64,000 bases of DNA from Dehalococcoidia bacterium (lineage in GTDB: Bacteria > Chloroflexota > Dehalococcoidia > Lucifugimonadales > UBA2962): NCBI GenBank assembly GCA_034421295.1, contig DAOUKM010000019.1, forward strand, positions 257,611 through 321,610, given 5' to 3'. The position numbers were made by a program, and so were the translations under genes. Below, in pieces: positions 1 through 64,000 of this stretch (its first letter is position 1; the number at the start of each line of letters is the position of its first letter). The notes under the pieces are model-generated. The model had not been told where the DNA came from, did no database searches, and saw only the letters and a program-made list of their open reading frames with translations.

Positions 1-1
1 A

Positions 2-655
2 AGACAGGCATTGCTGGCCGGGATCAACGCCGAGGACTTCATGTTCTCCCTTGGCCCGCAGGAACTGTGGATCAAGTGCGGCGCGGTCTTCTACTGCGGA
101 ACCCCGCTAGAGGTGGAAACGGGCCTGGAGTTCTACGACCAGGACGATATTCCGAGAGCCCAGGAGTTGCTGGCACAGTCGTCATACGACGGCGAGACGG
201 TCGTCATACTTAATCCGACCGACTACGCCACCATCACCCCGCTGGGCCTTGTCGCACAGCCCATGATGGACGAGATCGGCTTCAACACCGAGATGCCTTC
301 ACTGGACTGGTCATCCGTCACGACTAGGATTGGGGCCACGCAAACCTACAGCATGTTCACCGCCTGGTCTGCGCACTTCGACACCGGCCACCCGATCCTG
401 GACGTCAACTCTTCCGGAACGTTCGACTGGGTGATAAGGGACGAGGAGCTCAACGACCTGCAGCTCTCCTTCGTGAGGGCCACAAGTGCGGCTGAGCAGC
501 TGGAGATCGTCAGGGAAATGCAGCGACAGTACTACATCAAGGTGCCGACCGCCCCGCTCGGGCAGTTCTTCCCGATGGTAGCGGTTACCGCCGCCCTGAA
601 GAACTTTGAGATCAACGCCCTGCCGTTCTACACGAACTCCTGGCTTGAGAGGTAA
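2..655 (+). CDS. ABC-transporter substrate-binding protein, family 5 (peptide/nickel/opine type), C-terminal fragment; 5' end outside window
   Basis: Frame of track ORF 11..655 stays open to the window edge; sequence resembles the C-terminal lobe of SBP_bac_5 proteins; a hairpin terminator follows. Confidence 0.55.
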   Translation, partial: RQALLAGINAEDFMFSLGPQELWIKCGAVFYCGTPLEVETGLEFYDQDDIPRAQELLAQSSYDGETVVILNPTDYATITPLGLVAQPMMDEIGFNTEMPSLDWSSVTTRIGATQTYSMFTAWSAHFDTGHPILDVNSSGTFDWVIRDEELNDLQLSFVRATSAAEQLEIVREMQRQYYIKVPTAPLGQFFPMVAVTAALKNFEINALPFYTNSWLER

Positions 656-697
656 AGCAGCCTCAACTCGCGCCATAAGGTAAGTAGAAGCAGAGTG

Positions 698-742
698 CTG
701 CCCTGTGGCGACCTGAGAGTCGCCACAGGGCAGCCTATTTTC
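698..742 (+). terminator. Rho-independent terminator candidate
   Basis: Perfect 15-bp inverted repeat CTGCCCTGTGGCGAC (698-712) / GTCGCCACAGGGCAG (719-733), 6-nt loop, then CCTATTTTCC. Confidence 0.6.
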
Positions 743-760
743 CGCTAGGCTGGTGTCGCC

Positions 761-2296
761 ATGAGGCCCATCCGGCTCGTTGCGTTCCTTGGAGTCCTGG
801 TGGGCGTATTCGCCGCGGCAGCCTGCTCAGGCGGCGACCCGCCCCCCGGAACAGGCACCGCCGCGTCAGAGTTCAGAGATGAGCCTGTCGCTTCGGACTC
901 TGGTTCGCAGGAGAAAGAGGCCGGACGCCTGATCACCAGGGCCATGCAGCTGCAGGCGGATCGGCAGTACGAGCCGACAGTCAGGATGCTCACCGAGGCG
1001 ATACGACTCGATCCGGAAAACCCCAACGCCTACTACTTCCGCGCCAATGCCCACCGGGCCCTGGGCCAGCTCGCAGAGGCCGTCGAGGACTACTCTCACG
1101 TGGTAGAGCTTGATCCTACCTACCTTGAGGCCTTCATTCGCAGGGCAGCGAGCCGCGGCACCCTGGGCGACCTTGAGGGTGCCGCGCTGGACTTTACGGC
1201 CGCGATAGAACTGGACCCGGCTAATGCGGATCATTATCGCAACCGGGCGCTGGCGCGCTATCGTCAGGGAAACATGGTGGAGGCCATCAAGGATCTGGAT
1301 GCGGCGATCGAACTCGCCCCGAGCATGGCAATGGCCTACAACGACAGGGGCCTGGCCTATGTCCAGACGGGAGACTTCCTGGGGGCCATAGACGAGTACA
1401 CCAAGGCGATCGAACTCGACCCGGGCATGGCGGTGGCGTACGTTAACCGGGGGACCGCCTATCAGGCCCTTACAAACTTCCAGTGGGCGGTAAACGACTT
1501 CGATCAGGCGATCAGGCTGAACCCGAATTTTTCGGCAAACTACAACAACCGTGGAAACGCCTACAGGGGTCTTAAGCGATACGAGGAAGCGCTGGCGGAC
1601 TATGGCCGGGCCATCGCGCTCGATCCGAATAGCTCGGTCGCCTTTTTCAACCGGGCGCTGACGTTTGAGATTCTGGAGCGCTTCGAGGAGGCAATCCGGG
1701 ATTTCGGGACGGCGATCAGGCTGGCCCCCGGCTTTACCGAAGCCTATTTTCGAAGGGCGGGCACCGTCGGCAACCTGGGTGATTTTGGGGCGGCGGTCGC
1801 CGATCTCGATGTCGCCATCAGGCTTGATCCGAATCACGCCGGAGCCTACAGGAGCCGGGCGGCCGCCCGATCCAGGCTAGGCAACGTGGAGGCGGCGGTC
1901 ACGGATCTGGACATCGCCATCAGGCTCGATCCGCGCGGGGTTGATGCCTATAACGACCGGGGAGCCATCCGATTGGAGCTGGGGGATCTAGATGGCGCCC
2001 TTGCCGACCTTGACCGGGCGATCTTGCTGGCACCGGACAATGCGACAGCATTTAGCAATCGGGCCGGGGTTCACATGGCCCTCGGTGACTATCAGGCTGC
2101 GATAGACGATCTGGGCCGGCTGGTTCAACTGAGCCCTGACGATCCCAACACTTACTCTCGTAGGGCGCAGGCGTATACACTTGCCGGTCAATTGGATCTT
2201 GCCCGTAAGGACCTTCAGACGCTCTCGGACCTGGGATTTGACACTACCCAGTTGGAGGAAGCACTCGAGTCTGAGCCGTCGGTCTCCGGCGGATGA
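761..2296 (+). CDS. TPR-repeat lipoprotein
   Basis: Signal peptide MRPIRLVAFLGVLVGVFAAAAC with lipobox Cys; about 13 consecutive 34-aa TPR units (recurring A..Y.NRA.AY..LG....A..D...AI.LDP). Confidence 0.8.
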   Translation: MRPIRLVAFLGVLVGVFAAAACSGGDPPPGTGTAASEFRDEPVASDSGSQEKEAGRLITRAMQLQADRQYEPTVRMLTEAIRLDPENPNAYYFRANAHRALGQLAEAVEDYSHVVELDPTYLEAFIRRAASRGTLGDLEGAALDFTAAIELDPANADHYRNRALARYRQGNMVEAIKDLDAAIELAPSMAMAYNDRGLAYVQTGDFLGAIDEYTKAIELDPGMAVAYVNRGTAYQALTNFQWAVNDFDQAIRLNPNFSANYNNRGNAYRGLKRYEEALADYGRAIALDPNSSVAFFNRALTFEILERFEEAIRDFGTAIRLAPGFTEAYFRRAGTVGNLGDFGAAVADLDVAIRLDPNHAGAYRSRAAARSRLGNVEAAVTDLDIAIRLDPRGVDAYNDRGAIRLELGDLDGALADLDRAILLAPDNATAFSNRAGVHMALGDYQAAIDDLGRLVQLSPDDPNTYSRRAQAYTLAGQLDLARKDLQTLSDLGFDTTQLEEALESEPSVSGG

Positions 2297-2319
2297 ACAC
2301 CCGTTTTGAGGAGGCACTA

Positions 2320-3063
2320 ATGAACAGATTGAGAGTCGCAGCCGCGCTTTCCGCCGTCCTGCTTGTCGCCCTCATGGGGGCGGCGTGTTCCAGCGGATCG
2401 GAAGAGGCGGCTTCGACCGACGAGGTGGTGGAACCTGAGACGGTGGCCGAAGGCTCAGACGATGTGGACGAGTCAGGCGCGGACGGTGGCGTGGTCCGGA
2501 TCGGAGATACCGGCGAGGGTTACCAGTGGATAAACCACGAACTGTTCGGGCTGATAGCGGAGGGCGCTTACGGTCTCTCGGTGGAGATCGTGCCGATCGC
2601 ACCGGATGACCTGCAGCAGGCGCTGACTTCGGGGGAGGTGGATGTCCACCTGGAGGCTCGAACTCCGGAGACGGTGGAGTGGTTTGATGCCGCCGTGGAC
2701 GATGGATCAATCGTAAACCTGGGCACGACATACGAAGCAGAAGAGGGCTTTGAGGTTCAGAAGGGAGCCACCCCGGAGTTTGTTGCCGAGCATGCTGAAG
2801 TCGCCGCCATGCTGGAGAAGATGGACACCAGGGCCGGATCCCTGGCCAAGACGGAAAAGTGGGCGTCGAGACGAGACGGTCTGACCAATCAGGAGGTGGC
2901 GGCCTACTACATGTACACCTTCGATTTTGAGGACCGCATGAAGTCGTGGATGCCGTTTGAGAAGTACAGGACCGCAAAGCTCCACATGGAGACGCTGTAC
3001 CCGGAGTTCAGGCGCTGCACCAACTGTCCGGATCCGGATCCGGACGCGCCGGGTACCCGATGA
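2320..3063 (+). CDS. Secreted lipoprotein, possible OpuAC/ProX-like (glycine-betaine type) substrate-binding fold
   Basis: Track ORF 2293..3063; start moved to ATG 2320 because GAGGAGG (2308-2314) lies 5 nt upstream. Signal peptide MNRLRVAAALSAVLLVALMGAAC. Pattern VVRIGDTGEGYQW..L....YGLSVEIVP......QAL.SGEVDVHLE resembles SBP lobe 1. Function call is weak. Confidence 0.55.
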   Translation: MNRLRVAAALSAVLLVALMGAACSSGSEEAASTDEVVEPETVAEGSDDVDESGADGGVVRIGDTGEGYQWINHELFGLIAEGAYGLSVEIVPIAPDDLQQALTSGEVDVHLEARTPETVEWFDAAVDDGSIVNLGTTYEAEEGFEVQKGATPEFVAEHAEVAAMLEKMDTRAGSLAKTEKWASRRDGLTNQEVAAYYMYTFDFEDRMKSWMPFEKYRTAKLHMETLYPEFRRCTNCPDPDPDAPGTR

Positions 3064-4115
3064 TGTTCGGCCCCACCGGGCAGGTCCAGACGGTACTGGG
3101 CCCGGTGGAACCTTCGACGCTGGGAGTAACCCACACTCACGAGCATCTGCTCTGCGATCAGGTCTGCTACTTCGCGCCGCCTGAAGAGGCCAGCGAGCGC
3201 ATCTGGATAGATGCGGCGTTCACCATGGATCGTCGCGGAGCGGCGCTGTCCAGATTCCCCTACTTCCCCGACAACTACGAGCTTCTAGATGAGAGGGCTG
3301 CCATCAAGGAGGCGATGCGCTTCAGGCATGCGGGCGGCGGCACTCTGGTGGACGTTACCAGCCGCGGCATCGCCAGGGACCCGTTGGCCCTTGCCCGCAT
3401 CTCAAGGGCGACCGGGCTGAACGTGGTGATGGGTGGAGGCTACTACATCCCCCCGTCTTATCCTCTCGGTTTTGACGACGTGACGGAGGACGAAGTCTGC
3501 GAAGGGATTGTTGGCGACATACTGGATGGAGTTGGTCAGACTGGGGTCAGGTCCGGTGTGATCGGCGAACTTGGAAACCTGTGGCCTCCTTCCGATAACG
3601 AGACGAAAGTGTTGCGAGCAGCAGCCCGAGCCCAGGTCCGGACGGGAGCGCCCATCCTCATCCACCCGGGGTTCCATGCAAGTTCCCCGGCACACATCGT
3701 GGGTGTGCTGCTCGATGCGGGTGCCGATCCATCTGGTGTGATCGTTGGCCACCTGGATTTCATACAGTCGATCGAGACCATCGAGTGGCTGGCGGGCACC
3801 GGGTGCTTCATGGAGTGGGACATATTCGGATTCGAGGACTCGAACCTGGCCGCCGGTGCCCCTCCGCCCATCGTGGTACCCACCGACGCTCAACGCATCG
3901 AACGAATTGAGCGCGTGTTTGAACTCGACGGGGGCGACAGGGTGCTTGTGGGACACGATGTCTGCATGAAGTTTCACTACGCTGCCTATGGTGGCAAGTC
4001 CTACGATCACATCCTGTCCAACATAGTGCCGCGTATGAGACGGCGGGGCTTTTCAGAGCAAGATGTCCAGGCCATTCTGGTAGACAATCCGGCGCGTGCC
4101 CTGACCTTCTCATAG
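3060..4115 (+). CDS. Phosphotriesterase-homology protein (Php/PTER family, amidohydrolase fold), paralog 1
   Basis: Metal-ligand motifs in order: LGVTHTHEHLL (HxH), GVIGELGN (Glu at the bridging-ligand position as in E. coli Php), ILIHPG, VIVGHLD, LVGHDVC. ATGA start/stop overlap with the upstream gene. Confidence 0.85.
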   Translation: MMFGPTGQVQTVLGPVEPSTLGVTHTHEHLLCDQVCYFAPPEEASERIWIDAAFTMDRRGAALSRFPYFPDNYELLDERAAIKEAMRFRHAGGGTLVDVTSRGIARDPLALARISRATGLNVVMGGGYYIPPSYPLGFDDVTEDEVCEGIVGDILDGVGQTGVRSGVIGELGNLWPPSDNETKVLRAAARAQVRTGAPILIHPGFHASSPAHIVGVLLDAGADPSGVIVGHLDFIQSIETIEWLAGTGCFMEWDIFGFEDSNLAAGAPPPIVVPTDAQRIERIERVFELDGGDRVLVGHDVCMKFHYAAYGGKSYDHILSNIVPRMRRRGFSEQDVQAILVDNPARALTFS

Positions 4116-4247
4116 TGCAATCGGCAACGGCCGCTCGCATTGTTACGCCGGTCCCCTCCCCGCCCGCGAGGAGATGGCCCGCGCGGCCGATTCGACGCCT
4201 GCCCAGTACGCCCTGAGCCAGATGCCTGCGGCGTGTAGGCTTCCGGT

Positions 4248-4268
4248 CGATAAAATAGGCGGTCTATG
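4248..4268 (+). promoter_or_regulatory. Candidate -10 box (TAAAAT 4251-4256) giving a leaderless or near-leaderless transcript for the 1550-aa gene
   Basis: CGATAAAATAG at 4248-4258, ATG at 4266, only 9 nt after the hexamer, no Shine-Dalgarno. The same 11-mer recurs at 26618-26628 upstream of the SLC13 gene. Confidence 0.35.
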
Positions 4269-7200
4269 GGTCCAGAGGCGGTCGCGGACGCACATAAGGT
4301 AGAGGGGCGGCCGTCGCGCATGCGGCGGCGGTGGGTCCGAATAGCGGCGCTCCTGCTGGTCGTCGGACTGGCTCTGGCTCTGCGCATGTACGGTCTGGAT
4401 TGGGACCGTGAGATGCCCTTTACCCCCCACCCGGACGAGCGGGCCATCCTCTTCAGCGTTGCCGAGATTTCGCCTCCGGCCCTCCACGACCTGGGTTCCC
4501 TCTTGGACGCCGACGAGAGCAGCTGGAACCCGAGGTGGTTTCCCTACGGCTCCTTACCCCTGTACCTGCTCAGGGGTGTGCAGTTGGTCTCGGAGGCGGT
4601 CGGTAAGGACATAGTCGACCTCAGGGTGACCGGCCGGGCGATCTCGGGAATAGCCGACGTGGTAACCGTGCTTACCGTCTACCTGCTCGGATCCCGGCTG
4701 TACGGTCGGCGCGTCGGGATACTTGCGGCTGGACTGTTATCCGTGGCCGTGCTGCACATCCAGCTCAGCCACTTTTTTGCCGTCGACACACTGCAGGCGA
4801 TGTTCGCCGTCGTAGCCCTCCTCTTCCTGTACAGGGTGGCCCGCTACGGAGGGATGGGCAATTCGGCTCTCGCTGGGCTCTTTATCGGACTTGGATTGGC
4901 GACAAAGGCGAGCCAGCTGCCTATCTTCTTGGCCTTCGGAGTCGCACAGCTGATGTACCTGTTCGACCTGGCGGGGTCGAGCCGTAGCTCGAACGAGAGC
5001 TTCCGAACACGGCTGCTATCGGTCGCATTGTCATCGACCATTGGGCTGCTGGTTGCATTTGTCGCTTTCTTCGTGACCCAGCCGTATGCGCTGCTCGATT
5101 GGTCACGGTACAGGGCGGACTTTACCGAACAGTCGGAGATGGTCAGGCGAATCCGCGACTATCCATACACCCGGCAGTACGAGGACACCGTTCCCTACTG
5201 GTACTTCATCCGGCAGAACATCACTTGGGGCATGGGTGCGCCGCTGGGCATCCTCGCCTGGGGAGGGGCCCTTTTCGCAGCGGTGCGCGGCCTTGCCTTG
5301 CGGCCTGCGGTCGCCTATCTGGCACTCGGCCTGGTGCTCCCGGCGCTGATCTTGGTCTTTTTCAATTCCGCGGTCGCGGTCGCTGTTGCGGCCGCCATCG
5401 CCACGATCGCCCTGGTGTCGACGCTGCCGGTGCGCAGGGCGGACACGCGCGTCGGCGTACTGCTCTTGTCCTGGGTTGTTCCCTACTTCCTGATCACCGG
5501 TTCGTTCGAGGTCAAGTTCATGCGCTACATGATCCCGATCACGCCGGTGCTCGTGCTCTTCGGGTCATGGCTTGCCCTGTCCATCTGGCGGGAGGGATCG
5601 GGCAGGCTCCAGCGATTCAAAGGGGGTCGGTACCTGCGAGCAGGACGCTGGGTCATGATCGCCGCAGCCATCTTCCTGGTCGGCTCGACCGGCTTTTATG
5701 CGATTTCGTACATGTTCGTGTATTCCGGAACCCATACGGCCGTCAGGGCCTCGGAGTGGATAAATGCCAACGTCCGGCCGGTGAGCGTGGTGCTAAAGGA
5801 ACACTGGGAGGAGGGGCTGCCCGGACTACATTCCTACAGGGTGCGGGAACTGCCGATGTACGAACCGGACGGACAGGCCAAGCTCAAGGCGCTATCCGAG
5901 GAGCTGTCTGCGGCAGAGGCTCTGGTTTTCTACTCGAACAGGCTATACGGCACCCTGCCGAGGTTGCCCGAGCGATATCCGCTGAGCGCCGCCTACTATG
6001 ATCTCCTGTTCTCCGGAAGGCTGGGGTACGAGCTTGTGGAATACGAGGCTACCTACCCTTCGTTCCTCGGGGTCACCTTCGTGCACGACACCTTCAGACG
6101 GCCCGGGCTGCCGGAACCGGGACCGCTTGGAGAATTCCGGCCCTCTCCGATATCCCTTGACCTAGGTCACGCGGACGAGAGTTTCTCCGTCTACGATCAC
6201 CCAACGGTAATGGTGTTTCGCAACGAGGAGCGGTACGACGCGAACACCATCCGCAAGGTCATCTCTTCCGAGGTTTCCGCCAGGATCGCCCAGGCGACAA
6301 GGTCACGCGGCCCCGTTCTATCCCCGAGCGAGTTTGAGATCCAGCGAGAGGGCGGTACGTGGACCGATGTCTTCGCCATCGATCGGTGGACCTCGCGGGT
6401 TCCCATCCTTTCGTGGCTGCTGCTCGTCCAGGGCCTGGCCCTGCTGGCCCTTCCCCTGACCCTCTGGCTGATGCGGCCGCTGGCCGATCGTGGGTACATG
6501 TTCTCCAAGGCGATCGGCATCTTGCTTGTCGCAGTGCTGGTGTGGCTGCTGGCCAGTCTGCAGTGGGTCTCCTTCTCGCCGCGCGCCATAGCACTTGCGG
6601 CCTTACTACTCGCCGCCGCGTCGGTGATCGTGTTGATCTATCGGCGTGAGGACATCCTCGAGTTCTTGAGACGTAGATGGTCGGTCCTGGTCATAGGGGA
6701 GGTGGTCTTTCTCGCCGCGTTCTTTGCGTTCGTCGGGCTGCGCATGGCCAATCCCGACCTGTGGCACCCGTTCCGTGGTGGCGAGAAACCGATGGATCTC
6801 GCCTATCTGAATGCGGTCACGCGCTCGACGATCATGCCTCCCCTCGATCCGTGGTTTGCCGGAGGATTCATCAACTACTATTACTTCGGCCAGTTCATAA
6901 CGGGCACGCTGATAAAGGCCACCGGCATTGATGTGCGGGTGGCCTACAATTTGGCCGTACCTCTGTTTTTTGCGCTGACAGCTGGCGGCGCATTCAGCCT
7001 GGTCTTCAACCTGGCCCAGGCGTGCAGGGGAAGGTCAATACTCCGCCGCCCCGGTCACGGCGAGACCGAGCCCGGTTTCGCGTCGCCGGCAGGTGGCTCG
7101 GTCCTTCGTCGACTGTGGTCAGGTCGGCTGGGTGGCTCCCTGAAGCCCCATGACTTGGGACCGGTGTGGGCCGGGCTTACGGCCGTCGCTTTCGTTGCGG

Positions 7201-8918
7201 TGCTGGGCAATCTGGACGGGGCCATTCAGGTCGGTGAAGGTCTGGCAAACGTCGCGCGCGGGTTGTCTTTCGGTGAGTTTGATTTCTGGCGGTCTAGCCG
7301 GATGATGCCGCCGGACCCGCCCGGTTTTGAAATAACCGAATTCCCTTTCTTTACGTTCCTCTTCGCTGATCTTCACGCCCACCTGATGGCCGTACCGTTT
7401 ACGCTCCTGGCTCTCGGCCTGTCACTCTCGGTCGTGTTGAGAAGGTCGGGGTCGTCTCTATCTTGGGTATTGCTGCTGGCGGTTCTGGGCCTGGCGGTCG
7501 GGGTGCTGAGGTTGATAAACACGTGGGACTATCCCACCTATCTTGTTCTGGCCATCGCCGCTGTCTTGTTGGCCGGATACTTCCGCCATGGAGGACTCGG
7601 CCTGTCGATGCTGCTGCGCCCTGCGCTTGAGGCTGCATTCGTCTTTCTCGTAGGGTATCTGGTCTTCCTGCCCTTCCACCTGCGCTACGAGACCTTCTTC
7701 TCTAGTCTGGAGAAGACCACCAACACGACCGTGTTATGGCAGTTCCTCGCCGTCAGCGGCCTGTCGGTGTTCATACTCGGGAGCTTTTACGCCAGGGAGG
7801 GCTGGGCGGTTTACGGTGGCCGACTCCGGCGGCTGGTGATGCCGGTCGGGACGCCGCTTTCTCCGGGCCGAGTCCGTCCCGCTGCCGTGGCCGTCGCGAC
7901 GGTGTTGGCCCTTGCTGCACTGGTCTATGGACTGGTCGAGGTGGCAGGCAGCACAGTGCCTTTCGTGCTGGTTATGCTCATCGCGGTCACGGTAGTAGGT
8001 GTGGCCAGAGCCGTCTCGTTCGGTCGCACCGCGCGCGTGGACGCCTATGTCGCCGCCGTGATCGGACTATCGCTGCTGCTGGTACTGGGAGTTGATTTCC
8101 TTCGCGTCGAAGGCGATATCGACCGCATGAATACGCTCTTTAAGACGTATCTGCAGGTGTGGGTGCTGATGGGTGTCGGATCGGCCTACGCCCTCTGGCG
8201 GCTCTTGTCGCCGGGTGAGCAGGACCTCCAGGCACGGTGGGCGAACTTGGCCGAGCGCCGCCGGCGTGGCGGGTTGGAGGAGGGAGAGGTCAGGACGCGA
8301 CCTTCAATCGTTCGGGTCCTTGTAGTGGGCAGGAGTGTCTGGATCCTGGTGCTGGCGCTGCTGGTCGCGGCAGCCGCCATCTACACGGTCATGGGAACGC
8401 AGGATCGGCTGCGCGACAGGTTCCAGCCGGATGGCCAGCCTTTGACCCTGGATGGAATGGCCTACATGAGGGGAGCCACGTTCACTGACGAGATGGGCCC
8501 GGTACATCTCGTCCACGACTACGAGGCGATAACCTGGATACAGCGCAACATTGAGGGTACACCGGTCATCGTCGAGGCCAGCACACCGATTTACCGCTGG
8601 GGAGGGCGCGTCTCCATCTACACAGGCCTGCCCAGTGTTGTCGGATGGCAGTGGCATCAGGAACAGCAGCGGTGGGACTACCGGCAGGACGTGGCCCACC
8701 GCGTCTATCAGGTCAACACGCTGTACGAGACCGAAGATCCGGCCAGGGCCCTCTCGGTGATTGAGCGCTATGACGTGGACTACGTGTACGTCGGCGAACT
8801 GGAGAGACGTTACTATCCTGAGGCTGGGATAGCGAAGTTCGAAGGCGCGCTACGCCCGTTCCTGGAACCGGTCTATGCGAACCAGGAGGTCACCTTGTAC
8901 AGGGTCGTCGGTCGCTAG
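4266..8918 (+). CDS. Giant polytopic membrane protein: GT-C-like (PMT_2/ArnT-like) N-terminal half fused to a DUF2298 / Chlor_Arch_YYY C-terminal half
   Basis: 1550 aa with many TM segments. N-terminal half has a first-loop PHPDER motif typical of GT-C glycosyltransferases. Second half has GEKPMDLAYLNAVTRS...DPWFAGGFINYYYFGQ (YYY codons 6876-6884), the hallmark of TIGR03662/DUF2298. Alternative start at 4320. Confidence 0.75.
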   Translation: MGPEAVADAHKVEGRPSRMRRRWVRIAALLLVVGLALALRMYGLDWDREMPFTPHPDERAILFSVAEISPPALHDLGSLLDADESSWNPRWFPYGSLPLYLLRGVQLVSEAVGKDIVDLRVTGRAISGIADVVTVLTVYLLGSRLYGRRVGILAAGLLSVAVLHIQLSHFFAVDTLQAMFAVVALLFLYRVARYGGMGNSALAGLFIGLGLATKASQLPIFLAFGVAQLMYLFDLAGSSRSSNESFRTRLLSVALSSTIGLLVAFVAFFVTQPYALLDWSRYRADFTEQSEMVRRIRDYPYTRQYEDTVPYWYFIRQNITWGMGAPLGILAWGGALFAAVRGLALRPAVAYLALGLVLPALILVFFNSAVAVAVAAAIATIALVSTLPVRRADTRVGVLLLSWVVPYFLITGSFEVKFMRYMIPITPVLVLFGSWLALSIWREGSGRLQRFKGGRYLRAGRWVMIAAAIFLVGSTGFYAISYMFVYSGTHTAVRASEWINANVRPVSVVLKEHWEEGLPGLHSYRVRELPMYEPDGQAKLKALSEELSAAEALVFYSNRLYGTLPRLPERYPLSAAYYDLLFSGRLGYELVEYEATYPSFLGVTFVHDTFRRPGLPEPGPLGEFRPSPISLDLGHADESFSVYDHPTVMVFRNEERYDANTIRKVISSEVSARIAQATRSRGPVLSPSEFEIQREGGTWTDVFAIDRWTSRVPILSWLLLVQGLALLALPLTLWLMRPLADRGYMFSKAIGILLVAVLVWLLASLQWVSFSPRAIALAALLLAAASVIVLIYRREDILEFLRRRWSVLVIGEVVFLAAFFAFVGLRMANPDLWHPFRGGEKPMDLAYLNAVTRSTIMPPLDPWFAGGFINYYYFGQFITGTLIKATGIDVRVAYNLAVPLFFALTAGGAFSLVFNLAQACRGRSILRRPGHGETEPGFASPAGGSVLRRLWSGRLGGSLKPHDLGPVWAGLTAVAFVAVLGNLDGAIQVGEGLANVARGLSFGEFDFWRSSRMMPPDPPGFEITEFPFFTFLFADLHAHLMAVPFTLLALGLSLSVVLRRSGSSLSWVLLLAVLGLAVGVLRLINTWDYPTYLVLAIAAVLLAGYFRHGGLGLSMLLRPALEAAFVFLVGYLVFLPFHLRYETFFSSLEKTTNTTVLWQFLAVSGLSVFILGSFYAREGWAVYGGRLRRLVMPVGTPLSPGRVRPAAVAVATVLALAALVYGLVEVAGSTVPFVLVMLIAVTVVGVARAVSFGRTARVDAYVAAVIGLSLLLVLGVDFLRVEGDIDRMNTLFKTYLQVWVLMGVGSAYALWRLLSPGEQDLQARWANLAERRRRGGLEEGEVRTRPSIVRVLVVGRSVWILVLALLVAAAAIYTVMGTQDRLRDRFQPDGQPLTLDGMAYMRGATFTDEMGPVHLVHDYEAITWIQRNIEGTPVIVEASTPIYRWGGRVSIYTGLPSVVGWQWHQEQQRWDYRQDVAHRVYQVNTLYETEDPARALSVIERYDVDYVYVGELERRYYPEAGIAKFEGALRPFLEPVYANQEVTLYRVVGR

Positions 8919-8929
8919 CTCCAGCTAGC
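8914..8929. other. Hairpin GCTAGC-TCCA-GCTAGC containing the stop codons of both convergent genes
   Basis: TAG 8916-8918 (+ gene) and CTA 8925-8927 (complement TAG, - gene) sit in the two arms of a 6-bp/4-nt-loop inverted repeat. Confidence 0.5.
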
Positions 8930-9428
8930 CCCACTTCGGATCGGCGCCGTCATGGGCGACCCTGTTGAACTTCGATTCAAAGAATATCAGCGGCCTGCCC
9001 TCGCGCACGCTAAGGCTCTTGACCTCGCCGATGAAAATCGTGTGGTCTCCCTGGGTAACCTCATCGTGCACGGTGCAGTCCATGAACGCCAAACAGCCGC
9101 TGATGTGGGCCGCGCCGCTGCCGGTGATTTCGATTTCGGCATCAGGCTGGCCGATGCGTCTCTCCGGCGGTCGCGCGTAGTACTCGGCCACAGAGCTCTG
9201 ATCCTCGTTGAGAATGTTGATGGCAAACCGTCCGGTGTCGCGGATGAGCTTGTAGGTGTTACGCCGATGGTCAACGCATACCAGAACCAGCATCGGGTCC
9301 AGGGAGACAGAGGCGATTCCGTTGGCCGCCATGCCGTGGACGGAGCCGTTCTCCTCTATGGAGGTGATCACCGATACGCCGGTGGCGAATTTGGCCCAGG
9401 CCTTCCTGAACTTGTCGGTGTCGGGCAA
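8925..9428 (-). CDS. Flavin reductase (FMN-binding split-barrel domain) protein
   Basis: 167 aa; FATGVSVITS...HGMAANGIASVSLDPMLVLVCV pattern typical of Flavin_Reduct domain proteins. Confidence 0.8.
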   Translation of the reverse strand: MPDTDKFRKAWAKFATGVSVITSIEENGSVHGMAANGIASVSLDPMLVLVCVDHRRNTYKLIRDTGRFAINILNEDQSSVAEYYARPPERRIGQPDAEIEITGSGAAHISGCLAFMDCTVHDEVTQGDHTIFIGEVKSLSVREGRPLIFFESKFNRVAHDGADPKWG

Positions 9429-9490
9429 GGCCCTTCCTTTCCAGTTGGTCGCGGCGGCTTAGTGACTGGCCCGAATTATATTGCAGATGT

Positions 9491-9528
9491 TTGACACCCC
9501 TTCCGGGCCGATCCTAGAATCGGCCCGG
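9491..9528 (+). promoter_or_regulatory. Sigma-70-type promoter TTGACA-18-TAGAAT overlapped by a 10-bp-arm palindrome (operator candidate)
   Basis: TTGACA 9491-9496; TAGAAT 9515-9520; inverted repeat CCGGGCCGAT (9503-9512) / ATCGGCCCGG (9519-9528); RBS GGGGAGG 9530-9536; TTG start 9542. Confidence 0.5.
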
Positions 9529-9541
9529 TGGGGAGGTAAAG

Positions 9542-9784
9542 TTGAGCACCAAAGCCTACGTACTTATCGAGACTTCGGTCGGCAAGGCCCGGGATGTGTC
9601 CGAGGCGCTTGGTGACCTGCCGACCGTTGTGACGGTGGACGCTGTGACCGGACCCTATGACATCATTGCGGTCGTCGACGCGGACGACCTGGGCGCCGTG
9701 GGAGAGTTGGTCACCGGGAAGATTCACACGATCGGCGGAATCGTCCGAACTGTGACCTGCCTATCTATGGGGACGGCGATCTAG
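9542..9784 (+). CDS. Stand-alone Lrp/AsnC-type ligand-binding (RAM) domain protein
   Basis: 80 aa; KAYVLIETSVGKARDV...L..LP.V..VDAVTGPYDIIAVV.ADDL..V.....KIHTI.GI..T.T matches the AsnC_trans_reg/RAM fold pattern; no HTH domain. Confidence 0.7.
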   Translation: MSTKAYVLIETSVGKARDVSEALGDLPTVVTVDAVTGPYDIIAVVDADDLGAVGELVTGKIHTIGGIVRTVTCLSMGTAI

Positions 9785-9890
9785 GAGGGGTAGGGCACTC
9801 ATCGCGCACGGGCATCGGCAGCGTAGCCCTAACCGGCGCATCCTGCCGGACGCTGTCCACTGCTGACGCGATTCCCGGGGGAGAGCGGCG

Positions 9891-10958
9891 CTAGGCGAAC
9901 GTCAGCGCCCTTCGTGGGTTGTCAACTAGAAGTTGATCGATCAGACCCTGGTCGAGACCCCGCCGGCGCAGTCGCGGGACTATGTTGTCGAGGATGTGGG
10001 CGATTCCCTTACCACCGTAGCGGGTGAGCTGGTGTTTGAAGTTGGCGTCGTGAGAGATGACGACCTGATCGGCGAAACCCCTCTCGATTAGGAACTCTAT
10101 CTTGTCCATCTCCTGCGCGTCGCTGGCCGCGAACTCATTGTATTTTCCCATGTAGCGGATGCTCGAATCCTCGTAGGCGCCGAGGTGATCAAACTCCAGA
10201 AAGCACCCGGCCTGCCCAAGCTCTGTCATGGCGCCCATGTCCCAGATGGCCATGCCCAGATGGGCGAATATGATGTTTGTGGGGTCTGCGCCCGCGGCAA
10301 TGAGAACGTCCAGAATGCCGTGAGGAGACCAGTCGTTAAGTCCCGGGTGGATCATGATGGGCGCGCCGGTCTCAATCTGGGCGCATGCCGAGGCTCGCAG
10401 CACCTTGCGCTCGTTCTCGGTAAGCGGGTGGAAGTTTCCGACCTCGCCGATCAACCCGCTCTTGATGCCTGTGTCGTCGACGCCGAGCGTGATGTCGCGC
10501 ACGATCTTGTCGGAGAGTAGCTCCTCGGAGCGCTGGTCCATGTCCGCAGGGTGGGCGACGGGCACGTAGTAGCTGCCCCCCATGACGATGTTAAGCCCCG
10601 TGGCCCTGGAGATCCTGGCCAAGCCCCGGGGGTCCCGCCCTATGCCCAGGCTGGTGGCGTCGACCACCGAGACGCCCCCGGAGTACCGGTACTGGAGAGC
10701 CTCTTCGATGGCGACCTCAATGTCCCAGAGCCTGCCCGTGTCCTTGTTGTGCGACCAGTTGGCCATGATGCCCCCCAGCCGTTCGATAGAGACCGGTGCG
10801 TCTATCCAGACCCTCCGGCTCGCCTCCTCGGGCGGCTCGAAGTAGCATTCCAGGTCGACGAGCAGGTGCTCGTGCATGATCGTGAGACCGAGTTGTTCGG
10901 GTGGGATCGTTCCCAGAACGGTCTGTACCCATCCCGACTGCGGGCTGTTTGGCGCCAT
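9891..10958 (-). CDS. Phosphotriesterase-homology protein (Php/PTER family), paralog 2
   Basis: Track ORF 9891..11036 (GTG). ATG at 10958 gives an N-terminus (MAPNSPQSGWVQTVLG..) collinear with paralog 1. Motifs LGLTIMHEHLL, GLIGEVGN, IMIHPG, IIFAHLG, VISHDAN. Confidence 0.85.
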   Translation of the reverse strand: MAPNSPQSGWVQTVLGTIPPEQLGLTIMHEHLLVDLECYFEPPEEASRRVWIDAPVSIERLGGIMANWSHNKDTGRLWDIEVAIEEALQYRYSGGVSVVDATSLGIGRDPRGLARISRATGLNIVMGGSYYVPVAHPADMDQRSEELLSDKIVRDITLGVDDTGIKSGLIGEVGNFHPLTENERKVLRASACAQIETGAPIMIHPGLNDWSPHGILDVLIAAGADPTNIIFAHLGMAIWDMGAMTELGQAGCFLEFDHLGAYEDSSIRYMGKYNEFAASDAQEMDKIEFLIERGFADQVVISHDANFKHQLTRYGGKGIAHILDNIVPRLRRRGLDQGLIDQLLVDNPRRALTFA

Positions 10959-11086
10959 AACTGTCACGGTGCCTGCTGAGTTTGCATCAGAGTCTATAGA
11001 AATCGAGGGCGACCAACACTGTCGGCGCGCGAACACGAGGGGCGGGTAAGGTACTATGCGATCGGTCGACTGCCCAGGAGGATCAG

Positions 11087-12034
11087 ATGGACTACGATGC
11101 GATTCGCCAAGAGCTAAGAGGGCCGGCGGTGCTGGTGATGACGCCGTTCGACTCTGCCTATCAACTCAACCTGGACGCCCTGCGCATGAATATCCGCCAC
11201 ATCGTCCAGGGTGGAGTCTCAAGGGGCAAGGGATTCGTAATCTGCCCATCCGGGACGGGCGAGTACAACACCTTGTCCGGAGACGAACACAGGGCCGTCG
11301 TGGAGGCGGCCGTGGAGTCCGCGCAGGGGGACATAGAGATCGTCGCCGGAGTCGCGTCCAGTTCGCACTTCGAAGTCATAGAGCGCTGCAATCAGGCCCT
11401 CGATGCAGGCGCAAAGGTGGCTATGGTACCGCCTCAGTACTACTACCATGGCATGGACCGGGACGCACTTGTTCGCTGGTACGCAGAGATAGCCAGCCAG
11501 ACGCAGATCGGCCTTATGGTGTACGACCAGTCCTGGCGACGTCTGGGCGATAGCGTGGATTGCCGGACGACGGCCCGGTTGGTTGACATCCCCAGCGTGG
11601 TCTCAGTGAAGCGGGGATTCGAGCCCTCCTTCCAGGACTATGTGGAAACGATGGACCGCTTTGCCGAGAGGTTGGCTATCGTGGACAACTCGTATGGACA
11701 TACCGCGGGTATGGCTCATCAGCACGGCGCCTCCTCCTACATAACGGGCATCGCCGCCTTCTGGCCCCAGGGGGAAGCGAAGTACTGGTCGCTGCTTGAG
11801 GCCGGCAGGTACGCTGAAGCCGACAGGCTCCACTCTCGGCAATCCACCTTCTGGCACTTTGTCGACGACGATTTCGCCGGCTATGCCACCAACGTGCTGA
11901 AGGCTGCGGCCAGGTACGTAGGCATTGAAGCCGGATCCGTGCGACCTCCGTTCCGCGACCTCAGTGATGAGGAGCGGGCCAGGCTGGCCGATATTCTCCG
12001 TGAACTGGGGGTGCCTGAAGCGCACACAGTCTGA
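11087..12034 (+). CDS. Dihydrodipicolinate synthase / N-acetylneuraminate lyase family (class I aldolase) protein, paralog 1
   Basis: 315 aa; RBS AGGAGGA upstream; family pattern ..GTGE...LS..E...V......G...VVAGV....; VSVKRG supplies the Schiff-base Lys position. Confidence 0.75.
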   Translation: MDYDAIRQELRGPAVLVMTPFDSAYQLNLDALRMNIRHIVQGGVSRGKGFVICPSGTGEYNTLSGDEHRAVVEAAVESAQGDIEIVAGVASSSHFEVIERCNQALDAGAKVAMVPPQYYYHGMDRDALVRWYAEIASQTQIGLMVYDQSWRRLGDSVDCRTTARLVDIPSVVSVKRGFEPSFQDYVETMDRFAERLAIVDNSYGHTAGMAHQHGASSYITGIAAFWPQGEAKYWSLLEAGRYAEADRLHSRQSTFWHFVDDDFAGYATNVLKAAARYVGIEAGSVRPPFRDLSDEERARLADILRELGVPEAHTV

Positions 12035-12040
12035 GGGTCG

Positions 12041-12817
12041 ATGCGAATGCGTGTCGCCCGCGGCGTCCACATGATCCCGGGCATAAGGTGGTCCCGTGTC
12101 TGGCTGATTGAAGGGGAAGACGAACTGGCCCTGGTGGACGCTGGCCATCCCTGGACTTCATCTGCGGTGGCGGGTTATCTGCGGTCGATTGGCCGCGGCT
12201 TGCAGGAAGTGTCCCTGATCCTGATAACTCACGCTCATCCCGACCATTTCGGCGGTGCCGCCAGGCTGCGGATGACGACTGGGGCTCGCATCGTCGCCCA
12301 TCCGGCGGACTGTCGCCGATTGTCGGACGGGACGTGGAGCCTTAGCTACCTGGGGGCGGGGAGCGTAGCCGCTCCGGTACCGTTCTTTCGCAGGACGCCG
12401 GTCGATCTGTTGGTGGGGGATGGCGACGTCCTTCCGTTTTCCCGAGCCGTTCGTGTATTCCACACGCCAGGACATTCGCCGGGCAGCCTGTGTTACCTGC
12501 TGGAGCGAGACGGGGTCCTGTTCACCGGAGATACACTCTTCAGCGACGGTCGCAGGGTGGCCAGGTCGGCGCCCTTTCCCAAGTCGGACCGCAGCCTCTA
12601 CAGGCACTCGGTTGCAAGGATGTCGGACCTCGAGTTCGATGTTCTGTGCGGTGGCCATGGCCGGGCTCTGGAGGGAAGTGGCTCAGCTGCGGTCCGCGAG
12701 CTGGTCAGGCGTCGCCCGGAGCCTCCTGGCTGGGGACAGGTGCTGGCGCGCCTAGCCGGGCGCACACGGGGTCTTTCCAGATGTAATCGCCGTCGTGACC
12801 CGCCGCCCGGGCCCTAG
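12041..12817 (+). CDS. MBL-fold metallo-hydrolase
   Basis: ITHAHPDHFGG (HxHxDH) motif, later HTPGHSPG and GGHG; Arg/Pro-rich C-terminal tail. Confidence 0.8.
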   Translation: MRMRVARGVHMIPGIRWSRVWLIEGEDELALVDAGHPWTSSAVAGYLRSIGRGLQEVSLILITHAHPDHFGGAARLRMTTGARIVAHPADCRRLSDGTWSLSYLGAGSVAAPVPFFRRTPVDLLVGDGDVLPFSRAVRVFHTPGHSPGSLCYLLERDGVLFTGDTLFSDGRRVARSAPFPKSDRSLYRHSVARMSDLEFDVLCGGHGRALEGSGSAAVRELVRRRPEPPGWGQVLARLAGRTRGLSRCNRRRDPPPGP

Positions 12818-12851
12818 GTGCTGAGTCCCCGACCCTGGACCTGGCACGTCA

Positions 12852-14084
12852 CTAGACCAGGAGCAGTCCGTTTTCCTTGATCACGCGGCCCTGGCTGATT
12901 ATGGTGTCCACCTTGTGCAGCGTACGGATGTCTGACAGCGGATCGCCTGCGATCATCAGCGCATCCGCCGATTTTCCCGGCTCGAGAGTTCCGGTCTCGT
13001 CGTCTATATCCAGGCACTCGGCGGATGTGCGGGTGGCCGAGACTATTGCGTCCATCTCGGAGATGCCCATCCCCTCGACCATTACCTGCGGCGTGTAGGC
13101 AAAGTCGCCGAACTCAACGAAGGCCATGCCTGTGTCCAGTCCTGTGACGAACTTGACCCCCCGGTCCCACATGTCGCGGAGGATGGCATAGCGACCCTCG
13201 GGGTCGTCAAGAACCGCCGAGGTGGAGCCCGGATCGGGAGGCACACCCTTGAGAGCCCTGATGTCAGCAATTGCGATGGTTGGGTCGACCCACAGGCCCT
13301 TTTCGGCCATGCTGTCGGCCACCTTGGGTCGGTAGTCCCAGTTGTCCCCCTCGTCTGCCGGTAGCCAGGTGCTGTGAATCAGGTTGTGCACGCCGGCCTC
13401 AGTGCAGTTGACCACGCCTACCGTGCCATGGCAGTGGGCTGCGACCCTCACCCCCATTCGATCGGCGTCGGCAACAGCCGCCTTGAGGGTGGAGGCGGGA
13501 TACTGGGCTGCTCGCACGTTGGACCGCGGGGTGAACGCGCCGCCGGTCGACATGATCTTGATGTAGTCGGCCCCCAGCTTTATCTGCCGCCGGACGGCTG
13601 TAACGACCTCGTCGACGGTGTCGGCTTCGGTGCCGAAGCTGTTGCAGTGACCACCGGTAGTCGTGATCGGCGTGCCCGTTACGAGCATGCGAGGTCCCGG
13701 GATCTTGCCGTCCGCAACCGCCCTCTTGACCGGGAAGGCGATCTCGTTGCGGCTGCCCAGGTCGCGAACCGTGGTTACACCGGACGCCAGGGTCGCTCGA
13801 ACCGCGTTGACCGAACGCATCAGCAGTTCGTCGTGGCTCTCCCTTGTGACGTGTTCGTAGGCATCGGGGCTGGCCGAACAGTGCATGTGGGAGTGCACTT
13901 CAATGAAACCCGGCATGATGGTGCCGCCGGCCAGTTCCATGACTTCTCCGTTCGGGCTGCCGCCGAGCTGGTCCCGTGTTGTGACCGCAAGTATGCGGCC
14001 GTCCTCAATGATCAGGGCGCCGTTGGGGACGGGAGCCGCCCCTGTACCGTCGATCAGTCGGTCGGCGATGAGAATTCGTCGCAT
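12852..14084 (-). CDS. Amidohydrolase-family metal-dependent hydrolase
   Basis: 410 aa; GFIEVHSHMH (HxH), KIMSTGG, AAHCHG and a C-terminal LEPGKSADALMI..DPL pattern typical of the amidohydro_1/imidazolonepropionase-like group. Confidence 0.8.
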   Translation of the reverse strand: MRRILIADRLIDGTGAAPVPNGALIIEDGRILAVTTRDQLGGSPNGEVMELAGGTIMPGFIEVHSHMHCSASPDAYEHVTRESHDELLMRSVNAVRATLASGVTTVRDLGSRNEIAFPVKRAVADGKIPGPRMLVTGTPITTTGGHCNSFGTEADTVDEVVTAVRRQIKLGADYIKIMSTGGAFTPRSNVRAAQYPASTLKAAVADADRMGVRVAAHCHGTVGVVNCTEAGVHNLIHSTWLPADEGDNWDYRPKVADSMAEKGLWVDPTIAIADIRALKGVPPDPGSTSAVLDDPEGRYAILRDMWDRGVKFVTGLDTGMAFVEFGDFAYTPQVMVEGMGISEMDAIVSATRTSAECLDIDDETGTLEPGKSADALMIAGDPLSDIRTLHKVDTIISQGRVIKENGLLLV

Positions 14085-14117
14085 CGAGGGTTCCTTAAGG
14101 GTCCGGGAGGGAATGTC

Positions 14118-14152
14118 GGCGGGATTATAGGGTTATCGGATATAATCCCGCC
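14118..14152. promoter_or_regulatory. Perfect 12-bp-arm palindrome carrying mirrored TATAAT boxes between divergent genes
   Basis: GGCGGGATTATA (14118-14129) - 11 nt - TATAATCCCGCC (14141-14152); each strand reads TATAATCCCGCC pointing toward its gene (amidohydrolase on -, E1-alpha on +). Confidence 0.55.
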
Positions 14153-14218
14153 ACCGGCGGGCAAGCGGCCCAGCCGACTAGGATAGGCGCGGTTTTTCGA
14201 AGTTTTGGAGGGCGGTTT

Positions 14219-15202
14219 ATGGCCACCGCGAAAGCATCCGTACCCAAGGAAAAATTGCTGTGGATGTACGAAACCATGGTCCTGATCCGGCGCTTCGAGG
14301 AGCAGGCGAAACGTGAGGCCGACCAGGGCCGGATACTGGGGACGCACTCGGCTATAGGTGAGGAGGCGGTGCCGACCGGCATCTGCGCGCACCTGCGAGA
14401 TGATGACTACGTGCTCGGTAACCATCGCAGCCACCATCACTGCATCGCCAAGGGGGTCGGCGTCAAGGAGATGATGGCCGAACTGCTCGGTAAGGTGACC
14501 GGCACAAATCGGGGTAAGGGCGGCACGATGCACATCGCCGATGCGACCAAGGGAATGCTCGGCGCCAACGGCGTGGTTGGATCGAATATACCTGTTGCCA
14601 CGGGCTGCGCACTCGCCGCCAAGGTCCAGGGGCGTGACAGCGTGTCCGTCGTGTTCTTTGGTGACGGGGCATCAAGCCAGGGATCACTGCACGAGGCGAT
14701 GAACCTGGCGTCGATCTGGGATTTGCCGGTGATATTCATTTGCGAGAACAATCGCTACGCGGAGTCGACGCCTTACGAATACGCGGTCGCCGGAAAGTCC
14801 GTGGCCAGTCGTGCCGCCGGGTACGCGATGCCCGGGGTGACGGTGGATGGTCAGAACGTGATGGAGATGTACGAGGTGGCTGGCGAAGCGGTTGCCCGCG
14901 CACGTCGCGGAGAGGGCCCGACGCTCATCGAGGCGTTAACCTACCGCTATCACGGCCACTACGGTGCCGACAATCCGCTGGGCTATCGCACAGAGGATGA
15001 GGAGGAGTACTACAAGGACCGGGACTGCATAGACACCATGTCCAAGTTCCTGCTGGAGAGTGGCATCATGACCCAACAGGAATTGGACGAGGTTGACCGC
15101 GTGGCTACAGGGCAGGTCGAGGAGGCGTCCAAGTTTGCCATCGAGAGCCCTTACCCGGACCCGTCCGAGATCCTCAGCGACGTGTACGTAAACTACCCCT
15201 AG
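14219..15202 (+). CDS. 2-oxoacid (pyruvate/acetoin/branched-chain type) dehydrogenase E1 component, alpha subunit (TPP-dependent)
   Basis: 327 aa; FFGDGASSQGSLHEAMNLASIWDLPVIFICENNRYA (TPP-binding GDG...NN motif), YRYHGH. Confidence 0.9.
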   Translation: MATAKASVPKEKLLWMYETMVLIRRFEEQAKREADQGRILGTHSAIGEEAVPTGICAHLRDDDYVLGNHRSHHHCIAKGVGVKEMMAELLGKVTGTNRGKGGTMHIADATKGMLGANGVVGSNIPVATGCALAAKVQGRDSVSVVFFGDGASSQGSLHEAMNLASIWDLPVIFICENNRYAESTPYEYAVAGKSVASRAAGYAMPGVTVDGQNVMEMYEVAGEAVARARRGEGPTLIEALTYRYHGHYGADNPLGYRTEDEEEYYKDRDCIDTMSKFLLESGIMTQQELDEVDRVATGQVEEASKFAIESPYPDPSEILSDVYVNYP

Positions 15203-15326
15203 TTGTGCATGCACCCTTCCGCCGGGCTCTCTGGGAACGTCGCGGCATAGGGACCACTGCGGGTGAAGGCCACGGGTGACCATCCAGCGACGGCAGGATT
15301 GAACAGTCTGCGAGGAGAATCTACAT

Positions 15327-16355
15327 ATGGCGACGACAGCGGTTAGGGCACTCACATATGCGCAGGCGGTCAACGAGGGCTTCCATCAGGAGTTCGAGCG
15401 AGATCCGGCTGTCATCATCATGGGCGAGGACGTGGCCGGTGGGGCGGGCCGGGACGATTTCGAGGACGCGTGGGGAGGGGTCTTTAAGCTGACGCGGGGG
15501 CTGATCGGCAAGTACGGCCCCGAGCGGGTCCGAGACACCCCGATAGCGGAGAATGGCTTCATCGGTGCCGCCGTGGGTGCTTCGGCCGCCGGTCTCAGGC
15601 CGATCGCCGATCTGATGTTCGTGGGCTTTGTGGGTGTTTGCGGCGATCAGATCTTCAACAACATGGCGAAGATGCATTACATGTTCGGCGGAAAGGTGAA
15701 TCTGCCGCTCACCGTTATCACCTCCACGGGGGCCGGCGTCGGCTCGGCGGCCCAGCACTCCGAAACCCTGTACTCGATCTTTGTACACTTCCCGGGACTC
15801 AAGTGCGTTGCCCCCTCAAATCCGTACAACGCCAAGGGGCTGCATATAGCCGCCATCCGAGATGATGACCCCGTGATCGTCTTTAACAACAAGCTGCTCA
15901 TGGGGGGCGTGGGCACCGGCGCACATGTGCCTGAGGAGGCGTATGAGGTTCCCATCGGAAAGGCCCACATAGCCAGGGAGGGCGGTGACGTCACCCTGAT
16001 CGGCATCAGCTACACGACGTATCAATGCCTTAAGGCGGCCGATATTCTGGCCGATCGCGGGTATTCGGCCGAGGTCATAGATCTACTATCCCTGTCGCCG
16101 CTCGACGAAGACACCGTCCTGAGTTCTGTACAGAAGACTCGCAAGGTGGTGATCGTGGACGAGGACTACCCGCGCTGCTCGATGGCCTCGGAACTGTCTG
16201 CGGTGATAGCCGAGCAGGCCTTTGACTTTCTCGACGCACCCCCGAGGAGGGTGATGGCTCCTCACACGTCCGTTCCATACAGCCCCGTCCTGGAAGACCA
16301 GTTCATTCCCTCGCCGGAGCGAATCGCCGAAGAGGCGATCGCGTCCATGGAGTAG
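15327..16355 (+). CDS. 2-oxoacid dehydrogenase E1 component, beta subunit, copy 1
   Basis: 342 aa; GEDVA...RVRDTPIAENGFIGAAVGA, AAQHSE, FPGLKCVAPSNPY.AKGL, C-terminal transketolase-C domain. Confidence 0.9.
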   Translation: MATTAVRALTYAQAVNEGFHQEFERDPAVIIMGEDVAGGAGRDDFEDAWGGVFKLTRGLIGKYGPERVRDTPIAENGFIGAAVGASAAGLRPIADLMFVGFVGVCGDQIFNNMAKMHYMFGGKVNLPLTVITSTGAGVGSAAQHSETLYSIFVHFPGLKCVAPSNPYNAKGLHIAAIRDDDPVIVFNNKLLMGGVGTGAHVPEEAYEVPIGKAHIAREGGDVTLIGISYTTYQCLKAADILADRGYSAEVIDLLSLSPLDEDTVLSSVQKTRKVVIVDEDYPRCSMASELSAVIAEQAFDFLDAPPRRVMAPHTSVPYSPVLEDQFIPSPERIAEEAIASME

Positions 16356-16358
16356 CCC

Positions 16359-17387
16359 TTGGCCGATCAACGGCCGCTCACCTTCGTCCAGGCGACGAAC
16401 GAGGCGATTCGCACGATGATGCGTGAGGATCCCAATGTGATCGTGATGGGAGTGGATGTGGCCGGCGCGGCGGGCCGCGCCGATCAGGGATTCATCGACC
16501 ATTTTGGCGGCACTTTCCAGCTCACCAAGGGACTGATACAGGAGTTCGGTCCGGAGCGCGTTCGGGACACCCCCATTTCCGAGACCGGCTTCATGGGTGC
16601 GGGAGTCGGCGCGGCCGCGGCCGGGCTGAGGCCGTTGGTGGACATGATGTTCGTTGGCTTTGTGGGAGTCTGCGGGGACCAGATACTCAACAACATGGCC
16701 AAGATGCACTACATGTTCGGAGGCAAGGTCAAGCTGCCGATCACGGTCATGGCCCAGACCGGCGCCGGCCACGGCTATGCGGCGCAGCATTCAGAGACGC
16801 TCTGGTCCGTGTTCACACACTTTCCGGGCCTTAAGTGCGTCGTGCCGTCCGATCCCTACACGGCCAAGGGGCTTCAGATAGCGGCGATGCGCGACGACGA
16901 TCCGGTGATAATCTTCCAGTGTATCCGCTCCCTTGGAGCCAACTACGGCGGCCAGCACGTCCCGGAGGAGGCCTACGAGGTTCCGATCGGCCAGGCGAGG
17001 GTGGTTCGCGCCGGCACAGATGTGACTCTGATCGGCATCGGCTATGGCACACGCACGTGCTTGGAAGCCGCCGAGAAGCTGGCGGAGAGAGGGTACTCGG
17101 CGGAAGTCGTCGATCTTCTGTCCCTCTCTCCCCTGGACGAGCATACGATCATCGAGTCAATAAAGAAGACTCGCAAGGTGGTCATCACCGATGAAGATTA
17201 TCCGCGCTGCTCGATCGCGTCCGATCTCGCTGCGCTCGCGGTCGAGCAAGCATTCGATTTCCTCGATGCACCGCCAAAGAGGCTGAGCGCGCCCCACGCG
17301 TCCGTTGGCTACAGCCCGCCGCTGGAGGAGCGCCACCCCCCTAGGCCTGTCGACGTGGTTGAGGCCGCGGTCGCGGTCTTGGAATGA
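16359..17387 (+). CDS. 2-oxoacid dehydrogenase E1 component, beta subunit, copy 2 (tandem paralog)
   Basis: 342 aa, TTG start 3 nt after the stop of copy 1; collinear with copy 1 and roughly two-thirds identical by eye; retains AAQHSE and other conserved blocks. Confidence 0.85.
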   Translation: MADQRPLTFVQATNEAIRTMMREDPNVIVMGVDVAGAAGRADQGFIDHFGGTFQLTKGLIQEFGPERVRDTPISETGFMGAGVGAAAAGLRPLVDMMFVGFVGVCGDQILNNMAKMHYMFGGKVKLPITVMAQTGAGHGYAAQHSETLWSVFTHFPGLKCVVPSDPYTAKGLQIAAMRDDDPVIIFQCIRSLGANYGGQHVPEEAYEVPIGQARVVRAGTDVTLIGIGYGTRTCLEAAEKLAERGYSAEVVDLLSLSPLDEHTIIESIKKTRKVVITDEDYPRCSIASDLAALAVEQAFDFLDAPPKRLSAPHASVGYSPPLEERHPPRPVDVVEAAVAVLE

Positions 17388-17424
17388 GCGGCCGAACACC
17401 TACACTGGCGACTGGGAGGACCTA

Positions 17425-18624
17425 ATGGCAACCGAGATCATAATGCCCAAGCTCGGGATGGTAATGACCGAGGGCACGGTCTCGAAGTGGACTAAGGGAG
17501 CGGGCGAAAAGGTCTCTCAGGGCGAGGTGATCGCCGAGATTGAGACCGAGAAGATCAACTACGAGCTTGAGGCGACCGGCGACGGATTGCTGCACCAGTC
17601 GGTCCTGGAGGGGGCCGTGGTGGCGGTAAACGGCCTGATGGGCTATCTGCTCGGCGAAGGCGAGAATCCTCCCGAAGACCGCAAGGAAACGGGAGCGGTC
17701 GCGGCCGATCCCGTATCGGCGTCGGCCCCCAGACGTACCGGGCCAGCCAGGAGTGTCGGGGGCTCGGTACCATCGACTCCGGGCGCCCGCAAGCTCGCCG
17801 CAAAGCTCGGGGTCGATCTGACCAAGATCACTCCCACCGGACCGCGGGGTCGGGTGGTGGAGGCAGACGTTCGAAAATTCGCCGACGCCGGCGCTTCGTC
17901 GAGTGAGCCGGCCGGCCGGCCACCCGCCGTTTCACTGGGAGGGTTGCCGGAACCGGCCAAAGTCGACCAGATGTCGGGCATGCGCAAGGGCATAGCCGAC
18001 CACATGCGCGCTTCGATCCAGTCTACGGCCCAGCTCACGTTCACGCTGGAGGTGCCTGTAACCGAGCTACAGCGCCAGCGCAAGAGTTGGTCGCGGCTAA
18101 ACAGGACCCCGGTCACCAACACCCACATTTATGCAAAGGCCTGTGCACAGGTCCTTGGGGATCTGCCGATCCTCAACACGGTTCTGGCGGACGGCAAGAT
18201 CCACTATTTTGACCGCATTGACATCGGTGTTGCCGTTGCGCTCAGCGAGGGACTGATAGTGCCGGTGTTGCGGGACGTTGCAAACACTCCACTGGCAGAC
18301 ATCGCCAGGCAGACCTCTGACCTGACCAAGAGGGCGCAATCAGGGCAGCTCTCACCGGACGAGGTTGCCGGAGGCACCTTCACTATCAGTGTGCTGGGTA
18401 CGGTGGACACATTCACTCCAATCCTCAACCGTGGCCAGTCTGCCATCCTTGGCGTCGGCGCGACGAGGCGAAAGCCAGTCGTGGAGGGAGGCGAGATTGC
18501 CATCGGGGACGTATGTACTTTCAGCCTGACCGTCGACCATCAAACTGTAGATGGTGCGGTGGCAGCTGATTTCATGGCAAGGTTCTCGGAATTGATCCAG
18601 GATCCGACTCCTCTGCTGTCTTGA
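17425..18624 (+). CDS. Dihydrolipoamide acyltransferase (E2 component) with one lipoyl domain
   Basis: Track ORF 17305..18624 overlaps the E1-beta end. ATG 17425 is preceded by GGGAGGA (17414-17420) and opens MATEIIMPKLGMVMTEG. Lipoyl-Lys context IETEKINYE; E3/E1-binding domain PGARKLAAKLGVDL; catalytic DHQTVDG. Confidence 0.9.
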   Translation: MATEIIMPKLGMVMTEGTVSKWTKGAGEKVSQGEVIAEIETEKINYELEATGDGLLHQSVLEGAVVAVNGLMGYLLGEGENPPEDRKETGAVAADPVSASAPRRTGPARSVGGSVPSTPGARKLAAKLGVDLTKITPTGPRGRVVEADVRKFADAGASSSEPAGRPPAVSLGGLPEPAKVDQMSGMRKGIADHMRASIQSTAQLTFTLEVPVTELQRQRKSWSRLNRTPVTNTHIYAKACAQVLGDLPILNTVLADGKIHYFDRIDIGVAVALSEGLIVPVLRDVANTPLADIARQTSDLTKRAQSGQLSPDEVAGGTFTISVLGTVDTFTPILNRGQSAILGVGATRRKPVVEGGEIAIGDVCTFSLTVDHQTVDGAVAADFMARFSELIQDPTPLLS

Positions 18625-18768
18625 TTCCCTGCTCGGTCGGGTGGATGTCGCTACCGCGTCCTCCTGCCGACCCGGACGAGGTCATCCCCGCCTTAAACGA
18701 ATCGGCTGGCGATCTGAAGCGAGTCGCTTGCTCGCATAGGGCAGGCGACAGCCTGGGAGTTCCGTAGA

Positions 18769-19707
18769 ATGCAGTACATCAGTCTCGGGCGAACCGGCCT
18801 TAAGGTCTCGCCTCTGTGCCTAGGCACCAACATGTTTGGCGCCGGCTACGTCGACGATGAGAGGGCCGCTACCGTCATCAGGGCTGCCCTTGATATGGGT
18901 GTGAACTTCGTAGACACCGCCGATGTCTACCATGACGGCCTTTCAGAGAAGGTGGTCGGCAGGGCGATCACCCACATCCGTCACCGGGTGGTCTTGGCGA
19001 CGAAGGGCGGATACCCGATGGGAGACGGACCAAACGATAAAGGCCTGTCCCGCTCCCACCTCACCGAGGCAATTGACGCCAGCCTGCGGCGTCTTGGTAC
19101 GGACTACATCGATCTATACCAGGTCCATCTGTGGGACCCTGACACCCCGCTTGATGAGACTATGAGAGCACTGGACGATGCCGTCGCCGCAGGCAAGGTT
19201 CGCTACGTGGGGTGCTCCAACTTTTCGAGCTGGCAGTTGATCAGGGCACTCTGGGAGAGCGACGCGGGCGGCCGCATCCGGTTTGAGACGACGCAGCCGC
19301 CCTATAATCTCGCCCACCGGGATATAGAGACGGAGCTGGTGCCTGCCTGCTTGCAGGAGGACGTGGCGATCCTGCCGTACCAGGTGCTGGCCGGCGGAGT
19401 TCTGACAGGGACGTATGATCCGGAGTTGCCGCCGCCTCAGGACACCCACATGGCCTCCAAGCTGGCTGGGACGGCCCGTTTGCGCTACTGGAATCAGGCC
19501 ACCTTTGAGGTTGCAGACAGGCTGATGGAGGTGGCCGCCGACCTGGGGCACAGCGCAACCCAGGTGGCTATGGCCTGGGCGCTCGCCAAGCCCGGGATCA
19601 CCTCTTTGGTGGTGGGATCGAGTCGCCCCGAGCAGGTGCAGGCTAATATTGAGGCGCTCGACATCAGACTGGATGATGCCTTGATTGCCAGGTTGGAGGG
19701 GCGATAG
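18769..19707 (+). CDS. Aldo/keto reductase
   Basis: 312 aa; LGTNMFG, FVDTADVY, LATKGG, IDLYQVH, SNF motif series of the AKR superfamily. Confidence 0.85.
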   Translation: MQYISLGRTGLKVSPLCLGTNMFGAGYVDDERAATVIRAALDMGVNFVDTADVYHDGLSEKVVGRAITHIRHRVVLATKGGYPMGDGPNDKGLSRSHLTEAIDASLRRLGTDYIDLYQVHLWDPDTPLDETMRALDDAVAAGKVRYVGCSNFSSWQLIRALWESDAGGRIRFETTQPPYNLAHRDIETELVPACLQEDVAILPYQVLAGGVLTGTYDPELPPPQDTHMASKLAGTARLRYWNQATFEVADRLMEVAADLGHSATQVAMAWALAKPGITSLVVGSSRPEQVQANIEALDIRLDDALIARLEGR

Positions 19708-19750
19708 CCCGGGGCGACCGAGGCGCCGTATCGATGATGCGAGGGGCGTG

Positions 19751-20041
19751 GTGACGGTAGTGGTCACGGTGGAGCGCCGGATGAGGCCGGGCTCACTGAG
19801 GGAGATTCACAGGCTGCAGGCTGAGCTATGGGAGATCGCCAGCCGGACGCCGGGCTATATCTCTGGGGAAACCGTCTTCAGCGCCTCGGATCCGGACCGG
19901 TTCATGACCCTGAGCAGATGGGAGAGCATTGACCACTGGTGGGACTGGGAAAATAACGGCGAGCGCCACGACCTTTTCGAGAAATACAGCGGTATCTTAG
20001 AGGTCACCAGGGGTCCAAGAGTCTGGAGGACCACGCAGTGA
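19751..20041 (+). CDS. ABM (antibiotic-biosynthesis-monooxygenase-like) ferredoxin-fold protein
   Basis: Track ORF 19685..20041 overlaps the AKR end. GTG 19751 follows GAGGGG. Pattern beta-strand start VTVVVTVERR.. then F.TLSRWES.DHW..W typical of ABM domains. Confidence 0.6.
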   Translation: MTVVVTVERRMRPGSLREIHRLQAELWEIASRTPGYISGETVFSASDPDRFMTLSRWESIDHWWDWENNGERHDLFEKYSGILEVTRGPRVWRTTQ

Positions 20042-20051
20042 GAGGGAGGTA

Positions 20052-21359
20052 ATGGCTGATTCTCTGAGCATCACCGACAACAGGACAGGCGAAGTCTATG
20101 AAGTGCCTATCTTCGCCGGCACCTTCCCGGACAGGGGATCGGCGATAAATGCCTCGGAACTGCGCCGGATCAGGTCATCGGAGGCGGACTTTGGCCTGCT
20201 ATCCCATGACCCGGGCTTCCTAAACACCTCTTCTTGCCGGAGTCAGATCACCTTTATCGACGGAGACGCCGGGGTCCTGCGCTACCGCGGCTACTCCATC
20301 GAGCAGTTGGCGGCAAACAGCACCTATCTGGAGGTCGCCTACTTACTGATCAATGGAGAACTGCCCACGGAGTCCCAACTCGCGGCGTGGACCTATGACA
20401 TAACCCACCACACGATAATTAACGAGAAGATCAAGCGATTTCTGGACGGCTTCCACTACAACGCACATCCGATGGGTATTCTTGTCAGTGCCGTTGCCGC
20501 GCTCTCTACCTTCTATCCCAAGTCTCGGGACGTGCACGACCAGAGCGTACGCAGCCGTTCGATCATGCGATTGATCGCCAAGATGCCCACCCTGGCGGCA
20601 TTCGCATACAGATACAACGCCGGACAGCCCTACGCCTATCCAGACAACGATCTGAGTTACTCGGGGAACTTCCTGAACATGATGTTCAAGTCCACCGAGC
20701 TCAAGTATCGACCGGACCCGGTGCTGGAGCGGGCACTTGACGTCCTATTCGTTCTGCATGCCGACCACGAGCAGAATTGCAGCACGTCGGCGATGAGAAA
20801 CGTGGGCAGCTCCGACGCCGACCCCTACGTGTCCGTCTCGGCGGCCGTGGCCGCACTCTACGGGCCTCTTCACGGAGGTGCGAACGAGGCCGTCTTGCGC
20901 ATGCTCACGGAGATCGGCGACGTCAGGAACGTGCCTGAGTACGTACGACGGGTCAAGAGCCGCGAATTTCGGCTGATGGGCTTTGGCCATCGCGTCTACA
21001 AGAGCTATGACCCCCGGGCGAAGATCCTCCGCGAACTGGCCGAGCAGGTATTTGAGGTATGCGGCCGCAACCCGCTTATCGAGGTGGCCACCGAGCTGGA
21101 GAAGATCGCCCTTCAGGATGAGTTCTTCGTAGAACGCGGCCTGTATCCGAATGTGGACTTTTACTCGGGGATCATCTACCAGGCCATGGGTTTTCCCATT
21201 TCCCTGTTCCCCGTGCTGTTCGCGATCCCGAGGACGTCGGGGTGGCTGGCACATTGGGAGGAGATGCGCAGCGATCCGGAGCTGCGCATAGCACGACCAC
21301 GCCAAGTCTACGCTGGCGAGGCCGGGCGCTCTTATGTGCCACTGGCCGAACGGGCATGA
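20052..21359 (+). CDS. gltA: Citrate synthase
   Basis: 435 aa; LHADHEQNCSTS, GPLHGGANE, MGFGHRVYK..DPR catalytic signature blocks. Confidence 0.9.
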   Translation: MADSLSITDNRTGEVYEVPIFAGTFPDRGSAINASELRRIRSSEADFGLLSHDPGFLNTSSCRSQITFIDGDAGVLRYRGYSIEQLAANSTYLEVAYLLINGELPTESQLAAWTYDITHHTIINEKIKRFLDGFHYNAHPMGILVSAVAALSTFYPKSRDVHDQSVRSRSIMRLIAKMPTLAAFAYRYNAGQPYAYPDNDLSYSGNFLNMMFKSTELKYRPDPVLERALDVLFVLHADHEQNCSTSAMRNVGSSDADPYVSVSAAVAALYGPLHGGANEAVLRMLTEIGDVRNVPEYVRRVKSREFRLMGFGHRVYKSYDPRAKILRELAEQVFEVCGRNPLIEVATELEKIALQDEFFVERGLYPNVDFYSGIIYQAMGFPISLFPVLFAIPRTSGWLAHWEEMRSDPELRIARPRQVYAGEAGRSYVPLAERA

Positions 21360-21413
21360 CCGGATTCCGCCAAGGCAATCCTGGACGGCACGCTACATGT
21401 TGTTAAAGGGGGA

Positions 21414-21463
21414 CGCCACCCCACTGCATATCGTGCAGTCGGCCGTGGCGGTGGTGATTTTCT
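21414..21463 (+). terminator. Rho-independent terminator candidate after citrate synthase
   Basis: Nested stem CGCCAC (21414-21419)/GTGGCG (21445-21450) enclosing ACTGCA-tatcg-TGCAGT, followed by GATTTTCT. Confidence 0.5.
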
Positions 21464-21477
21464 AGAGGGTTTCAGGC

Positions 21478-21491
21478 CATAATACCGTGTG
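21478..21491 (+). promoter_or_regulatory. -10 box CATAAT placed 5 nt before the GTG start (leaderless transcript candidate)
   Basis: CATAAT 21478-21483, GTG 21489, no Shine-Dalgarno in between. Confidence 0.35.
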
Positions 21492-22457
21492 GCCTCCAAA
21501 CCCACTCCGGTTGAAAACCCTCAGCACGGGGAGATTCGCTTTGCTCACCCGAGCGAGCAGGAATTTGCCTCGATACTGGACTTTTACGGCGTTAGATGGG
21601 AGTACGAGCCGAAATCGTTCCCCCTCAGGTGGGACGCCGAGAGGGTGGCAGAGATGTTCACCCCGGACTTCTACCTCCCTGACCTCGGCCTGTACCTGGA
21701 GCTGACCACCCTCAAGCAGAGCCTGGTCACCGAGAAGAATCGCAAGCTCAGGCGCATGCGGAAGCTGTACCCGGATGTGGCGGTCAAGCTCCTTTATCGG
21801 CGCGATTATCACCGGCTATTGGCCAAGTATGGGTTTGGCCCTCTTGCCACCGCGGATTTCGGCGGCGTGGACCGCGTGTTGTTCTCCGCCCGGGGCATAG
21901 CCGATAAGGTGCGCCAGCTGGGGCGAGAGATATCGGTCGATTACGAGGGTAAGGAGCCGGTGCTTGTGGGTGTCCAGCGAGGCATGGTGTGCTTCATGGC
22001 CGATTTGATAAGGCAAATCACCCTGCCGATAGAGCTGGACTTCATGTCGGTTTCATACTACGGATCGTCGGAGGAAGGCGTGAGGGTGGTAAAGGATCTG
22101 GACCTTGGACTTACCGGGCGGGACGTACTGTTGATCGAAGACATAGTCGACACCGGTATGACGCTGAATTACCTGCTCAATTACCTGAGGGTCAAAGAGC
22201 CGGCCACCTTAAGTGTGTGTACGCTCGTGGACAAGCGAATCAGGCGCATCGTCGATGTCGACATCCGCTACGTCGGATTCGAGGTAGGGGATGAATTTCT
22301 CGTCGGCTACGGTTTGGACCACATGGAAAAGTACCGCAACCTGCCATTCTTGGGGGTCCTGAGGCCCGGACAGGGGGATTCCGAAGACAAAAAAAGAGGC
22401 CCCAAGGAACCTTGCTCTCCGCTCACCTCGCCGGACGCCCCGCAGTTGCCCACTTGA
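21489..22457 (+). CDS. hpt: Hypoxanthine phosphoribosyltransferase with ~125-aa N-terminal extra domain and Pro/Ser-rich C-terminal tail
   Basis: C-terminal two-thirds: EPVLVGVQRGMVCFMADL, LLIEDIVDTGMTL (PRPP motif), FLVGYGLD..EKYRNLP = HPRT. Residues 1-~125 unrelated to HPRT. Confidence 0.8.
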   Translation: MASKPTPVENPQHGEIRFAHPSEQEFASILDFYGVRWEYEPKSFPLRWDAERVAEMFTPDFYLPDLGLYLELTTLKQSLVTEKNRKLRRMRKLYPDVAVKLLYRRDYHRLLAKYGFGPLATADFGGVDRVLFSARGIADKVRQLGREISVDYEGKEPVLVGVQRGMVCFMADLIRQITLPIELDFMSVSYYGSSEEGVRVVKDLDLGLTGRDVLLIEDIVDTGMTLNYLLNYLRVKEPATLSVCTLVDKRIRRIVDVDIRYVGFEVGDEFLVGYGLDHMEKYRNLPFLGVLRPGQGDSEDKKRGPKEPCSPLTSPDAPQLPT

Positions 22458-22549
22458 CCCCGGTCCGGTAGCTTCCTTCGCAGCCCCTTGGGACCAAGGA
22501 CAATCTATCAGTCGGTCGGTATTATGTCAAGTACAATCCGCGGCGAGAC

Positions 22550-22858
22550 ATGCGAAATCCGGGCCCGCGGTTGATATCTTGGCTGGGCGTGGAGATGGAC
22601 AGCCGGGCGGCGGCCTTGAGCACTGCAAAGGATGTGAGAGGCCAATTTCAACTGTTATCGTCCGGGTATTCCGACTACCGCCAGGACGCGAAGGAACCGG
22701 CCCTACGGGGCGAAATCACAAGGCGATTGCCCTTCAGACGCCTAGACACTTTTGGGCGACTGTGTGAAATTGAACCGGTCGCCAAGGTGACCACAGCCGT
22801 ATCGTCGGATAATGCTGCCCTTCTAGCCTTGCCGAGAGGTCCGGAAGGGGCCATTTAG
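22550..22858 (+). CDS. Hypothetical protein (weak call; could instead be a 5' leader RNA)
   Basis: 102-aa ORF filling an otherwise empty 409-bp gap and ending 8 nt before the next start. Third-codon-position GC looks similar to neighbouring genes by eye. TACAAT at 22532-22537. No recognisable motif. Confidence 0.3.
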   Translation: MRNPGPRLISWLGVEMDSRAAALSTAKDVRGQFQLLSSGYSDYRQDAKEPALRGEITRRLPFRRLDTFGRLCEIEPVAKVTTAVSSDNAALLALPRGPEGAI

Positions 22859-22866
22859 GAGGAGAT

Positions 22867-23418
22867 ATGGAAGCTGCGTTCTTAGTTTTGATCGGGGGTG
22901 CACTCTTTGCACAGTCCTGGAACCACCTAGGCCTGTTTTCCGAAGGGCGCTCGATGGGAGTGGTAGTGGCTGGGCTTGGCCTGCTGTCATTGGTTGGCCT
23001 TGTGATGACGCCGATGCTCCTGGAGGGAAGGTCCACCGAGGCAGATGTCCTGACGAACATCACGATGATGAAGGCGCTGATCCTGGTCTGGGCGGTATAC
23101 GCGGTGGCCGTGGCGGCTCAGGCCTACCTGGATCTGGAGGAACGTGCGGTCGGCTTTTATGCGGGCTTCCTGTGCGTATTCAACGTTTTCGCGCTGATCT
23201 ACTTCGCGGCTGAGATGTCAAGTGGCTACGGCGACGGTCCATGGCTCACGATGTCAGCGGCCACACTGATTCTGGCGATCAACGCGGGTCTGGTTTTCTT
23301 CCACCAGGCCATCCCCTTCCAGGCGATCAGGCTTGTGACCGGGTGGTTCCTGCTGATCGGCGGCGCAGCCGTGGCCGTGCTGGGCGCGCTGGTCGCGACG
23401 TCGGTGATACAGATCTAG
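22867..23418 (+). CDS. Six-TM small membrane protein, possibly AmiS/UreI-type amide/urea channel
   Basis: 183 aa; RBS AGGAGG 5 nt upstream; size, TM layout and several segments resemble UreI/AmiS proteins recalled from memory; not verified. Confidence 0.5.
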   Translation: MEAAFLVLIGGALFAQSWNHLGLFSEGRSMGVVVAGLGLLSLVGLVMTPMLLEGRSTEADVLTNITMMKALILVWAVYAVAVAAQAYLDLEERAVGFYAGFLCVFNVFALIYFAAEMSSGYGDGPWLTMSAATLILAINAGLVFFHQAIPFQAIRLVTGWFLLIGGAAVAVLGALVATSVIQI

Positions 23419-23438
23419 GACCCACGGAACTTGACTCC

Positions 23439-23479
23439 TGCGCCCCTGCGAGTTCCGCTCGACAGGGGCGCATTTGTCT
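23439..23479 (+). terminator. Rho-independent terminator
   Basis: TGCGCCCCTG (23439-23448) / CAGGGGCGCA (23463-23472), 14-nt loop, then TTTGTCT. Confidence 0.6.
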
Positions 23480-23524
23480 GGAATCGACGGATCGCGAAGG
23501 GACGGAGGGTGACGAACCGCAGTT

Positions 23525-25606
23525 ATGGTTGATTCCCTTACAGAGGAGACGACAGGCACGGCGGACCCTCGAATCGTAGGTTCAGATGAATCTGGGGCTG
23601 GGCACCCGACCAGCCGGAGCCAAAGAATCTCCGTTGCGCAGATCCTGGCTGAAAGCGAACGGGAAACGGACAGGTACTCTTGGGAGGGGACCTTCGCTCA
23701 GTACCTGGAGAAGGTAATCGCGACGCCGGCGCTGTCGCGACTGTCCCATGGTCTCGTCTATGACGCCATAGGTTCTGCAGGAGCTGAAGAGGACCTCAAC
23801 GGAGAGCCTGTCTACGGGCTATTTGACGGGCAGATCTTTGGTCTGGAGTCGGCCCTGGATCGAATCGTTGGCTATTTCGAGGCTTCGGCCCGGCGCCTGG
23901 AGGTCAGGAAACGAATTCTGCTCCTGCTGGGCCCGCCGGCCAGTGGAAAATCGTCGATTATAGACATCATCAAGCGTGGTCTTGAGGATTACACCAAGAC
24001 TCAGGATGGGGCGGTCTACACCATCCAGGGTTGTCCAATGCAGGAGGACCCCCTGCACTTGATCCCAAGCGGGCTAAGGGCCAGGCTAGCCGGGGATCAC
24101 GGCCTGTACATTGAGGGCGACCTTTGCTTCCATTGCCGATTCCTCCTGGAGCGCGATTACAGGGGCAATCCCGCGGAGGTGCCCGTGACCCGGATCGTGT
24201 TCTCCGAGTCCCAGGCCAGGGGTATCGGCTACTACGTTGCCAACAATCCAAGGCCGCCCGACCCGTCCGTTCTGGTGGGCAGCTACAACGAGAAGAAGCT
24301 CGACGGAGAACGCCAGGAGGTCGCCGCCCGCGCCTTCCGGCTGGACGGTGAACTGAACGTTGCCAACCGGGGCATCATGGACTTTGTCGAGATCTTCAAG
24401 GCTGACCGCAGGTTGCTGACCACGCTGCTGTCGCTGGCGCAAGAGCAACTCATCAAGATGGAAAAGTTCGGATCCGTCTACGGAGACGAGGTGATCATAG
24501 GGCACTCCAACGAGGGCGATTTCAATACGTTCAGTCAGGACGAGTCCTCAGAGGCGCTGAAAGACCGGATCATAGCCATCAAGATCCCCTACAACCTGCG
24601 GGTTTCAGAAGAGGTCAAAATCCTCAACAAGATGCTCGGACAGAGCACCGTGCAGGATGTGGACATCGCACCGCTGACCATGCAGGTGGTCAGCACTTTC
24701 GCCATCCTGTCTCGGCTTGAGGCTCCCTCGCGACAGGGTATGAGCCTGTTGGACAAGGTCAAGCTCTATAACGGCGAGCTCGTCGGTTCATACACCCATC
24801 GTGACGTAGTTGAAATGCAGCGCCACCACCCCAATGAGGGCATGGGGGGCATATCCCCCCGCTATGTGATGAACCGCATAGGGGTGGTGGCCAGCGCAGA
24901 ATCCGGAGTCGTGACGCCCCTGGCGGCCATAGACAGCCTGTGGCGGGGGCTCAAAGAGAACATCAGCCTGGATCAGGCCGACATCGTCACTTACGTGGGC
25001 TTCATCGCCGACACCGTCAAGGAGTACGACCGGCTCGCCGTGAAGGAGCTGCAGATGGCGCTGACCGACTCGTTTGACGACAGCGCCAACGAACTCTTCG
25101 AGAACTACGTCACCAGCATAGCCGACTTCTGCCAGTCAAATGGTAAATCGGGAGTTAGAACCCGTTCGCCCAACGAGCGGGATATGCAGGAACTGGAGAG
25201 GGCCGTGGGTGTGATGGCGCGGGATAAGCGCGCCTTTCGACAGGAGCTTCACGATCGAATCAGCGGGTGGAAGCTGAAGGGCAAATCGTTTGATTACCGC
25301 TCGGAGCCACGCTTGCGGACGGCTGTGGAGCTGAGGTTGCTACCCGCGCCCCGGGCCGTGGAGCGAGCGTTGACCGAACCTCGCTTCGCCCGCCAGAAGG
25401 TGGAGTGGCGCAGACGCTATGAAGCCGTGATCAGTCACCTTGTAGACTCCTTCGGCTACTCCCACGCCACGGCCGAGGATCTGATCGCCTACGGGATGCA
25501 TGTAATCAAGAGGCGCCCCGTGATCAAGACGCCCCGCAACGAGGGAGTCGAATGGCTCTGGCCCCTTTACCCTGATTCACCCGTTGGGGGTAGCGGTTCC
25601 GCCTAG
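23525..25606 (+). CDS. prkA: PrkA-family AAA+ serine protein kinase
   Basis: 693 aa; Walker A LLLGPPASGKSS; long collinear PrkA pattern (GIMDFVEIFK, IIGHSNE, ALKDRI..IKIPYNL). Confidence 0.9.
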   Translation: MVDSLTEETTGTADPRIVGSDESGAGHPTSRSQRISVAQILAESERETDRYSWEGTFAQYLEKVIATPALSRLSHGLVYDAIGSAGAEEDLNGEPVYGLFDGQIFGLESALDRIVGYFEASARRLEVRKRILLLLGPPASGKSSIIDIIKRGLEDYTKTQDGAVYTIQGCPMQEDPLHLIPSGLRARLAGDHGLYIEGDLCFHCRFLLERDYRGNPAEVPVTRIVFSESQARGIGYYVANNPRPPDPSVLVGSYNEKKLDGERQEVAARAFRLDGELNVANRGIMDFVEIFKADRRLLTTLLSLAQEQLIKMEKFGSVYGDEVIIGHSNEGDFNTFSQDESSEALKDRIIAIKIPYNLRVSEEVKILNKMLGQSTVQDVDIAPLTMQVVSTFAILSRLEAPSRQGMSLLDKVKLYNGELVGSYTHRDVVEMQRHHPNEGMGGISPRYVMNRIGVVASAESGVVTPLAAIDSLWRGLKENISLDQADIVTYVGFIADTVKEYDRLAVKELQMALTDSFDDSANELFENYVTSIADFCQSNGKSGVRTRSPNERDMQELERAVGVMARDKRAFRQELHDRISGWKLKGKSFDYRSEPRLRTAVELRLLPAPRAVERALTEPRFARQKVEWRRRYEAVISHLVDSFGYSHATAEDLIAYGMHVIKRRPVIKTPRNEGVEWLWPLYPDSPVGGSGSA

Positions 25607-26466
25607 GCGGCCTCCACAGCTTCCGATGGCCCTCGCCTGAGCAGTATCTCGTGCACGGCGGCTCCCACTGGACCGCCGATGAGTGGGCCGACGATGTACA
25701 CCCAAAAGCCATATTGCGGCCCGGGGATCGCTATCGATCCCCATCCCGCCGCCAAGGCCACTAGGCGAGGTCCGAAATCTCTGGCAGGATTCCAGCCGGC
25801 CTGGGTCAGTGGAGCGAACAGGCTGATAAGAATCGCAACGGTGAAGCCTATGAATAGGGGCGTCATGCGTCCCGGTGAAAAACCGCCTGCGCGCTTGTCA
25901 ACGAGGCTGAAGATCAGAAGCACGAGGATGCCGGTGCCGAAGGCCTCCACGACCATCGCCCCGACCGGCGAGATCAGATCTTGGGCCGCGGCACCGGTGC
26001 CGAAGACGTCCGGATTGGGAAAGTACTCTCCGAATACCATGGCGGAATGCTGGCTGCCCGGCTCACCCCTGACGAGGCCGTTCGCGGCCTCGAAACGGCC
26101 GATGAAGTTTCCGAACAGCCACCAGATGGTCGCGCCGGCCATAACCCCCCCGGCCATCTGTGAAAGCCAGTAGAGGGGAAGCCTGCGCGCGGGGAACTCC
26201 TTGGGCCTAAAGATCGCGAATGCGAGGCTGACGGCAGGATTCAGGTGTGCCCCCGAGAGCGCCGCCGTCGCGTATATTGCGAGAGCGACGCCGAAGCCCC
26301 ATACTGCGGCCACCTGCCACAGGCCGACCTGGGCCCCTGTGATGACGGCAGCGGCTACGGAACCGGTGCCGAACAGCACGAGCAGGTATGTGCCCACGGT
26401 CTCCCCGGCGGCCATCCTAAGGTGCTCCAGCTCAGGTTTGATCATCTTCACCTCCTTCAGATCCAA
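25603..26466 (-). CDS. MIP-family channel (GlpF-like aquaglyceroporin)
   Basis: Two NPA boxes: GAHLNPAVS and GWNPARDFGPR (the NPARDFGP form is typical of glycerol facilitators); six TM segments; possible later start at the MIKPE codon. Confidence 0.85.
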   Translation of the reverse strand: MDLKEVKMIKPELEHLRMAAGETVGTYLLVLFGTGSVAAAVITGAQVGLWQVAAVWGFGVALAIYATAALSGAHLNPAVSLAFAIFRPKEFPARRLPLYWLSQMAGGVMAGATIWWLFGNFIGRFEAANGLVRGEPGSQHSAMVFGEYFPNPDVFGTGAAAQDLISPVGAMVVEAFGTGILVLLIFSLVDKRAGGFSPGRMTPLFIGFTVAILISLFAPLTQAGWNPARDFGPRLVALAAGWGSIAIPGPQYGFWVYIVGPLIGGPVGAAVHEILLRRGPSEAVEAA

Positions 26467-26700
26467 CGTAGGCCCAGTTTTTCTGCAAAGTCAACCTGGC
26501 CGAAGGGATCCATGAAGGGGCCGCAGGGGCCGAATCCGGCCAAGTAGATCCATTGCCCGTCCCGACCATTACGGACTCGGGAGCAGTGGACAATACTGGC
26601 GCGTACGCCGATAGGGCCGATAAAATAGCGCCCCGATGACTGGCGCGGGAGACACGATGATCGAGCAAGAAGGTAAGGACATGGGCGCGGTGGAATCCGA

Positions 26701-28488
26701 ATGTTGTCGGACCAAACCTTCGTTTTTGCCGTCATCGGTGCGGCGCTGGTGCTCTTTCTGTGGGGGCGCTGGCGCTTTGATGTCGTTGCGCTACTCACGC
26801 TACTTGTCCTTGTAATCTCAGGCATCGTTCCGCCGGAGACGGCGTTCTCGGGGCTTGGTCACCCCGCCGTCGTCACCGTGGCCGCAGTCCTGGTTGCCGG
26901 TCGAAGTCTGGCCAATTCCGGGGTCGCCGAATTTATCAGCCGCAGGCTGGCTGCGCTCGGCGATGGGCGCCTCGTTCAACTCATCGCCATGACCTGCCTG
27001 ACGGTCCTGTTGTCGGCGTTCATGAACAACGTGGGGGCGTTGGTCCTGATGATGCCCGTGGCCATCGAGACCGCCCGTCGGACAGGCCTATCGCCTTCGC
27101 GCATACTTATGCCGCTTGCGTTCGGCTCGCTGTTGGGCGGCCTTCTGACCGTCATCGGCACACCGCCAAACATCGTCATAGCCACGTTCAGGGCAGAGAC
27201 CGGTCAAGACCCCTTCCGAATGTTTGACTTCCTGCCGGTGGGCATCGCAGTCGCAGCGGTTGGGATCATCTTCATCGTGCTGCTGGGCTGGCGTCTTATA
27301 CCCAGGCGCCGATCCCGCGCTCTGGATCCGCAGGCCTTCAGCATCCAGGAGTACCTTGCCGAAGTAAGCGTGCCGGCCGGCGCGCGCATGGCCGGCCGGC
27401 TGCTCGGTGAGATCAAGAACGCGATGGACGCGGATTTCGGCGTCGTCGGCCTCATCCGCGATGAGAGGCGCTTTGAGGCTCCATCCACCCTCCAGGAGAT
27501 CAGGGCTGGCGACGTCCTGATAGTGAAGGCAGATCCCAAGGTCCTAGACGAATTGATGGCGGTATCGGGTTTTGAGATGGCCGGCAGCGACGGTTCGGCC
27601 TCGCGCTCCGGCCATGGGGGCGAGATAGTGGTCCTGGAGGCCGTCGTCGCCCCCGATTCCGATCTCGAAGGGCGAACGCCCTCCGATATCGGGATGCTGG
27701 CCAGATACGGAATCAACCTGCTTGCTATAGCCCGTGGCGGCGAGCGGATCCAGGAGCGGCTGGGCGACGTCAGGTTGACCGTCGGGGACGTCCTGCTGCT
27801 TCAGGGGCGCTCGGATGCGGTGATGGAGGGACTGAGCCGCATGGGAGGACTGCCCCTGGTCGAACGAGATCTGGGGCTCGGGAGGCCCAGGCCCAGGCCG
27901 ATCATAACCGTTGCCATCTTTGGCCTTGCTATAGGGCTGACAGCCAGCGGAGTGCTCTCGGTCCAGGTTGCCTTCGTCGGAGCGGCCCTGCTGATGGCCG
28001 TCTCCGGCGCCGTTACCCTGCGCGAGGCTTATGAGAGCGTTAACTGGCCCATAATCATCCTGCTCGGGGCGATGATTCCTATTGAGGGTGCTCTCGTTAG
28101 CACGGGTGGTTCCGGGACGATTGCAGGGTTCTTAAATGCGGCCGGTGGCGACACGCCCGACTACCTGATCCTGCTCATCGTGCTGGCGGGTACCATGGTC
28201 CTTTCCGGGATCGTCAACAATACGGCGGCAGCGGTCATCATGGCGCCGATCGCGATCGACATCGCAAGAGATCTGGGTGTCAGCGTCGACCCATTCCTGA
28301 TGGCGGTCGCCGTGGGCGCTTCGGCCGCGTTCCTGACGCCGATAGGCCATCAGTCCAACACCCTGGTGATGGGCCCCGGAGGATATCGGTTCGCCGACTA
28401 CTGGAGGATGGGGCTGCCGCTTTCGATTCTGGTGGGTGCTGTGGCGGTGCCGGTGATCTTGGTTGTTTGGCCGCTCGGGGGGACCTAG
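26701..28488 (+). CDS. SLC13/DASS-family anion permease with two central TrkA-C domains
   Basis: 595 aa; N- and C-terminal TM bundles with SAFMNNVG / NNTAAAVIMAPI repeats, flanking two TrkA_C-like soluble segments (LAEV.VP.G....G..L.E.....D..V.GL.R). Confidence 0.85.
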   Translation: MLSDQTFVFAVIGAALVLFLWGRWRFDVVALLTLLVLVISGIVPPETAFSGLGHPAVVTVAAVLVAGRSLANSGVAEFISRRLAALGDGRLVQLIAMTCLTVLLSAFMNNVGALVLMMPVAIETARRTGLSPSRILMPLAFGSLLGGLLTVIGTPPNIVIATFRAETGQDPFRMFDFLPVGIAVAAVGIIFIVLLGWRLIPRRRSRALDPQAFSIQEYLAEVSVPAGARMAGRLLGEIKNAMDADFGVVGLIRDERRFEAPSTLQEIRAGDVLIVKADPKVLDELMAVSGFEMAGSDGSASRSGHGGEIVVLEAVVAPDSDLEGRTPSDIGMLARYGINLLAIARGGERIQERLGDVRLTVGDVLLLQGRSDAVMEGLSRMGGLPLVERDLGLGRPRPRPIITVAIFGLAIGLTASGVLSVQVAFVGAALLMAVSGAVTLREAYESVNWPIIILLGAMIPIEGALVSTGGSGTIAGFLNAAGGDTPDYLILLIVLAGTMVLSGIVNNTAAAVIMAPIAIDIARDLGVSVDPFLMAVAVGASAAFLTPIGHQSNTLVMGPGGYRFADYWRMGLPLSILVGAVAVPVILVVWPLGGT

Positions 28489-28535
28489 CGGGTTCTTTGC
28501 CGGCCAGGCACGCCTGGTCCCGAATCTACGGTCGG

Positions 28536-29159
28536 CTACTGGATGTGGCTCGCTGACGGTCCTCTCCGAGCGTTGTGGGAGCCAACCAGCTTCCTAAAGC
28601 GCTCCAGATAGGAAGCGTCGCCAATGACTCCAGTGGTCATGATCACGGCGTCCTCCCGGTTGTCGGAATAGTACGCTCTGCGTCTTCCCCGCTCCGTGAA
28701 CCCGTATTTGGTGTACAGGTTGCGGGCGATGTAATTGGACTCGCGCACCTCCAGCGTCACCGTGGTCGAGCGGCGCTCAAGCGCCTGTTCGATGGCCGAG
28801 ATCAACAGAAGTTCCCCGATACCGCGACCACGGTGCTCAGCGAGAACTCCGAGATTGACCACGTGGGCTTCGTCCGCCATGTACCAAATGCCGATGAAGC
28901 CCACCGTTCTGCCACCGTCCTCTCCGACGCTGGTTGTGCGTTCTGGGGGCTCCGTTTGATCCCTCTTTGTGATCGCCCCGGTTCGATGTCTTCCCTGCGG
29001 CTCTACCCCGATCGAATCTGCTACGAGGTAGCTTGCCATGCGATTGTCAAGTTCCCTTCGAAACGAAGTGGGCGGAAAGAGTGTGGGCAGGGCCTCACGT
29101 TCTACCAGTGCGCAGCGCAGGACATCGGCATTAGTCATTGGTCTGACTAGGTAAGCCAT
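28536..29159 (-). CDS. rimI: GNAT N-acetyltransferase, RimI-like (ribosomal-protein-alanine acetyltransferase)
   Basis: Track ORF 28536..29234. ATG 29159 opens MAYLVRPMTNADV. HRGRGIGELLL acetyl-CoA motif. A ~40-aa charged insertion is present. TATATA (29166-29171, - strand) lies 6 nt upstream, so possibly leaderless. Confidence 0.7.
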   Translation of the reverse strand: MAYLVRPMTNADVLRCALVEREALPTLFPPTSFRRELDNRMASYLVADSIGVEPQGRHRTGAITKRDQTEPPERTTSVGEDGGRTVGFIGIWYMADEAHVVNLGVLAEHRGRGIGELLLISAIEQALERRSTTVTLEVRESNYIARNLYTKYGFTERGRRRAYYSDNREDAVIMTTGVIGDASYLERFRKLVGSHNARRGPSASHIQ

Positions 29160-29245
29160 ATCAGGTATATAGGGTCGGTGGCCGCGCAACCGGTCAATTG
29201 CCCGGTTCCGGCCGCGCCGATCGGCAGCGTCCACCTTTGGGCGGA

Positions 29246-29283
29246 GAACTAACTTCGTGCCCGAATCGTACGTTAACTATAAT
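29246..29283 (+). promoter_or_regulatory. Candidate promoters of the ECF sigma gene: ECF-like GAAC-N17-CGTA and a TATAAT box
   Basis: GAAC 29246-29249, CGTA 29267-29270 (and CGTT 29271-29274), TATAAT 29278-29283; the GTG start at 29321 is preceded by GAGGAGG. Confidence 0.3.
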
Positions 29284-29320
29284 TGCAGTAGATCGTAGTC
29301 TAGTAGAGGAGGTCAAAACG

Positions 29321-29911
29321 GTGAGCGCCGACAGGTCGCCTTCCAATGAGCGCATCGAGGCTCTGGTAAGGCGCGCCCAGCGCGGTGAGAAGGCCGCTTT
29401 CGAGACGCTCTACGACCTCTTCTACGATAAGGTCTTTCGCTACCTGTCGTTCAAGACAGGCGACGCAATGCTGGCCGAGGATCTCGCAGAGGACGTTTTC
29501 ATCCGCATGCTGACGTCCATCGGCAGCTACGAGCACCGGGGACATCCCTTCTCCTCCTGGCTATTCCGCATAGCCCACAATCTCGCGGTCGATCACTTCC
29601 GCAGGCAAGGGCGCCAGAAGACAGTATCGCTCGAAAAGGTGTCTTCGGTGGTTGGACAGTCCGGTGTCGATCTCGACAAGTACGTGCAGACAAAGCTGAC
29701 CATGAGGGAGGTCAATAAGGCGATGGAGGGTCTTACCGACCTACAGCGTCAGGTGATCTCCATGAGGTTCGCCGGAGAGCTTTCGGTCAGGGAGACGGCC
29801 TTGGCCCTCGGGCGAAAGGAGAACGCCATCAAGGCACTCCAGCACGCCGGGATAAAGAAGCTACGCCGCATCCTGATGCCGGCAGGCAGTCCTTCTCATC
29901 AGCACATCTAG
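29321..29911 (+). CDS. ECF-type RNA polymerase sigma factor (sigma-70 family)
   Basis: Track ORF 29198..29911; GTG 29321 follows GAGGAGG (29305-29311). Region 2 (FETLYDLFYDKVFRYL..DLAEDVFIRML) and region 4 HTH (LSVRETALALGRKENAIKALQHAGIKKLR). Confidence 0.85.
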   Translation: MSADRSPSNERIEALVRRAQRGEKAAFETLYDLFYDKVFRYLSFKTGDAMLAEDLAEDVFIRMLTSIGSYEHRGHPFSSWLFRIAHNLAVDHFRRQGRQKTVSLEKVSSVVGQSGVDLDKYVQTKLTMREVNKAMEGLTDLQRQVISMRFAGELSVRETALALGRKENAIKALQHAGIKKLRRILMPAGSPSHQHI

Positions 29912-29922
29912 CTAAAGGTCAT

Positions 29923-30807
29923 ATGGATCCTTTCGAGATCGACAGGGAACTCGACGAGGTCTTCGATGCCTGCCTCGACCGCATGGCCGAGGGCCAGAGC
30001 ATCGAGGAGTGCCTTCGCGATTTCGCCGGCCACAAAGAGCGATTACTACCCTTGTTGGAGGCCGCGCAGGCCACCCTATCGGCCGCCTCTGCGGTAGAGC
30101 CATCAAGTGCCGCAAGGATCCGGGGCAGGGGCAGGCTCCGCGAGCGGCTCGATGCCGCACCTCCGATTCACTCGCCTTCATGGTGGCGGCGTTTGCGAAT
30201 ACCCAGACCGGTGGCCGTTCCCATGACCGCCGCGCTGGCGATTGCACTGATTGTTCTTGGTGGCGGAAGCATCGCAGCGGTCGTGGCCGAAGACTCTGTT
30301 CCCGGAGACAATCTCTACTGGGTTAAGCGCACCAAGGAGAGCCTGGTGCTGACGCTCTCGCGCTCTGACACGGGTAAGGCACAGACCCATGCCGAATTGG
30401 CGGGTGTGCGCGGCGAGGAGATGCGCAAGCTTATCGAACAGGGCAGAATCGCCGCTGCTGAAAGGCATCTGGCGTCCGTACACCAGCATCTCCGGGCTTC
30501 GGCGGAGCACGTAGGCGTGGTGGTAACCTTGAACCGAATCGAGATGCCTTCAGCTCCCATCGCAATCGAGGGCACCGCGGAGCTGGTCGCATTGGTGGTG
30601 ACGCTCGAGAGGGACGGCGAACTGCTGAGAATCAATCCAATTCATGTCCGCGGCGCGGCGTTGCCAGAACAGCGACAGCGCATTGAACGAATAAAGAGGG
30701 AATTCGAACTCTCGTACAGGGCGTTGGTCTCGGCCCTTTACCCTGACGTCCTGTCAGGCCCCTTCTGGCGCGTCGAGACTATCGGCATCCAGTCCTCGAT
30801 TCGATAG
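29923..30807 (+). CDS. Putative anti-sigma factor, single-pass membrane protein with DUF5667-like extracytoplasmic domain
   Basis: Immediately downstream of the sigma gene. N-terminal CL..M.EGQSIEECL segment, one TM (VAVPMTAALAIALIVLGGGSIAAVVA), helical C-terminal domain. Confidence 0.5.
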   Translation: MDPFEIDRELDEVFDACLDRMAEGQSIEECLRDFAGHKERLLPLLEAAQATLSAASAVEPSSAARIRGRGRLRERLDAAPPIHSPSWWRRLRIPRPVAVPMTAALAIALIVLGGGSIAAVVAEDSVPGDNLYWVKRTKESLVLTLSRSDTGKAQTHAELAGVRGEEMRKLIEQGRIAAAERHLASVHQHLRASAEHVGVVVTLNRIEMPSAPIAIEGTAELVALVVTLERDGELLRINPIHVRGAALPEQRQRIERIKREFELSYRALVSALYPDVLSGPFWRVETIGIQSSIR

Positions 30808-30837
30808 CCGTCGCCTGAGGCGACCGATCGGGTCTGC

Positions 30838-32640
30838 ATGGATACTGTCCTCAGGATAACGCGCGCCTTGCTGCGCTACCGCAAGCTGGTTGCTGCGGTC
30901 TATCTGGCCACTCTGGCGGCAACCGCTGCGCAGTTGCTCCTGCCACGCTTTCTCGGAGGCGCGGTCGATCGCCTCTCGGATGCTGTTGCGGGCAAGGGGC
31001 TGGATGAGGGTGCCATACTTGTCATCGCCATCTGGCTGGTGGTCCTGAGCGTCCTCCGCGGAACCTTCTCATACGTGCAGACCTATCTGGGTGAGGCCGT
31101 ATCCCAGAACGTTGCCTACGATCTGCGCAACTCCTTCTACCGCCAGGTCCAAGACCAGAGCTTCTCCTTCCACGACCGCCATCACACTGGCAATCTGATG
31201 TCCCGGGCGGTCAACGATGTGGAGAACATCCGCCTCTTTATCTTCATGGGCTTGCTCAGAGCGCCGTTCTACCTCATCCAGTTCGTGGCCGTGGCCGTCA
31301 TCCTGCTCGTGCTCGACTGGCGTCTCGGCCTACTGAGTGTCCTCCTAATGCCTCTCGTCGTATCCCTCTCACTGGGTGTGAGGTCCAAGATGCGGGACCT
31401 GTGGCAGCGCATACAGGAGCACATGGCGGACCTGAGTACCGTCTTACAGGAGAACCTGACCGGGGTGAGGGTGGTGCGTGCCTTTGGAGCCGAGCGCCAC
31501 GAGGAGGCCAGGTTCGACCTGGTCAACCAAAAGGTTGCGCGGGACAACGTTCGAGCGACCGCCCTAAGGACCCGGAGCATCTCTCTTACCGTCTTCGGCT
31601 TCATGATGACCATGGTGGCGATCATCGGGTTCGGAGGCTACCTGGTGGTCCGGGGCGACATCAGCCCGGGTGAGCTGGCGCAGTTCATCTTTTTCATGCA
31701 GACGATGATGATGCCGGTACGCATGGTGGGCTGGATAATCAATACCGCTGCCCGGGGCATTGCTGCAGGCCAAAGGATGTTCGAGATCCTGGATGGTCGG
31801 CCTGCCGTAGTCGACCGGGCCGGTGCCGTCGACCTCGGGAGGGCGAAGGGCCTGGTGCGCTTCGAGGGCGTTAGCTTCGGCTACGAGGCGGATAGACCGG
31901 TTCTGAACGCCATAGACCTTGAGGTGGAGCCGGGGCAGGTGGTGGCCATCATGGGCGCTCCCGGTTCCGGAAAGAGCACCTTGGTCAGCTTGCTTCCACG
32001 CTTTTACGATGTCTCTTCAGGGCGCATCACCATCGACGGCACGGATGTGCGGAATGTAGCGATAAGCTCGTTGCGGTCCAACATAGGCATCGTCCAGCAG
32101 GACGTGTTCCTCTTCTCAGGGTCCTTGGGCGAGAACATAGCCTACGGGCACGTGGGCGCGACCCCGGAGGAGCTTTCTCGTGTGGTCGAGTTGGCGATGC
32201 TTGCCGATTTCGTGGACAGCCTGGAGGCCGGGCTGGACACTCAGGTGGCCGAGCGGGGAGCGTCGCTGTCCGGTGGTCAACGCCAGCGGGTGGCCATCGC
32301 CAGAACGCTTCTGCTCAACCCGCCCCTGCTGATACTGGATGACTCGACGTCGAGTGTGGATGCCGATACCGAGCATCAACTGCGCCGCGCTCTGGAGACG
32401 GTCATGAGGGGGAGAACGACCTTTGTGACTGCCCATCGCCTTAGCACGGTGGAGCGGGCGGACCTGGTAGTGGTGCTGGACGGTGGACGAATCGTGGAGC
32501 TTGGCACGCATGGCGAGCTGCTGGAGTCCGGCGGGATCTACCGGCGGTTGTTCGATCTCCACCTTCGGCCCCACGACGAGGCGAGTTGGCGGGGTTCTTT
32601 GGCCAACCCGCATCCGGGTTACGGGAGCGCTCGGACATGA
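30838..32640 (+). CDS. ABC exporter, fused permease/ATPase (MdlA/MsbA-like half transporter)
   Basis: Six TM + NBD; Walker A GAPGSGKST, signature LSGGQRQR, Walker B LLILDD. Confidence 0.9.
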   Translation: MDTVLRITRALLRYRKLVAAVYLATLAATAAQLLLPRFLGGAVDRLSDAVAGKGLDEGAILVIAIWLVVLSVLRGTFSYVQTYLGEAVSQNVAYDLRNSFYRQVQDQSFSFHDRHHTGNLMSRAVNDVENIRLFIFMGLLRAPFYLIQFVAVAVILLVLDWRLGLLSVLLMPLVVSLSLGVRSKMRDLWQRIQEHMADLSTVLQENLTGVRVVRAFGAERHEEARFDLVNQKVARDNVRATALRTRSISLTVFGFMMTMVAIIGFGGYLVVRGDISPGELAQFIFFMQTMMMPVRMVGWIINTAARGIAAGQRMFEILDGRPAVVDRAGAVDLGRAKGLVRFEGVSFGYEADRPVLNAIDLEVEPGQVVAIMGAPGSGKSTLVSLLPRFYDVSSGRITIDGTDVRNVAISSLRSNIGIVQQDVFLFSGSLGENIAYGHVGATPEELSRVVELAMLADFVDSLEAGLDTQVAERGASLSGGQRQRVAIARTLLLNPPLLILDDSTSSVDADTEHQLRRALETVMRGRTTFVTAHRLSTVERADLVVVLDGGRIVELGTHGELLESGGIYRRLFDLHLRPHDEASWRGSLANPHPGYGSART

Positions 32641-34442
32641 TGGCAGGGTGGATGCTGGGCGGCTCTACAGGTGCTCAGGGCGATGAGGAGGTCTTCGGAA
32701 GCGTCTATGACCAGCGTGTGGTGTCACGCATGCTGGGCTACGTAAAGCCCTACAGGCGAGAGTTAGCGATTGCTATCGTGGCGATGCTGGCCTTCACGGC
32801 GTCGCTGGCCGCAGTCCCCTGGGTCATCAAGGTAGCGATTGATGACTTCATAGCAAAGGGCGATCTGGGCGGTCTGTGGTGGGTGGTGGCAGTGTTCGTC
32901 GGCCTGGCGTCGATCAACTGGGGCGCGAACTACCTGCAGCAAACGGCGATGGAGCGGGTGGGACAAGGACTCCTGCGCGCCCTGCGCAGGGACATGTTCG
33001 TCCACCTTCAGCGCCAATCGGTCGCTTTCTTCAACCGCACCGAGGCGGGAAGGCTGATCTCTCGGGTCATCGGCGATGTTGGCCAGATGCAGGAGTTGAC
33101 CTCCATAGTCGTGATGACACTGGGAGACCTTGTGAGCCTGGTGTTCATAATCGGCGCCGTGCTCGCCCTCGACGTGCGGCTCGGACTGATCTCGATGGCT
33201 ACTCTCCCGGTTCTTGTACTGGTGGTCGCGTTCTGGCAGCCGTTTGCCAAGCGCGAGTTCCTCAGGGTCCGCCATGCGATCTCGGTCGTAAACGCCGACC
33301 TGAACGAGAATCTGGCCGGCGTGCGTGTTGTGCAGTCTATGAATCGGCAGTCCGTCAATCTCGACCGCTTCGAGAGGAAGAACCGACACCATCTGGACGC
33401 TAACAAGGTCGCAAGCAGGTGGTCCGCGGGTCTCCTACCTTCCGTCGACGCATTGACCGGCGTCGCGATAGGCCTGGTGGTCTTTTTCGGAAGCCGTATG
33501 GTTTCCGGCGGGGCCATAGAGGTCGGCGCGCTTATCGCATACGTCCTCTACATCCAGCGCTTCTTCGATCCAGTTCGAAGTCTCACTATGCAGTACACGC
33601 AGCTGCAGCGCTCAATGACCTCCGGCGCTCGCATCTTCGACCTTCTAGACGCGCGGCCTGAGGTCGTAGATGCTCCCGGCGCCCCCGACCTTGGTGAAAT
33701 GAAGGGAAGGGTGGAATTCAGGGGAGTGAGCTTTTCCTACGAGTCCGGCACAGACGTACTTGACCGGGTCAGTTTCATCGCAGAGCCGGGCGAGGCCGTG
33801 GCGATCGTTGGGCCCTCCGGTGCCGGGAAGACCACCTTGGTGTCGCTGCTCGCCCGGTTTGCCGACGTTGACAGAGGAAGGGGAGTCATAGAGGTCGACG
33901 GTCGGGATCTTAGGGAGGTAACGCGCCTGTCAATCGTTTCCCAGATGAGCATGGTGCTGCAGGAACCCTTCCTGTTCTCAGGTACCGTCCGAGAGAACAT
34001 CAAGTTCAGCCGCCCCGGCATCACTGATGAGCGCATGATCGAATCGGCCAGGGCGGTCGGCGCCCACGAGTTCATATCGGCCCTGCCGGACGGGTACGAT
34101 ACCCGGATTGCCGAGCTGGGCATGAACCTGAGCCTGGGTCAGCGACAGCTCATTAGCTTCGCCCGCGCCCTTGTCGCCGATCCCCGCATCCTCGTTCTGG
34201 ACGAGGCGACGGCGTCGGTTGATAGCGAGACTGAGGTGCAGATACAGAACGCGCTCAGTGTCCTGCTGAAGGGTCGCACCGCCATCTTGATCGCCCACCG
34301 CCTCTCCACCATCAGGCATGCCGGGCGCATATTGGTCATGGACAAGGGAAGGATTGTAGAGGAGGGGGACCATTACCAATTGATGGAATCCGGGGGCCTT
34401 TACGCGCGCCTATATCGCCTAAACCAGATCAGGGCCAGCTAG
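32637..34442 (+). CDS. ABC exporter, fused permease/ATPase (MdlB-like partner)
   Basis: Track ORF 32586..34442; ATG 32637 forms an ATGA overlap with the upstream stop. Walker A GPSGAGKTT, signature LSLGQRQL, Walker B ILVLDE. Confidence 0.9.
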   Translation: MMAGWMLGGSTGAQGDEEVFGSVYDQRVVSRMLGYVKPYRRELAIAIVAMLAFTASLAAVPWVIKVAIDDFIAKGDLGGLWWVVAVFVGLASINWGANYLQQTAMERVGQGLLRALRRDMFVHLQRQSVAFFNRTEAGRLISRVIGDVGQMQELTSIVVMTLGDLVSLVFIIGAVLALDVRLGLISMATLPVLVLVVAFWQPFAKREFLRVRHAISVVNADLNENLAGVRVVQSMNRQSVNLDRFERKNRHHLDANKVASRWSAGLLPSVDALTGVAIGLVVFFGSRMVSGGAIEVGALIAYVLYIQRFFDPVRSLTMQYTQLQRSMTSGARIFDLLDARPEVVDAPGAPDLGEMKGRVEFRGVSFSYESGTDVLDRVSFIAEPGEAVAIVGPSGAGKTTLVSLLARFADVDRGRGVIEVDGRDLREVTRLSIVSQMSMVLQEPFLFSGTVRENIKFSRPGITDERMIESARAVGAHEFISALPDGYDTRIAELGMNLSLGQRQLISFARALVADPRILVLDEATASVDSETEVQIQNALSVLLKGRTAILIAHRLSTIRHAGRILVMDKGRIVEEGDHYQLMESGGLYARLYRLNQIRAS

Positions 34443-34467
34443 GATCGCTGCGCGGGGATTCGACCGG

Positions 34468-34497
34468 GGACGGGCCCGTCCGGGCCGGTGCTATAAT
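34468..34497 (+). promoter_or_regulatory. Extended -10 promoter TGCTATAAT preceded by 14-bp palindrome GGACGGGCCCGTCC
   Basis: Palindrome 34468-34481; TATAAT 34492-34497 with TG at 34489-34490; GAGGAG 34513-34518; ATG 34526. Confidence 0.4.
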
Positions 34498-34525
34498 CCC
34501 GGCCACGAAAGCGAGGAGACGCCTG

Positions 34526-35812
34526 ATGAGCACCATTACGGAGCGCTTTTTCGAGCTCCATCCCAAGTCCGCCGCCCTAGCTGACCGCGGGCGACGACTC
34601 TTCCCGGATGGTGTAACCCACGATATACGCCGGTTTGATCCATTCACCATGTACATGGACCGCGGCGCTGGCCCGCGTAAGTGGGACATCGACGGCAATG
34701 AGTACATCGACTATCGGACGGGCCACGGATCGATGATTCTTGGTCAGGCCAATCCCCGCGTCGTTGAGGCCGTCTCAGCAGCGATTGCCAGGGGCACGCA
34801 TCTGTCAGCCTCATCCGAGATGGAGGTCCGCTGGGCCGAGCTGGTGCATGAGCTGGTTCCCTCCGCCGAAAAGATGCGCTTCCACAGTTCCGGAACCGAG
34901 GCGGTCATGATGGCATTCCGCATGGCCCGCACCTATACGGGAAAAGAGAAGATCGTAAAGTTCAAGGACGCCTTCCATGGCTGGGCGGACAATCCCTACG
35001 TCGGCACCGACACCGACCTGGGAGGAAACGGCATACCTCAGGGCGTGAGGGACACCATGATCCTTGTCGACTACGACCTGGATGAGGTGGAGGAGGCTCT
35101 CAAGTCCCACGATGATATAGCGGCCCTGATCTACCAGGGCAACATCGTGGTCAGGCCCGAATTCATCCAGGCCCTGCGAGAGTTGACGGCGCGCTACGGG
35201 GTTCTGTTCATTATTGACGAGGTCGTATCGGGCTTCCGCTGGTCGAAAGGTGGAAACCAGGGCCGCTATGGCGTGACGCCCGATCTGTCGACCATGGCCA
35301 AGATCCTCGCAGGAGGTCTGCCCGGTGGGGCTGTGGCCGGCCGTGCAGAGGTAATCGACACCATCGGAAAGGGCAAGATCGCTCATCCCGGAACATTCAA
35401 CGCGAACCCCCTTTCAGCCACCGCGGGTGCGACCGCGCTGCAGATCGTGCGCGATGAGCCTGTTCTCGAACGCGCTGACTCGATGGCCGAGCGGCTCAAG
35501 TCCGGTTTGAATGAGGTCCTGACCCGGAACGAGGTCCCGGGATTTGCCTACGGCGTCGCGTCAATCGTCAATACCGATCTGGGTGCCGAGCGCGATTTCG
35601 ATCCGGTCTTTGGCGGGACGGGAGAGGCCGCCGGAAACCCGTATCCGGCAGGGGTGCGTGCGGTGCTCGATCAGGGGATGATCAACAACGGCATCTACTG
35701 CCAGACCTCCAGCTTCATACTGTCCGCAACCCATTCCGAACAGGATGTCGACCGGACGATAGATGCCTTCGAGACAACCCTGCGACAGGCTAGAGAGCAG
35801 GGCACCATTTAG
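34526..35812 (+). CDS. Class-III PLP aminotransferase (glutamate-1-semialdehyde aminomutase-like)
   Basis: 428 aa; SGTEAVM.A.R.AR..TG, FIIDEVVSGFR, TMAKILAGGLP (PLP Lys region). Confidence 0.85.
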   Translation: MSTITERFFELHPKSAALADRGRRLFPDGVTHDIRRFDPFTMYMDRGAGPRKWDIDGNEYIDYRTGHGSMILGQANPRVVEAVSAAIARGTHLSASSEMEVRWAELVHELVPSAEKMRFHSSGTEAVMMAFRMARTYTGKEKIVKFKDAFHGWADNPYVGTDTDLGGNGIPQGVRDTMILVDYDLDEVEEALKSHDDIAALIYQGNIVVRPEFIQALRELTARYGVLFIIDEVVSGFRWSKGGNQGRYGVTPDLSTMAKILAGGLPGGAVAGRAEVIDTIGKGKIAHPGTFNANPLSATAGATALQIVRDEPVLERADSMAERLKSGLNEVLTRNEVPGFAYGVASIVNTDLGAERDFDPVFGGTGEAAGNPYPAGVRAVLDQGMINNGIYCQTSSFILSATHSEQDVDRTIDAFETTLRQAREQGTI

Positions 35813-35890
35813 CCGGCCTGCCCTACCTGGTGCCCGACTCCGGTGGGTGAGTGACGGTTATAATGACCGCCACTTAGCTGTGGATACTAG

Positions 35891-37504
35891 GTGACCGTGC
35901 CCTCCAGCGTCTCCTTCCATAACTTAAGCCCCGTGTCTTTCTTGGACAGGAGCGCCATGGTCTATCCGAACAAGACGGCCGTGGTATACAGGGATCTGCA
36001 GCTTACCTACGCGGAGTTCGACGAGCGTGTGAACCGTCTCGCCGGCGCGCTCAAGGAAGCCGGAGTGCGCAAGGGTGACCGGGTTGGCTTTCTGTGTCCT
36101 AACGTGCCTGCGATGCTCGAGGGCCACTACGGACCCATGCGGATCGGGGCCGTCCTGGTGGCGATCAATTTTCGCCTATCAGCTCGCGAGATCACCTACA
36201 TCCTGAACCACTCCGGATCTAAGGTTCTGGTGTTCGATTCGGAGTTTGCTCCAAAGGTCCGCCAGATGATGGACGACCTTGAGACGGTCAACACCTTCGT
36301 CCAGGTGGTGGATGCCGTTGCCAGAGATGAGGGCATCCCCGGGCCGGAGTACGAGACCTTCCTGGCCTCGGCTCCGCCCGGAGTTCACCGGGAGGAGCTT
36401 GGCTCGGAACTGGACACGATAGCCATCAACTACACATCGGGCACTACGGGTCTGCCGAAGGGTGTTGAGTACCATGCCAGGGGCGCCTACCTGAACGGAC
36501 TCGGAGAGATCCTTGAAATAGGGATGAACTGGAGGGGCGTCTACCTTTGGACGCTGCCGATGTTCCACTGCAACGGCTGGTGTTTCACGTGGGGAGTCAC
36601 CTCGGTCGGGGGAACCCACGTCTGCTTGAGGCGCATCGATCCTGTCGAGATCTTTGGGCTGATACGCGACGAGGGCATAACCCATATGTGCGCGGCTCCC
36701 ACCGTCCTAACAAGCATGTACTCCTCTCAGGCCGCCGAAGGACAGGATCTGTCAGGCCTGACGATAATGACCGCCGGAGCTCCGCCCGCCCCTCAGGTAA
36801 TCCGCAGCATGGAGGGGATGGGTGCATTCATTCACCACGCCTATGGCCTGACTGAGACCTACGGCCCGCACACCATTTGCGCGGTGCAGCCCGGGTGGGA
36901 ATCGCTTCCGGTGGCCGAGCGCTCGCGGCTCAAGTCGCGCCAGGGAGTGCCCTACGTAGTCGCCCAGACCGGGCTACGGGTGGTCGACGAGCACATGGAG
37001 GACGTCCCCCGCGATGGCTTGACCATGGGAGAGGTGGTGATGCAGGGCAACAATGTTGCCACCGGCTACTTCGACAATCCCGAGGCTACAGCCGAGTCTT
37101 TCAGGGAGGGATGGTTCCATTCCGGCGACCTGGCCGTCTGGCACTCGGATGGTTACATCGAGCTTCAGGACCGCGCCAAGGACGTGATCATCTCGGGCGG
37201 AGAGAACATATCCAGCCAGGAGGTGGAGAAGGTCTTGATGGAGCACCCGGGCGTGCTGGAGGTCTGCGTCGTCGGGGTGCCCGACGAAAAGTGGGGCGAA
37301 GTCCCCAAGGCCTTTGTGGTGCAGCGTATCGAAGGTGGCGTTTCTGGAGTCGAGCTGATCGAGTTTTGCAGGGAACGCATCGCCCACTTCAAGGCTCCCA
37401 AGTACGTCGAGTTCGGCGACCTGCCGAAGACGGCGACCGGCAAGATACAGAAATACGTCCTGCGGGAACGTGAATGGCAGGGAATTACCAAGCGGATTAA
37501 CTGA
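35891..37504 (+). CDS. AMP-dependent acyl-CoA synthetase/ligase
   Basis: 537 aa; AMP-binding motif YTSGTTGLPKGV, GYGLTET, SGDLA.....GY..L.DR.KD.IISGGENI, C-terminal PKT.TGKI. Confidence 0.9.
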   Translation: MTVPSSVSFHNLSPVSFLDRSAMVYPNKTAVVYRDLQLTYAEFDERVNRLAGALKEAGVRKGDRVGFLCPNVPAMLEGHYGPMRIGAVLVAINFRLSAREITYILNHSGSKVLVFDSEFAPKVRQMMDDLETVNTFVQVVDAVARDEGIPGPEYETFLASAPPGVHREELGSELDTIAINYTSGTTGLPKGVEYHARGAYLNGLGEILEIGMNWRGVYLWTLPMFHCNGWCFTWGVTSVGGTHVCLRRIDPVEIFGLIRDEGITHMCAAPTVLTSMYSSQAAEGQDLSGLTIMTAGAPPAPQVIRSMEGMGAFIHHAYGLTETYGPHTICAVQPGWESLPVAERSRLKSRQGVPYVVAQTGLRVVDEHMEDVPRDGLTMGEVVMQGNNVATGYFDNPEATAESFREGWFHSGDLAVWHSDGYIELQDRAKDVIISGGENISSQEVEKVLMEHPGVLEVCVVGVPDEKWGEVPKAFVVQRIEGGVSGVELIEFCRERIAHFKAPKYVEFGDLPKTATGKIQKYVLREREWQGITKRIN

Positions 37505-37553
37505 CCGGCTTTAAGCTCCAGATGGACACCGCCGCCGGGACAGACCTGAGGCG

Positions 37554-37571
37554 CCGGCCAGCGCTGGCCGG
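37554..37571. terminator. GC-rich palindrome in convergent gap (bidirectional terminator candidate)
   Basis: CCGGCCAGC|GCTGGCCGG perfect 18-nt palindrome between the acyl-CoA synthetase stop (37504) and the zinc-ribbon gene stop (37588); no U-tract. Confidence 0.3.
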
Positions 37572-37587
37572 GCAAACAGCGGCGCTG

Positions 37588-38022
37588 CTACCTAAACAGA
37601 TCCTTGATGCGATCGGTGAAGGATCTGCCTCCTCCCCGCCGTACCGTCCTGTCCCAGCCGACCTGGGCAGTCGCGGATCGATTCAGGTCTCGCACCCGCC
37701 TCTTCATCAGGTCCATGACCTGTTTGTCTTCTCCCGGGTCTAACCAGAATCCGTGCTGGTCCGGGCACTGGTCGATCGGGAGGTTGTATGCCCTGTAGTT
37801 GAAGGTTGACATTTGCTTACCGCATTTGACGCAGGAGATGTCGCTCTCACGCTCTGCGTAAATGCGAGTACCCTTGCGGTGACCGCTGTCGAAGGCCCTA
37901 TCCTCCAGATCGTCGAGCTCGTGGTGGTCAAGCCACATGCCCTTGCAGGCCGGACACTCGTCCACCTCGATTCCCTTGTGGGTCCTGACCTGTAAAAGGG
38001 TGTTGTCTCGCGGGCAATTCAT
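37588..38022 (-). CDS. Double zinc-ribbon protein (zf-TFIIB-like / PF13453-type)
   Basis: Two CxxC...CxxC-type modules: MNCPRD...CPACKGMWLD and CVKCG...CPDQHGFWLD, then a basic tail. Confidence 0.65.
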   Translation of the reverse strand: MNCPRDNTLLQVRTHKGIEVDECPACKGMWLDHHELDDLEDRAFDSGHRKGTRIYAERESDISCVKCGKQMSTFNYRAYNLPIDQCPDQHGFWLDPGEDKQVMDLMKRRVRDLNRSATAQVGWDRTVRRGGGRSFTDRIKDLFR

Positions 38023-38102
38023 CGGGCCGACCGTAGCCTAATTTTACGTTGGCGTGGCCGCCGGCGCATAGCGGGAAAGGCTTCCAAGCCGAATCGAGCC
38101 GA

Positions 38103-39392
38103 CTAGAGGCCCCGCAGCCGAATCGCTTCCGACACGCGCGAGACGGCCAGGATGGTCGCCCCGGTACGCATGTCAGCCCCGTAGCTGTTGGCAGTATCCA
38201 GCACCTGGTCGAAAGCCCGCGTGAGTATTTGCTCCATCTTGAGGTTGACGTCTGCGAGTCCCCAAGCGTAACCCTGTATGTTCTGGACCCACTCGAGGTA
38301 GGAGACCACTACCCCGCCGGCGTTCGCCAGGATATCCGGCACGATATGCACTCCCTTGTCGCGCAATATAGCCTCGGCGCCGCCGGTCGTCGGACCATTG
38401 GCGCCCTCCACTATCATCCCGGCCGTGATGGCGCCGGCGTTGCCCTCGTCGATTTGCCGCTCCTTGGCCGCTGGAACCAGGATGTCCATCTGTACCCCGA
38501 GGAGGTCTTTGGGGTCGATCTCCTCGGCAAGCGTGTAGCCTGCGAAAGAGCCATTTTCTCGCTTGTGCCGAAGCAGGTCCGACGGGTCGATGCCGCAGGC
38601 CGAGTGCACGGCGCCGGTGCTGTCGGCCGCGGTGACCAGGCGCGCCCCCTCCAGACTCAGCAGATGGGCGGCCCAGTACCCGACCTTGCCATAGCCGATC
38701 ACCCCTACGCGCGCGCCCTCTAGGCCCATGTCCAGGAAGGCTCTGGCTCGTTTAGTCGCCACCATGACGCCCCTCCCGGTGGCTTCGGCTCTCGCCGGGG
38801 ACCCCCCAAGATCGACCGGCTTACCGGTAACCGCGGCGTACTGGGGCGCGCCTCCCGCGCTCAGCGCATCCATGAACCAGGCCATGGTCTGCTCCGTCGT
38901 GTTGACGTCGGGTGCGGGAATGTCAACCTGGGGTCCGATGATTGGTGCCAGCTCCTGTGCGAACCGCCTGGTGAGCCTTTCGATCTCTGTCTCGGACATC
39001 GTCCCTGGGTCGCATGCCACACCGCCCTTGCTGCCGCCGAAGGGTATTCCGGTGATTGCACCTTTCCAGGTCATCCACATCGCCAGTGCTCGGATCTCGT
39101 CAAGGGAGACGTCGGGGTGATAACGCATCCCGCCCTTTCCCGGTCCGCGGTGCAAGCTGTGCTGAACCCTGTGACCGGTGAACACCCTGACGCCGCCGTC
39201 ATCCATTCTCACGGGCACCGCCACGGTCAACTCGCGCTTGGGACTGCGCAGCTGCGCATGAATGTCGTCCTCCAGTCCGAGGCGGTCAGCAGCATCGTCG
39301 AGCTGGTCCAGGGCACGCCTGTAGACCGGCTCGTGAACCTGTTGCGCCCGTTGCCTGGACCCGGTCATTGCTTGCGTGTCCTTCTCTGCCAC
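38103..39392 (-). CDS. gdhA: Glutamate dehydrogenase (Glu/Leu/Phe/Val dehydrogenase family)
   Basis: 429 aa; catalytic-Lys block PFGGSKGGV, NAD(P) fold GYGKVG, ANGP. Confidence 0.9.
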   Translation of the reverse strand: MAEKDTQAMTGSRQRAQQVHEPVYRRALDQLDDAADRLGLEDDIHAQLRSPKRELTVAVPVRMDDGGVRVFTGHRVQHSLHRGPGKGGMRYHPDVSLDEIRALAMWMTWKGAITGIPFGGSKGGVACDPGTMSETEIERLTRRFAQELAPIIGPQVDIPAPDVNTTEQTMAWFMDALSAGGAPQYAAVTGKPVDLGGSPARAEATGRGVMVATKRARAFLDMGLEGARVGVIGYGKVGYWAAHLLSLEGARLVTAADSTGAVHSACGIDPSDLLRHKRENGSFAGYTLAEEIDPKDLLGVQMDILVPAAKERQIDEGNAGAITAGMIVEGANGPTTGGAEAILRDKGVHIVPDILANAGGVVVSYLEWVQNIQGYAWGLADVNLKMEQILTRAFDQVLDTANSYGADMRTGATILAVSRVSEAIRLRGL

Positions 39393-39424
39393 TTATCGCT
39401 CCGACCTGTCCTCAAACCCTGGTT

Positions 39425-40270
39425 TTAGCCCAGGTGGCGGATTATCTCGTCAATGGTGGGGTCACCGCCGCCTGGCGGCCGAGATTCGGCAAACCGCTTG
39501 AGGTCGGAAAGGGCCTGGGCCCGGTTGCCTCGCCTGAAGTGCGCCAGTCCCCTATCCCTGCGCTCCTCGGGAAGGTCGGGGTGGATGGCTACCAGCATGT
39601 CGAGCACCTTGATCGCCCGTCCATAGTCCTGGAACCGAAGGTGGATGGCCTTTAGGTTGCGTAGCATGCGGGTGATAAATCCCCGGTTCGTCACCGGGAA
39701 CAGGTAGGCGTCACGCCATTCCGAGGAAGCCCCGACGGGCGCGCTGGCCATCATCCGGGAAAAGAGGTTCTTGGCCTCCTTGCGTGAGATCAGCGAGCCA
39801 TCGTGGAATGGGTCCAGATAGATGTCGGCGGCCCCGCTGTGGCCGACCAGGAAATGGCCTGGCATGCCGATCCCAATCAGGGGTACGCCTGCCCGCCTGC
39901 CCACCTCAACGTAGATCAGCGACAGGCTGATAGGGATACCGACGCGTCGATCCAGCACGTCGTTCAGGTAACTGTTGCGGGGGTCGTAGTAGTTTTCGTG
40001 GCTCCCAGTGAAGCCCAGGTCGTCGGCTAGCCAGCGTCCGATGGCGTTCATGTGATGCGCTGGGCTCTCATCGTCGTCTTTCTCTATCCGCCTGCGGGCG
40101 ACCGACGCCATGTCCTCCAGGGCCTCGAGCTCGGACTCGCCCTCGAGATCGGGGTACTCTGACTGGGCTATCAGGAGCGCAGCCACGGCCAGATCGATGT
40201 CCTCATCGGGCATGTGACTGAGTCGTTCGAACTCGGTGGTCCAGGTCGGTTCGTGGCCGACTACTTCCAT
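39425..40270 (-). CDS. SirB1-like protein (transglutaminase-like core + TPR)
   Basis: NYYDPRNSYLNDVLDRRVGIPISLSLIYVEVGRRAGVPL.GIGMPGHFLV is the SirB1/YchA family signature; C-terminal TPR-like helices. Confidence 0.7.
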   Translation of the reverse strand: MEVVGHEPTWTTEFERLSHMPDEDIDLAVAALLIAQSEYPDLEGESELEALEDMASVARRRIEKDDDESPAHHMNAIGRWLADDLGFTGSHENYYDPRNSYLNDVLDRRVGIPISLSLIYVEVGRRAGVPLIGIGMPGHFLVGHSGAADIYLDPFHDGSLISRKEAKNLFSRMMASAPVGASSEWRDAYLFPVTNRGFITRMLRNLKAIHLRFQDYGRAIKVLDMLVAIHPDLPEERRDRGLAHFRRGNRAQALSDLKRFAESRPPGGGDPTIDEIIRHLG

Positions 40271-41136
40271 GTCGGCTCCTCGTTCGTCGGGCCGATTACG
40301 CTCTGGTGCCCCTCTGATGCCAGGCAGGCAGCGAATCCCTCCCTGTAAGTGGGGAACCCGTAGTGGCCGCCAAGAAGCCCGTCCGCATACTTGCTGACCA
40401 CCATCCGGCCCTTCGGCGCCTCGCTGCGCCAGTTGCCCGGAACGGTGATCCCCAGCACTCGCTCCAGGTGCTCAAAGGTCTCTCGATTGGACGAAGGCCT
40501 GCGGTCGACGGCGTTAACGAGATTGGCCTGGATCCCGGTCTGAACCCGGCCGAATGAGAGTATGAGCCTGCACAGATCGTGGACGTGAATGCGCGTGACC
40601 ATTCGATTGCCGGTCGCAGTGCGGGAGAAATCGCCCTTGATAAAGCGTGTGGCCAAGCTTCTGCCAGGGCCGTAGATGCCTCCGCACCGCAGTATTCGTG
40701 CTCCAGAGTATGTGTCGACAATCGCCTCTTCAAGGAGTAAACGGTCCTTGGCACGGCCAGATTCGGGGTGCGGGATGGAGTCCTCATTGTGCGTGGGCAG
40801 ATCCTCGTCCCGCTGCGCCGTGAGGCCTGACGGATAGACGGCGGTTGTCGACAGGTGCAGGTAGACGGGCCGGCTCGCTCCTTCCATCAGCGCCGAGAGC
40901 GCCGACTGATATGGCAGCTGGAGTTTGCCGTCCCGCCTCAAGGCGGGCACGGTGTCCAGGATGAGTGACGTCGGGATGTCGCAGGCGGAGGACAGGCCGG
41001 TAGCCGTGACGGCGCTAAACCCCTCAGATCTCAGAGGCTCCGGGTTGCGTGTCAGGAACGTAACCGCCGCCTCTCCAGCGAAGTTGCTGGCCAGGTACCT
41101 GCCGGTAAAGCTGCCTCCAAGGCAAAGGATCTTCAT
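40261..41136 (-). CDS. NAD-dependent epimerase/dehydratase-family (atypical SDR) protein
   Basis: N-terminal Rossmann MKILCLGGSFTGRY; 10-nt overlap with the downstream SirB1-like gene. Confidence 0.65.
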   Translation of the reverse strand: MKILCLGGSFTGRYLASNFAGEAAVTFLTRNPEPLRSEGFSAVTATGLSSACDIPTSLILDTVPALRRDGKLQLPYQSALSALMEGASRPVYLHLSTTAVYPSGLTAQRDEDLPTHNEDSIPHPESGRAKDRLLLEEAIVDTYSGARILRCGGIYGPGRSLATRFIKGDFSRTATGNRMVTRIHVHDLCRLILSFGRVQTGIQANLVNAVDRRPSSNRETFEHLERVLGITVPGNWRSEAPKGRMVVSKYADGLLGGHYGFPTYREGFAACLASEGHQSVIGPTNEEPTWK

Positions 41137-41170
41137 CTGCTGTTCAGGGCCTCCGTTAGCCGCTCCTTCG

Positions 41171-41199
41171 TTGACACGCTATTTCGGTGACGGTACGCT
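41171..41199 (+). promoter_or_regulatory. Sigma-70-type promoter candidate TTGACA-17-TACGCT upstream of kbl
   Basis: TTGACA 41171-41176, TACGCT 41194-41199; GAGGAGG precedes ATG 41260. Confidence 0.4.
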
Positions 41200-41259
41200 C
41201 CCGGCGCAAGTCGGCTGCATGCCAGACCGGCACTTTCCCGACCCTGCGAGGAGGAGTCG

Positions 41260-42450
41260 ATGACCGCGTACGCGCGCTTTCAAGTCCAGCTTGAGGCTGA
41301 GTTGGGGGACATCCGCAAATCCGGACTCTACAAGGACGAGAAGGTCATCACCTCCGCTCAACGGGCCGAGGTGCGAACCGACGGCGGGAGCATGGTTAAC
41401 TTCTGCGCCAACAACTACCTGGGGCTCGCCGACTCCGAAGAGGTGCAAAGGGCGGCCATCGGGGCTATGCAAACGCACGGGTTCGGCATGGCTTCGGTAC
41501 GCTTCATCTGCGGCACTCAGGATATCCACCTCGAGCTAGAGCGTGAGGTAACCCGGTTCATGGGCACCGAGGACACAATTCTCTACGCTTCCTGCTTCGA
41601 TGCCAACGCGGGCCTGTTCGAGACGCTTCTCGGACCGCAGGACGCGATCATCTCCGATGCACTCAACCACGCATCCATCATCGATGGGGTGCGACTGTGC
41701 AAGGCTGCCCGGAAGGTCTACAAGCACGCGGACATGGCCGACCTGGAAGAAAAGCTAAGGGAGACCGCCGATGCAAGATTCCGCCTGATCGCCACTGACG
41801 GCGTGTTCTCGATGCAGGGCGACCTCGCTCCGCTACCGGAGATCTGCGATCTAGCCGAAAGACATGACGCAATGGTGATGGTGGACGATTCCCATGCCAC
41901 GGGCTTCATAGGCCCGAGCGGCAAGGGCACGGCGGAGGAGCTGGAGGTGCAGGACCGAGTAGATGTCACCACTTCGACTATGGGCAAGACCTTCGGAGGT
42001 GCCTCCGGCGGCTTTACGACCGGCCGAAGAGAGATCGTTGAGTTGCTGCGCCAGCGTTCCCGTCCCTACCTGTTCTCAAATTCCCTGGCTCCACCGATAG
42101 TGGCCGGGGCCCTGAAGTCCCTGCGCATATTGCAGGACTTCCCCGAGCTACGGGAGAGACTGCACCGCAACACCCGTTATTTCAGATCCGAGATCGTCAG
42201 ACTCGGATTCGACGTGATACCGGGGTCGCACCCCATCGTTCCGATCATGATTGGTGACGAGATCAAGAACGTGGAGCTCGTAAAGGCCGTAAACGAACGG
42301 GGCATCTTCTGCGTCGGCTTTTCCTACCCGGTTGTGCCTAGGGGCGAGGCGCGGATCAGGCTTCAGATGTCGGCGGCCCACACCAGGGACCATCTCGATA
42401 AAGCCCTTGCCGCGTTTGAAGAGGCCGGCAGGGAGCAGGGAGTAATCTGA
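41260..42450 (+). CDS. kbl: Glycine C-acetyltransferase (2-amino-3-ketobutyrate CoA ligase)
   Basis: 396 aa; NNYLGL, DALNHASIIDG, VDDSHATG, PLP-Lys block TSTMGKTFGGASGG. Confidence 0.9.
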   Translation: MTAYARFQVQLEAELGDIRKSGLYKDEKVITSAQRAEVRTDGGSMVNFCANNYLGLADSEEVQRAAIGAMQTHGFGMASVRFICGTQDIHLELEREVTRFMGTEDTILYASCFDANAGLFETLLGPQDAIISDALNHASIIDGVRLCKAARKVYKHADMADLEEKLRETADARFRLIATDGVFSMQGDLAPLPEICDLAERHDAMVMVDDSHATGFIGPSGKGTAEELEVQDRVDVTTSTMGKTFGGASGGFTTGRREIVELLRQRSRPYLFSNSLAPPIVAGALKSLRILQDFPELRERLHRNTRYFRSEIVRLGFDVIPGSHPIVPIMIGDEIKNVELVKAVNERGIFCVGFSYPVVPRGEARIRLQMSAAHTRDHLDKALAAFEEAGREQGVI

Positions 42451-42487
42451 TCTCGAGGGCCTACCGGTCTTGAGAGGAGTTGGTGGA

Positions 42488-43252
42488 TTGAACGTTGATC
42501 CCAGTGAACTTGATGGCCGTGTTGCCATCGTCACCGGCGCTGGACAGGGTATGGGACGTGCTGTTGCAGAGCGTCTGGCGGCCGCCGGAGCCTCGATGGT
42601 TGTCAATGATGTCCGCCAGGACGCGGCCACGGAGGTGGCGGCGGCACTGCGGTCCGGCGGTGCCGACGCGGTGGGGATTGGCGGAGATGTGACCGTCAGG
42701 TCCGATGTTCAGCGGTTGGTGGAGGGGGCGACAGACCGGTTCGGAGCGATAAATGTGCTCGTGAACAACGCCGGGGTGCTGCGTCCAACCAAGGTCATCG
42801 ATATACCCGAGGACGAGTGGGACTGGGTAGTGGCGGTTAACCTCAAGGGCACCTTCCTGTGTTCACAGGCAGTCTTGCCTTCGATGCGGACCGCAGGCTG
42901 GGGGCGAATAGTAAATTTCTCCTCCACCGCAGGCAAGAACATATCCACCGTCGGGGGCGCACACTACACCTCGGCGAAGGCCGGAATACTGGGGTTCACG
43001 CGCCATCTCGCGAAGGAAGAGGCGGGGTACGGCATCACCGTAAACTCCGTCTGTCCGGGCCTGATAGACACAGAGATGGTGAGAAACACAATCGACGAGG
43101 TACGTGCTGACGCCTACGCGGAATCCTTCCCCATTTCGCGTCTGGGCGAGCCGTGGGAGGTTGCCGAGCTGGTGGCTTTTCTGGCCTCCGATCGCGCCTC
43201 GTACATCACCGGAGCCTCCCTGGACATTAATGGCGGAGACCTGATGATCTAA
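42488..43252 (+). CDS. Short-chain dehydrogenase/reductase (FabG-like)
   Basis: Track ORF 42470..43252; TTG 42488 sits 8 nt after GAGAGGAG. TGAGQGMG cofactor motif, NNAG, YTSAK catalytic tetrad segment. Confidence 0.85.
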   Translation: MNVDPSELDGRVAIVTGAGQGMGRAVAERLAAAGASMVVNDVRQDAATEVAAALRSGGADAVGIGGDVTVRSDVQRLVEGATDRFGAINVLVNNAGVLRPTKVIDIPEDEWDWVVAVNLKGTFLCSQAVLPSMRTAGWGRIVNFSSTAGKNISTVGGAHYTSAKAGILGFTRHLAKEEAGYGITVNSVCPGLIDTEMVRNTIDEVRADAYAESFPISRLGEPWEVAELVAFLASDRASYITGASLDINGGDLMI

Positions 43253-43308
43253 CGGAAGGCCTGAAAATGGCCTTGATAAAGTGCCGTCTGTTCGGCGAGG
43301 AGGACTGT

Positions 43309-44430
43309 ATGAACGCCGCAGAGATTAGAGACCTTTACCCCATTACCCGGAAGCGAGCCTACATGTTCAGCGGCGGAATCGCGCCCGTGTCGACCCGTCA
43401 TGACGCTGCCATGAAGGCGCATATGGACTGGCTCTCGAACGACCCGGATGATCTGTATGCGAACGGCCTCGACGCGGATGCCTCCGACTGTCGACGAATG
43501 TTCGCAGAACTCATGGGTTGCTATGAAGACGAGGTGGCCGTCGTGAACTCGACCTCGGAGGGCTCGGCGGTCTCGATAGACGTGATCGAGCCAAGGCCCG
43601 GGGCGAACGTCGTGTTCGACGACTTCTCATATCCGTCATCGGTCTTCCCGTGGCACCTGCCCCCGCATCAGGACGTGACCAAGCGCTTTGTGCACGCGCG
43701 CGAGGGTGTGATGCACCTTGAGGACTTTGAGGCGGCGATAGATGAGGACACCCTCGCGGTGTGCATCTCTCACGTCACACCCATGGAGGGCTTTCGACAG
43801 GACATCGGCGCACTTTCCGAGATCGCTCACGCCAAGGGTGCGCTGGTCATGGTCGACGGTGCGCAGAGCGCCGGAGCGATGCACATAGACCTGCACGAGA
43901 CCGGGGTCGACTTTTACACCTCCACCGCGATGAAGTGGCTGCTCGGCGCCGCGGGCGTGGCTTTCCTGTACGTTGCCCGGCGTCACCACGATCGCCTTCC
44001 TACGCGGGCCGCCTACGCCAGCGCATACGACTTTGACATCCACAATTTCCAACTCAGGTCGGATGCCCGACGCTTCGAGCTGGGCATGCTGAACCTCATG
44101 GGGCTGGCGTTTACCAAGCCTGGCCTGCAGATACTGCTGGAGACCGACATGCATATGGTCGAGTCACACAATCTCGACCTGTCGGGTCGCTGCATCGCCG
44201 GAATGCGGGAACGTGGAATGGAGGTTACGACCTCGGACGAACCGCAATACAGGCTCGGTGTCGTAGCTGCGATCCACGAGGATGCCCAGGGGCTGTGGCG
44301 GTTCCTGCATGACCGCGGCGTCGACACGTATTTTCATGGCAACCTGTTCAGGGTCGATCCACACGTCTTTAATAATGCTGATGACGTGGACCGATTCCTG
44401 GATGGTCTGGACGCTTACAACTCCCGCTAG
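43309..44430 (+). CDS. Class-V PLP aminotransferase-fold enzyme (cysteine desulfurase / epimerase-like)
   Basis: Track ORF 43267..44430; ATG 43309 follows GAGGAGG. VDGAQSAG and the PLP-Lys block YTSTAMKWLLG. Confidence 0.75.
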   Translation: MNAAEIRDLYPITRKRAYMFSGGIAPVSTRHDAAMKAHMDWLSNDPDDLYANGLDADASDCRRMFAELMGCYEDEVAVVNSTSEGSAVSIDVIEPRPGANVVFDDFSYPSSVFPWHLPPHQDVTKRFVHAREGVMHLEDFEAAIDEDTLAVCISHVTPMEGFRQDIGALSEIAHAKGALVMVDGAQSAGAMHIDLHETGVDFYTSTAMKWLLGAAGVAFLYVARRHHDRLPTRAAYASAYDFDIHNFQLRSDARRFELGMLNLMGLAFTKPGLQILLETDMHMVESHNLDLSGRCIAGMRERGMEVTTSDEPQYRLGVVAAIHEDAQGLWRFLHDRGVDTYFHGNLFRVDPHVFNNADDVDRFLDGLDAYNSR

Positions 44431-44529
44431 GGAGCCGAAAAACCCGGACTGGTCTGCGTCTTCTGTACTGCAGGGACGGCGCGTCCCGTCTCGCCAACTG
44501 CCACCAGGCTCCCTGGAAATGCCACTGCC

Positions 44530-45450
44530 ATGTCCGAGGTAATGACCGTCACCGGCCCGGTGCGTGGCAGCGATCTGGGCTTTACGCTGATGCACGAGCA
44601 CCTGCTGCTCGACTTGCTCAAGGATTCGTGGTCGGTTAACAACCTCCTCTACGAGCCGGAATTGGCGACCCTGGAGGTGATGAGATACAGGAACGCCGGC
44701 GGCGTGACGCTTGTCGACCTCACCAACCGGGGGCTGGGGCAGCGACCCCTGGCGGTCCGTTCCATTGCCGAAGAGACGGGCCTTCAGATAGTCCTTGGTT
44801 GCGGCTGGTACCGGGAGCCCTACTATGAGCCCTTCCTGCACCGCTGGTACGTCGACCGCATGGCCGAGCAGATGGTCACCGACCTGACCGTCGGGATCGA
44901 CGACACGGGCGTTCGCGCGGGCATCATCGGCGAACTTGGCGCCCACGAGCGATGGGTGTCGCCGGTCGAGGAAAGGATGCTTCGGGCAGGCGCGCGGGCG
45001 CAGCGGAAGACGGGCGTGACCTTGACCACCCACGGCACCAAGAGCCCGGTGGCCTTGCAGCAACTCGACATCCTGGGCGAGGAGGGCGTGGACCCGGCAA
45101 GGATCGTGGTAGGCCACTCGCACAGCTGGCCGTACCCGGAGTTCCATGAGGAGATCGTGCGCAGGGGGGCGTGGTTATCCTTCGACACGATGTCTGACAG
45201 TAACGAGTACGAGCTCGGCAAGATGATTAGGCTTATCAAGGCGGTACTCGACGCGGGCCACATCGACCGTTTGCTGCTTTCGCATGACGTCTGTTACAGG
45301 ACGCACTACGTTTCCTACGGTGGCTGTGGGTACGATTTCATACCCACTCGCCTGTTGGCCCACCTGGCCAGCATCGGCGTCACCGACGACATGTTCGAGC
45401 AGATCATGGTCGACAATCCGAGGAGGGCGCTGACAGGGTCGGCGGCGTGA
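44530..45450 (+). CDS. Phosphotriesterase-homology protein (Php/PTER family), paralog 3
   Basis: LGFTLMHEHLL, GIIGELGA, LTTHGT, IVVGHSH, LLSHDVC; full ligand set. Confidence 0.85.
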   Translation: MSEVMTVTGPVRGSDLGFTLMHEHLLLDLLKDSWSVNNLLYEPELATLEVMRYRNAGGVTLVDLTNRGLGQRPLAVRSIAEETGLQIVLGCGWYREPYYEPFLHRWYVDRMAEQMVTDLTVGIDDTGVRAGIIGELGAHERWVSPVEERMLRAGARAQRKTGVTLTTHGTKSPVALQQLDILGEEGVDPARIVVGHSHSWPYPEFHEEIVRRGAWLSFDTMSDSNEYELGKMIRLIKAVLDAGHIDRLLLSHDVCYRTHYVSYGGCGYDFIPTRLLAHLASIGVTDDMFEQIMVDNPRRALTGSAA

Positions 45451-45522
45451 CTGTATGGTGCCGCCTTGCCCTGGGATCCGCACGTTTGAACGGGGTCGGC
45501 CGGCGAACTGCGAGGCAAACAG

Positions 45523-46437
45523 TTGACAGATGTCCAGACCGTAACGGGACCGGTTCCCGCAGAATCGCTGGGGACAACGCTTCCACACGAGCACGTGGTT
45601 ATCGACCACATGCTCGACAACTGGATGCCTGGCAACCTGCTCAGCGACCCGGTCCTTGCCGAGCTGGAGCTGAGAGCGGCGCGCGAGGCAGGCGTGTCGA
45701 CCGTGGTTGATCAGACCGGACGCGGCGTCCACCGCGACCCTGCGTTGCTCAGGGATCTGTCCGAAAGCGCTGACGTGAACATCGTCACCGGCACGGGCTG
45801 GTTCAAAGAACGCTTTTACGATCTCGACTTTGCAAAGATGAAAGCCGATGCGCTCGCGGCGATCATGGTGGCCGATCTGACCGAAGGGATAGCAGATACA
45901 GGGGTGCGCGCGGGACTCATAGGTGAGATCAACGTCCACGCCCGCTGGGTGACCCCGGGCGAGGAGCGCATGCATCGCGCCGCGGCCCGGGCTCAGAAGG
46001 TCACCGGCGTGGCACTCGCCGTAGCAGGCACGCACACCTCAACCGTCATGGACCAGCTCGACATACTGGAGGAGGAGGGCGTAGACCTGCGGAGGGTCAT
46101 TGTCGACCACGTAAACGGCATCGCCGATCACCAGTTACACTCGGCGATAGCAGCCCGGGGTCCGTTCACGTGCTTTAGCTCGTTTGCCACCGACAGCGCC
46201 GAGCAGCTCGACAGGGATGCACTTCTCATCAAGGCGATGATGAGGGCTGGCCTTGCCGACCACGTGCTGGTTTCAACCGGGGTATCCACCCGTCGCCATC
46301 TGATCGCCTACGGTGGCGCTGGCTACGCATTTGCGTCCACCGGGATACGGCAGCGGACGAGGTCGGTCGGTCTATCGCAGGAGGAGTGGAACCAGATCAT
46401 GGTGAGAAACCCCCGCCGGGCGCTGGCCGGAGAGTAG
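45523..46437 (+). CDS. Phosphotriesterase-homology protein (Php/PTER family), paralog 4, divergent (last metal ligand missing)
   Basis: TTG start; LGTTLPHEHVV, GLIGEINV, AGTHTS, IVDHVN are present, but the SHD position reads STG (HVLVSTGVS). Confidence 0.8.
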   Translation: MTDVQTVTGPVPAESLGTTLPHEHVVIDHMLDNWMPGNLLSDPVLAELELRAAREAGVSTVVDQTGRGVHRDPALLRDLSESADVNIVTGTGWFKERFYDLDFAKMKADALAAIMVADLTEGIADTGVRAGLIGEINVHARWVTPGEERMHRAAARAQKVTGVALAVAGTHTSTVMDQLDILEEEGVDLRRVIVDHVNGIADHQLHSAIAARGPFTCFSSFATDSAEQLDRDALLIKAMMRAGLADHVLVSTGVSTRRHLIAYGGAGYAFASTGIRQRTRSVGLSQEEWNQIMVRNPRRALAGE

Positions 46438-46441
46438 TTAA

Positions 46442-47365
46442 GTGGTGCTTTCCGAGGTCATGACCGTGACCGGCCCCGTCACGCCGGACGATCTGGGGTT
46501 CACTCTAATCCATGAGCACATCTTCCTGTCGCTCCTGATGGACCATCTGGACACCGATCGGGTGCTCGACGATCCGGGCGCCGCGAGGACCGAACTGCAG
46601 CGGTACAAGGATGCCGGCGGTGTCACGCTCGTAGATCAGACCAACAGGGGACTGGAGCAACAGCCGGAGGCGGTTCGGCAAATGGCCCTTGAGACCGGTC
46701 TATTGGTCGTTCTCGGTTGCGGGTGGTACCGTGAGCCCTTCTACGAACAGCGCCTGTACAGGGAGTCGGCCAGTCAGATCGCCGACGAGATGATCCGGGA
46801 TATGCGGGAAGGGATCGACGGGAGCTGCGTCCGAGCCGGGTTAATTGGTGAGCTCGGCGCACACGAGACCTGGATATCGCCGGTTGAGGAACGCGTGCTT
46901 CGGGCCGGAGCCCGCGCTCATCTCCAAACGGACGTCACCATCGCCACACATGGCCTCTTCGCGCCGGTGGGACTGGACCAGCTGGATATCCTCGAGGAGG
47001 AGGGAGTCGACCCGAGAAGGGTGATCGTGGGCCATGCCCACGACTACCCCGAGCACGAATACCATGCGGAGATCGCCCGCAGGGGTGCGTTCGTGTCGTT
47101 CGACGGTATGTCCGATCGAAACCGCTTTTTGCTTGAACGCGACTTGAGGAACATCAAGAAGATCGTCGATGCGGGTTACATAAATCAGCTCCTGCTGGCT
47201 CACGACGTGTGCCTGAGGTCCGCCTACGTGTCGGCCGGGGGGGAGGGGTACCAGTTCATCTCCACGGGTCTGTATCCGTACCTGAGGGAAATCGGCATCA
47301 CGGAAGAGCAGTTTCAGAACATCATGGTGGACAATCCCCGCCGGGCTCTTACCGGCGAGGGCTGA
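46442..47365 (+). CDS. Phosphotriesterase-homology protein (Php/PTER family), paralog 5
   Basis: LGFTLIHEHIF, GLIGELGA, IATHGL, IVGHAH, LLAHDVC; over half identical to paralog 3 by eye; alternative ATG start at 46460. Confidence 0.85.
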   Translation: MVLSEVMTVTGPVTPDDLGFTLIHEHIFLSLLMDHLDTDRVLDDPGAARTELQRYKDAGGVTLVDQTNRGLEQQPEAVRQMALETGLLVVLGCGWYREPFYEQRLYRESASQIADEMIRDMREGIDGSCVRAGLIGELGAHETWISPVEERVLRAGARAHLQTDVTIATHGLFAPVGLDQLDILEEEGVDPRRVIVGHAHDYPEHEYHAEIARRGAFVSFDGMSDRNRFLLERDLRNIKKIVDAGYINQLLLAHDVCLRSAYVSAGGEGYQFISTGLYPYLREIGITEEQFQNIMVDNPRRALTGEG

Positions 47366-47382
47366 TCCACAGCCCTTCAGAC

Positions 47383-48675
47383 TTGCTCCACAGCGTCATA
47401 TTCATCGCGGCGCTCCTCGTGACCATGGCCGCCGCCGCATGCAGCTCCCAGCCCGGCTCCAGCGCAGAGGCTACTGCGACGGCGGCATGGAGATTCACGA
47501 TTGTGCCGGCCGCCACGCCCACGCCCGCGCCAACTCCGAATCTCGAGCCGGTCGCCACCGTCGAGCAGTCACAGGTCAAACTGGGTCCGGGCTTCGAACT
47601 GGCCGGCCGGCTCTCTCAGGGTCGTTGGGGCCTTACGGCTACTCTCCTTACGGGAGGCGAGGTGGTGATAGTAGGAGGACAGGAGCGCATTAGCTTCAGG
47701 CGCACCTCGCCCATGGAGGCCGAAGTTCTGTCCACCGGCGGCTCGGAGTGGGTCAAGACTGAACCCCTGGCATTTCAGCGTAGTTTTCACACCGCCACGC
47801 TCCTAGATGATGGCAGGCTGCTGGTGGCGGGCGGCAGCGGCCGCGAGATCGTGGACGATGACCGACCCTTCTGGAGCCGGAAGGATCTCGCAACGGTAGA
47901 GATCTATGATCCCGAGACCGGCGATTGGTCGAACGCCTCGTCCATGCGCACAGCCAGGCAGGGTGCACGCGCCGCCCTGCTGGGGGACGGTATGGTCCTG
48001 GTGGTCGGGGGAACGTCCGGCTTTAGCGTCATTAGCGATGCCGAGCTGTACGACTACTCGACAGACAGGTGGGGGAGAGCGGCCTCGATGTCCGTACCCA
48101 GACGGTTCCACACGGCGACGCTGCTATCCAGCGGACGGGTGCTGGTGGTAGGAGGGGAAACGCAGGAAGCGGCCCTATCTTCGGCCGAGATATACGATCC
48201 GGAGACCGACTCGTGGACCGCCACATCCGATATGACCAGGCCCAGGTCCGGGCACGCGGCCACGCTGCTCGATGACGGCAGGATCATGGTTGTGGGGGGA
48301 TCTGACCTGGGGGTCTCCGAAGCGCTCGGCCCCGAGACCACCGCCGAGGTGTACGACCCGGTCGCTGGTTCCTGGACTGTAGTTGCGACAGGTCTTCAGC
48401 CGCGGCGGGGCCACGAGGTGGTAACGATCCCCGACGGCCGCGTGCTGGTCATCGGCGGCGAGGATCTGGTGGGTCTGCCGGTGACGGTGATGGAGATCTA
48501 CGATCCCTTCTCCGGCCAATGGGGATTCGCTGGGTCGCTGCCCGACGAGCGCAGTCAGCTGGCGGTGGTAGTGATGCCCGACGACAGCGTGCTGATCGTC
48601 GGCGGTGGGACCGCCATAGGCTTTGGAAGCTTCCCGGACTACGCCCTGCGCTTCAGAGTCCCCGAAGAGCGCTAG
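47383..48675 (+). CDS. Kelch-repeat beta-propeller lipoprotein, paralog 1
   Basis: Track ORF 47209..48675 overlaps the PTER gene. TTG 47383 gives signal peptide (M)LHSVIFIAALLVTMAAAAC; start uncertain. About 7 blades with recurring H.ATLL.DGRVLVVGG....L.SAEIYDP.T..W. Confidence 0.7.
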   Translation: MLHSVIFIAALLVTMAAAACSSQPGSSAEATATAAWRFTIVPAATPTPAPTPNLEPVATVEQSQVKLGPGFELAGRLSQGRWGLTATLLTGGEVVIVGGQERISFRRTSPMEAEVLSTGGSEWVKTEPLAFQRSFHTATLLDDGRLLVAGGSGREIVDDDRPFWSRKDLATVEIYDPETGDWSNASSMRTARQGARAALLGDGMVLVVGGTSGFSVISDAELYDYSTDRWGRAASMSVPRRFHTATLLSSGRVLVVGGETQEAALSSAEIYDPETDSWTATSDMTRPRSGHAATLLDDGRIMVVGGSDLGVSEALGPETTAEVYDPVAGSWTVVATGLQPRRGHEVVTIPDGRVLVIGGEDLVGLPVTVMEIYDPFSGQWGFAGSLPDERSQLAVVVMPDDSVLIVGGGTAIGFGSFPDYALRFRVPEER

Positions 48676-48723
48676 CATCCGGGACTTGGGCAGGTGTCCC
48701 GCGGAGCCGGTCGCCTTCTCATT

Positions 48724-49134
48724 TCAAACGATTCTGAAATCGCGCTCCAGGATGTTGCCGTCGGGAGAGATCCTGTACAGACGGACTTCTGGCTCCTGCT
48801 CGTCCTGCAGGGAGACGAGCAGGTAGTAGGGATCCAGCCACCCGCTCTCCAGGGCCATGCGAACGTCTGTGGAGGACGGGTAGGGGCTGCTGTGGGTGTG
48901 GGAATGGTAAAAGACGATCAGGTTCAGCCCCTGCATTTCGGCGTCCCTGTCCGCGTTCAGGAACTCCTGCGGATCCATGAGGTAGCGAAACGGGCTCTTG
49001 GCCGTGTTCGTAATTCGATACCCCCGAACGGCGGTGGAGTCTACGCCGGCGATTACGCCGCAGCACTCGTTCGGGTTCTCCGCCAATGCGTGGGTGATCA
49101 GGTCGTCGATCACCGCGCGTGGAAATTTAAGCAC
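48724..49134 (-). CDS. JAMM/MPN+ metallopeptidase (Mov34/Mec-like)
   Basis: 136 aa; complete JAMM signature: NECCG Glu, then HSHTHSSPYPSSTD (HxH-x7-S-x2-D). Confidence 0.8.
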   Translation of the reverse strand: MLKFPRAVIDDLITHALAENPNECCGVIAGVDSTAVRGYRITNTAKSPFRYLMDPQEFLNADRDAEMQGLNLIVFYHSHTHSSPYPSSTDVRMALESGWLDPYYLLVSLQDEQEPEVRLYRISPDGNILERDFRIV

Positions 49135-49182
49135 GCGGCTACCGGTGCCTGAAAATACCGGGCGACTGCCTCAAGAACGGGG

Positions 49183-49926
49183 CTACGTACGTATCGGCGG
49201 GCCGGCGCTCAGGTCGCCTGAGGCCAGACCTTCTGCCGCCCTGATCACCATGCCGGCGGCGTATTCTAGACCGACTGCGCTGGTGTTGATGTAGAAGTGG
49301 AATTGTCGGACGTCCTCGGGATTGTCTAGCTGGAAAAAGCGCTTGAAATGATACTCTCTTGCGCGGTCCCGGTCGGTGATGACCGCGATAGCCTCGTCCC
49401 TGCCGATGCTGTCGCGCTCCTTTATGCGGGCGACCCGGTCCTCGTACTCGGCCGCCACCCCTATCCGAAGAACCCTCGGGTCATCCTTGAGGATGTACGA
49501 TCCGGTCCGCCCGACGATGACCACGTTGTCGGAGGATGCCAGGTCATTGAATACGCTCCGAAGGCCCTCCAGATAGGCCTCATCTTCGACCTCGTGGCCC
49601 TTGGTTATCGTCGGCTGAGGGAGGTCTTCGTATTCCTGGGTCAGAAATGCGACGGCACCGGGGCCGAAGTAGGGGTCCCCCCCTGCGCCGCTTACGGCCG
49701 ATCTCTCCAGTATGCGCTGAATCAACCTTGAGAAGCGCTCGCCCCTGGTGGGGGGACGCTCCTCGCGCTCGAGCAGGGCCTCCACCGTGGCGCCGACCTC
49801 TTTGGCCGCTCCGGTCAGGATGAGGCGGTCCACGTAGTCGGCCCCCAGCCTTTCGGCCACCATCTGGCCCAGCTGTCTTCCGCCGCATCCTGTAAGCCCG
49901 CCCATCGTTATTACGGCCATGGCCAC
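49183..49926 (-). CDS. Cytidylate-kinase-like family P-loop protein (PF13189-like)
   Basis: 247 aa; N-terminal ITMGGLTGCGGRQLGQMVAERLG P-loop variant and overall pattern of the cytidylate kinase-like family. Confidence 0.6.
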   Translation of the reverse strand: MAMAVITMGGLTGCGGRQLGQMVAERLGADYVDRLILTGAAKEVGATVEALLEREERPPTRGERFSRLIQRILERSAVSGAGGDPYFGPGAVAFLTQEYEDLPQPTITKGHEVEDEAYLEGLRSVFNDLASSDNVVIVGRTGSYILKDDPRVLRIGVAAEYEDRVARIKERDSIGRDEAIAVITDRDRAREYHFKRFFQLDNPEDVRQFHFYINTSAVGLEYAAGMVIRAAEGLASGDLSAGPPIRT

Positions 49927-50065
49927 ATCCTCGCGCCTAACCGCCGGACCGAATCAGTCAGCATCCAATGCCGTAACGGACCCGCGGATGAAGGGTTATC
50001 AAGGGGTGCTAAATGGTGACAGCGGCCTTTGTTCAATGTCAACCTCGTACCGGTGCCAGGCCCTG

Positions 50066-50584
50066 TCAGACGGCGACCATGTTGTGGACCGGCCACCTCG
50101 AGAGTCGCTGACGGCCTCCCAGCGACTCCAGTTCCACGAGAACGCCCAGTTCAGCCACATCACTGCCCGCGCTCTCCACAAGCTCGGCGGTGGCAGCCAG
50201 GGTCCCGCCGGTCGCAAGCAGATCGTCTATTACGGCCACCCTGCGGCCCTCCGGGATGGCGTCGATGTGCATCTCCATCACGTTGCGACCGTACTCGAGT
50301 TCGTAGGCCACCGAACGGGTGCCAAACGGCAATTTGCCCTGCTTTCGCACGGGAATAAGTGGCAGGGCGAGACGATAGGCGACAGGAGCCGCGAGCAGAA
50401 AGCCGCGGGCGTCGATGCCTACCACCGCATCCACGGCGGCGCATCTGTAGCGCTCGACGAAGTGATCCACAACCAGCGAGAAAGCGTCGGGACAGGAGAG
50501 AACCGGTGTGATGTCCCGAAACAGTATGCCGGGCTCGGGAAAGTCCGGGATCTCCCGTATCAGGGCTTTGATGTCCATGGCCAT
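50066..50584 (-). CDS. apt: Adenine phosphoribosyltransferase
   Basis: Track ORF 50066..50671; ATG 50584 opens MAMDIKALIREIPDFPEPGILFRDITPVL. PRPP motif VAVIDDLLATGGT. Confidence 0.9.
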   Translation of the reverse strand: MAMDIKALIREIPDFPEPGILFRDITPVLSCPDAFSLVVDHFVERYRCAAVDAVVGIDARGFLLAAPVAYRLALPLIPVRKQGKLPFGTRSVAYELEYGRNVMEMHIDAIPEGRRVAVIDDLLATGGTLAATAELVESAGSDVAELGVLVELESLGGRQRLSRWPVHNMVAV

Positions 50585-50661
50585 AGATGGTATATCAGCC
50601 AGACGATGGGTCGCCGCAGGTCGTGGCTTACCCCAGCTGCCAGTACCTATTAGGGGGAGAC

Positions 50662-50997
50662 ATGTTTGCAATATTCGTAACGATCGACATAAGGGAAGGG
50701 TTCAGGGATCGATTCGTCCAGGAAAGCTACGGTGACGCGCGAGGCTCTGTGGGGGATGAGCCCGGGTGCTTTCGATTCGACATCTCGCAGGATCCGGACA
50801 ATCCCGACCGCTTCTATCTTTACGAGGTATACGCCGACGAAGCGGCCTTTCAGGCGCACCAGACCTATCCGCACTACCTTGCCTGGAGGTCCGCCGTGGA
50901 GGATTGGTTCGATGGCGATCCCCAGCTCGTACGCATGGAAACCCTGTTCCCGTCGGATGATGGCTGGCGCGCCCAGAAACCACATCTTCTGGACTGA
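50662..50997 (+). CDS. ABM-fold (antibiotic biosynthesis monooxygenase-like) protein
   Basis: Track ORF 50587..50997; ATG 50662 follows GGGGGAGA. MFAIFVTIDI...F.LYEVYADEAAFQAHQ.TPHY typical ABM pattern. Confidence 0.7.
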   Translation: MFAIFVTIDIREGFRDRFVQESYGDARGSVGDEPGCFRFDISQDPDNPDRFYLYEVYADEAAFQAHQTYPHYLAWRSAVEDWFDGDPQLVRMETLFPSDDGWRAQKPHLLD

Positions 50998-51156
50998 TTG
51001 CCCGCCAGAACGGGCCGTCTCCCCCGCCGGGCGGCGGCCGAGATGAAGGGCCAGGGCCGGATCCTGCGGAGCCGGGCCGCTAGAGGGCCACTATCCGCTG
51101 GCTGCGGTCAGCCGAGAAGGGCGCTTGGGACGAGGAAACCCGCCGGATCCCCGGCC

Positions 51157-52812
51157 CTATTCCATGCGAGAGCCGCCCCAGGCCGGTGACGCGCCGGCGG
51201 CGGTCGGCTCGACTATGACGTCTACCACGGCGGGGCGCCCCGAAGAGAATGCACGTTCCAGGGCAGGGGTTATCTCATCTGGGTCCTCGATCCTCTCCCC
51301 GTGACAGCCAAGGGACTTGGCCATCTCGTGGAATGCGGTAAAGCCAAGCTCGCGGCCCGGCTTGCGTGTATACGGGGTACGTGCGGTCCAGCCCGCGTTA
51401 TTGGCAACGACGGTGACGACCGGCAGATTGAATCGCACCAGTGTGTCGAGCTCCATGGCGTTCATGCCCATTGAACCGTCCCCGTGCAGCACCAGGACCT
51501 GCTTATCCGGCTTGGCCAGCTTGGCACCGATCCCGTAGGGAAGGCCTACCCCCATCGTGCCGGTCACCCCGGAATTGAGGCGGTGCCCTGGTATATAGGT
51601 GCTGATGGACTGCCGTCCAAAGTGGAGTATCTCGTTTCCGTCCACAGAGACGATCGCGTCTCGGTCTAGGAAGCTGTTGATCTCGTTGCAGAGCCGGAGT
51701 GGATGTATGGGGGTCTGAGGCGAGGTGAGCAGGGACTGCATCTGGGCCGCCTTCGATTCCTGGTATTCGGACAGCCTGGCGATCCAGGGCGACTCACGCC
51801 GACCGGCAAACTCGTGACCGCGTGCCTCGGCCGCGTCGGCCAGCTGTCCCAGGGCCATCCGGGCGTCGGCGACGATTCCGAGGTCGCAGTCCCGATTGTG
51901 GCCGACCTCTGAGGCGTCGATGTCGATCTGGATGATCTTTGCGTCCCGGGCAAAGCGGCCCCCGTACTGCATCATCCAGTTGAGCCGGGTGCCCACAACG
52001 AACACCAGGTCCGCCTCTCGCATCGCTGTGCTGCGTGCCGCAGGGAACGAGACGGGATGGTCCTCGGGCGCCAGGCCCCGGGACATCGGAGCGGTGTAGA
52101 ACGGGGTACTGGTCAGGTCGACGAACCGCTCGAACTCCGATGCGCCTTCCGAGAAAAAGACTCCGCCACCGGCAAAGATGATGGGCCGCTCGGCCTCGGC
52201 CAGCATCGCGGCGGCGCGGTCGATGGCGGCGGGGTCGGCTGCCGGCCTGGACTTCGTGCGCGATCTGCTAGGTCTGATCGCACTGCCCTCCTCGATCTCC
52301 TCGTATAGCACGTCGGCTCCGCAATCCACGTACACGGGGCCCGGCCTGCCGGAGGAGGCCTGCCGGAAGGCGGTGCTCACTATCTCCGGGTAGCGTTCCG
52401 CCCGGGTGGGCTGGTGGACGTACTTGCACAGGGGCTCGAAGATTCCGACCTGGTCGACCTCTTGGAAGGCCTCGCGACCTATCTCGTGGACCGGGCCCGC
52501 GCCACCAAGAATCACCATCGGGGCGCAGTCGATCGAGGCCGTGTAGGCTCCGGTGAGCAGGTTGAGCGTTCCCGGCCCGGAAGCCGCAGTGCATACCCCC
52601 GGCCTGCCGGTCACACGGGCGTAGGCATGCGCCGCAAAGGCGGCGGCCTGCTCGTGGCGAAAGTCAACGGTCTTGATGCCGAGATCCTGCGCCGCCATCA
52701 CGATATCGAAGTTTGGACCGCCCATCAGGTAGAAGAGGACCGATACGCCCTCTTCCTTCAGGGTCCGGGCCACCAGGTAGCTTCCGGTTACCGTGCCCAT
52801 GGACTCCTCCAA
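51157..52812 (-). CDS. Thiamine-pyrophosphate enzyme of the acetolactate synthase / oxalyl-CoA decarboxylase / 2-hydroxyacyl-CoA lyase group
   Basis: 551 aa; three-domain layout, TPP motif LHGDGSMGMNAMELDT...NN; alternative start at 52800. Confidence 0.85.
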   Translation of the reverse strand: MEESMGTVTGSYLVARTLKEEGVSVLFYLMGGPNFDIVMAAQDLGIKTVDFRHEQAAAFAAHAYARVTGRPGVCTAASGPGTLNLLTGAYTASIDCAPMVILGGAGPVHEIGREAFQEVDQVGIFEPLCKYVHQPTRAERYPEIVSTAFRQASSGRPGPVYVDCGADVLYEEIEEGSAIRPSRSRTKSRPAADPAAIDRAAAMLAEAERPIIFAGGGVFFSEGASEFERFVDLTSTPFYTAPMSRGLAPEDHPVSFPAARSTAMREADLVFVVGTRLNWMMQYGGRFARDAKIIQIDIDASEVGHNRDCDLGIVADARMALGQLADAAEARGHEFAGRRESPWIARLSEYQESKAAQMQSLLTSPQTPIHPLRLCNEINSFLDRDAIVSVDGNEILHFGRQSISTYIPGHRLNSGVTGTMGVGLPYGIGAKLAKPDKQVLVLHGDGSMGMNAMELDTLVRFNLPVVTVVANNAGWTARTPYTRKPGRELGFTAFHEMAKSLGCHGERIEDPDEITPALERAFSSGRPAVVDVIVEPTAAGASPAWGGSRME

Positions 52813-52982
52813 GTCGCCAAAGTGGAGGCCAGATTAACACAGAGGCCCTCAAGGGCCGTACCGTGCGGAGCGCGGGCAAAGTCCTGCTTACATGCGTTAG
52901 ACTTACCGCCCCACACCCGCTACAGAACGTCAATCAGGACCGCTCGTCCGCCCACTTGGTCGGACCCTTCCGGGAGGTGTTT

Positions 52983-54173
52983 ATGCGCAGGCTGGCTGCA
53001 CTGATCTTGATTATGGCTTTCGTCCTGGCCGCCCTGGCCTGTAGCAGCAGTCCCGCGGCTCCATCTTCCCAGGAGGCCGGCGAGGTTGTCACCGACGCCG
53101 GAGGGGAGGTTGAGACGGCCGGTGTGACCACCCCGGCCGGACCGGGCAGGTTCGTCGCAACGGACAAGATGGTGGACGCGCGTGGCTACCACGCCGCCGT
53201 CAAGCTTGCGGACGGCAGGGTAATGGCCATCGCCGGCAAGAGCCGGGGCGGGGCCTCGGCCTGGAAGCCGTCGTCGATCGAGGCCACCGCGATCTACGAT
53301 CCCTCCACTGGGAAGTGGACGGACTCGGCGCTGCTTTCCACCGTTCGCGAGCACCCGACCGGCCACCTGCTTCAGGACGGGCGGATCATAGTCATAGGGG
53401 GCTCAGCTGTTCGCCAGGAGCCGCTCGCCTCGGTTGAGGTCTACGACGTTGCGGCCGACAGCTGGACGGAGGTGGCCCCAATGTCCGCCCAACGCTGGCG
53501 ACACGCCTCGGTGGTTCTCGACGACGGCAGGGTGCTGGTGGTAGGTGGCGAAGAGCAGGATCTCGTGCTGGTGGCCGAGGCCGAGATCTGGGACCCGGTA
53601 AGCGACGCCTGGACGGAAGCCGGTTCCCTGACGGATGCGCGGGCCCTTCATACAGCCACGCTCCTGGCGGATGGAAGGGTGCTCGTAGTCGGCGGGGGCA
53701 AGCGCGAGTCTCCATACCTGAAGACCACTGAGATCTTCGACCCGCAGACGGGTGAGTGGACCCAGGCGGCGCCGACGCAGGTTGCTCATTCGGCACACAC
53801 GGCAACGCTCCTGTCAGACGGCCGTGTGCTGGTGACCGGTGGCAAGGGCAAGGTGACCCTGACCGAGCTGTACGATCCCGAAGCCGATGCATGGACCAGC
53901 GCGGGCGAGCTGTCGGAGTGGCGGGCTGAGCATGCCGCGGTGCTGCTCTCAGACGGGCGCGTGCTAGTGACCGGTGGTATCGGCAAGGTCGCGACAACGG
54001 ATATCTTCGATCCGCAGACGGACGAGTGGTCCGAAGGCGCGAACATGGTCGAGACCCGCTACGCACACAGCATGACCCGGCTCGACGACGGGCGGGTCCT
54101 GGTGATCGGTGGGAATTCAACCGACGGCGACCAGAGGGGCGTAACCACGGAGGTCGAACTGTGGGAGCCGTAG
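52983..54173 (+). CDS. Kelch-repeat beta-propeller lipoprotein, paralog 2
   Basis: Track ORF 52713..54173 overlaps the TPP gene. ATG 52983 follows GGGAGGTG and opens MRRLAALILIMAFVLAALAC (lipobox). Seven to eight blades H.ATLL.DGRVLV.GG...T.EI.DP.T..W. Confidence 0.75.
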   Translation: MRRLAALILIMAFVLAALACSSSPAAPSSQEAGEVVTDAGGEVETAGVTTPAGPGRFVATDKMVDARGYHAAVKLADGRVMAIAGKSRGGASAWKPSSIEATAIYDPSTGKWTDSALLSTVREHPTGHLLQDGRIIVIGGSAVRQEPLASVEVYDVAADSWTEVAPMSAQRWRHASVVLDDGRVLVVGGEEQDLVLVAEAEIWDPVSDAWTEAGSLTDARALHTATLLADGRVLVVGGGKRESPYLKTTEIFDPQTGEWTQAAPTQVAHSAHTATLLSDGRVLVTGGKGKVTLTELYDPEADAWTSAGELSEWRAEHAAVLLSDGRVLVTGGIGKVATTDIFDPQTDEWSEGANMVETRYAHSMTRLDDGRVLVIGGNSTDGDQRGVTTEVELWEP

Positions 54174-54272
54174 GATGGGCCGCAGGTCTTGGATTCGCGC
54201 ACGGCTCCAGGGGTGCGTTTAGCGTAGCTTGACGTAGGCCGTCCCGCCCGAAAGACCCGCCTAAACGGTCCA

Positions 54273-54302
54273 TTGTTGCGTGTCAAAAATGTCTGTTATA
54301 CT
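54273..54302 (+). promoter_or_regulatory. Promoter candidate TTGTTG-18-TATACT upstream of the molybdoenzyme operon
   Basis: TTGTTG 54273-54278, TATACT 54297-54302; leaves a ~120-nt leader before TTG 54431. Confidence 0.35.
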
Positions 54303-54430
54303 GGGCGCGGTTTCCGGCCCTATATGGGCCTGCAACGGCGGTAAGGGGTGTTAGCCAACTCTTCCGATGTGTTTCGGGAGGGCACCTTTGGCCGCCGAAT
54401 TTGTGCGAACCACGCCAAGGAGGCGGACCA

Positions 54431-55303
54431 TTGAAGTGGATTGACTACCACAGGCCTACGTCCGTCGATGAGGCGGTCGGGTTGCTTGGCCGATACAAGG
54501 ACAAGGCTCGCATCCTGGCCGGTGGCACCGACCTGCTCGTCCAGCTGAGGGGCGGCCGGTACCAGCTCGACGCGATCATCGACGGCAAGCACATCGCAGA
54601 GCTGAACGAGCTCACCTACGACCCGGCCGGCGGATTGACGGTTGGAGCGTCGGTGCCCTGCTACAGGCTCTACCAGGATGAAGCGGTTGCGTCCGCTTAC
54701 CCTGGCCTAATGGATTCGGCCACGTTGATAGGCGGAATCCAGATCCAGGGCCGGGCCACCTTCGGCGGCAACCTGATGAACGCCGCGCCGAGTGCGGACG
54801 CCATACCGGCCCTGATCGCCCACCGGGCAACCGCCAAGGTCGCCGGGTCTGGCGGGACCAGGGAAATCGCGGTTGAGGAGGTGTGCACCGGTCCTGGTAC
54901 GACTCAGCTGGCAGCTGACGAGATGCTGGTGTCGTTGCATGTCCCGTCGCCTCCGAGTGGCTTTGGAGCGAGGTACATAAGGTTCATACCGCGCAATGAG
55001 ATGGACATCGCCGTTGCCGGCGCCGGCGTGTCGGTCGTGCTGGCCAATGGAACGGTGGAGTCCGCCCGCGTCGCCCTCGCATCCGTGGCGCCTACGCCCC
55101 TGGTCGTCGACGGTGCGGAGTCGGCCCTGGTCGGCAAGGAGCCCAGCGACGAGAACATCCAGGCAGCCGCAGATGCCGCCAAGGCAGCCGCAAGGCCTAT
55201 AACCGACATGCGCGGCACCATCGAGTACCGAAAACACCTCTGCGAGGTACTTACCCGCAGAGCACTTCACACTGCTGTTGAGCGGGCGCGGGAGGGCAAG
55301 TAG
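54431..55303 (+). CDS. Xanthine-dehydrogenase-family FAD-binding (medium, CoxM/CutM-like) subunit
   Basis: Track ORF 54401..55303; TTG 54431 follows AAGGAGG. ILAGGTDLLVQL FAD-binding motif, C-terminal CO_deh_flav_C pattern (DMRGTIEYRKHL). Confidence 0.85.
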   Translation: MKWIDYHRPTSVDEAVGLLGRYKDKARILAGGTDLLVQLRGGRYQLDAIIDGKHIAELNELTYDPAGGLTVGASVPCYRLYQDEAVASAYPGLMDSATLIGGIQIQGRATFGGNLMNAAPSADAIPALIAHRATAKVAGSGGTREIAVEEVCTGPGTTQLAADEMLVSLHVPSPPSGFGARYIRFIPRNEMDIAVAGAGVSVVLANGTVESARVALASVAPTPLVVDGAESALVGKEPSDENIQAAADAAKAAARPITDMRGTIEYRKHLCEVLTRRALHTAVERAREGK

Positions 55304-55792
55304 ATGTCGGGCAAGAAGGTTCACGTTACGACCACGATAAACGGCGAGACCGTAGAGTTTCTCTGCGAGCCACGCCAAAGCCTTCTGGAGGTCCTGCGGG
55401 ACGTGGTCCTGCTGACCGGAGCAAAGGAAGGCTGCAACGATGGCAACTGCGGCGCCTGCACGGTCAACATGGACGGCCGGATCGTCGACAGCTGTCTGGT
55501 TCTTGGAGTAGAGGCCGAAGGCGCAGCCATAGGCACGGTTGAGGGGATAGCCTCCCCGCAGGGCCTTCACCCGATCCAGCAGGCGTTCCTTGAGCACGCC
55601 GCCCTGCAATGCGGCATATGTACGCCGGGTTTCCTGGTTGCCTCAAAGGCGCTGCTGGAAAAGGAACCGGATCCATCGGAGGAACGGATACGCATGTGGC
55701 TGGCGGGCAATCTGTGCCGGTGCACCGGCTACGACAAGATCGTTCGTGCCGTGATGGACGCCGCTGGCCGTATGGCTGGCGCGGCAGCTTAG
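55304..55792 (+). CDS. Xanthine-dehydrogenase-family [2Fe-2S] (small, CoxS/CutS-like) subunit
   Basis: 162 aa; CNDGNCGACTV and CGICTPG...CRCTGY cluster motifs; ATG abuts the upstream stop. Confidence 0.9.
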   Translation: MSGKKVHVTTTINGETVEFLCEPRQSLLEVLRDVVLLTGAKEGCNDGNCGACTVNMDGRIVDSCLVLGVEAEGAAIGTVEGIASPQGLHPIQQAFLEHAALQCGICTPGFLVASKALLEKEPDPSEERIRMWLAGNLCRCTGYDKIVRAVMDAAGRMAGAAA

Positions 55793-55804
55793 GAGGCTTT
55801 CGGG

Positions 55805-58108
55805 ATGACCACCACTTACGAACCCAACCAGGTTCTGGCGAACGAGACCTTCAAGGTTGTCGGCACCAGGCCGATCCGCCACGACGGTGCCGACAAGGTA
55901 ACCGGCAGGGCCCAGTACGGCGCGGATTTCAATGCAGCCGGCCTGCTGCATGGAAAGACCCTGCGGAGCCCGCACGCCCACGCCCGGATCAAGTCTATCG
56001 ACACCTCCAAGGCCGAGGCGCTCGCGGGCGTAAGGGCCGTAGTGACCTCAAAGGACTTTCCGCCGGCCAAGGAGACCGCCAACTACGGGCTAGGCGACCA
56101 GCCCATGGACAGGTTCCGGGGCAACATACTAGCCGGGGATAAGGTACTTTACACAGGGCATGCTATAGCCGCCGTGGCGGCCACCAGCCCGCACATCGCC
56201 GAGGAGGCGGTCGACCTCATCGAGGTCGATTACGAGGTGCTGCCCGCCGTGCTGACGGCGCCCGACGCCATGGCTGACGGCGCGCCCATCCTGATATCCG
56301 ACCTGACCACGCAGGAATTCGGAAAGGATACCGGGGTCAACTCTAATGTCGCGGACCATTTCCAGCACAAGATGGGCGACATAGACAGCGGCTTTGGCAA
56401 GGCGGACGTGGTCGTGGAGCGCACGTTCGATACCAAGACCGTCCATCAGGGATACATAGAGCCCCACAACGTGACGGCGCTGTGGAATGACGATGACCGG
56501 ATCCACGTCTGGAGCAGCACTCAGGGGGCCTTCGTGGTCCGGGCGGCGGTGGCGGAGGCGTTGGCGGTCCCCGTATCCCAGGTCAAGGCAACGCCGATGG
56601 AGATCGGCGGTGGATTCGGGGGCAAGATCAACGTCTACGGCGAGCCGGTAGCGGCCATGCTCTCCAAGAAAGCCGGCCACAAGCCGGTCAAGATCGTAAT
56701 GTCCAGGGCCGAAGTGTTCGAGGGGACGGGTCCTACTTGTGGCTCCCATTTGACGATAAAGATGGGGGCGACCAAGGAGGGCAAGATCGTCGCCGCCCAG
56801 GCCGATCTGCAGTTCGAGGCCGGCGCCTATCCGGGCTCGCCTGTGGGTGCGGCGGGGATGTGCGTATTCACCGCTTACGACATCGAGAACGTGGTGATCG
56901 ACGGTTACGACGTCGTGGTCAACAAGCCCAAGACTGCCGCATATCGCGCGCCGGGCGCGCCCAACGCAGCATTCGGCGCCGAGCAGGTGCTGGATGAACT
57001 GGCGATGAAGCTGGGCATCGACCCGATGGAGCTACGGCTGATGAACGCCGCGAAGGAGGGGACCCGCCGCGCAGACGGTCCCGTTCATCCCCGCATCGGA
57101 TGCGTCGAGGTGCTCGAGGCGATGCGCGACCATGACCACTATAACGCTCCCGTTGCACCGGCCGTCAGAGGGGGCAAGACGGGACGAGGTGTGGCGATCG
57201 GATTCTGGTTCAACATCGGCTTCGCCTCCTCCTGCAACATCTCGGTGAACAACGACGGTACCGTTAACCTCGTCGAAGGCTCGACCGACATCGGCGGCAG
57301 CAGGGCGGCGATAGCCATGCAGGCCGCCGAGGTCCTCGGGATAGCCGCCGAGGACGTTAACCCACAGGTAGTGGACACCGACTCGGTCGGTTACACGGCC
57401 GTTACGGGTGGCAGTCGGACCGCCTTCGCCACCGGCTGGGCTGCCTACGAGGCGGCCAATGATGTCAAGCAGCAGATGGTTGAGAGGGCGGCGAAGTTGT
57501 GGGGGGTCGAGGCCGATTCCGTCGAGATGATGGACGGGGTTATCCGGTCCAAGACGGACACCGAACTCACCATGACATTTAAGGAGTTGGCCGGACAGAT
57601 AAACGATACCGGTGGTCCGATCGTGGGCCGCGCCGCCGTGGACCCCGCGGGTGCCGGAGGCTCTTACTGCGGTCAGATCGTCGATGTCGAGGTCGATCCG
57701 GAGACCGGAAAGGTGGATATCCTCAGGTTCACCACCGTGCAGGATGCCGGTAAGGCGATCCACCCGAGCTACGTCGAGGGCCAGATGCAGGGCGGAAGCG
57801 TCCAGGGCATAGGCTGGGCGCTGAACGAAGAGTATTACTACTCCGAGGACGGCCGCATGAACAACTCGAGCTTCCTGGACTATCGGATGCCCACGAGCCT
57901 CGACCTGCCGATGATCGACACCGTGATAGTGGAGGTAGCCAACCCTGGACACCCATATGGTGCTAGGGGCGTCGGCGAGGCCAATATCGTCTCGCCCCAG
58001 GCGGCTGTTGCGAACGCGATTCACAATGCGTCCGGGCTTCGCATGACGGCGCTGCCCATCAACCCGGCCGCGGTTATGGAGGCCACCTGGTCGAGGGACG
58101 GAGAGTAG
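55805..58108 (+). CDS. Xanthine-dehydrogenase-family molybdopterin-binding large subunit, paralog L
   Basis: 767 aa; GRAQYGAD, LRSPHAHARI, QGYIEP, loop KTAAYRAPGAPN, catalytic-Glu block YGARGVGE; RBS AGGAGG. Confidence 0.9.
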   Translation: MTTTYEPNQVLANETFKVVGTRPIRHDGADKVTGRAQYGADFNAAGLLHGKTLRSPHAHARIKSIDTSKAEALAGVRAVVTSKDFPPAKETANYGLGDQPMDRFRGNILAGDKVLYTGHAIAAVAATSPHIAEEAVDLIEVDYEVLPAVLTAPDAMADGAPILISDLTTQEFGKDTGVNSNVADHFQHKMGDIDSGFGKADVVVERTFDTKTVHQGYIEPHNVTALWNDDDRIHVWSSTQGAFVVRAAVAEALAVPVSQVKATPMEIGGGFGGKINVYGEPVAAMLSKKAGHKPVKIVMSRAEVFEGTGPTCGSHLTIKMGATKEGKIVAAQADLQFEAGAYPGSPVGAAGMCVFTAYDIENVVIDGYDVVVNKPKTAAYRAPGAPNAAFGAEQVLDELAMKLGIDPMELRLMNAAKEGTRRADGPVHPRIGCVEVLEAMRDHDHYNAPVAPAVRGGKTGRGVAIGFWFNIGFASSCNISVNNDGTVNLVEGSTDIGGSRAAIAMQAAEVLGIAAEDVNPQVVDTDSVGYTAVTGGSRTAFATGWAAYEAANDVKQQMVERAAKLWGVEADSVEMMDGVIRSKTDTELTMTFKELAGQINDTGGPIVGRAAVDPAGAGGSYCGQIVDVEVDPETGKVDILRFTTVQDAGKAIHPSYVEGQMQGGSVQGIGWALNEEYYYSEDGRMNNSSFLDYRMPTSLDLPMIDTVIVEVANPGHPYGARGVGEANIVSPQAAVANAIHNASGLRMTALPINPAAVMEATWSRDGE

Positions 58109-58146
58109 CTGGCGGCCCACCTGAGGGCCGAACTGGTCGGGAATAA

Positions 58147-58446
58147 ATGGCGACCGTCTTCATACCGTCACTGATGCAGGATCTTACCGGCGGTGAGCAG
58201 ACCGTCGATATGCCCGGTAAGACGGTGCGCGAGATCGTTAACGGCCTTGACGGCCGTTATCCCGGCATGAAGGATCGCCTGATGGACGGGTTTCGCCTCA
58301 AGGGGAACATCACCGTCGCAGTCGATGGAGAGGTCAGCCCCGTAGGCGTGCTGGCCGAGGTCGGCGAGAGCAGCGAGGTGCACTTCTTGCCGGCCATAGC
58401 CGGAGGCTCGGGCGCGTGTACAGGGTTACCGGCAGACAAGTTCTAA
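58147..58446 (+). CDS. MoaD/ThiS/CysO-type ubiquitin-fold sulfur-carrier protein with 13-aa extension after the di-glycine
   Basis: 99 aa; L.DLTGGE..V...G.TV.E....L...YPG.KDRL......L...I.V.V.G and EVHFLPAIAGG match the CysO/MoaD pattern; then SGACTGLPADKF before the stop. Confidence 0.75.
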   Translation: MATVFIPSLMQDLTGGEQTVDMPGKTVREIVNGLDGRYPGMKDRLMDGFRLKGNITVAVDGEVSPVGVLAEVGESSEVHFLPAIAGGSGACTGLPADKF

Positions 58447-58473
58447 GAGCCTTTAAGGAGAGTTTGGGACACG

Positions 58474-60780
58474 ATGACGACCACTTATGAGCCGAACGTC
58501 GTACTGTCAACGAGCGACTACAATGTGGTAGGCAGCAGGCCAATACGCCATGACGGTGCCGACAAGGTCACCGGTCGGGCGCAGTACGGGGCCGATTACA
58601 ATGCCACCGGTCTGCTATATGGCAAGGTGCTGCGAAGCCCGCACGCCCACGCCCGGATCAAGTCCATAGACACGTCCAGGGCGGAGGCCCTTACAGGAGT
58701 CGCCGCCGTTGTGACCGGGGCCGATATGCCTTCGACCAGGGAGTCCGATCCGGCGGATTTCGGCCTCGGCCCGCAACCCATGAAGTACCTGCGCGACAAC
58801 GCCATCGCGAGGGAAAAGGTTCTGTACGAGGGGCAAGCGGTCGCGGCTGTGGCGGCGGCTAATGCCCACGTTGCCGAGGAGGCGGTCGAGCTCATAGAGG
58901 TAGAGTATGAGGTCCTGCCGCCCGTGCTGACCGCTCCGGAGGCGATGGCCGAGGACGCGCCGCTCCTGCACGACGACCTGTTCACCACTGAATTCGGTAA
59001 GAATACCGGCAAGAACTCCAACGTCGCCGATCACTTCCAGCACAAGATGGGGGACACGGAGAAGGGATTCGCCGAGGCCGACCTCGTTGTTGAGCGGGAG
59101 TTCGACACCGCCACCGTACACCAGGGCTACATCGAGCCGATGAACGTGACCGCGCTGTGGAACGACGATGATCGGATCCACGTGTGGATGAGCACGCAGG
59201 GACCGTTCCAGTTCAGGGACGCCATAGCACTGGCCCTAGAGGTCCCTCAGTCCCAGGTCCGCGTTACCCCCATGGAGATTGGCGGCGGGTTCGGCGGCAA
59301 GTTTCCTCTCTACCATGAGATAGCCGCCATCCTTCTGTCCAAGAAGACCGGTCATCCCGTCAAGATCACGATGACTCGAAAAGAGGTCTTTGAGGGCACG
59401 GGTCCGACGCCGGGCTCCCGCGTATGGGTAAAGATGGGCGCTACCAAAGAGGGCAAGATCACGGCCGCCGAGTCATCCCTCAAGTTCGAGGCCGGGGCTT
59501 TCCCCGGTTCCCCTGTCGGCGCTGCGGCCATGTGCGTGTTTGCCTGCTACGACATCCCCAACGTTACGGTCGACGGTTACGACGTGGTTGTTAACAAGCC
59601 GAAGACTGCCGCGTATCGAGCTCCCGGTGCGACCCATGCGGCCATGGGCGTCGAGACTGTGGTCGACGAACTGTGTAAAGGCCTCGGACTCGACCCGCTG
59701 GAGTTTCGGTTCGCTAACTGTGCCAAGGAGGGCACTCGCAGGGCCGACGGACCGGTCAATCCCAAGATCGGCGGTATAGAGACCCTGGAGGCTGTGAAGA
59801 ACCATCCGCACTGGAGCGCCCCTCTGAGCCCTGCCAAGAAGGGAGGCAAGGTGGGAAGAGGTTTTGCCTTTGGGTACTGGTTCAATGCCGGCCTTCACTC
59901 GGCCGCCACGATAAGCGTCAACGCGGACGGCACGATCAACCTGCTTGAGGGTAACCCCGATATCGGCGGCAGCCGGGCCGCCATCGCCATGCAGGCGGCC
60001 GAGGTGCTGGGTTTGAGTGCCGAGCAGGTCCACCCGCAGGTGGTCGACACCGACACGATAGGTTTCTCCTTTGGGACGGGCGGCTCCCGTACCACGTTCG
60101 CCACCGGATGGGCTGCTTACGAGGCCGCGAACGACGTAAAGAGGCAGATGGTCGACAGGGCGGCCACCATCTGGGGGGTGGATGCCGACTCGGTGGAGAT
60201 GGAGGAAGGGATCGTACGCTCAAAGACCGATACGGAACTGAGCATGTCCTTTGGTGACCTGGCGGCCCAGTTGAACGAGACGGGCGGCCCCATCGTCGGG
60301 CGAGGCTCGGTCAATCCGCCGGGCGTAGGCGGGGCCTTCGCGGCCAACCTGGTCGATGTCGAGGTAGACCCGGAAACCGGTAAGGTGGACGTACTCCGAT
60401 TCACGATTGCACAGGATGCCGGCAAGGCCATCCACCCGAGCTACGTCGAGGGCCAGATGCAGGGCGGAAGCGTGCAGGGCATCGGCTGGGGGCTGAACGA
60501 GGAGTATCACTACTCCGAGGGAGGCCACATGAACAACTCGAGCTTTCTGGACTACCGGATGCCCACCAGCCTCGATTTGCCCATGATCGATACGGTGATA
60601 GTTGAGGTTGCAAACCCCGGCCATCCGTACGGGGTCCGGGGCGTGGGAGAGGTCAACATCGTACCCCCGCCACCAGCGCTGGCAAACGCGATTTACGACG
60701 CCATTGGAATCCGGATGGAAGTCCTTCCCATGAACCCGAACGCGGTCATGGAGGCGATCTGGCAGGGGAACGGCTCTTAA
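58474..60780 (+). CDS. Xanthine-dehydrogenase-family molybdopterin-binding large subunit, paralog L'
   Basis: 768 aa; same blocks as L (loop KTAAYRAPGATH, YGVRGVGE); RBS AAGGAG; roughly three-quarters identical to L by eye. Confidence 0.9.
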   Translation: MTTTYEPNVVLSTSDYNVVGSRPIRHDGADKVTGRAQYGADYNATGLLYGKVLRSPHAHARIKSIDTSRAEALTGVAAVVTGADMPSTRESDPADFGLGPQPMKYLRDNAIAREKVLYEGQAVAAVAAANAHVAEEAVELIEVEYEVLPPVLTAPEAMAEDAPLLHDDLFTTEFGKNTGKNSNVADHFQHKMGDTEKGFAEADLVVEREFDTATVHQGYIEPMNVTALWNDDDRIHVWMSTQGPFQFRDAIALALEVPQSQVRVTPMEIGGGFGGKFPLYHEIAAILLSKKTGHPVKITMTRKEVFEGTGPTPGSRVWVKMGATKEGKITAAESSLKFEAGAFPGSPVGAAAMCVFACYDIPNVTVDGYDVVVNKPKTAAYRAPGATHAAMGVETVVDELCKGLGLDPLEFRFANCAKEGTRRADGPVNPKIGGIETLEAVKNHPHWSAPLSPAKKGGKVGRGFAFGYWFNAGLHSAATISVNADGTINLLEGNPDIGGSRAAIAMQAAEVLGLSAEQVHPQVVDTDTIGFSFGTGGSRTTFATGWAAYEAANDVKRQMVDRAATIWGVDADSVEMEEGIVRSKTDTELSMSFGDLAAQLNETGGPIVGRGSVNPPGVGGAFAANLVDVEVDPETGKVDVLRFTIAQDAGKAIHPSYVEGQMQGGSVQGIGWGLNEEYHYSEGGHMNNSSFLDYRMPTSLDLPMIDTVIVEVANPGHPYGVRGVGEVNIVPPPPALANAIYDAIGIRMEVLPMNPNAVMEAIWQGNGS

Positions 60781-60806
60781 GGTCCTGCTTAAGACTGGGT
60801 CAAGCG

Positions 60807-60833
60807 GCGGGCCGGGGGCTGACCCCGGCCCGC
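60807..60833 (+). terminator. Strong GC hairpin after the operon (terminator candidate, no U-tract)
   Basis: GCGGGCCGGGG (60807-60817) - GCTGA - CCCCGGCCCGC (60823-60833), perfect 11-bp stem. Confidence 0.45.
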
Positions 60834-60852
60834 GTACTTACTGGAGGTGAGC

Positions 60853-61779
60853 ATGACCAGTAGCGACTGTGGCGGCGTAATCACCCCACTGCTTACCCCA
60901 ATAACCGAAGACGAAAAGGTGCATGAGCATTCGCTCAGGAACCTTGTCGACTACCAGCTCGATAACGGCGTTTCCGGGCTCTGGGCGTCCGGCACGACTG
61001 CCGAGTTTGCCGCCCTCACTGATTTTGAGCGCGTCAGGAGCATCGAGGTGGTTGCCGATCATGCGGCTGGTCGGGTGCCGGTGATCGCCAATATCAGTAT
61101 GTCCAGCACGTCGCTGACGATCGAGATGGGGCGGTCCGTCGCCCGGCAGGTCGCGGCCGTTGCGGCCACTCCGCCCTATTACTATCCGCACTCGCAGCAG
61201 GAACTCAAGGAGCACTACCGGCGCATCCGGCAGGCCTTGGGCGTGCCGCTGTGGGTGTACAACATCCCGCAGATGCATAAGACGGTCGTCGCGCCCTCGA
61301 CCCTGGCCGATCTGGCGGAGGAAGGCGTGGTAGAGGGTGTGAAGGACAGCTCTGGTGATGGTGAATCGCTGGCTCAGTTGCATGCGCTGCGCTCCGGACG
61401 CGGGTTTGAGTTGGTGTCCACTCTCGGGACCACTCAGCGGGCCACGACCGCGGTGGCGCTCGGCGCGCAGGGCATCGTTCCGGGACTGGCGAATGCGGTG
61501 CCGGCCGTCTTCGCCGAGGCGTGGGAGGCGGGCCGCGTGGGCGACGCGGAGATGGCCAGGGCCTGTGACGATCGGATAGTTGCGGCGACGCGGCTGCAGA
61601 TGCTCGCCAGGGATGGTGCGAGCGTCCAGGGCTCGGTCTATGCCGGCCTGAAGGCGGCCCTGATGCACATGGGGGTGATTGAAGCCGACCACGTGACCGC
61701 TCCGTTCAGGAAACTCACAGACGGTGAGCGCCGCGAAATACCTGAAGTTCTTGCTGGGCTTGGCCTGGACGGCAGGTAG
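60853..61779 (+). CDS. Dihydrodipicolinate synthase / N-acetylneuraminate lyase family protein, paralog 2
   Basis: Track ORF 60847..61779 (GTG); ATG 60853 lies 5 nt after GGAGG. GVITPLLTP, ASGTTAEF, WVYNIP, Schiff-base Lys in VEGVKDSSGD. Confidence 0.8.
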   Translation: MTSSDCGGVITPLLTPITEDEKVHEHSLRNLVDYQLDNGVSGLWASGTTAEFAALTDFERVRSIEVVADHAAGRVPVIANISMSSTSLTIEMGRSVARQVAAVAATPPYYYPHSQQELKEHYRRIRQALGVPLWVYNIPQMHKTVVAPSTLADLAEEGVVEGVKDSSGDGESLAQLHALRSGRGFELVSTLGTTQRATTAVALGAQGIVPGLANAVPAVFAEAWEAGRVGDAEMARACDDRIVAATRLQMLARDGASVQGSVYAGLKAALMHMGVIEADHVTAPFRKLTDGERREIPEVLAGLGLDGR

Positions 61780-61919
61780 GAGCGGCTACGGGAGCGGGGA
61801 ACGGCCAGGGGACCGGCACCAAGCACCGGTTCGGACGGCGGGTTATAATCGACGAAATTGTGACCTGGATGATCTGGCCGAACTCGTATTTGAGGTGCTG
61901 GCGGAGGGACTAGGAACCT

Positions 61920-62738
61920 ATGGGCGACGAAGATTACACGTTTGCGGCGTTTTCCAAAAATCCTTTCTACCAGAACCTGACGGACAGGCTCATTGAGCTG
62001 GCGGAGGTCAAGGACGGCGAGCGTATCGTCGATCTCGCATGCGGTACGGGCCTGGTCACAAGGCGGATAATGGCCAATCTCAGGGAGGCCAAGGAGACCG
62101 TGATCATAGGCGTTGATCACTCAGCGGCAGCCCTGAGGCAGGCGGTGGCGGATCTCAAGGATGCCAGGGACTCGGCTGTGGTCTTCGTTCACAGCCAGGT
62201 GGAGCACATCTCCGACGCGGTCAAGGAGAAGGTGGACACTGTTTTCTTCTGCAATGCCATCCACTATGTTCCCGACAAGGGCGAGCTGCTTGACCGGATA
62301 GCCGGCACCATCAAGCCCGGTGGCAAGCTGGTGTTCAACACTTCCTTCTACAGCGGGCCGCTGGACGAGGAGACCCAGCTGTTTTACCGCAAGTGGATGT
62401 TCAAGGCCCGGCGCATATTGCGCAGGGAGCACGGGCTGTCGATTCAAAAGATCGACAAGGTGGAGTCGCGCAAGCAGCTGACCGCCGAGGAGTACAAGGA
62501 ACTCGTAGAGGGGCACGGATTCAGGATAGAAAAGCAGGAGGTGGACCCGGTAAAGGTCCCCCTCCAGGGTTGGCTGGACATATCATCGTTTTCCGACTTC
62601 ATCGAAGGCGCCATGCCTGGCGTGCCCCTTGATAAGGCGAGCATGGCGCTGAAGAAGGCGGCGCGGGAGACGTTCGAGGAGATGAAAATCTCCTACACCA
62701 CCCGCAACTGGCTCGACATAGTCGCCGTTCGCATCTGA
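61920..62738 (+). CDS. Class I SAM-dependent methyltransferase
   Basis: RIVDLACGTG (motif I), FCNAIHYV, LKPGGKLVF. Confidence 0.8.
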   Translation: MGDEDYTFAAFSKNPFYQNLTDRLIELAEVKDGERIVDLACGTGLVTRRIMANLREAKETVIIGVDHSAAALRQAVADLKDARDSAVVFVHSQVEHISDAVKEKVDTVFFCNAIHYVPDKGELLDRIAGTIKPGGKLVFNTSFYSGPLDEETQLFYRKWMFKARRILRREHGLSIQKIDKVESRKQLTAEEYKELVEGHGFRIEKQEVDPVKVPLQGWLDISSFSDFIEGAMPGVPLDKASMALKKAARETFEEMKISYTTRNWLDIVAVRI

Positions 62739-62803
62739 CAGTCCGCGCCCTGACATGGCGCAGCTAGGGCTGTAGGACTCGTTTCGCCGGGGCCCTTCGC
62801 AGG

Positions 62804-63862
62804 CTAGGCTGTCTGCGGTAGCAGTATGACCTTGCCCGCCTGCCCTCTGGCGAGCAGTGTCATCGCCTCGTCCATGGCCTCAAGGGGCATGCGGTGCGTT
62901 ACCAGGGGCGCCAGGTCTACGACGCCGGTTTCCAGCAGCAGCCGCGTCTTGTACCAGGTCTCGAATATGCGCCTGCCATTGAAAGCCAGCACCGTCAGGT
63001 TCTTGAAGATCATGTCCTCGGCCACGTCAATGAGCACGGGCTTTGCGGGTATGCCAACAAGACTGACGTGCCCTCCGCGCCTTACGCCCTTGAACGCGCC
63101 GTCGATCGCGGCGGGCGCCCCGCTCATCTCAAGCACTATGTCAACCCCATATCCACCCGCCTGCGACAGCCATGCCGCCGTCTCCTGGCCGGTTCCCTCG
63201 GAGGGCCGAAAGACCTCGTCCGCCCCCACCGCACGGGCAAGGGAAAGCCGGTAGTCGTTGACGTCAGAGGCGACCACGCGCGAGGCCCCTGAAGTCTTGG
63301 CTATAGCTATCGAGAACAGGCCGATCGGACCGCAGCCCAGGACGCCGACGCTCTGGCCGGTCAGATGGTGGGCGAGCGCGGAGAAGACGGCGTTGCCGAA
63401 AGGCTCCTGCAGCGTGGCTATCTCCGGGGGCAGCCGGTTGCGGTCTGTGTGCCACAGGACCTTTTCGGGTATGACCACGTATTCAGCAAAGCATCCGTCT
63501 CGGTCGACGCCCAGGATGGATGTCTGCGGGCACATGTGGGCCTGTCCTGTCCTGCACTGAAAGCACACCCCGCAGGTGACGTGGCTCTCGGCGGATACGA
63601 AATCGCCGACGGCCGTGCGCTCCATCCCGGCGCCGACTTCGACTACCGTACCTGCCATCTCGTGCCCCAGCGTTATCGGCGGCCGCACGCGGGCTGCGCT
63701 CCAATCGTCCCAGTTCCAGATGTGCAGATCGGTTCCGCATATGCTGGCGGCCTCGACACGTATCAGGACTTCATTGGAACCTACAGGGGGTATGGGCACA
63801 TCCACCACGGCGCCTCCGCGCCCGGCGCCCAGTTTGCGGACCGCCCGCATGGTGCCCTTCAT
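62804..63862 (-). CDS. tdh: L-threonine 3-dehydrogenase (Zn-dependent MDR family)
   Basis: 352 aa; ICGTDLHIWNWD.W, GHEMAG, structural-Zn CGVCFQCRTGQAHMC, GCGPIG Rossmann; collinear with Tdh proteins. Confidence 0.8.
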   Translation of the reverse strand: MKGTMRAVRKLGAGRGGAVVDVPIPPVGSNEVLIRVEAASICGTDLHIWNWDDWSAARVRPPITLGHEMAGTVVEVGAGMERTAVGDFVSAESHVTCGVCFQCRTGQAHMCPQTSILGVDRDGCFAEYVVIPEKVLWHTDRNRLPPEIATLQEPFGNAVFSALAHHLTGQSVGVLGCGPIGLFSIAIAKTSGASRVVASDVNDYRLSLARAVGADEVFRPSEGTGQETAAWLSQAGGYGVDIVLEMSGAPAAIDGAFKGVRRGGHVSLVGIPAKPVLIDVAEDMIFKNLTVLAFNGRRIFETWYKTRLLLETGVVDLAPLVTHRMPLEAMDEAMTLLARGQAGKVILLPQTA

Positions 63863-63899
63863 ATCTCAGACCTCCCTGTCGGCCGGACGGCCGCGATGA

Positions 63900-64000
63900 T
63901 CAAAACACCGCTATCGGGTTGACCGGCGAGCCGGTGCCACCTCTCAAAAAGAGCGGAGCGCACACGAGCAGGAACTCGTAACGGCCCATTTCTCTGCACG
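63900..64000 (-). CDS. 3' end of a gene running in from beyond the window (possibly cyclase/formamidase-family C-terminus)
   Basis: Open frame on the - strand from the window edge to TGA (complement of 63900-63902): ..CREMGRYEFLLVCAPLFLRGGTGSPVNPIAVF. Sits 37 nt upstream of tdh. Family guess from memory only. Confidence 0.3.
   Translation of the reverse strand, partial: CREMGRYEFLLVCAPLFLRGGTGSPVNPIAVF

Follow-up and report, generated by a model that had tools for sequence, protein, structure and literature searches.

The window analysed here is a 64,000-nucleotide (64-kb) stretch of DNA from a marine Chloroflexi bacterium (Dehalococcoidia/SAR202), and in it four open reading frames on the plus strand follow one another in the order alpha, beta, beta', E2, just where an earlier, sequence-only reading had described an operon of that layout. 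The first (14219..15202, 327 aa) encodes E1 alpha, the subunit that binds the diphosphate of ThDP, and it matches Pfam E1_dh (PF00676) at 7.3e-92, covering positions 2-299 of the 300 in the profile. E1 beta (15327..16355) and E1 beta' (16359..17387) are equally long, as had been claimed, at 342 aa each, and both consist of Transket_pyr and Transketolase_C domains. Their coupling junction (16349..16361) is as tight as first described: a GGAG at 16349-16352, within the last beta codons, is followed by the TAG stop of beta, 3 nt, and the TTG start of beta', which lies 6 nt downstream of the GGAG. The fourth gene encodes the E2 dihydrolipoyl acyltransferase (17425..18624, 399 aa), with one lipoyl domain (PF00364 Biotin_lipoyl, K43 in the motif ETEK), one PSBD (PF02817 E3_binding) and a catalytic domain (PF00198 2-oxoacid_dh) containing DHQTVDG. 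The listed reading frame for E2 begins at a TTG at 17305 and overlaps beta', and judging from the sequence MATEIIMPKLG... and a GGGAGG 5 nt upstream the true start is almost certainly the ATG at 17425. In no frame of the 64-kb window was there another paralogue of alpha, beta or E2. Next to the operon lie genes for an amidohydrolase, an aldo-keto reductase, citrate synthase and PrkA. Automated annotation names both beta genes simply "alpha-ketoacid dehydrogenase subunit beta", and because they bear the same name the feature is hidden.

Two further points of layout deserve comment. The spacer between alpha and beta (15203..15326), which carries the beta ribosome-binding site (GAGGAG, about 8 nt before the ATG), had been called unusually long; it does measure 124 nt, but with a range of 24-124 nt among orthologues this is unremarkable. 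A regulatory RNA or attenuator in the spacer was considered and rejected, since its 124 nt have no Rfam match and fold no better than shuffles (z = +1.8) and its length is not conserved; nor was a terminator-like site found in it. The other point is E3. As the first reading had said, the 64-kb window holds no lipoamide dehydrogenase gene, and the idea that one is hidden there was discarded, given that the E3 redox-disulfide motif C-x4-C (searched as C[LIVMA]xxGC[IVLTM]P) is absent from every frame of the window; within 6 kb of the orthologous loci, too, no E3 gene was found. Operons of this enzyme class are commonly without E3, so the missing gene is uninformative, and since E2 has a PSBD it can recruit E1 and also an E3 that comes in trans.

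Which family does the operon belong to?

By its domains the operon is assigned to the 2-oxoacid/acetoin dehydrogenase superfamily, as an alpha/beta-type E1 with its E2, and by sequence the E1 is placed in the AcoA/AcoB (acetoin-dehydrogenase-type) branch of it. The original label of "2-oxoacid dehydrogenase operon" needs a qualification, since membership of the AcoA/AcoB branch means that the substrate is not necessarily a 2-oxoacid. The closest annotated relatives of beta lie in acoA-acoB-acoC clusters (52-54% identity over 96-97%), the best matches being those of the Mycetohabitans megaplasmid NZ_CP062180.1 and of Skermanella pTT6-1 (NZ_CP067421.1). The likeness to these clusters extends to the order of E1-alpha, E1-beta and a lipoylated E2-type subunit, to the lack of an E3 gene within 5 kb of either of the two that were inspected, and to an insertion of 10-12 residues after GEDxAG, ending in DAWGG, which beta shares with the aco-cluster betas and which no solved structure contains, the PDH and BCKDH betas included. 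There are differences as well. Both inspected clusters have a single beta where the window has beta and beta'; beta' carries the AcoB-type insertion, but with DHFGG in place of DAWGG; and the third gene of the clusters is of AcoC type by NCBI naming, whereas the catalytic domain of the window's E2 is a complete 2-oxoacid_dh domain of the classical kind. The NCBIfam AcoC model NF011457 matches only residues 1-160 of this E2, at 83.8 bits against a cutoff of 307, and no sigma-54 regulator, acoX-like kinase or lipA adjoins the operon of the window. The NCBIfam equivalog and subfamily cutoffs for PDH are not reached either, with alpha scoring 338 bits against 393.85 for PDH_E1_alph_y, beta 309.7 and beta' 293 against 321, and E2 248 against 445.

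Among solved structures, E1 beta chains match beta at 1e-70 to 1e-74. The top homologues, the E1 of the Thermus thermophilus 2-oxoacid (branched-chain) dehydrogenase (1UM9, 2.5e-73) and the Pyrobaculum aerophilum E1-beta (1IK6, 1.8e-74, a structure of beta alone), align with it end to end; both have one beta only and lack the insertion. The Geobacillus stearothermophilus E1p alpha2beta2 with the PSBD of its E2 (1W85, 3DUF) has the same subunit types and domains, and its beta chains 1W85_B and 3DUF_B are matched at ~2e-69; it too has no AcoB-type loop. In the G. stearothermophilus PDH one beta gene gives a symmetric beta2 core, and the operon includes E3.

How do the two betas differ?

The estimate that the two betas are roughly two-thirds identical was a good one: they share 68% identity over 326 residues (E = 2e-160), and the blocks RVRDTPIxExGF, AAQHSE and FPGLKCVxPSxPYxAKGL singled out at the start are present in both. 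Across the 16 beta and 17 beta' sequences of tandem operons E75, H144, F98 and F101 are invariant, and by alignment these correspond to E59-beta, H128-beta, F82-beta and F85-beta of G. stearothermophilus, so that the equivalents of all four are kept in both betas of the window. In the G. stearothermophilus enzyme the Glu activates ThDP, the His is catalytic and the two Phe form the aromatic cage (PMC2663715). The changes specific to beta' fall elsewhere, at 138 and 140, further at 133 and 187-190, and in the loop, where DAWGG becomes DHFGG; in the window the altered pocket and loop residues are DHFGG, Q133, H138, Y140 and Q187, their place in the substrate pocket being assigned by gap-free sequence alignment to solved E1 betas. 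Position 140 corresponds to T124-beta of G. stearothermophilus, in the nest around the catalytic His. Beta is fixed at these positions, with Ser at 140 in 16/16, while beta' has Y, N or S there by sublineage. On these grounds we would describe beta' as catalytically intact by sequence, and altered in the AcoB-type loop and in residues that neighbour the catalytic His. Any shift in specificity may be small, however, because only some ten positions are cleanly clade-specific, with five derived conserved substitutions in beta and five in beta'.

Is the tandem pair old and maintained?

The search for shared synteny that had been proposed gave a clear answer, with the alpha-beta-beta'-E2 order kept in 15 other Dehalococcoidia/SAR202 genomes, several of which are closed long-read chromosomes (the loci with the conserved layout are the window, L001-L006, L008, L010, L013-L018 and L029). 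It is because the layout is kept across so many related genomes that it looks functional. At the orthologous loci beta and beta' are near-equal in length and adjacent, 3-89 nt apart or overlapping, and in L029 an unrelated gene stands between them. Across the window and 16 further loci the beta' orthologue starts with TTG in 10 of 17 cases, and a GGAG or GGAA stands at the end of beta in most. This counts against the explanation favoured below, since strict adjacency and translational coupling would suit an obligate 1:1 partnership of beta and beta' at least as well as they suit two isoenzymes.

The tree, likewise, is that of old paralogues, as the sequence-only reading had wondered: beta and beta' form separate clades of mirrored topology, and no sign of gene conversion is seen. 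In neighbour-joining trees with outgroups beta and beta' together were monophyletic in 0/100 bootstraps, and beta' in 63/100; sites that are shared and derived, and would support a duplication within the lineage, number two, against five private sites in each clade. That the pair is never monophyletic, and that the topologies mirror one another, argues for long independent maintenance without gene conversion. Both genes are also under strong purifying selection. In close pairs the dN/dS of beta is 0.013-0.039, which makes it the slowest-evolving gene of the operon, and that of beta' is 0.037-0.10, similar to that of alpha (0.035-0.06 against close orthologues); for E2 it is 0.11-0.15.

All this bears on the least interesting explanation, namely that beta' is superfluous or in decay, serves as a scaffold without catalysis, or was produced by the assembly, which we consider largely refuted and very improbable. 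The dN of beta', at 1.1 to 2 times that of beta, and the frequency of its weak TTG start would both suit decay, but the reading frame is intact in 17/17 lineages, dN/dS stays at or below 0.10 in close pairs and the catalytic residues are invariant. The disabling changes in one copy of which the first reading had warned are thus not seen, with the catalytic Glu, His and Phe residues unchanged, and pseudogenisation of either copy was rejected. A duplication unique to this assembly had been the other concern, and here 68% identity together with a saturated dS between beta and beta' (1.7) means that the pair cannot be a repeat that was collapsed or expanded in assembly; the same pair, moreover, recurs in the independent assemblies of the 15 other genomes, closed long-read chromosomes among them.

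What might two betas be for?

The active site of an alpha2beta2 E1 is made of the diphosphate-binding domain of alpha and the pyrimidine-binding domain of beta, as in the G. stearothermophilus E1p (PMC2663715). If each site is built from one alpha and one beta, a cell with this operon would make two kinds, alpha-beta and alpha-beta'. The explanation that we favour, to which we would give an even chance on what the sequences tell us, is that these two kinds of E1 site share one alpha, one E2 and an E3 from elsewhere, and split or widen the range of substrates. Beta and beta' would each pair with the operon's sole alpha, beta' being translated by coupling to beta from its weak TTG start; both types of E1 would dock on the same E2, presumably to be served by its lipoyl arm, and E3 would be supplied by a gene elsewhere in the genome. 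The chemistry at both sites should be the same, given the shared ThDP-activating Glu, catalytic His and aromatic cage, and the sites would differ in the residues packed about that His and in the loop specific to AcoB, which suggests a difference in specificity. The most likely gain is then subfunctionalised specificity, with a range of substrates that is widened or divided, and it would hold for alpha2beta2 plus alpha2beta'2 or for mixed tetramers alike. It counts for this explanation that betas outnumber alphas elsewhere in these genomes, in the form of an orphan beta'', of beta-E2 modules without a nearby alpha and of lone betas, that one sublineage added an alpha' next to beta', and that a tandem beta duplicate arose independently in L068, L069 and L072.

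A first alternative is that beta' pairs with an alpha encoded elsewhere, and sits in the operon only for the shared E2 and regulation. Since beta-E2 modules and lone betas with no alpha nearby are common among the relatives, some betas of this group must pair in trans. In addition, L006 and L008 have an extra intact alpha' directly beside beta' (dN/dS 0.11). The window, however, has no second alpha in its 64 kb, and the alpha' of L006 and L008 is nested inside the clade of operon alphas, from which it arose by later duplication, so that the ancestral partner of beta' was most simply the alpha of the operon. We therefore think this alternative distinctly unlikely.

A second alternative, to our minds less improbable than the first and still a tentative one, is an obligate asymmetric alpha2-beta-beta' heterotetramer, in which beta and beta' would make up a fixed heterodimeric core. 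This single E1 species would have one substrate, two non-equivalent sites and, where the single PSBD of E2 docks, an asymmetric face. The duplication would then serve assembly or the alternation of active sites, and not specificity. It is consistent with this that the two genes are always adjacent, near-equal in length and translationally coupled, that each has five derived conserved substitutions, as complementary divergence predicts, and that tandem pairs arose twice independently, the second time in the lineage of L068, L069 and L072. The alpha2beta2 of G. stearothermophilus, moreover, binds one PSBD on its two-fold axis, at an interface that is asymmetric by nature (PMC2663715). Against a fixed pair, the alpha' beside beta' in L006 and L008 and the orphans derived from beta' suggest that beta'-type subunits can work outside it, in L029 an unrelated gene between the two is tolerated, and with a conserved weak TTG start a 1:1 output is not obvious.

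Why does this matter?

Alpha2beta2 E1s are textbook symmetric machines, made from one alpha gene and one beta gene, and yet a lineage of abundant uncultured ocean bacteria keeps two distinct betas with one alpha and one E2, and an unrelated sublineage reached the tandem-beta layout independently. The full-text literature yielded nothing of relevance when searched for duplicated E1-beta or AcoB genes and for dehydrogenase complexes of SAR202. There are parallels in other paralogous subunits, such as the eukaryotic E3-binding protein (E3BP), which is a paralogue of E2, and the tissue-specific PDHA1 and PDHA2; as with the betas of the window, a duplicated subunit is kept in one complex or pathway and the remaining components are shared. 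E3BP has lost catalysis, however, unlike beta' with its catalytic residues kept, and PDHA1 and PDHA2 are alternative, separately regulated alphas and not co-transcribed tandem betas.

If the two betas do differ in specificity, as we favour, the operon would be a compact means of letting one lipoyl-dependent complex accept more substrates, and this would fit the view of SAR202 as a degrader of diverse organic carbon. Symmetric alpha2beta2 E1s reach asymmetry, in the form of alternating sites and a single PSBD on the two-fold axis, only dynamically. Should the heterotetramer be real after all, which we would rate as rather unlikely, its E1 would be a case of genetically fixed asymmetry, with sites and docking face permanently non-equivalent, that evolved twice in Dehalococcoidia, and with such a fixed beta-beta' core nature would have provided a system in which to study how the active sites of thiamine enzymes communicate and how E2 docks on them asymmetrically.

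Operon content and gene boundaries

The dehydrogenase operon consists of four co-directional genes on the plus strand, running from an E1-alpha (14219-15202, 327 aa; Pfam E1_dh) through two E1-betas with Pfam Transket_pyr and Transketolase_C domains (beta at 15327-16355 and beta' at 16359-17387) to an E2 acyltransferase (17425-18624, 399 aa; Biotin_lipoyl, E3_binding and 2-oxoacid_dh). Our ORF listing and translations bear out the sequence-only reading of equal-length tandem betas, each of 342 aa: the TTG start of beta' lies 3 nt past the stop of beta, with a GGAG within the last codons of beta, 6 nt 5' of that TTG, and the two proteins, described as roughly two-thirds identical, align at 68% with a single 2-residue indel. 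That observation is confirmed, and its sole correction concerns E2: the ORF as listed from TTG 17305 runs into beta', and ATG 17425 (MATEIIMPKLG), preceded by GGGAGG, is the credible start. No further alpha, beta or E2 homologues are present elsewhere in the 64-kb window, and the E3 redox-disulfide motif (C-x4-C) was not found there either, in keeping with the claim that the window lacks dihydrolipoamide dehydrogenase (E3). E3 is often missing from the operons of such complexes, and is also not in either of the acetoin dehydrogenase (aco) clusters that we inspected. The 124-nt alpha-beta spacer keeps its reported length and loses its reputation as unusual, since orthologues span 24 to 124 nt, and the spacer has no Rfam match and no terminator-like site, and folds worse than shuffled controls (z = +1.8). 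Neither the spacer nor the operon's lack of an E3 is special.

An AcoAB-like branch of the E1 superfamily

None of the NCBIfam PDH models reaches its cutoff. Compared with every solved PDH or BCKDH beta, both proteins have 10-12 extra residues inserted after GEDVAG, ending DAWGG in beta (15435-15476, residues 37-50) and DHFGG in beta' (16467-16514, residues 37-52), a stretch that proteobacterial AcoB shares and no solved E1 beta has. In a plasmid collection, the best-scoring annotated matches, at 52-54% identity, are the betas of acoA-acoB-acoC clusters, and these share the insertion and the DAWGG motif of the window's beta. The E1 is thus AcoAB-like, and its physiological substrate may be pyruvate, acetoin-like or another. 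The aco clusters differ in their third gene, named AcoC in both, whereas the window's E2 is a classical acyltransferase; one cluster also holds a sigma-54 regulator gene together with lipA, and aco accessory genes were not seen next to our operon. In JGI annotation some orthologues appear as "acetoin:DCPIP oxidoreductase subunit beta"; NCBI has a generic "alpha-ketoacid dehydrogenase subunit beta".

Conservation across genomes

Scanning one genome per species gave 487 beta' relatives, and the best 80 of these, which we retained, come nearly all from Dehalococcoidia/SAR202 metagenome-assembled genomes. Using tblastn with the window's four proteins, we found that related genomes do share the synteny, with the alpha-beta-beta'-E2 order present in 15 other loci: L001-L006, L008, L010, L013-L018 and, with a single unrelated gene between the betas, L029. 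Long-read assembly has closed the chromosome in several of these cases, and orthologues are 67-96% (beta') and 73-99% (beta) identical to the window copies; the duplication is thus not unique to this assembly, and an assembly artefact is excluded. The intervening gene of L029, the most basal tandem operon, is AIR-synthase-related (PurM-like; 4855-5952). In the closed long-read genome of L005, a frameshift in the Ala/Pro-rich linker splits the E2 gene (7069-8248), which may be a sequencing error or a genuine disruption.

The window operon lies between phosphotriesterase-family, DHDPS-family, metallo-beta-lactamase-fold and amidohydrolase genes upstream (9891-14084) and aldo-keto reductase, citrate synthase, phosphoribosyltransferase-domain, 183-aa ORF and PrkA serine kinase genes downstream (18769-25606). 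Among orthologous loci the divergent amidohydrolase is kept upstream, and the aldo-keto reductase, citrate synthase, 183-aa ORF (without a Pfam match) and PrkA downstream; the last two also adjoin single-beta operons of more distant Dehalococcoidia, and therefore the locus belongs to the core chromosome and is no mobile island. The neighbouring citrate synthase would fit a role in producing acetyl-CoA without proving it.

Evolution of the twin betas

The suggestion that beta and beta' might be ancient paralogues is supported: neighbour-joining on 100 betas places the beta' sequences in a separate clade whose internal branching mirrors that of the co-resident beta clade. The two have not been homogenised, and the duplication is older than the common ancestor of all 16 lineages (the window and 15 loci). 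When three solved E1 betas served as outgroups, 63 of 100 neighbour-joining bootstraps recovered beta' as monophyletic and 0 of 100 joined beta with beta', by a method sensitive to rate acceleration; two positions, M113 and L259, are common to both copies as against other operons. Pairwise Nei-Gojobori dN/dS between the window and close orthologues is 0.013-0.039 for beta, 0.037-0.10 for beta', 0.035-0.06 for alpha and 0.11-0.15 for E2. Non-synonymous change in beta' is 1.1 to 2 times that in beta, and its constraint is about as tight as alpha's.

Another Dehalococcoidia lineage carries tandem betas overlapping by ATGA (L068 and L069, both 4904-7035; L072, 4907-7038), in which the extra beta is monophyletic in 100/100 bootstraps and sister to the clade of its own first copy, with a dN/dS of 0.04-0.06 and both genes under purifying selection. 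This is a second, independent tandem duplication of E1-beta. A full-text literature search turned up no account of E1-beta or AcoB paralogues in tandem, nor of this SAR202 operon, which does not rule out one elsewhere in the literature. Each component belongs to a known kind, and the novelty lies in the subunit composition, which is conserved and has evolved twice. The feature is real, would be useful for enzymologists, and occurs in a lineage known for paralogue expansion.

Active sites and proposed working

In the G. stearothermophilus E1p, E59-beta serves cofactor activation, H128-beta contacts pyruvate and has a role in reductive acetylation, F85-beta stacks against the pyrimidine ring, and the histidine is nested among F82, F85, T124 and P125 of beta (PMC2663715). 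Because motif spacing is kept and the alignment to solved chains is gap-free in this region, E59, H128, F85, F82 and T124 correspond to E75, H144, F101, F98 and position 140 here. E75, H144, F98 and F101 are invariant in 16/16 beta and 17/17 beta' sequences, so neither copy has accumulated disabling substitutions at catalytic residues, and beta' is not a pseudo-enzyme; its decay, or an artefact, is highly improbable and essentially excluded. Clade-specific differences are few. Those of beta' are A48H, W49F and E46I in the insertion and, elsewhere, S133Q, V138 to H/G/D, S140 to Y/N/S, I177M and N187Q followed by a rewritten 188-190; private to beta are M23F, G82A, V94A, G228S and V333I. Position 140 is a fixed Ser in beta, variable in beta' and Trp in orphan copies and, since it is equivalent by sequence to T124-beta, we infer that the paralogues diverge right around the catalytic histidine.

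Each active site of an alpha2beta2 E1 comprises one alpha and one beta, and a single E3_binding domain (PSBD) of E2 docks at the beta2 two-fold axis (PMC2663715). A single alpha and two competent betas that share a transcript and are coupled in translation would give alpha-beta and alpha-beta' sites, both delivering to the same lipoylated E2, with E3 probably supplied in trans because E2 retains its PSBD. The main rival, an obligate alpha2-beta-beta' tetramer, could draw on the strict adjacency and coupling of the two genes, on the symmetry of their private substitutions and on the convergent second origin of tandem betas; we consider it possible but rather unlikely. With about even confidence, we favour functional diversification of the active site, giving broader or split specificity, because the differences concentrate beside the catalytic histidine and in the AcoB loop, because beta' varies there between sublineages while beta is frozen, because one sublineage gained an alpha' beside beta', and because betas outnumber alphas elsewhere in these genomes.

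Paralogues in related genomes

The alpha' genes (L006 7043-8026 and L008 2442-3422) are intact, lie on the minus strand between beta' and E2, and have about 76% identity to the window alpha with a dN/dS of 0.11; each arose later, by duplication of the operon's alpha, and the related L007 is without it. A third beta paralogue, the orphan beta'' (L009 6001-7017, L011 6001-7011, L012 6001-7023), is 75-78% identical to beta' with a dN/dS of 0.03-0.10 and occurs in the same closed genomes as the four-gene operon. It lies downstream of an MrfA-type helicase, and neither an alpha nor an E2 is present within 6 kb; it keeps the catalytic Glu and His, with Val in place of F98 and Trp at 140. Beta-E2 modules lacking an alpha within 6 kb are found at L031 (5977-8217; in the order GlnA, GreA, beta, E2, ribonucleotide reductase), L042, L051 and L074, and lone betas at L021, L025 and L032. 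These loci suggest that the alpha and beta genes of E1 frequently lie apart in these genomes. That beta' partners a distant alpha, a third option, is quite improbable in our estimation. Finally, alpha-beta-E2 operons on contigs labelled Gammaproteobacteria or Ectothiorhodospiraceae (L033, L036, L048) have betas nested within the Dehalococcoidia clade, which could reflect horizontal transfer or mis-binning.

Follow-up and report, generated by a model that had tools for sequence, protein, structure and literature searches.

A hypoxanthine phosphoribosyltransferase of Dehalococcoidia with a predicted N-terminal domain of the phage endonuclease I type

The window, that is, the whole 64,000-nt stretch of Dehalococcoidia DNA analysed here, contains an ORF at positions 21489..22457 (+ strand; GTG start, TGA stop) whose 322-aa product, identical to the database protein P0001, consists of an endonuclease-I-like domain, a hypoxanthine phosphoribosyltransferase (HPRT) and a disordered tail. 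As judged by sequence comparison, the HPRT of this genome bears an N-terminal domain (N-domain) descended from a phage nuclease that cuts DNA junctions. The two parts make up a conserved module, fused in Chloroflexota and encoded by coupled or neighbouring genes elsewhere. The initial annotation had described the gene as a genuine HPRT joined in one protein to an unrelated N-terminal domain of ~125 aa, and both HMM and profile matches bear this out.

Gene layout and the HPRT domain

An in-frame TAA lies 9 nt 5' of the GTG at 21489, which makes this codon the first possible start; it is also the sole one that retains the conserved block from F18 on. The gene had been proposed to be leaderless, and a leaderless start at this GTG is plausible in this lineage: no Shine-Dalgarno (SD) sequence occurs within 5-12 nt, the nearest GAGG lies 20 nt upstream, and the hexamer CATAAT, which may be a -10 box, is indeed present 5 nt before the GTG (21478..21483, +) and kept in the two closest genomes (L005, L006). 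Many genes of the window carry GGAG or GAGG 6-11 nt upstream. A two-hexamer scan upstream of the GTG called no promoter and did not pick up CATAAT. The proposal does not extend to other lineages, since inspection of the upstream regions of 21 loci revealed ordinary SD sequences there; TGn-extended -10 boxes occur in about six of these regions, which have no operator-like palindrome in common.

From about residue 127 onward the protein is a normal HPRT, as originally recognized (domain boundaries 127-292; 21867..22364, +). The HGPRTase model TIGR01203 matches residues 130-291 over its positions 1-166 of 167 with 178.5 bits (cutoff 150), Pfam PF00156 matches residues 135-277, and the PRPP-binding motif VLLIEDIVDTGMT occupies residues 213-225 (22125..22163, +). 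In the PDB, 1r3u was retrieved with E 3e-50, and identity of the domain to known structures reaches up to 48%. Foldseek ranked 2geb first (E 6.5e-25) and aligned the chains of 1r3u, 1yfz and 3o7m with target TM values of 0.89-0.94 and rmsd of 1.1-1.8 Å; searched with the full-length model, it returned HPRT structures only. Among 122 fused homologues, E217, D218, K249, D277 and R283 do not vary, and all but one (121/122) have Asp at position 221; F270, which completes this set of PRPP, catalytic, metal and 6-oxopurine residues, is also present and invariant. On these grounds, the C-terminal part is a full-length hypoxanthine(-guanine) phosphoribosyltransferase with its catalytic residues in place.

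The linker that joins it to the N-domain (residues 114-126; 21828..21866, +) is predicted to be flexible, with pLDDT < 50 at residues 113-123, and the relative placement of the two domains is uncertain (pTM 0.59). As to the Pro/Ser/Lys-rich tail noted initially, it exists at residues 293-322 (22365..22454, +) and is predicted to be disordered (low pLDDT), but it is not conserved, the median C-terminal tail in the 122 homologues being 5 aa. A conserved role for this lineage-specific segment was consequently dismissed.

Relationship of the N-terminal domain to phage endonuclease I

Residues 1-126 have no counterpart in HPRT, as previously stated, and the PD-(D/E)xK-like pattern first seen in them holds far beyond chance by virtue of profile matches to endonuclease I, with a core at residues 17-113 (21537..21827, +). 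Profile-profile comparison (hhalign) with phage endonuclease I yielded a probability of 98% and E 1.6e-13, and the PHROG families 'endonuclease' and 'Holliday junction resolvase' were matched at 1.6e-7 and 2.4e-6, respectively. T7-type endonuclease I in the PDB was reached with E 1.5e-3 by a single-sequence query, and entry 3cae with E 3.8e-5 by the family profile; tblastn matches in phages ranged from E 3e-4 to 6e-3. The Pfam model PF05367 (Phage_endo_I) was hit with E 9e-4 at 19.3 bits, below its gathering cutoff of 29.1, and just 13 of 74 relatives attained E < 0.01 to it. The score under the threshold indicates a subfamily of its own, which the curated model does not cover. By these matches, the N-domain is remotely but unmistakably homologous to phage endonuclease I, the Holliday-junction resolvase gp3 of T7. 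It is a cellular offshoot of this junction-nuclease domain and retains its three metal-binding acidic residues. Scanning IMG/VR uncovered no close relatives in viral contigs.

The AlphaFold model of the N-domain (pLDDT 76-96) displays an alpha-beta4-alpha-beta-alpha order, with elements H21-32, E44-49, E52-57, E61-63, E68-72, H77-93, E98-102 and H104-113, and this predicted order fits the endonuclease I / PD-(D/E)xK fold. A Foldseek search of the PDB with the monomer model of the domain gave no significant match (best E 0.07); endonuclease I crystals are domain-swapped, an arrangement not reproducible in a monomer model. Fold membership is thus based on the sequence profiles and the secondary-structure order. 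Many of the weak top Foldseek matches are PD-(D/E)xK nucleases, for example R2 RLE, TT1808, AbaSI, PvuRts1I, I-Bth0305I, TnsA and Can2.

The motif pair originally singled out, FTPDF...TTLKQ, corresponds to residues 57-77 (21657-21719) and contains two of the three acidic positions. E23 (21555..21557, +) aligns with Glu20 of T7 endonuclease I and D60, within the P-D-F motif (21666..21668, +), with Asp55; the catalytic residues of the T7 enzyme are E20, D55, E65 and K67 (Glu, Asp, Glu-x-Lys). Alignments of homologues revealed 100% invariance of the acidic triad E23, D60 and E71. The lysine of the ExK motif had been described as displaced, and so it is: in the remodelled motif E71-L-T-T-L-K76 (21699..21716, +), E71-L72-T73 places T73 at the canonical Lys position and K76 follows three residues on, position 76 being K in 80% of sequences, R in 16% and Q, N or S in the remainder. 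Invariant residues are E23, E40, D60, E71, T74, K83 and K86 over 149 sequences, the same set minus E23 (E40, D60, E71, T74, K83, K86) over the 74 sequences of A1, and E23, E40, D60, E71, T73, K83 and K86 over 144 diverse representatives. Within the helix 77-93, K83, N84 and K86 show no or almost no variation, and R88 and R91 are nearly invariant; together they line a basic face (21735..21761, +) with candidate phosphate or nucleic-acid contacts or, alternatively, a candidate relocated catalytic Lys. Overall, the ~100 aa of the N-domain include ~16 polar residues with little or no variation. The mean pairwise identity of the domain (78%) exceeds that of HPRT (68%) and is the higher of the two in 98% of pairs.

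Fusion, coupling and gene neighbourhood across phyla

Whether a missing stop codon had joined the N-domain to HPRT from a separate upstream gene was a concern raised with the first description of the locus. Both parts are, however, encoded by a single uninterrupted ORF in 79 of 84 related loci from independent assemblies that include complete chromosomes, and two seeming exceptions turned out to be frameshifted assemblies. The fusion is genuine, and we rejected the notion of an assembly or annotation artefact merging two genes as scarcely credible, in spite of some visibly frameshifted database entries (P0003, P0121, L029, L089).

Orthologues with the two parts as separate genes, which the initial annotation regarded as evidence against a fusion, do occur in other phyla, but the two genes lie side by side in them and in many cases overlap, which favours a functional pair over an assembly artefact. 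In Armatimonadota and a related lineage, the stop and start codons of the two genes overlap, and the N-domain and hpt genes are predicted to be translationally coupled neighbours. Acidobacteria, NC10 and Limnocylindrales encode a degenerate kinase-like domain (PF13189; P-loop without lysine, GSGG) followed by the N-domain, with hpt as the next gene. An hpt equivalog follows this gene in 4/4 lineages examined, behind a spacer of 220-330 nt in three phyla. In one lineage of Dehalococcoidia, whose MAGs mostly bear the label Dehalococcoidales, a GAF domain stands before the N-domain, in a gene located downstream of nrdR-nrdJ. The domain that often precedes the N-domain, GAF or degenerate NMP-kinase-like, resembles a nucleotide sensor. 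Rfam detected no riboswitch or other known RNA in the gene region or, in other phyla, in the spacers that separate the N-domain gene from hpt, and a cross-phylum spacer alignment uncovered no common motif except a hairpin in the related loci L093 and L099.

Genes of nucleotide metabolism usually surround the module: at least 29 loci have nrdR-nrdJ upstream and 11 have carB, and further neighbours encode a nucleoside ABC transporter or PNP and cytidine deaminase. Accessory parts of a nucleic-acid-binding kind occur in relatives, namely Arg-rich repeats and a PC4-like domain that Pfam matches faintly. In three loci (L041, L056 and L074) an ordinary stand-alone HPRT adjoins the fused gene, a hint that the fused copy may be specialised. 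A combination of MerR with the N-domain was seen a single time, in an error-prone long-read contig, and is given little weight.

Possible functions and comparison with known systems

The likeliest reading of these features is a module that holds metal, binds and probably cleaves nucleic acid, and is physically coupled to purine salvage; we grant it somewhat less than an even chance. The N-domain would assemble into an intertwined dimer, as endonuclease I typically does, hold a divalent metal, and bind, and probably cut, branched, single-stranded or damaged nucleic acid. Nucleic-acid turnover would thereby be tied to purine salvage, and neighbouring nucleotide-binding domains, HPRT included, may gate the nuclease activity or be gated by it. 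In favour of this reading stand the homology to endonuclease I, the predicted fold order, the invariant residues, an N-domain conserved beyond HPRT, the genuine fusion, the overlapping split genes, the hpt equivalog behind the kinase-like gene, the nucleotide-metabolism context, the PC4-like and Arg-rich accessory parts and the near-invariance of the HPRT catalytic residues. Against a nuclease stand the missing canonical catalytic lysine, for which the nearest substitute, K76, is Lys in only 80% of sequences, the N-domain's best Foldseek E of 0.07, and the toxicity that an unrestrained cytoplasmic endonuclease I would have. A nuclease and HPRT also do not act in consecutive steps, which offers no obvious reason for a 1:1 coupling, and the stand-alone HPRT copies near the fused gene (3 loci), the faint PC4 match and the lone MerR case also count against the proposal. 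The more far-reaching idea that the N-domain is an obligate HPRT partner in at least four phyla, as a nucleotide-gated nuclease or a nucleic-acid-state sensor controlling purine salvage, is offered tentatively, and we consider it doubtful.

The sensor-like partners, GAF and the degenerate kinase, would be just as much in place in a module for signalling or regulation. The N-domain might bind DNA or RNA without cutting, with HPRT, GAF and kinase-like domains as sensors, to constitute a one-component regulator of nucleotide metabolism, and PRT-fold regulators have precedents in B. subtilis PurR, PyrR and haloarchaeal GfcR. The sensor-then-N-domain layout, the position of the kinase-like gene directly upstream of hpt, the loss of the ExK lysine and the stand-alone HPRT beside three fused genes are all consistent with this. 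We nonetheless hold it unlikely, because an acidic triad would normally be expected to decay in a purely binding domain whereas here it is fully invariant, and the HPRT catalytic residues, invariant or nearly so, denote an enzyme rather than a mere sensor. Moreover, neither the upstream regions nor the spacers yielded a conserved operator-like motif, and endonuclease I recognises DNA structure rather than sequence. Sensor-then-nuclease layouts also resemble many anti-phage effectors, which brings up a defence or toxin nuclease under nucleotide sensing. The PADLOC models returned no match for the window protein and only short, weak ones for relatives (E > 5e-5). Together with the absence of relatives in viral contigs, the extreme and seemingly vertical conservation and the housekeeping operons (nrdR-nrdJ, carB), this renders such a role very improbable.

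The obligate 1:1 linkage, by fusion or overlapping stop/start codons, and a conservation high enough for a tight interface would also be compatible with an allosteric or oligomerisation partner, through a swapped dimer or effects on HPRT kinetics or inhibition, for instance by (p)ppGpp, and devoid of any role with nucleic acid. This we deem improbable: it leaves the invariant acidic and basic residues common to phage nucleases unexplained, the linker is predicted to be flexible with uncertain domain placement, and a hairpin-containing spacer separates the kinase-like plus N-domain proteins from hpt. Likewise, the ~16 near-invariant polar residues, among which H20, T73, T74, Q77 and N84 are absent from phage enzymes, could have rebuilt the site into that of a new small-molecule phosphodiesterase or pyrophosphatase acting on PPi, (p)ppGpp or a cyclic nucleotide. 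This would be a step adjacent to HPRT, as expected from fusions, which usually join consecutive steps, and from the nucleotide-binding accessory domains. The PC4-like and Arg-rich segments point instead to nucleic acid, and we know of no PD-(D/E)xK enzyme acting on small molecules, which makes this reading decidedly improbable.

Our literature search found no description of an endonuclease-I-like domain paired with HPRT. A 2012 survey of PD-(D/E)xK proteins records Chloroflexi members of PF05367, and the term 'phosphoribosyl' is absent from its main text; PMC551604 deals with an unrelated family. A module built on a textbook enzyme has passed unremarked despite thousands of database entries, which bear no other label than 'hypoxanthine phosphoribosyltransferase' or 'cytidylate kinase family protein'. 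With an N-domain conserved beyond HPRT itself and linked to hpt across phyla by fusion, overlap or adjacency, guilt by association argues strongly that purine salvage, or the control of it, lacks a function so far. Dehalococcoidia, Acidobacteria and NC10, the groups in question, are abundant and mostly uncultured. Should the obligate partnership with HPRT hold, the purine salvage of Chloroflexota, Armatimonadota, Acidobacteriota and NC10 would have a strongly conserved extra component without counterpart in model bacteria. The apparent recruitment of a phage junction-resolvase fold to core metabolism, with its active site rebuilt, also bears on PD-(D/E)xK evolution.

Among known systems, the closest to the N-domain is T7 endonuclease I (gp3; PF05367; PDB 1fzr, 1m0d, 2pfj, 3cae), with homology over ~90 residues. 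Both have the motif set F..E...G..EYE...PDF.LP....E with its acidic triad, a secondary-structure order predicted to be the same, and a basic helix after the catalytic strand. Unlike the phage enzyme, the N-domain has E-L-T-T-x-K/R-Q in place of ExK and H20, T73, T74, Q77 and N84 as additional invariant residues, and its subfamily is cellular only, as far as IMG/VR reveals, and always linked to hpt. The C-terminal domain belongs fully to the bacterial HPRT/HGPRT family (T. tengcongensis 1r3u, B. anthracis 3h83, E. coli 1g9s) and has all its PRPP-, metal- and purine-binding residues; it differs in a flexible loop 3 residues shorter than in 1r3u and in the nuclease-fold N-terminal extension of ~125 aa, to which relatives add GAF or an Arg-rich extension. 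Another natural fusion of HPRT to a domain acting on nucleic acid (tRNA) is known from the bifunctional TilS-HprT proteins of some Firmicutes, where the partner is an unrelated PP-loop ATPase. PurR, PyrR and GfcR also combine a PRPP/nucleotide-binding PRT domain with nucleic-acid binding in nucleotide metabolism; in them, a winged-helix/HTH domain or the PRT domain's own fold does the binding, and PurR has no enzymatic activity, whereas the protein described here pairs an intact HPRT with a nuclease fold whose acidic site is intact. In T7 host-DNA recycling (gp3 endonuclease, gp6 exonuclease, gp1.7 nucleotide kinase), endonuclease I initiates the degradation of host DNA, which is then turned back into nucleotides. 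There, too, a nuclease of the endonuclease I type acts alongside enzymes of nucleotide salvage, and the kinase-like plus N-domain architecture echoes this nuclease/kinase pairing. The T7 components are separate phage proteins that act on host DNA during infection, whereas the module reported here is chromosomal, conserved and centred on HPRT, and its kinase-like domain lacks the P-loop lysine.

The fused gene, its start and its HPRT half

The fused gene (window 21489-22457, + strand) encodes a 322-aa protein from a GTG start. An in-frame TAA 9 nt upstream of this codon makes a longer version of the ORF impossible, and any start codon after GTG 21489 would lose the conserved block that starts at F18. 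We found no Shine-Dalgarno sequence at a working distance from GTG 21489, the nearest GAGG being 20 nt upstream, while GGAG or GAGG precedes many window genes by 6-11 nt. The initial annotation had proposed leaderless expression from a CATAAT that ends 5 nt before the GTG. This element is indeed present, and kept in the two closest genomes, but other lineages carry GGAGG 6-8 nt ahead of the start of the fused gene; a leaderless start is therefore no more than plausible, and for the window's lineage only. A TGn-extended -10-like box (TGTGnTAnAAT) was evident upstream of the gene in about six lineages (loci L008, L009, L017, L018, L020 and L021), further from the start than the GGAGG that five of them also carry ahead of their ATG or TTG codon; the window's lineage differs in that its -10-like box abuts the start codon. 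The region some 50 nt ahead of the GTG also holds an inverted repeat with perfect 6-bp arms (ACTGCA-tatcg-TGCAGT, window 21423-21439), which is conserved in locus L005, in part in L006, and may represent an operator or form a small hairpin.

Residues 130-291 scored 178.5 bits against the HGPRTase equivalog TIGR01203 (cutoff 150), in agreement with the HPRT call made from the sequence, and the Pfam PF00156 match spans residues 135-277. Solved bacterial HPRTs matched this segment at E 3e-50, and its AlphaFold model superposes on them with a target TM of about 0.9 at ≤48% identity. Conservation among 122 fused homologues extends to the residues for PRPP, metal and purine, with E217, D218, K249, F270, D277 and R283 invariant and D221 retained in 121. 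Judged from this score, the structure matches and the conserved active-site residues, the C-terminal half is predicted to be a working HPRT by every test applied. The 30-residue tail (293-322) is predicted to be disordered in the AlphaFold model and is not conserved, the median tail of homologues being 5 aa.

Both parts lie in one ORF at 79 of 84 related loci from independent assemblies, complete Dehalococcoidia chromosomes among them, and two apparent exceptions are frameshifted low-coverage assemblies. The single ORF at these loci answers the concern that a missing stop had joined two genes: such an artefact is virtually excluded, and the fusion is real. Proteins of 290-350 aa spanning the whole query number in the thousands, and the window's nearest match comes from an uncultured Dehalococcoidia MAG (98% identity over the N-terminal domain, hereafter N-domain). 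Gene copies that are frameshifted or truncated in low-coverage or long-read assemblies (proteins P0003 and P0121, loci L029 and L089) resemble stand-alone N-domain proteins in database listings.

Homology of the N-domain to endonuclease I

Residues 1-126 gave no HPRT match. The N-domain alone hit Phage_endo_I PF05367 at E 9e-4 with a sub-threshold 19.3 bits (cutoff 29.1), and its matches to the four T7-type endonuclease I proteins of solved structure ranged from E 1.5e-3 to 1.4e-2. With a 74-sequence family profile the PDB match to endonuclease I improved to 3.8e-5, and 13 of the 74 relatives match PF05367 on their own sequence. With tblastn we retrieved, at 30-34% identity, phage genes whose annotation reads 'endonuclease I' or 'Holliday junction resolvase', and PHROG matches were to 'endonuclease' (1.6e-7) and 'Holliday junction resolvase' (2.4e-6). 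Profile-profile comparison of the N-domain family with three phage proteins, one a strong PF05367 member (E 2.6e-34), yielded a probability of 98% and E 1.6e-13 (hhalign). A search of IMG/VR viral contigs found no close relative of the family.

AlphaFold models (pLDDT 76-96 across the N-domain core) place helix 21-32, strands 44-49, 52-57, 61-63 and 68-72, helix 77-93, strand 98-102 and helix 104-113 in a predicted order that fits the PD-(D/E)xK layout. Searched with the monomer model of the N-domain by itself, Foldseek returned no significant match (best E 0.07), although many of its weak top matches are PD-(D/E)xK nucleases. T7 endonuclease I crystallizes as a domain-swapped dimer (PMC3424549), which this monomer model cannot mimic.

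Among the 122 fused proteins, mean pairwise identity is 78% for the N-domain versus 68% for the HPRT domain, the former being better conserved in 98% of pairs. E23, D60 and E71 align with Glu20, Asp55 and Glu65 of T7 endonuclease I. HMMER and hhalign put the ExK lysine at T73, and MAFFT, by inserting three residues, at K76. Six residues (E23, E40, D60, E71, K83 and K86) never vary, either in 149 sequences, where T74 is also invariant, or in 144 diverse cluster representatives, where T73 is. Position 76 is occupied by K in 80% of sequences, by R in 16% and otherwise by Q, N or S. About 16 polar residues are invariant or nearly so within ~100 aa, and H20, T73, T74, Q77 and N84 are conserved in the family and not common to the phage enzymes. 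Collectively, these sequence comparisons identify the N-domain as an endonuclease I homologue with the acidic triad kept, and suggest a site that was rebuilt, not decayed. The PD-(D/E)xK pattern and displaced lysine noted in the initial annotation were thus correct, and the profile searches narrow the family to endonuclease I.

Linkage to hpt and genomic context

The N-domain family comprises 3158 cluster representatives at E <= 1e-3, and in one phylum after another it stays linked to hpt, whether fused, overlapping or adjacent; in arrangements other than the fusion, hpt lies nearby wherever the contig is long enough. Separate genes, a possibility raised initially, do occur in Armatimonadota and a related lineage, but there the gene for a 114-120 aa N-domain protein is followed by an HPRT gene overlapping it by 1 or 4 nt. 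Where the genes are split, the N-domain gene has a divergently oriented neighbour for a HEAT-repeat protein (L001 3690-4850; L086 3674-4849), with the nucleotidase SurE encoded a few genes further on. In Acidobacteria, NC10 and Limnocylindrales, the N-domain comes after a PF13189 'cytidylate kinase-like' domain, and a spacer of 220-330 nt separates this gene from the one that follows it, a stand-alone TIGR01203 hpt. This architecture (L096 4001-5857; L098 2378-4104; L099 4001-5797; L093) accounts for 26 of the 144 cluster representatives and was followed by hpt in 4/4 lineages examined; its PF13189 domain is degenerate, with a P-loop GSGG devoid of lysine. The 'cytidylate kinase family' annotation in these taxa really denotes this fusion.

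One Dehalococcoidia lineage (MAGs mostly labelled Dehalococcoidales) carries GAF ahead of N-domain and HPRT (~485 aa), and at no fewer than 29 of 80 loci this gene comes immediately after nrdR and a class II ribonucleotide reductase. There nrdR, the reductase (with a TSCPD domain) and the GAF-type gene form a tight co-directional cluster with gaps of about 35 nt or less (L031, L036, L084 and about 26 more; e.g. L036 165-4668). The gene is preceded by carB in 11 loci, and further genes seen nearby encode a Bmp-type nucleoside ABC transporter or the pair purine nucleoside phosphorylase and cytidine deaminase. These data place the module in a context of nucleotide metabolism, with sensor-like accessory domains.

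Another Dehalococcoidia lineage has ~300 aa of Arg-rich repeats ahead of the module, low-complexity and in tandem (e.g. EEPQRAPxRRRGRRSPGIAAA; L074 and L077, about 3080-4000; L057, L060), which are probably translated, since the N-terminus MVQ(D/N)PQQ is common to L074 and L077. Added PC4-like or MerR domains are single or faint cases. An Actinobacteria-like cluster (L094 2149-7062) comprises gcvH, FHA (garA-like), MerR, hpt, a BFN nuclease domain, MerR plus N-domain, and gcvT; this MerR fusion is uncertain because the contig looks error-prone, with fragmented genes.

At three loci the fused gene is followed directly by a second HPRT gene of the ordinary, stand-alone kind (L041 4785-5435; L056 5141-5737; L074 6272-6781); those of L041 and L056 exceed the TIGR01203 cutoff, and that of L074 scores 148.5 versus 150. 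The neighbours in the window are uninformative: citrate synthase and, downstream, a 183-aa multi-pass membrane protein (22867-23418; no recorded Pfam match) and a PrkA-type AAA serine kinase (23525-25606); the order of the latter two recurs on Logan contig L004.

Proposed function and comparison with known systems

Literature searches found no description of the N-domain and HPRT pairing. A 2012 survey of PD-(D/E)xK proteins listed members of PF05367 from Dehalococcoides and Thermomicrobium, and its main text nowhere uses the word 'phosphoribosyl' (PMC3424549). Database names for module proteins, where given, are HPRT, cytidylate kinase or hypothetical. What appears new is an endonuclease I-fold subfamily that has a putatively rebuilt active site and has been recruited to accompany HPRT constantly.

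We tentatively propose, with somewhat less than even confidence in the whole, that the N-domain would dimerize like endonuclease I, bind metal and bind or cut structured nucleic acid, thereby coupling nucleic-acid turnover or state to purine salvage. A purely allosteric partner of HPRT is improbable, a small-molecule phosphodiesterase slightly more so, and a defence nuclease, for which PADLOC gave no significant match, very improbable. The main rival, itself rather unlikely yet ahead of these, casts the N-domain as a regulatory module that does not cut and serves as the output half of a sensor-output pair. Loss of the canonical lysine, the sensor domains and the stand-alone HPRT adjoining the fused gene argue for it, whereas a pure sensor or binder is disfavoured by acidic residues that never vary and by an HPRT active site that is intact. 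Comparable regulators are PurR, PyrR and GfcR.

Follow-up and report, generated by a model that had tools for sequence, protein, structure and literature searches.

What does a small beta-grasp protein (Ubl) do between the two catalytic-subunit genes of a molybdenum-enzyme operon? The question arises from a 64,000-nucleotide stretch of DNA from a Dehalococcoidia bacterium, analysed at full length and referred to as the window, in which five open reading frames on one strand (54431-60780) encode M, S, L, Ubl and L'. This gene order had been given by a first-pass annotation, and it held up: all five frames were found in place with the domains assigned to them (Table 1), and whole-window Pfam annotation detected no second copy of M or S. 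Since dN/dS against orthologs was 0.05-0.10 (L, 0.06-0.07; L', 0.07-0.10; Ubl core, 0.05-0.08), the operon frames are real genes and not chance ORFs.

Table 1. Features of the molybdoenzyme locus and its surroundings (window coordinates).
Feature	Coordinates	Strand	Size
M, FAD-binding medium subunit, XDH-family molybdoenzyme	54431..55303	+	290 aa
S, small subunit, two [2Fe-2S] clusters	55304..55792	+	162 aa
L, molybdopterin-binding catalytic subunit	55805..58108	+	767 aa
Ubl, putative CysO/SAMP1/MoaD-type beta-grasp sulfur-carrier precursor	58147..58446	+	99 aa
L', second catalytic subunit, lineage-specific L paralog	58474..60780	+	768 aa
GC-rich hairpin between L' and DHDPS-like gene	60807..60833	+	11-bp stem, 5-nt loop
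DHDPS/N-acetylneuraminate-lyase-family enzyme	60853..61779	+	308 aa
SAM-dependent methyltransferase	61920..62738	+	272 aa
Stand-alone JAMM/MPN+ peptidase	48724..49134	-	136 aa

M starts at a TTG codon 6 nt downstream of AAGGAGG and matches PF00941 (4.7e-40) and PF03450 (4.7e-27); its score lay below every NCBIfam equivalog cutoff, and orthologs with 59-96% identity were present at 60+ loci. S matches PF00111 and PF01799 (4.8e-31) and retains 8/8 cluster cysteines in the motifs CX4CX2CX11C and CX2C...CXC, its top NCBIfam match being glyceraldehyde dehydrogenase gamma (195.7 bits against a cutoff of 290). L and L' each match PF01315, PF02738 and PF20256 (E 1e-30 to 1e-68), are 72% identical, and have in common the motifs GGGFGGK, AYRAPGA(P/T) (AYRAPGAP in L) and RGVGE. 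The closest PDB match of L was 4-hydroxybenzoyl-CoA reductase alpha (1rm6_A, 4.7e-85). Both copies had been described as intact, with RGVGE kept and an active-site loop unlike that of CO dehydrogenase, and both descriptions stand.

In a neighbour-joining tree the L' clade was sister to the L clade. L' differs from L by 27 fixed changes, several at active-site motifs: I275F is the residue directly after GGGFGGK, P386T lies inside AYRAPGA-P/T, and A726V follows RGVGE. L' thus arose from L by a duplication specific to this lineage, and it is maintained by purifying selection and not decayed at orthologous loci; extra L copies elsewhere have independent origins. The earlier hypothesis that two catalytic subunits work on one M/S module fits these data.

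The MoaD/ThiS fold assigned earlier to the 99-aa product was confirmed (PF02597, 32.1 bits, above the 22.5 cutoff), but its closest relatives are not typical MoaD proteins. Profile searches of the PDB returned CysO (4n6e_B, 7.8e-16; 3dwg_C, 1e-10), and the AF2 model, a beta-grasp domain with a disordered tail, had CysO as its best Foldseek matches (39% identity, TM 0.79/0.87); identity to solved MoaD structures was lower (19-26%). Scores were below cutoff for both the archaeal MoaD NCBIfam model (32.8 bits against 49.5) and the SAMP1 model (30.5 against 60). By sequence and predicted structure, Ubl is of the CysO/SAMP1 type and is no canonical MoaD.

The Ubl core (aa 1-87, 26 positions invariant) ends in Gly-Gly (codons 58402-58407), which is invariant in 80/80 species. 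A 12-aa tail, SGACTGLPADKF, encoded at 58408-58443 and missed in the first-pass annotation, follows. Tails vary from 0 to 57 aa across the 80 species, and Gly-Gly is the terminus in only 15, a pattern that appears to be the signature of C-terminal activation chemistry and proteolytic maturation. Because the tail extends past the invariant Gly-Gly, Ubl probably needs C-terminal processing, and a removable tail in turn implies a JAMM peptidase step. A candidate processing enzyme is encoded ~9 kb upstream of Ubl (PF14464, Prok-JAB, 1.5e-23; PfJAMM1, 5lda, 1.1e-9), with the desampylase model NF041370 as its top NCBIfam match (75.8 bits, below the cutoff of 130). A JAMM gene lies within 10 kb of Ubl in ~15/80 species, always in a JAB/cytidylate-kinase-like/Apt cluster. 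This Prok-JAB gene had also been missed earlier.

We compared the locus across 80 species-level Dehalococcoidia/SAR202 genomes. L adjoins Ubl in 64 species, and a DHDPS-family gene follows Ubl in 61, 3 of these without L. A single L occurs in 39 species and the L-Ubl-L' sandwich in 17, with L-L-Ubl or L-L-L-Ubl in others. The order noted earlier thus recurs in relatives, but the defining unit is a different one, the conserved core being M-S-L-Ubl-DHDPS and not L-Ubl-L'. The L stop and the Ubl start are 3-4 nt apart in 16 species, implying co-transcription and translational coupling. The Ubl and L trees contain the same clades, which indicates co-inheritance, and the L-Ubl-DHDPS linkage persists where dS is saturated (>1) and the surrounding genes differ. 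In marine SAR202 bacteria (Chloroflexota), Ubl belongs to the conserved gene set of a molybdenum-enzyme operon. We found no description of a Ubl in an XDH-family operon in the literature; SAR202 genomes are known to hold many XDH-family paralogs (PMC5395668).

The DHDPS-like gene is co-directional with the operon, with a probable ATG start at 60853 after GGAGG. It matches PF00701 (1.3e-45) and, in the PDB, most closely C. glutamicum NAL (5c54_A, 7.9e-44), and scores below the dapA, NAL and KdgD cutoffs. A methyltransferase (PF08242, PF13847, PF13649) is found downstream at ~27/80 species-level loci, those of the window clade and of some other clades, and in ~20 species a PIG-L-family (BshB/Mca-like) amidohydrolase gene starts <=16 nt after Ubl. 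The conservation of the DHDPS-family and methyltransferase genes with the operon had gone unnoticed in the first-pass annotation. A DHDPS-family KD(P)G aldolase is likewise paired with an M-S-L Mo glyceraldehyde oxidoreductase of the XDH family in the archaeal non-phosphorylative Entner-Doudoroff pathway, and S, M and L all match glyceraldehyde dehydrogenase NCBIfam models, with scores far below the equivalog cutoffs. We know of no Ubl in the archaeal system.

Genes for the maturation or activation steps were sought around Ubl. Whole-window Pfam annotation gave no ThiF/MoeB and, as reported earlier, no XdhC/CoxF/CoxI; XdhC, E1 and moa genes were missing from the window and from 89 related loci. 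Neither MoaE, MoeB/MoeZ nor any other moa gene was linked to Ubl (0/80 species), so that the possibility of an ordinary moaD within a moa cluster, raised earlier, finds no example. The Ubl loci contained no adenylating enzyme, CoA-transferase or conserved PLP sulfhydrylase; a CysM-like gene occurred at only 3/80, ~7.5 kb off, and moa, cysM/mec or ttuA-type genes were never found beside Ubl.

XDH-family enzymes require a sulfurated pterin cofactor, and their bacterial operons usually include a maturation gene. The reading that we tentatively prefer is that Ubl may be a sulfur carrier, embedded in the operon, that helps to mature this enzyme's molybdenum cofactor. Sulfur delivery by Ubl to molybdopterin or to the Mo=S ligand had been the second hypothesis of the first-pass annotation, and it stays plausible. 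From the domain content, the Gly-Gly and tail, the conserved linkage and purifying selection we infer every biochemical step as follows. M (FAD), S (2x[2Fe-2S]) and L (Mo-pterin) would form a cytoplasmic XDH-family molybdoenzyme, whose substrate is probably not CO, xanthine or 4-hydroxybenzoyl-CoA; an aldehyde, or else a heterocycle, that ties in with the step catalysed by the downstream DHDPS/NAL-family enzyme is the likeliest candidate. L', having arisen by duplication of L and diverged at active-site positions, would share M and S. Ubl would be made as a precursor, its tail past Gly-Gly being cut off, probably by the desampylase-like JAMM peptidase, and an E1 whose gene lies elsewhere would adenylate the exposed glycine and turn it into a thiocarboxylate. 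The sulfur may then pass to the cofactor of L/L', either to the dithiolene sulfurs via MoaE or as the terminal Mo=S.

Ubl would in this way occupy the place held by XdhC or PaoD in other XDH-family operons (xdhABC, paoABCD, coxMSL-DEF), where the XdhC/PaoD/CoxF genes also come right after the catalytic subunit and the presumed purpose is again a sulfurated Mo cofactor. The fold and chemistry of Ubl are entirely different: XdhC is a Moco-binding protein to which a cysteine desulfurase passes persulfide sulfur, the known Mo=S route being XdhC with NifS4 (PMC13653126), and the SAR202 locus lacks an XdhC homolog, which we count in favour of cofactor maturation. The L-Ubl adjacency, short spacing and co-inheritance, the Gly-Gly and tails with a desampylase-like JAMM gene near Ubl, and the apparent kinship with the thiocarboxylate carriers CysO, SAMP1 and MoaD point the same way. 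A precedent exists in the tungsten AOR operons (PMC1779556; aorABCDE, Aromatoleum aromaticum, PMC6365974), where a ThiS/MoaD-fold Gly-Gly gene adjoins the catalytic subunit of a pterin enzyme and the MoaD-like gene likewise lies apart from the main moa operon. The MoaD-like products (aorDE) are not enzyme subunits (PMC6365974); not found in the purified enzyme, they were read as dedicated cofactor-maturation factors (PMC6365974, PMC1779556). Unlike these operons, the SAR202 locus encodes an enzyme of the XDH (Mo-hydroxylase) and not the AOR family, has a constant DHDPS-family partner, and carries a CysO/SAMP1-like Ubl with processed tails and without MoeB, MoaE or MoaA.

Several observations weigh against cofactor maturation. 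Linked moa genes, often present in AOR-linked MoaD neighbourhoods (PMC1779556), are lacking; Ubl is closer to CysO than to solved MoaD; and the carrier accompanies only one of the many XDH-family enzymes of SAR202. In addition, a monophyletic clade of 13 species has a well-conserved Ubl but neither an XDH-family nor a DHDPS gene inside 10 kb of it, which argues against an exclusively enzyme-dedicated role. Finally, with PIG-L so close behind Ubl and the DHDPS-like gene as constant as L, Ubl could belong with the downstream genes.

We considered that the Ubl thiocarboxylate gives sulfur to, or carries, a small-molecule intermediate of the DHDPS/NAL-family Schiff-base enzyme, followed by the PIG-L amidohydrolase and an alpha/beta-hydrolase or by the methyltransferase, which could cap a thiol. 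The Mo enzyme would act in the same pathway, in chemistry resembling CysO-CysM, BexX-CysO or QbsE/PdtH. CysO (M. tuberculosis CysO-CysM-Mec+; A. orientalis CysO with BexX) is indeed closest to Ubl (30-39% identity, TM ~0.8). It shares the N- and C-terminal motifs (xTVxIPxxxxxxTGG..., ...LPA(I/V)xGG), an associated JAMM peptidase and, by inference for Ubl, thiocarboxylate formation; one CysO was crystallised with the 2-thiosugar enzyme BexX (4n6e_B), and CysO, QbsE and HcyS systems typically combine such tails with a JAMM peptidase. However, the SAR202 Ubl has neighbours of another kind, a molybdoenzyme and a DHDPS-family enzyme in place of an adjacent CysM or BexX-type partner, and most members carry C-terminal tails. 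Activating enzymes and a conserved sulfhydrylase are missing, the gene set looks catabolic, one clade has Ubl without any of these partners, and to our knowledge no DHDPS-family enzyme uses a thiocarboxylate. We consider metabolite thiolation somewhat unlikely.

The 13-species clade raises a second alternative, which we judge unlikely: Ubl would be a housekeeping CysO/MoaD-type carrier for cysteine synthesis, tRNA thiolation and/or all Moco synthesis, its synteny merely inherited. In that clade Ubl stands alone in a housekeeping neighbourhood (selA, ahpC, dxr, rseP, ispG), flanked by tdh and a binding-protein gene; in the window, too, the next neighbour on the minus strand is tdh, and the JAMM gene lies in a housekeeping cluster with apt. 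There was one Ubl copy per genome among the best 80 matches, and sulfur-carrier Ubls can be multifunctional (PMC11323500). A merely inherited synteny is difficult to reconcile with the linkage kept at saturated dS in differing surroundings and with the translational coupling to L, and Ubl is never beside the genes that accompany housekeeping carriers in some lineages.

SAMP1 serves two functions, as a modifier and as a sulfur carrier related to Moco. The archaeal SAMP1/HvJAMM1 (desampylase) pair resembles the SAR202 locus in its MoaD-like Ubl and in the desampylase match of the window JAB; in contrast, both SAR202 proteins fall short of the cutoffs of these families, the organism is a bacterium, and the locus shows neither a nearby E1 (UbaA) nor any sign of Ubl conjugation. 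That Ubl is a stoichiometric partner of L/L', or becomes conjugated to them in SAMP/Urm1-like fashion, regulating or assembling the enzyme with no sulfur delivery, is very improbable: the coupled spacing, the highly conserved surface, the likeness to SAMP1, the desampylase-like JAMM gene and the beta-grasp subunits of other oxygenase complexes (PMC1779556) would suit it, but E1, E2 and target evidence are lacking, the SAMP1 score is below cutoff, one clade has kept Ubl with no L close by, and AorD/E are missing from purified AOR (PMC6365974).

The operon had been taken to close at an 11-bp GC hairpin after L'. The hairpin was confirmed, with a perfect stem, compensatory changes in relatives and a folding energy (MFE) of -47.2 kcal/mol over 60778-60860 (z = -4.9), but the conserved gene set extends past it. 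It was not among the terminators predicted by the scan, and a T-run follows it at three related loci (L014, L016 and L017) and not in the window. The hairpin appears to be a conserved element that is terminator-like in some relatives.

The operon at 54431-60780 comprises five co-directional genes, for an FAD subunit (M), a subunit with two [2Fe-2S] clusters (S), a Mo-pterin large subunit (L), a 99-aa sulfur-carrier-type protein of the ThiS/MoaD fold (Ubl) and a second large subunit (L'), and Pfam and NCBIfam scans of the ORF list recovered all five as the first-pass annotation had listed them (see table). The domains, cysteines and motifs of M, S and L/L' are those of the xanthine dehydrogenase (XDH) or Mo-hydroxylase family, of the heterotrimeric M-S-L type. 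All eight cluster cysteines were found in S (C44, C49, C52 and C64; C103, C106, C138 and C140). L and L' are 72% identical to each other and both look intact, each containing GGGFGGK, AYRAPGA(P/T) and RGVGE, the last of which, judged by motif, would hold the catalytic Glu. Pfam scans of the ~55 ORFs across the 64-kb window detected no second M or S gene, leaving a single copy of each for two L subunits, and confirmed that XdhC/CoxF/CoxI are missing from the window; neither a moa gene nor a ThiF/MoeB-type E1 was detected in the same ORFs. No signal in a promoter scan exceeded those in shuffled sequences. The initial description had not included the tail of Ubl, a stand-alone JAMM/JAB peptidase gene upstream of the operon, or the presence of a DHDPS/NAL-family gene (DHDPS) and a methyltransferase gene in the conserved gene set.

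Features of the window, with the observations that identify them
Feature	Position	Strand	Observation
Phosphotriesterase-family paralog	3060-4115	+	PF02126
Membrane protein, 1550 aa	4266-8918	+	DUF2298 and PMT_2 (glycosyltransferase-39-like)
Phosphotriesterase-family paralog	9891-11036	-	PF02126
Second DHDPS-family paralog	11087-12034		
Metallo-beta-lactamase-fold gene	12041-12817		
2-oxoacid dehydrogenase E1-alpha	14219-15202	+	
E1-beta-like	15327-16355	+	tandem copy
E1-beta-like	16359-17387	+	tandem copy
Class-V aminotransferase-fold protein	43267-44430	+	14 kb upstream of Ubl
Phosphotriesterase-family paralog	44530-45450	+	PF02126
Phosphotriesterase-family paralog	45523-46437	+	PF02126
Kelch beta-propeller gene	47209-48675	+	
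Prok-JAB/JAMM peptidase	48724-49134	-	closest named relatives haloarchaeal desampylase (75.8 bits, cutoff 130) and PfJAMM1
Cytidylate-kinase-like gene	49183-49926		clusters with JAB gene
Adenine phosphoribosyltransferase	50066-50671		clusters with JAB gene
Kelch beta-propeller gene	52980-54173	+	
M	54431-55303	+	FAD_binding_5 (PF00941, 4.7e-40) and CO_deh_flav_C (PF03450, 4.7e-27); 290 aa
S	55304-55792	+	Fer2 (PF00111) and Fer2_2 (PF01799)
L	55805-58108	+	hammerhead (PF01315) and MoCoBD_1/2 (PF02738, PF20256)
Ubl	58147-58446	+	PF02597, 32.1 bits (cutoff 22.5); 99 aa
L'	58474-60780	+	PF01315, PF02738, PF20256; architecture as in L
Hairpin	60807-60833		11-bp GC stem
DHDPS-family gene	likely start ATG 60853, after GGAGG	+	downstream of L'

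Contigs were entered through homologs 92% identical to the window Ubl, the exact sequence of which matched no contig. Database relatives of Ubl numbered 663 (60-92% identity), and 295 were found in a scan with one genome per species, the closest being 97% identical; the best 80 of these 295 were all from Dehalococcoidia/SAR202/Chloroflexota MAGs. Arrangements were counted from gene calls on contigs with close and distant homologs, and by tblastn of the window proteins against all loci. Among the best 80 of the 295 species, the order M-S-L-Ubl-...-DHDPS with a single L was present in 39, L-Ubl-L' in 17 (3 of these on contigs that end early), L-L-Ubl-DHDPS in 4, L without DHDPS in 4, DHDPS without L in 3 and neither gene in 13; an L-L-L-Ubl order was seen on one metagenome contig. 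The conserved core is therefore M-S-L-Ubl-DHDPS-like, and the L-Ubl-L' sandwich of the window is the version of one lineage. The association of Ubl with the operon holds robustly over a broad phylogenetic range of a group that matters ecologically. The stop codon of L and the start of Ubl are separated by 3-4 nt in 16 and by no more than 26 nt in 28 of the best 80 species, a spacing that implies that the two genes are transcribed together and probably coupled in translation. In one clade the gap is 580-910 nt long and holds a lineage-specific 173-aa predicted membrane ORF (L037 9463-9984). The lineage-specific L-Ubl insertions in L081 (6037-9997) and L083 (7364-9940) carry HicB-like antitoxin genes and a Peripla_BP_6 binding protein. 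No Rfam family matched the L-Ubl gap in L037 or L034.

Two downstream gene sets recur: L'-DHDPS-methyltransferase in the window clade, and a PIG-L amidohydrolase, DHDPS and then an alpha/beta-hydrolase in ~20-24 of the best 80 species. The GC stem that had been taken to close the operon is present, and the L'-DHDPS intergenic stem is conserved in relatives with compensatory substitutions; it does not end the conserved gene set, which continues into the DHDPS-like and methyltransferase genes. Downstream of L' in loci L014, L016 and L017 a T-run comes after the stem, which there resembles an intrinsic terminator or attenuator. A canonical intrinsic terminator was not supported for the window, since the window clade has no T-run and a terminator scan did not call the hairpin. 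The hairpin may tune how often transcription runs on into the DHDPS-like gene. On the 5' side, the second Kelch gene lies directly upstream of M in the window clade, and an amine-oxidase-family gene is found there instead in L004 and L007.

In a neighbour-joining tree of 74 L-type proteins, L and L' of the window clade formed sister groups, which indicates that L' is a duplicate that arose inside the window lineage. Several SAR202 lineages have duplicated the catalytic subunit independently: in the same tree, the extra L copies of L076/L078, L031/L051/L068 and L084 are of separate origin. Comparison with orthologs (dS 0.9-1.7) gave dN/dS values of 0.06-0.07 for L and 0.07-0.10 for L', and the latter, together with the full length of the protein, ruled out L' as a decaying copy. 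At 27 positions, L and L' are each fixed for a different residue. Among these fixed differences, L has Ile and L' has Phe directly after GGGFGGK, AYRAPGA(P/T) differs in its final residue, and the catalytic-Glu motif is followed by Ala in L and by Val in L'. In bovine XDH numbering, the first of these aligns with the substrate-binding Glu802, and the AYRAPGA(P/T) loop with the loop holding Phe914; Phe914 itself aligns to a Pro common to L and L', the P/T site lying three residues later. The fixed differences, the purifying dN/dS and duplication within the lineage support the earlier proposal that two catalytic subunits of different specificity share one M/S module. The locus illustrates cleanly, in nature, how a catalytic subunit can duplicate and its active site diverge around one shared electron-transfer module.

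Several known enzyme identities were considered and rejected. As the first-pass annotation had pointed out, the loop (AYRAPGAP in L, AYRAPGAT in L') is not of the CO dehydrogenase type (AYxCSFR in form I, AYRGAGR in form II). The cutoffs of NCBIfam models TIGR02416 and NF040766 were used for this enzyme, and aerobic CO dehydrogenase was rejected on the loop and on TIGR02416 scores of 299.8 and 303.5 bits (cutoff 991). The closest solved structure to L was the alpha subunit of 4-hydroxybenzoyl-CoA reductase; scores for that enzyme were 459 and 500 bits (TIGR03194, cutoff 994.55), and M scored 124 against a cutoff of 404.55 with the beta-subunit model (TIGR03195), matched in two separate stretches, and at 290 aa lacks the extra [4Fe-4S] insertion of that subunit. 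Xanthine dehydrogenase proper was likewise rejected (NF043082, 486 and 470 bits; cutoff 780). The signature of that enzyme is Glu directly behind GGGFGGK together with an aromatic side chain within the xxRGxG loop (bovine Glu802 and Phe914), and L and L' lack this signature, having Ile or Phe after GGGFGGK and Pro in the loop. Scores for glyceraldehyde dehydrogenase, PaoABC (PaoC) and PucD were far under the NCBIfam curated cutoffs. The closest PDB entry to the DHDPS/NAL-family enzyme was a C. glutamicum NAL. Its pairing with a molybdoenzyme recalls the archaeal pair of KDG-aldolase and Mo glyceraldehyde oxidoreductase, and by this analogy an aldehyde is a reasonable guess for the substrate of M-S-L.

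The window Ubl carries a tail of 12 residues, SGACTGLPADKF, after ...LPAIAGG. In an alignment of 27 Ubl members 26 positions were invariant, the C-terminal SEVHF(L/I)PAxxGG among them, and the Gly-Gly was invariant in all of the best 80 species. The protein ends at Gly-Gly in 15 of these, one residue beyond it in 29 and 2-57 non-conserved residues beyond it in 36; with a tail in 65 of the 80, most members must, as predicted from their sequences, undergo trimming before the glycine is exposed. The dN/dS of the Ubl core was 0.05-0.08. An AF2 model was a beta-grasp (mean pLDDT 73, tail <50), for which Foldseek ranked CysO first (39% and 30% identity, TM 0.79-0.87), followed by SAMP1, a Thermus MoaD-related protein and the E. 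coli, human and mycobacterial MoaDs. The family profile matched A. orientalis CysO with BexX best (4n6e_B, 7.8e-16) and M. tuberculosis CysO next (3dwg_C, 1e-10), and canonical MoaDs weakly, so that CysO is the closest relative in both sequence and structure. The model, Foldseek and the alignment give Ubl the beta-grasp fold and C-terminal Gly-Gly of a MoaD, and its identity to solved MoaDs is 19-26% compared to 39% for CysO. By score it is not a canonical MoaD (archaeal MoaD model TIGR01687, 32.8 bits; cutoff 49.5). Ubl could simply be the MoaD of this lineage.

We clustered 1,425 predicted neighbour proteins and scanned the recurrent clusters with Pfam, and found no E1, MoaE, other moa/moe gene, XdhC homolog or conserved sulfhydrylase accompanying Ubl. 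Queries with E. coli MoaA-E (MoaD included), MoeA/B and PaoD gave no tblastn match at E <=0.01 in the window and the 89 related loci, and regular expressions for E1 and XdhC motifs, a weak test, matched nothing in the loci. The first-pass annotation had allowed that Ubl might be an ordinary moaD of a moa cluster abutting cox-like genes; this was excluded, as no moaE, other moa, moe or xdhC gene lies near it in the 64-kb window or the 89 loci. An XdhC/CoxF/PaoD-type maturation gene was also rejected: there was no Pfam match in the window, no such conserved neighbour cluster and no PaoD tblastn match. The CysO-CysM cysteine operon is not the conserved context, since tblastn with E. coli CysK/CysM placed a CysM/CysK-like gene near Ubl in 3 of the best 80 loci, ~7.5 kb downstream and confined to one small clade (L046 14143-15006, L048 12658-13518 and L055 17728-18588). 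The JAB, cytidylate-kinase-like and adenine phosphoribosyltransferase genes lie <10 kb from Ubl in ~15 of the best 80 species, but as a separate housekeeping cluster, unlike the CysO-CysM-Mec+ operon; the JAB gene is a candidate for a loosely linked Ubl-tail peptidase. The class-V aminotransferase-fold protein of the window is weakly SufS-like (cysteine desulfurase; 84 bits, cutoff 475), and no conserved linkage to it was seen.

The XDH-family cofactor needs three sulfurs, a dithiolene pair and a terminal sulfido ligand, and in bacterial XDH-family operons a maturation gene normally lies right after the catalytic subunit. The Gly-Gly, removable tail, JAMM candidate and CysO/SAMP1/MoaD relatives of Ubl fit a thiocarboxylate-forming sulfur carrier co-expressed with a molybdoenzyme. 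The known route to the sulfido ligand is XdhC with a cysteine desulfurase, and the terms 'MoaD', 'thiocarboxylate' and 'sulfur carrier protein' are absent from a 2026 review of that ligand (PMC13653126). Tungsten AORs are the only known case of MoaD-like genes inside pterin-enzyme operons (PMC1779556; PMC6365974), the MoaD gene being strictly beside that for the W-bis-pterin aldehyde:ferredoxin oxidoreductase, often with MoeB/MoaE (Iyer et al., 2006). The arrangement follows an analogous logic, but the Ubl locus is not a member of that neighbourhood, since the adjoining enzyme is of the XDH family and not an AOR, and neither MoeB nor MoaE is present. Given this precedent, the anatomy of the carrier and the sulfur need of XDH-family enzymes, we rank first, and tentatively, the reading that Ubl is an operon-embedded sulfur carrier for cofactor maturation.

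A CysO/BexX-like role in metabolite thiolation, or as a carrier with the DHDPS-like and PIG-L enzymes, appears possible rather than probable; DHDPS recurs with Ubl, and PIG-L belongs to one of the two downstream sets. That Ubl is a general housekeeping carrier, held here by synteny, we consider unlikely. In 13 of the best 80 species Ubl lies between a periplasmic binding-protein gene and tdh, surrounded by selA, ahpC, dxr, rseP and ispG, and with no XDH-family or DHDPS gene within 10 kb, which shows that it is retained and conserved even when not beside the enzyme genes. These species form one clade in the Ubl tree, which points to one evolutionary event and not repeated uncoupling. A conserved 547-aa protein adjoins tdh in this clade (L028 11447-13090, minus strand; orthologs in 11 loci) and had no Pfam or NCBIfam match. 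We regard as quite improbable a joint reading, in which the Ubl thiocarboxylate is the sulfur donor for the terminal Mo=S of L/L', or the Mo enzyme and DHDPS-like enzyme act on a Ubl-dependent thiolated metabolite. Donation to Mo=S would perhaps proceed via persulfidation of enzyme or cofactor, as with Urm1, whose thiocarboxylate is reported to persulfidate target cysteines (PMC9574740), and would constitute an XDH-family sulfuration route independent of XdhC and cysteine desulfurase. A role for Ubl as a modifier or structural partner is very improbable. A SAMP/Urm1-like conjugation system would comprise a Ubl, an E1 and a JAMM peptidase, with conjugation to target lysines; the SAMP1 model scored 30.5 bits on Ubl (cutoff 60), the desampylase model was likewise under its cutoff on the JAB protein, and none of the loci showed an E1.

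No tie of Ubl or MoaD to XDH-family operons, SAR202 or Mo=S insertion was found in the literature, the searchable part of which is incomplete; within it, the earlier judgement that this is not a described system held, as no account of a Ubl carrier as a conserved XDH-family operon member was found. Papers on SAR202 note the XDH-family expansion and not the Ubl gene (PMC5395668). All parts are of known kinds, with AOR-MoaD as the precedent for the logic, and what is new is the combination of enzyme family, tailed CysO-like carrier, constant DHDPS partner and no XdhC. In the dark ocean SAR202 bacteria are plentiful, and their many XDH-family enzymes are believed to attack recalcitrant organic matter (PMC5395668). 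A conserved sulfur carrier where an XdhC chaperone would usually be gives a concrete, testable handle on either a different cofactor-maturation route or a so far unrecognised pathway of sulfur transfer linked to a molybdoenzyme.

Elsewhere in the window, the four phosphotriesterase-family paralogs include one that adjoins the second DHDPS-family paralog and the metallo-beta-lactamase-fold gene, and a large membrane protein is encoded nearby. The 2-oxoacid dehydrogenase E1-alpha gene, followed by two E1-beta-like genes, is another case in the window of one subunit with two paralogous partners.
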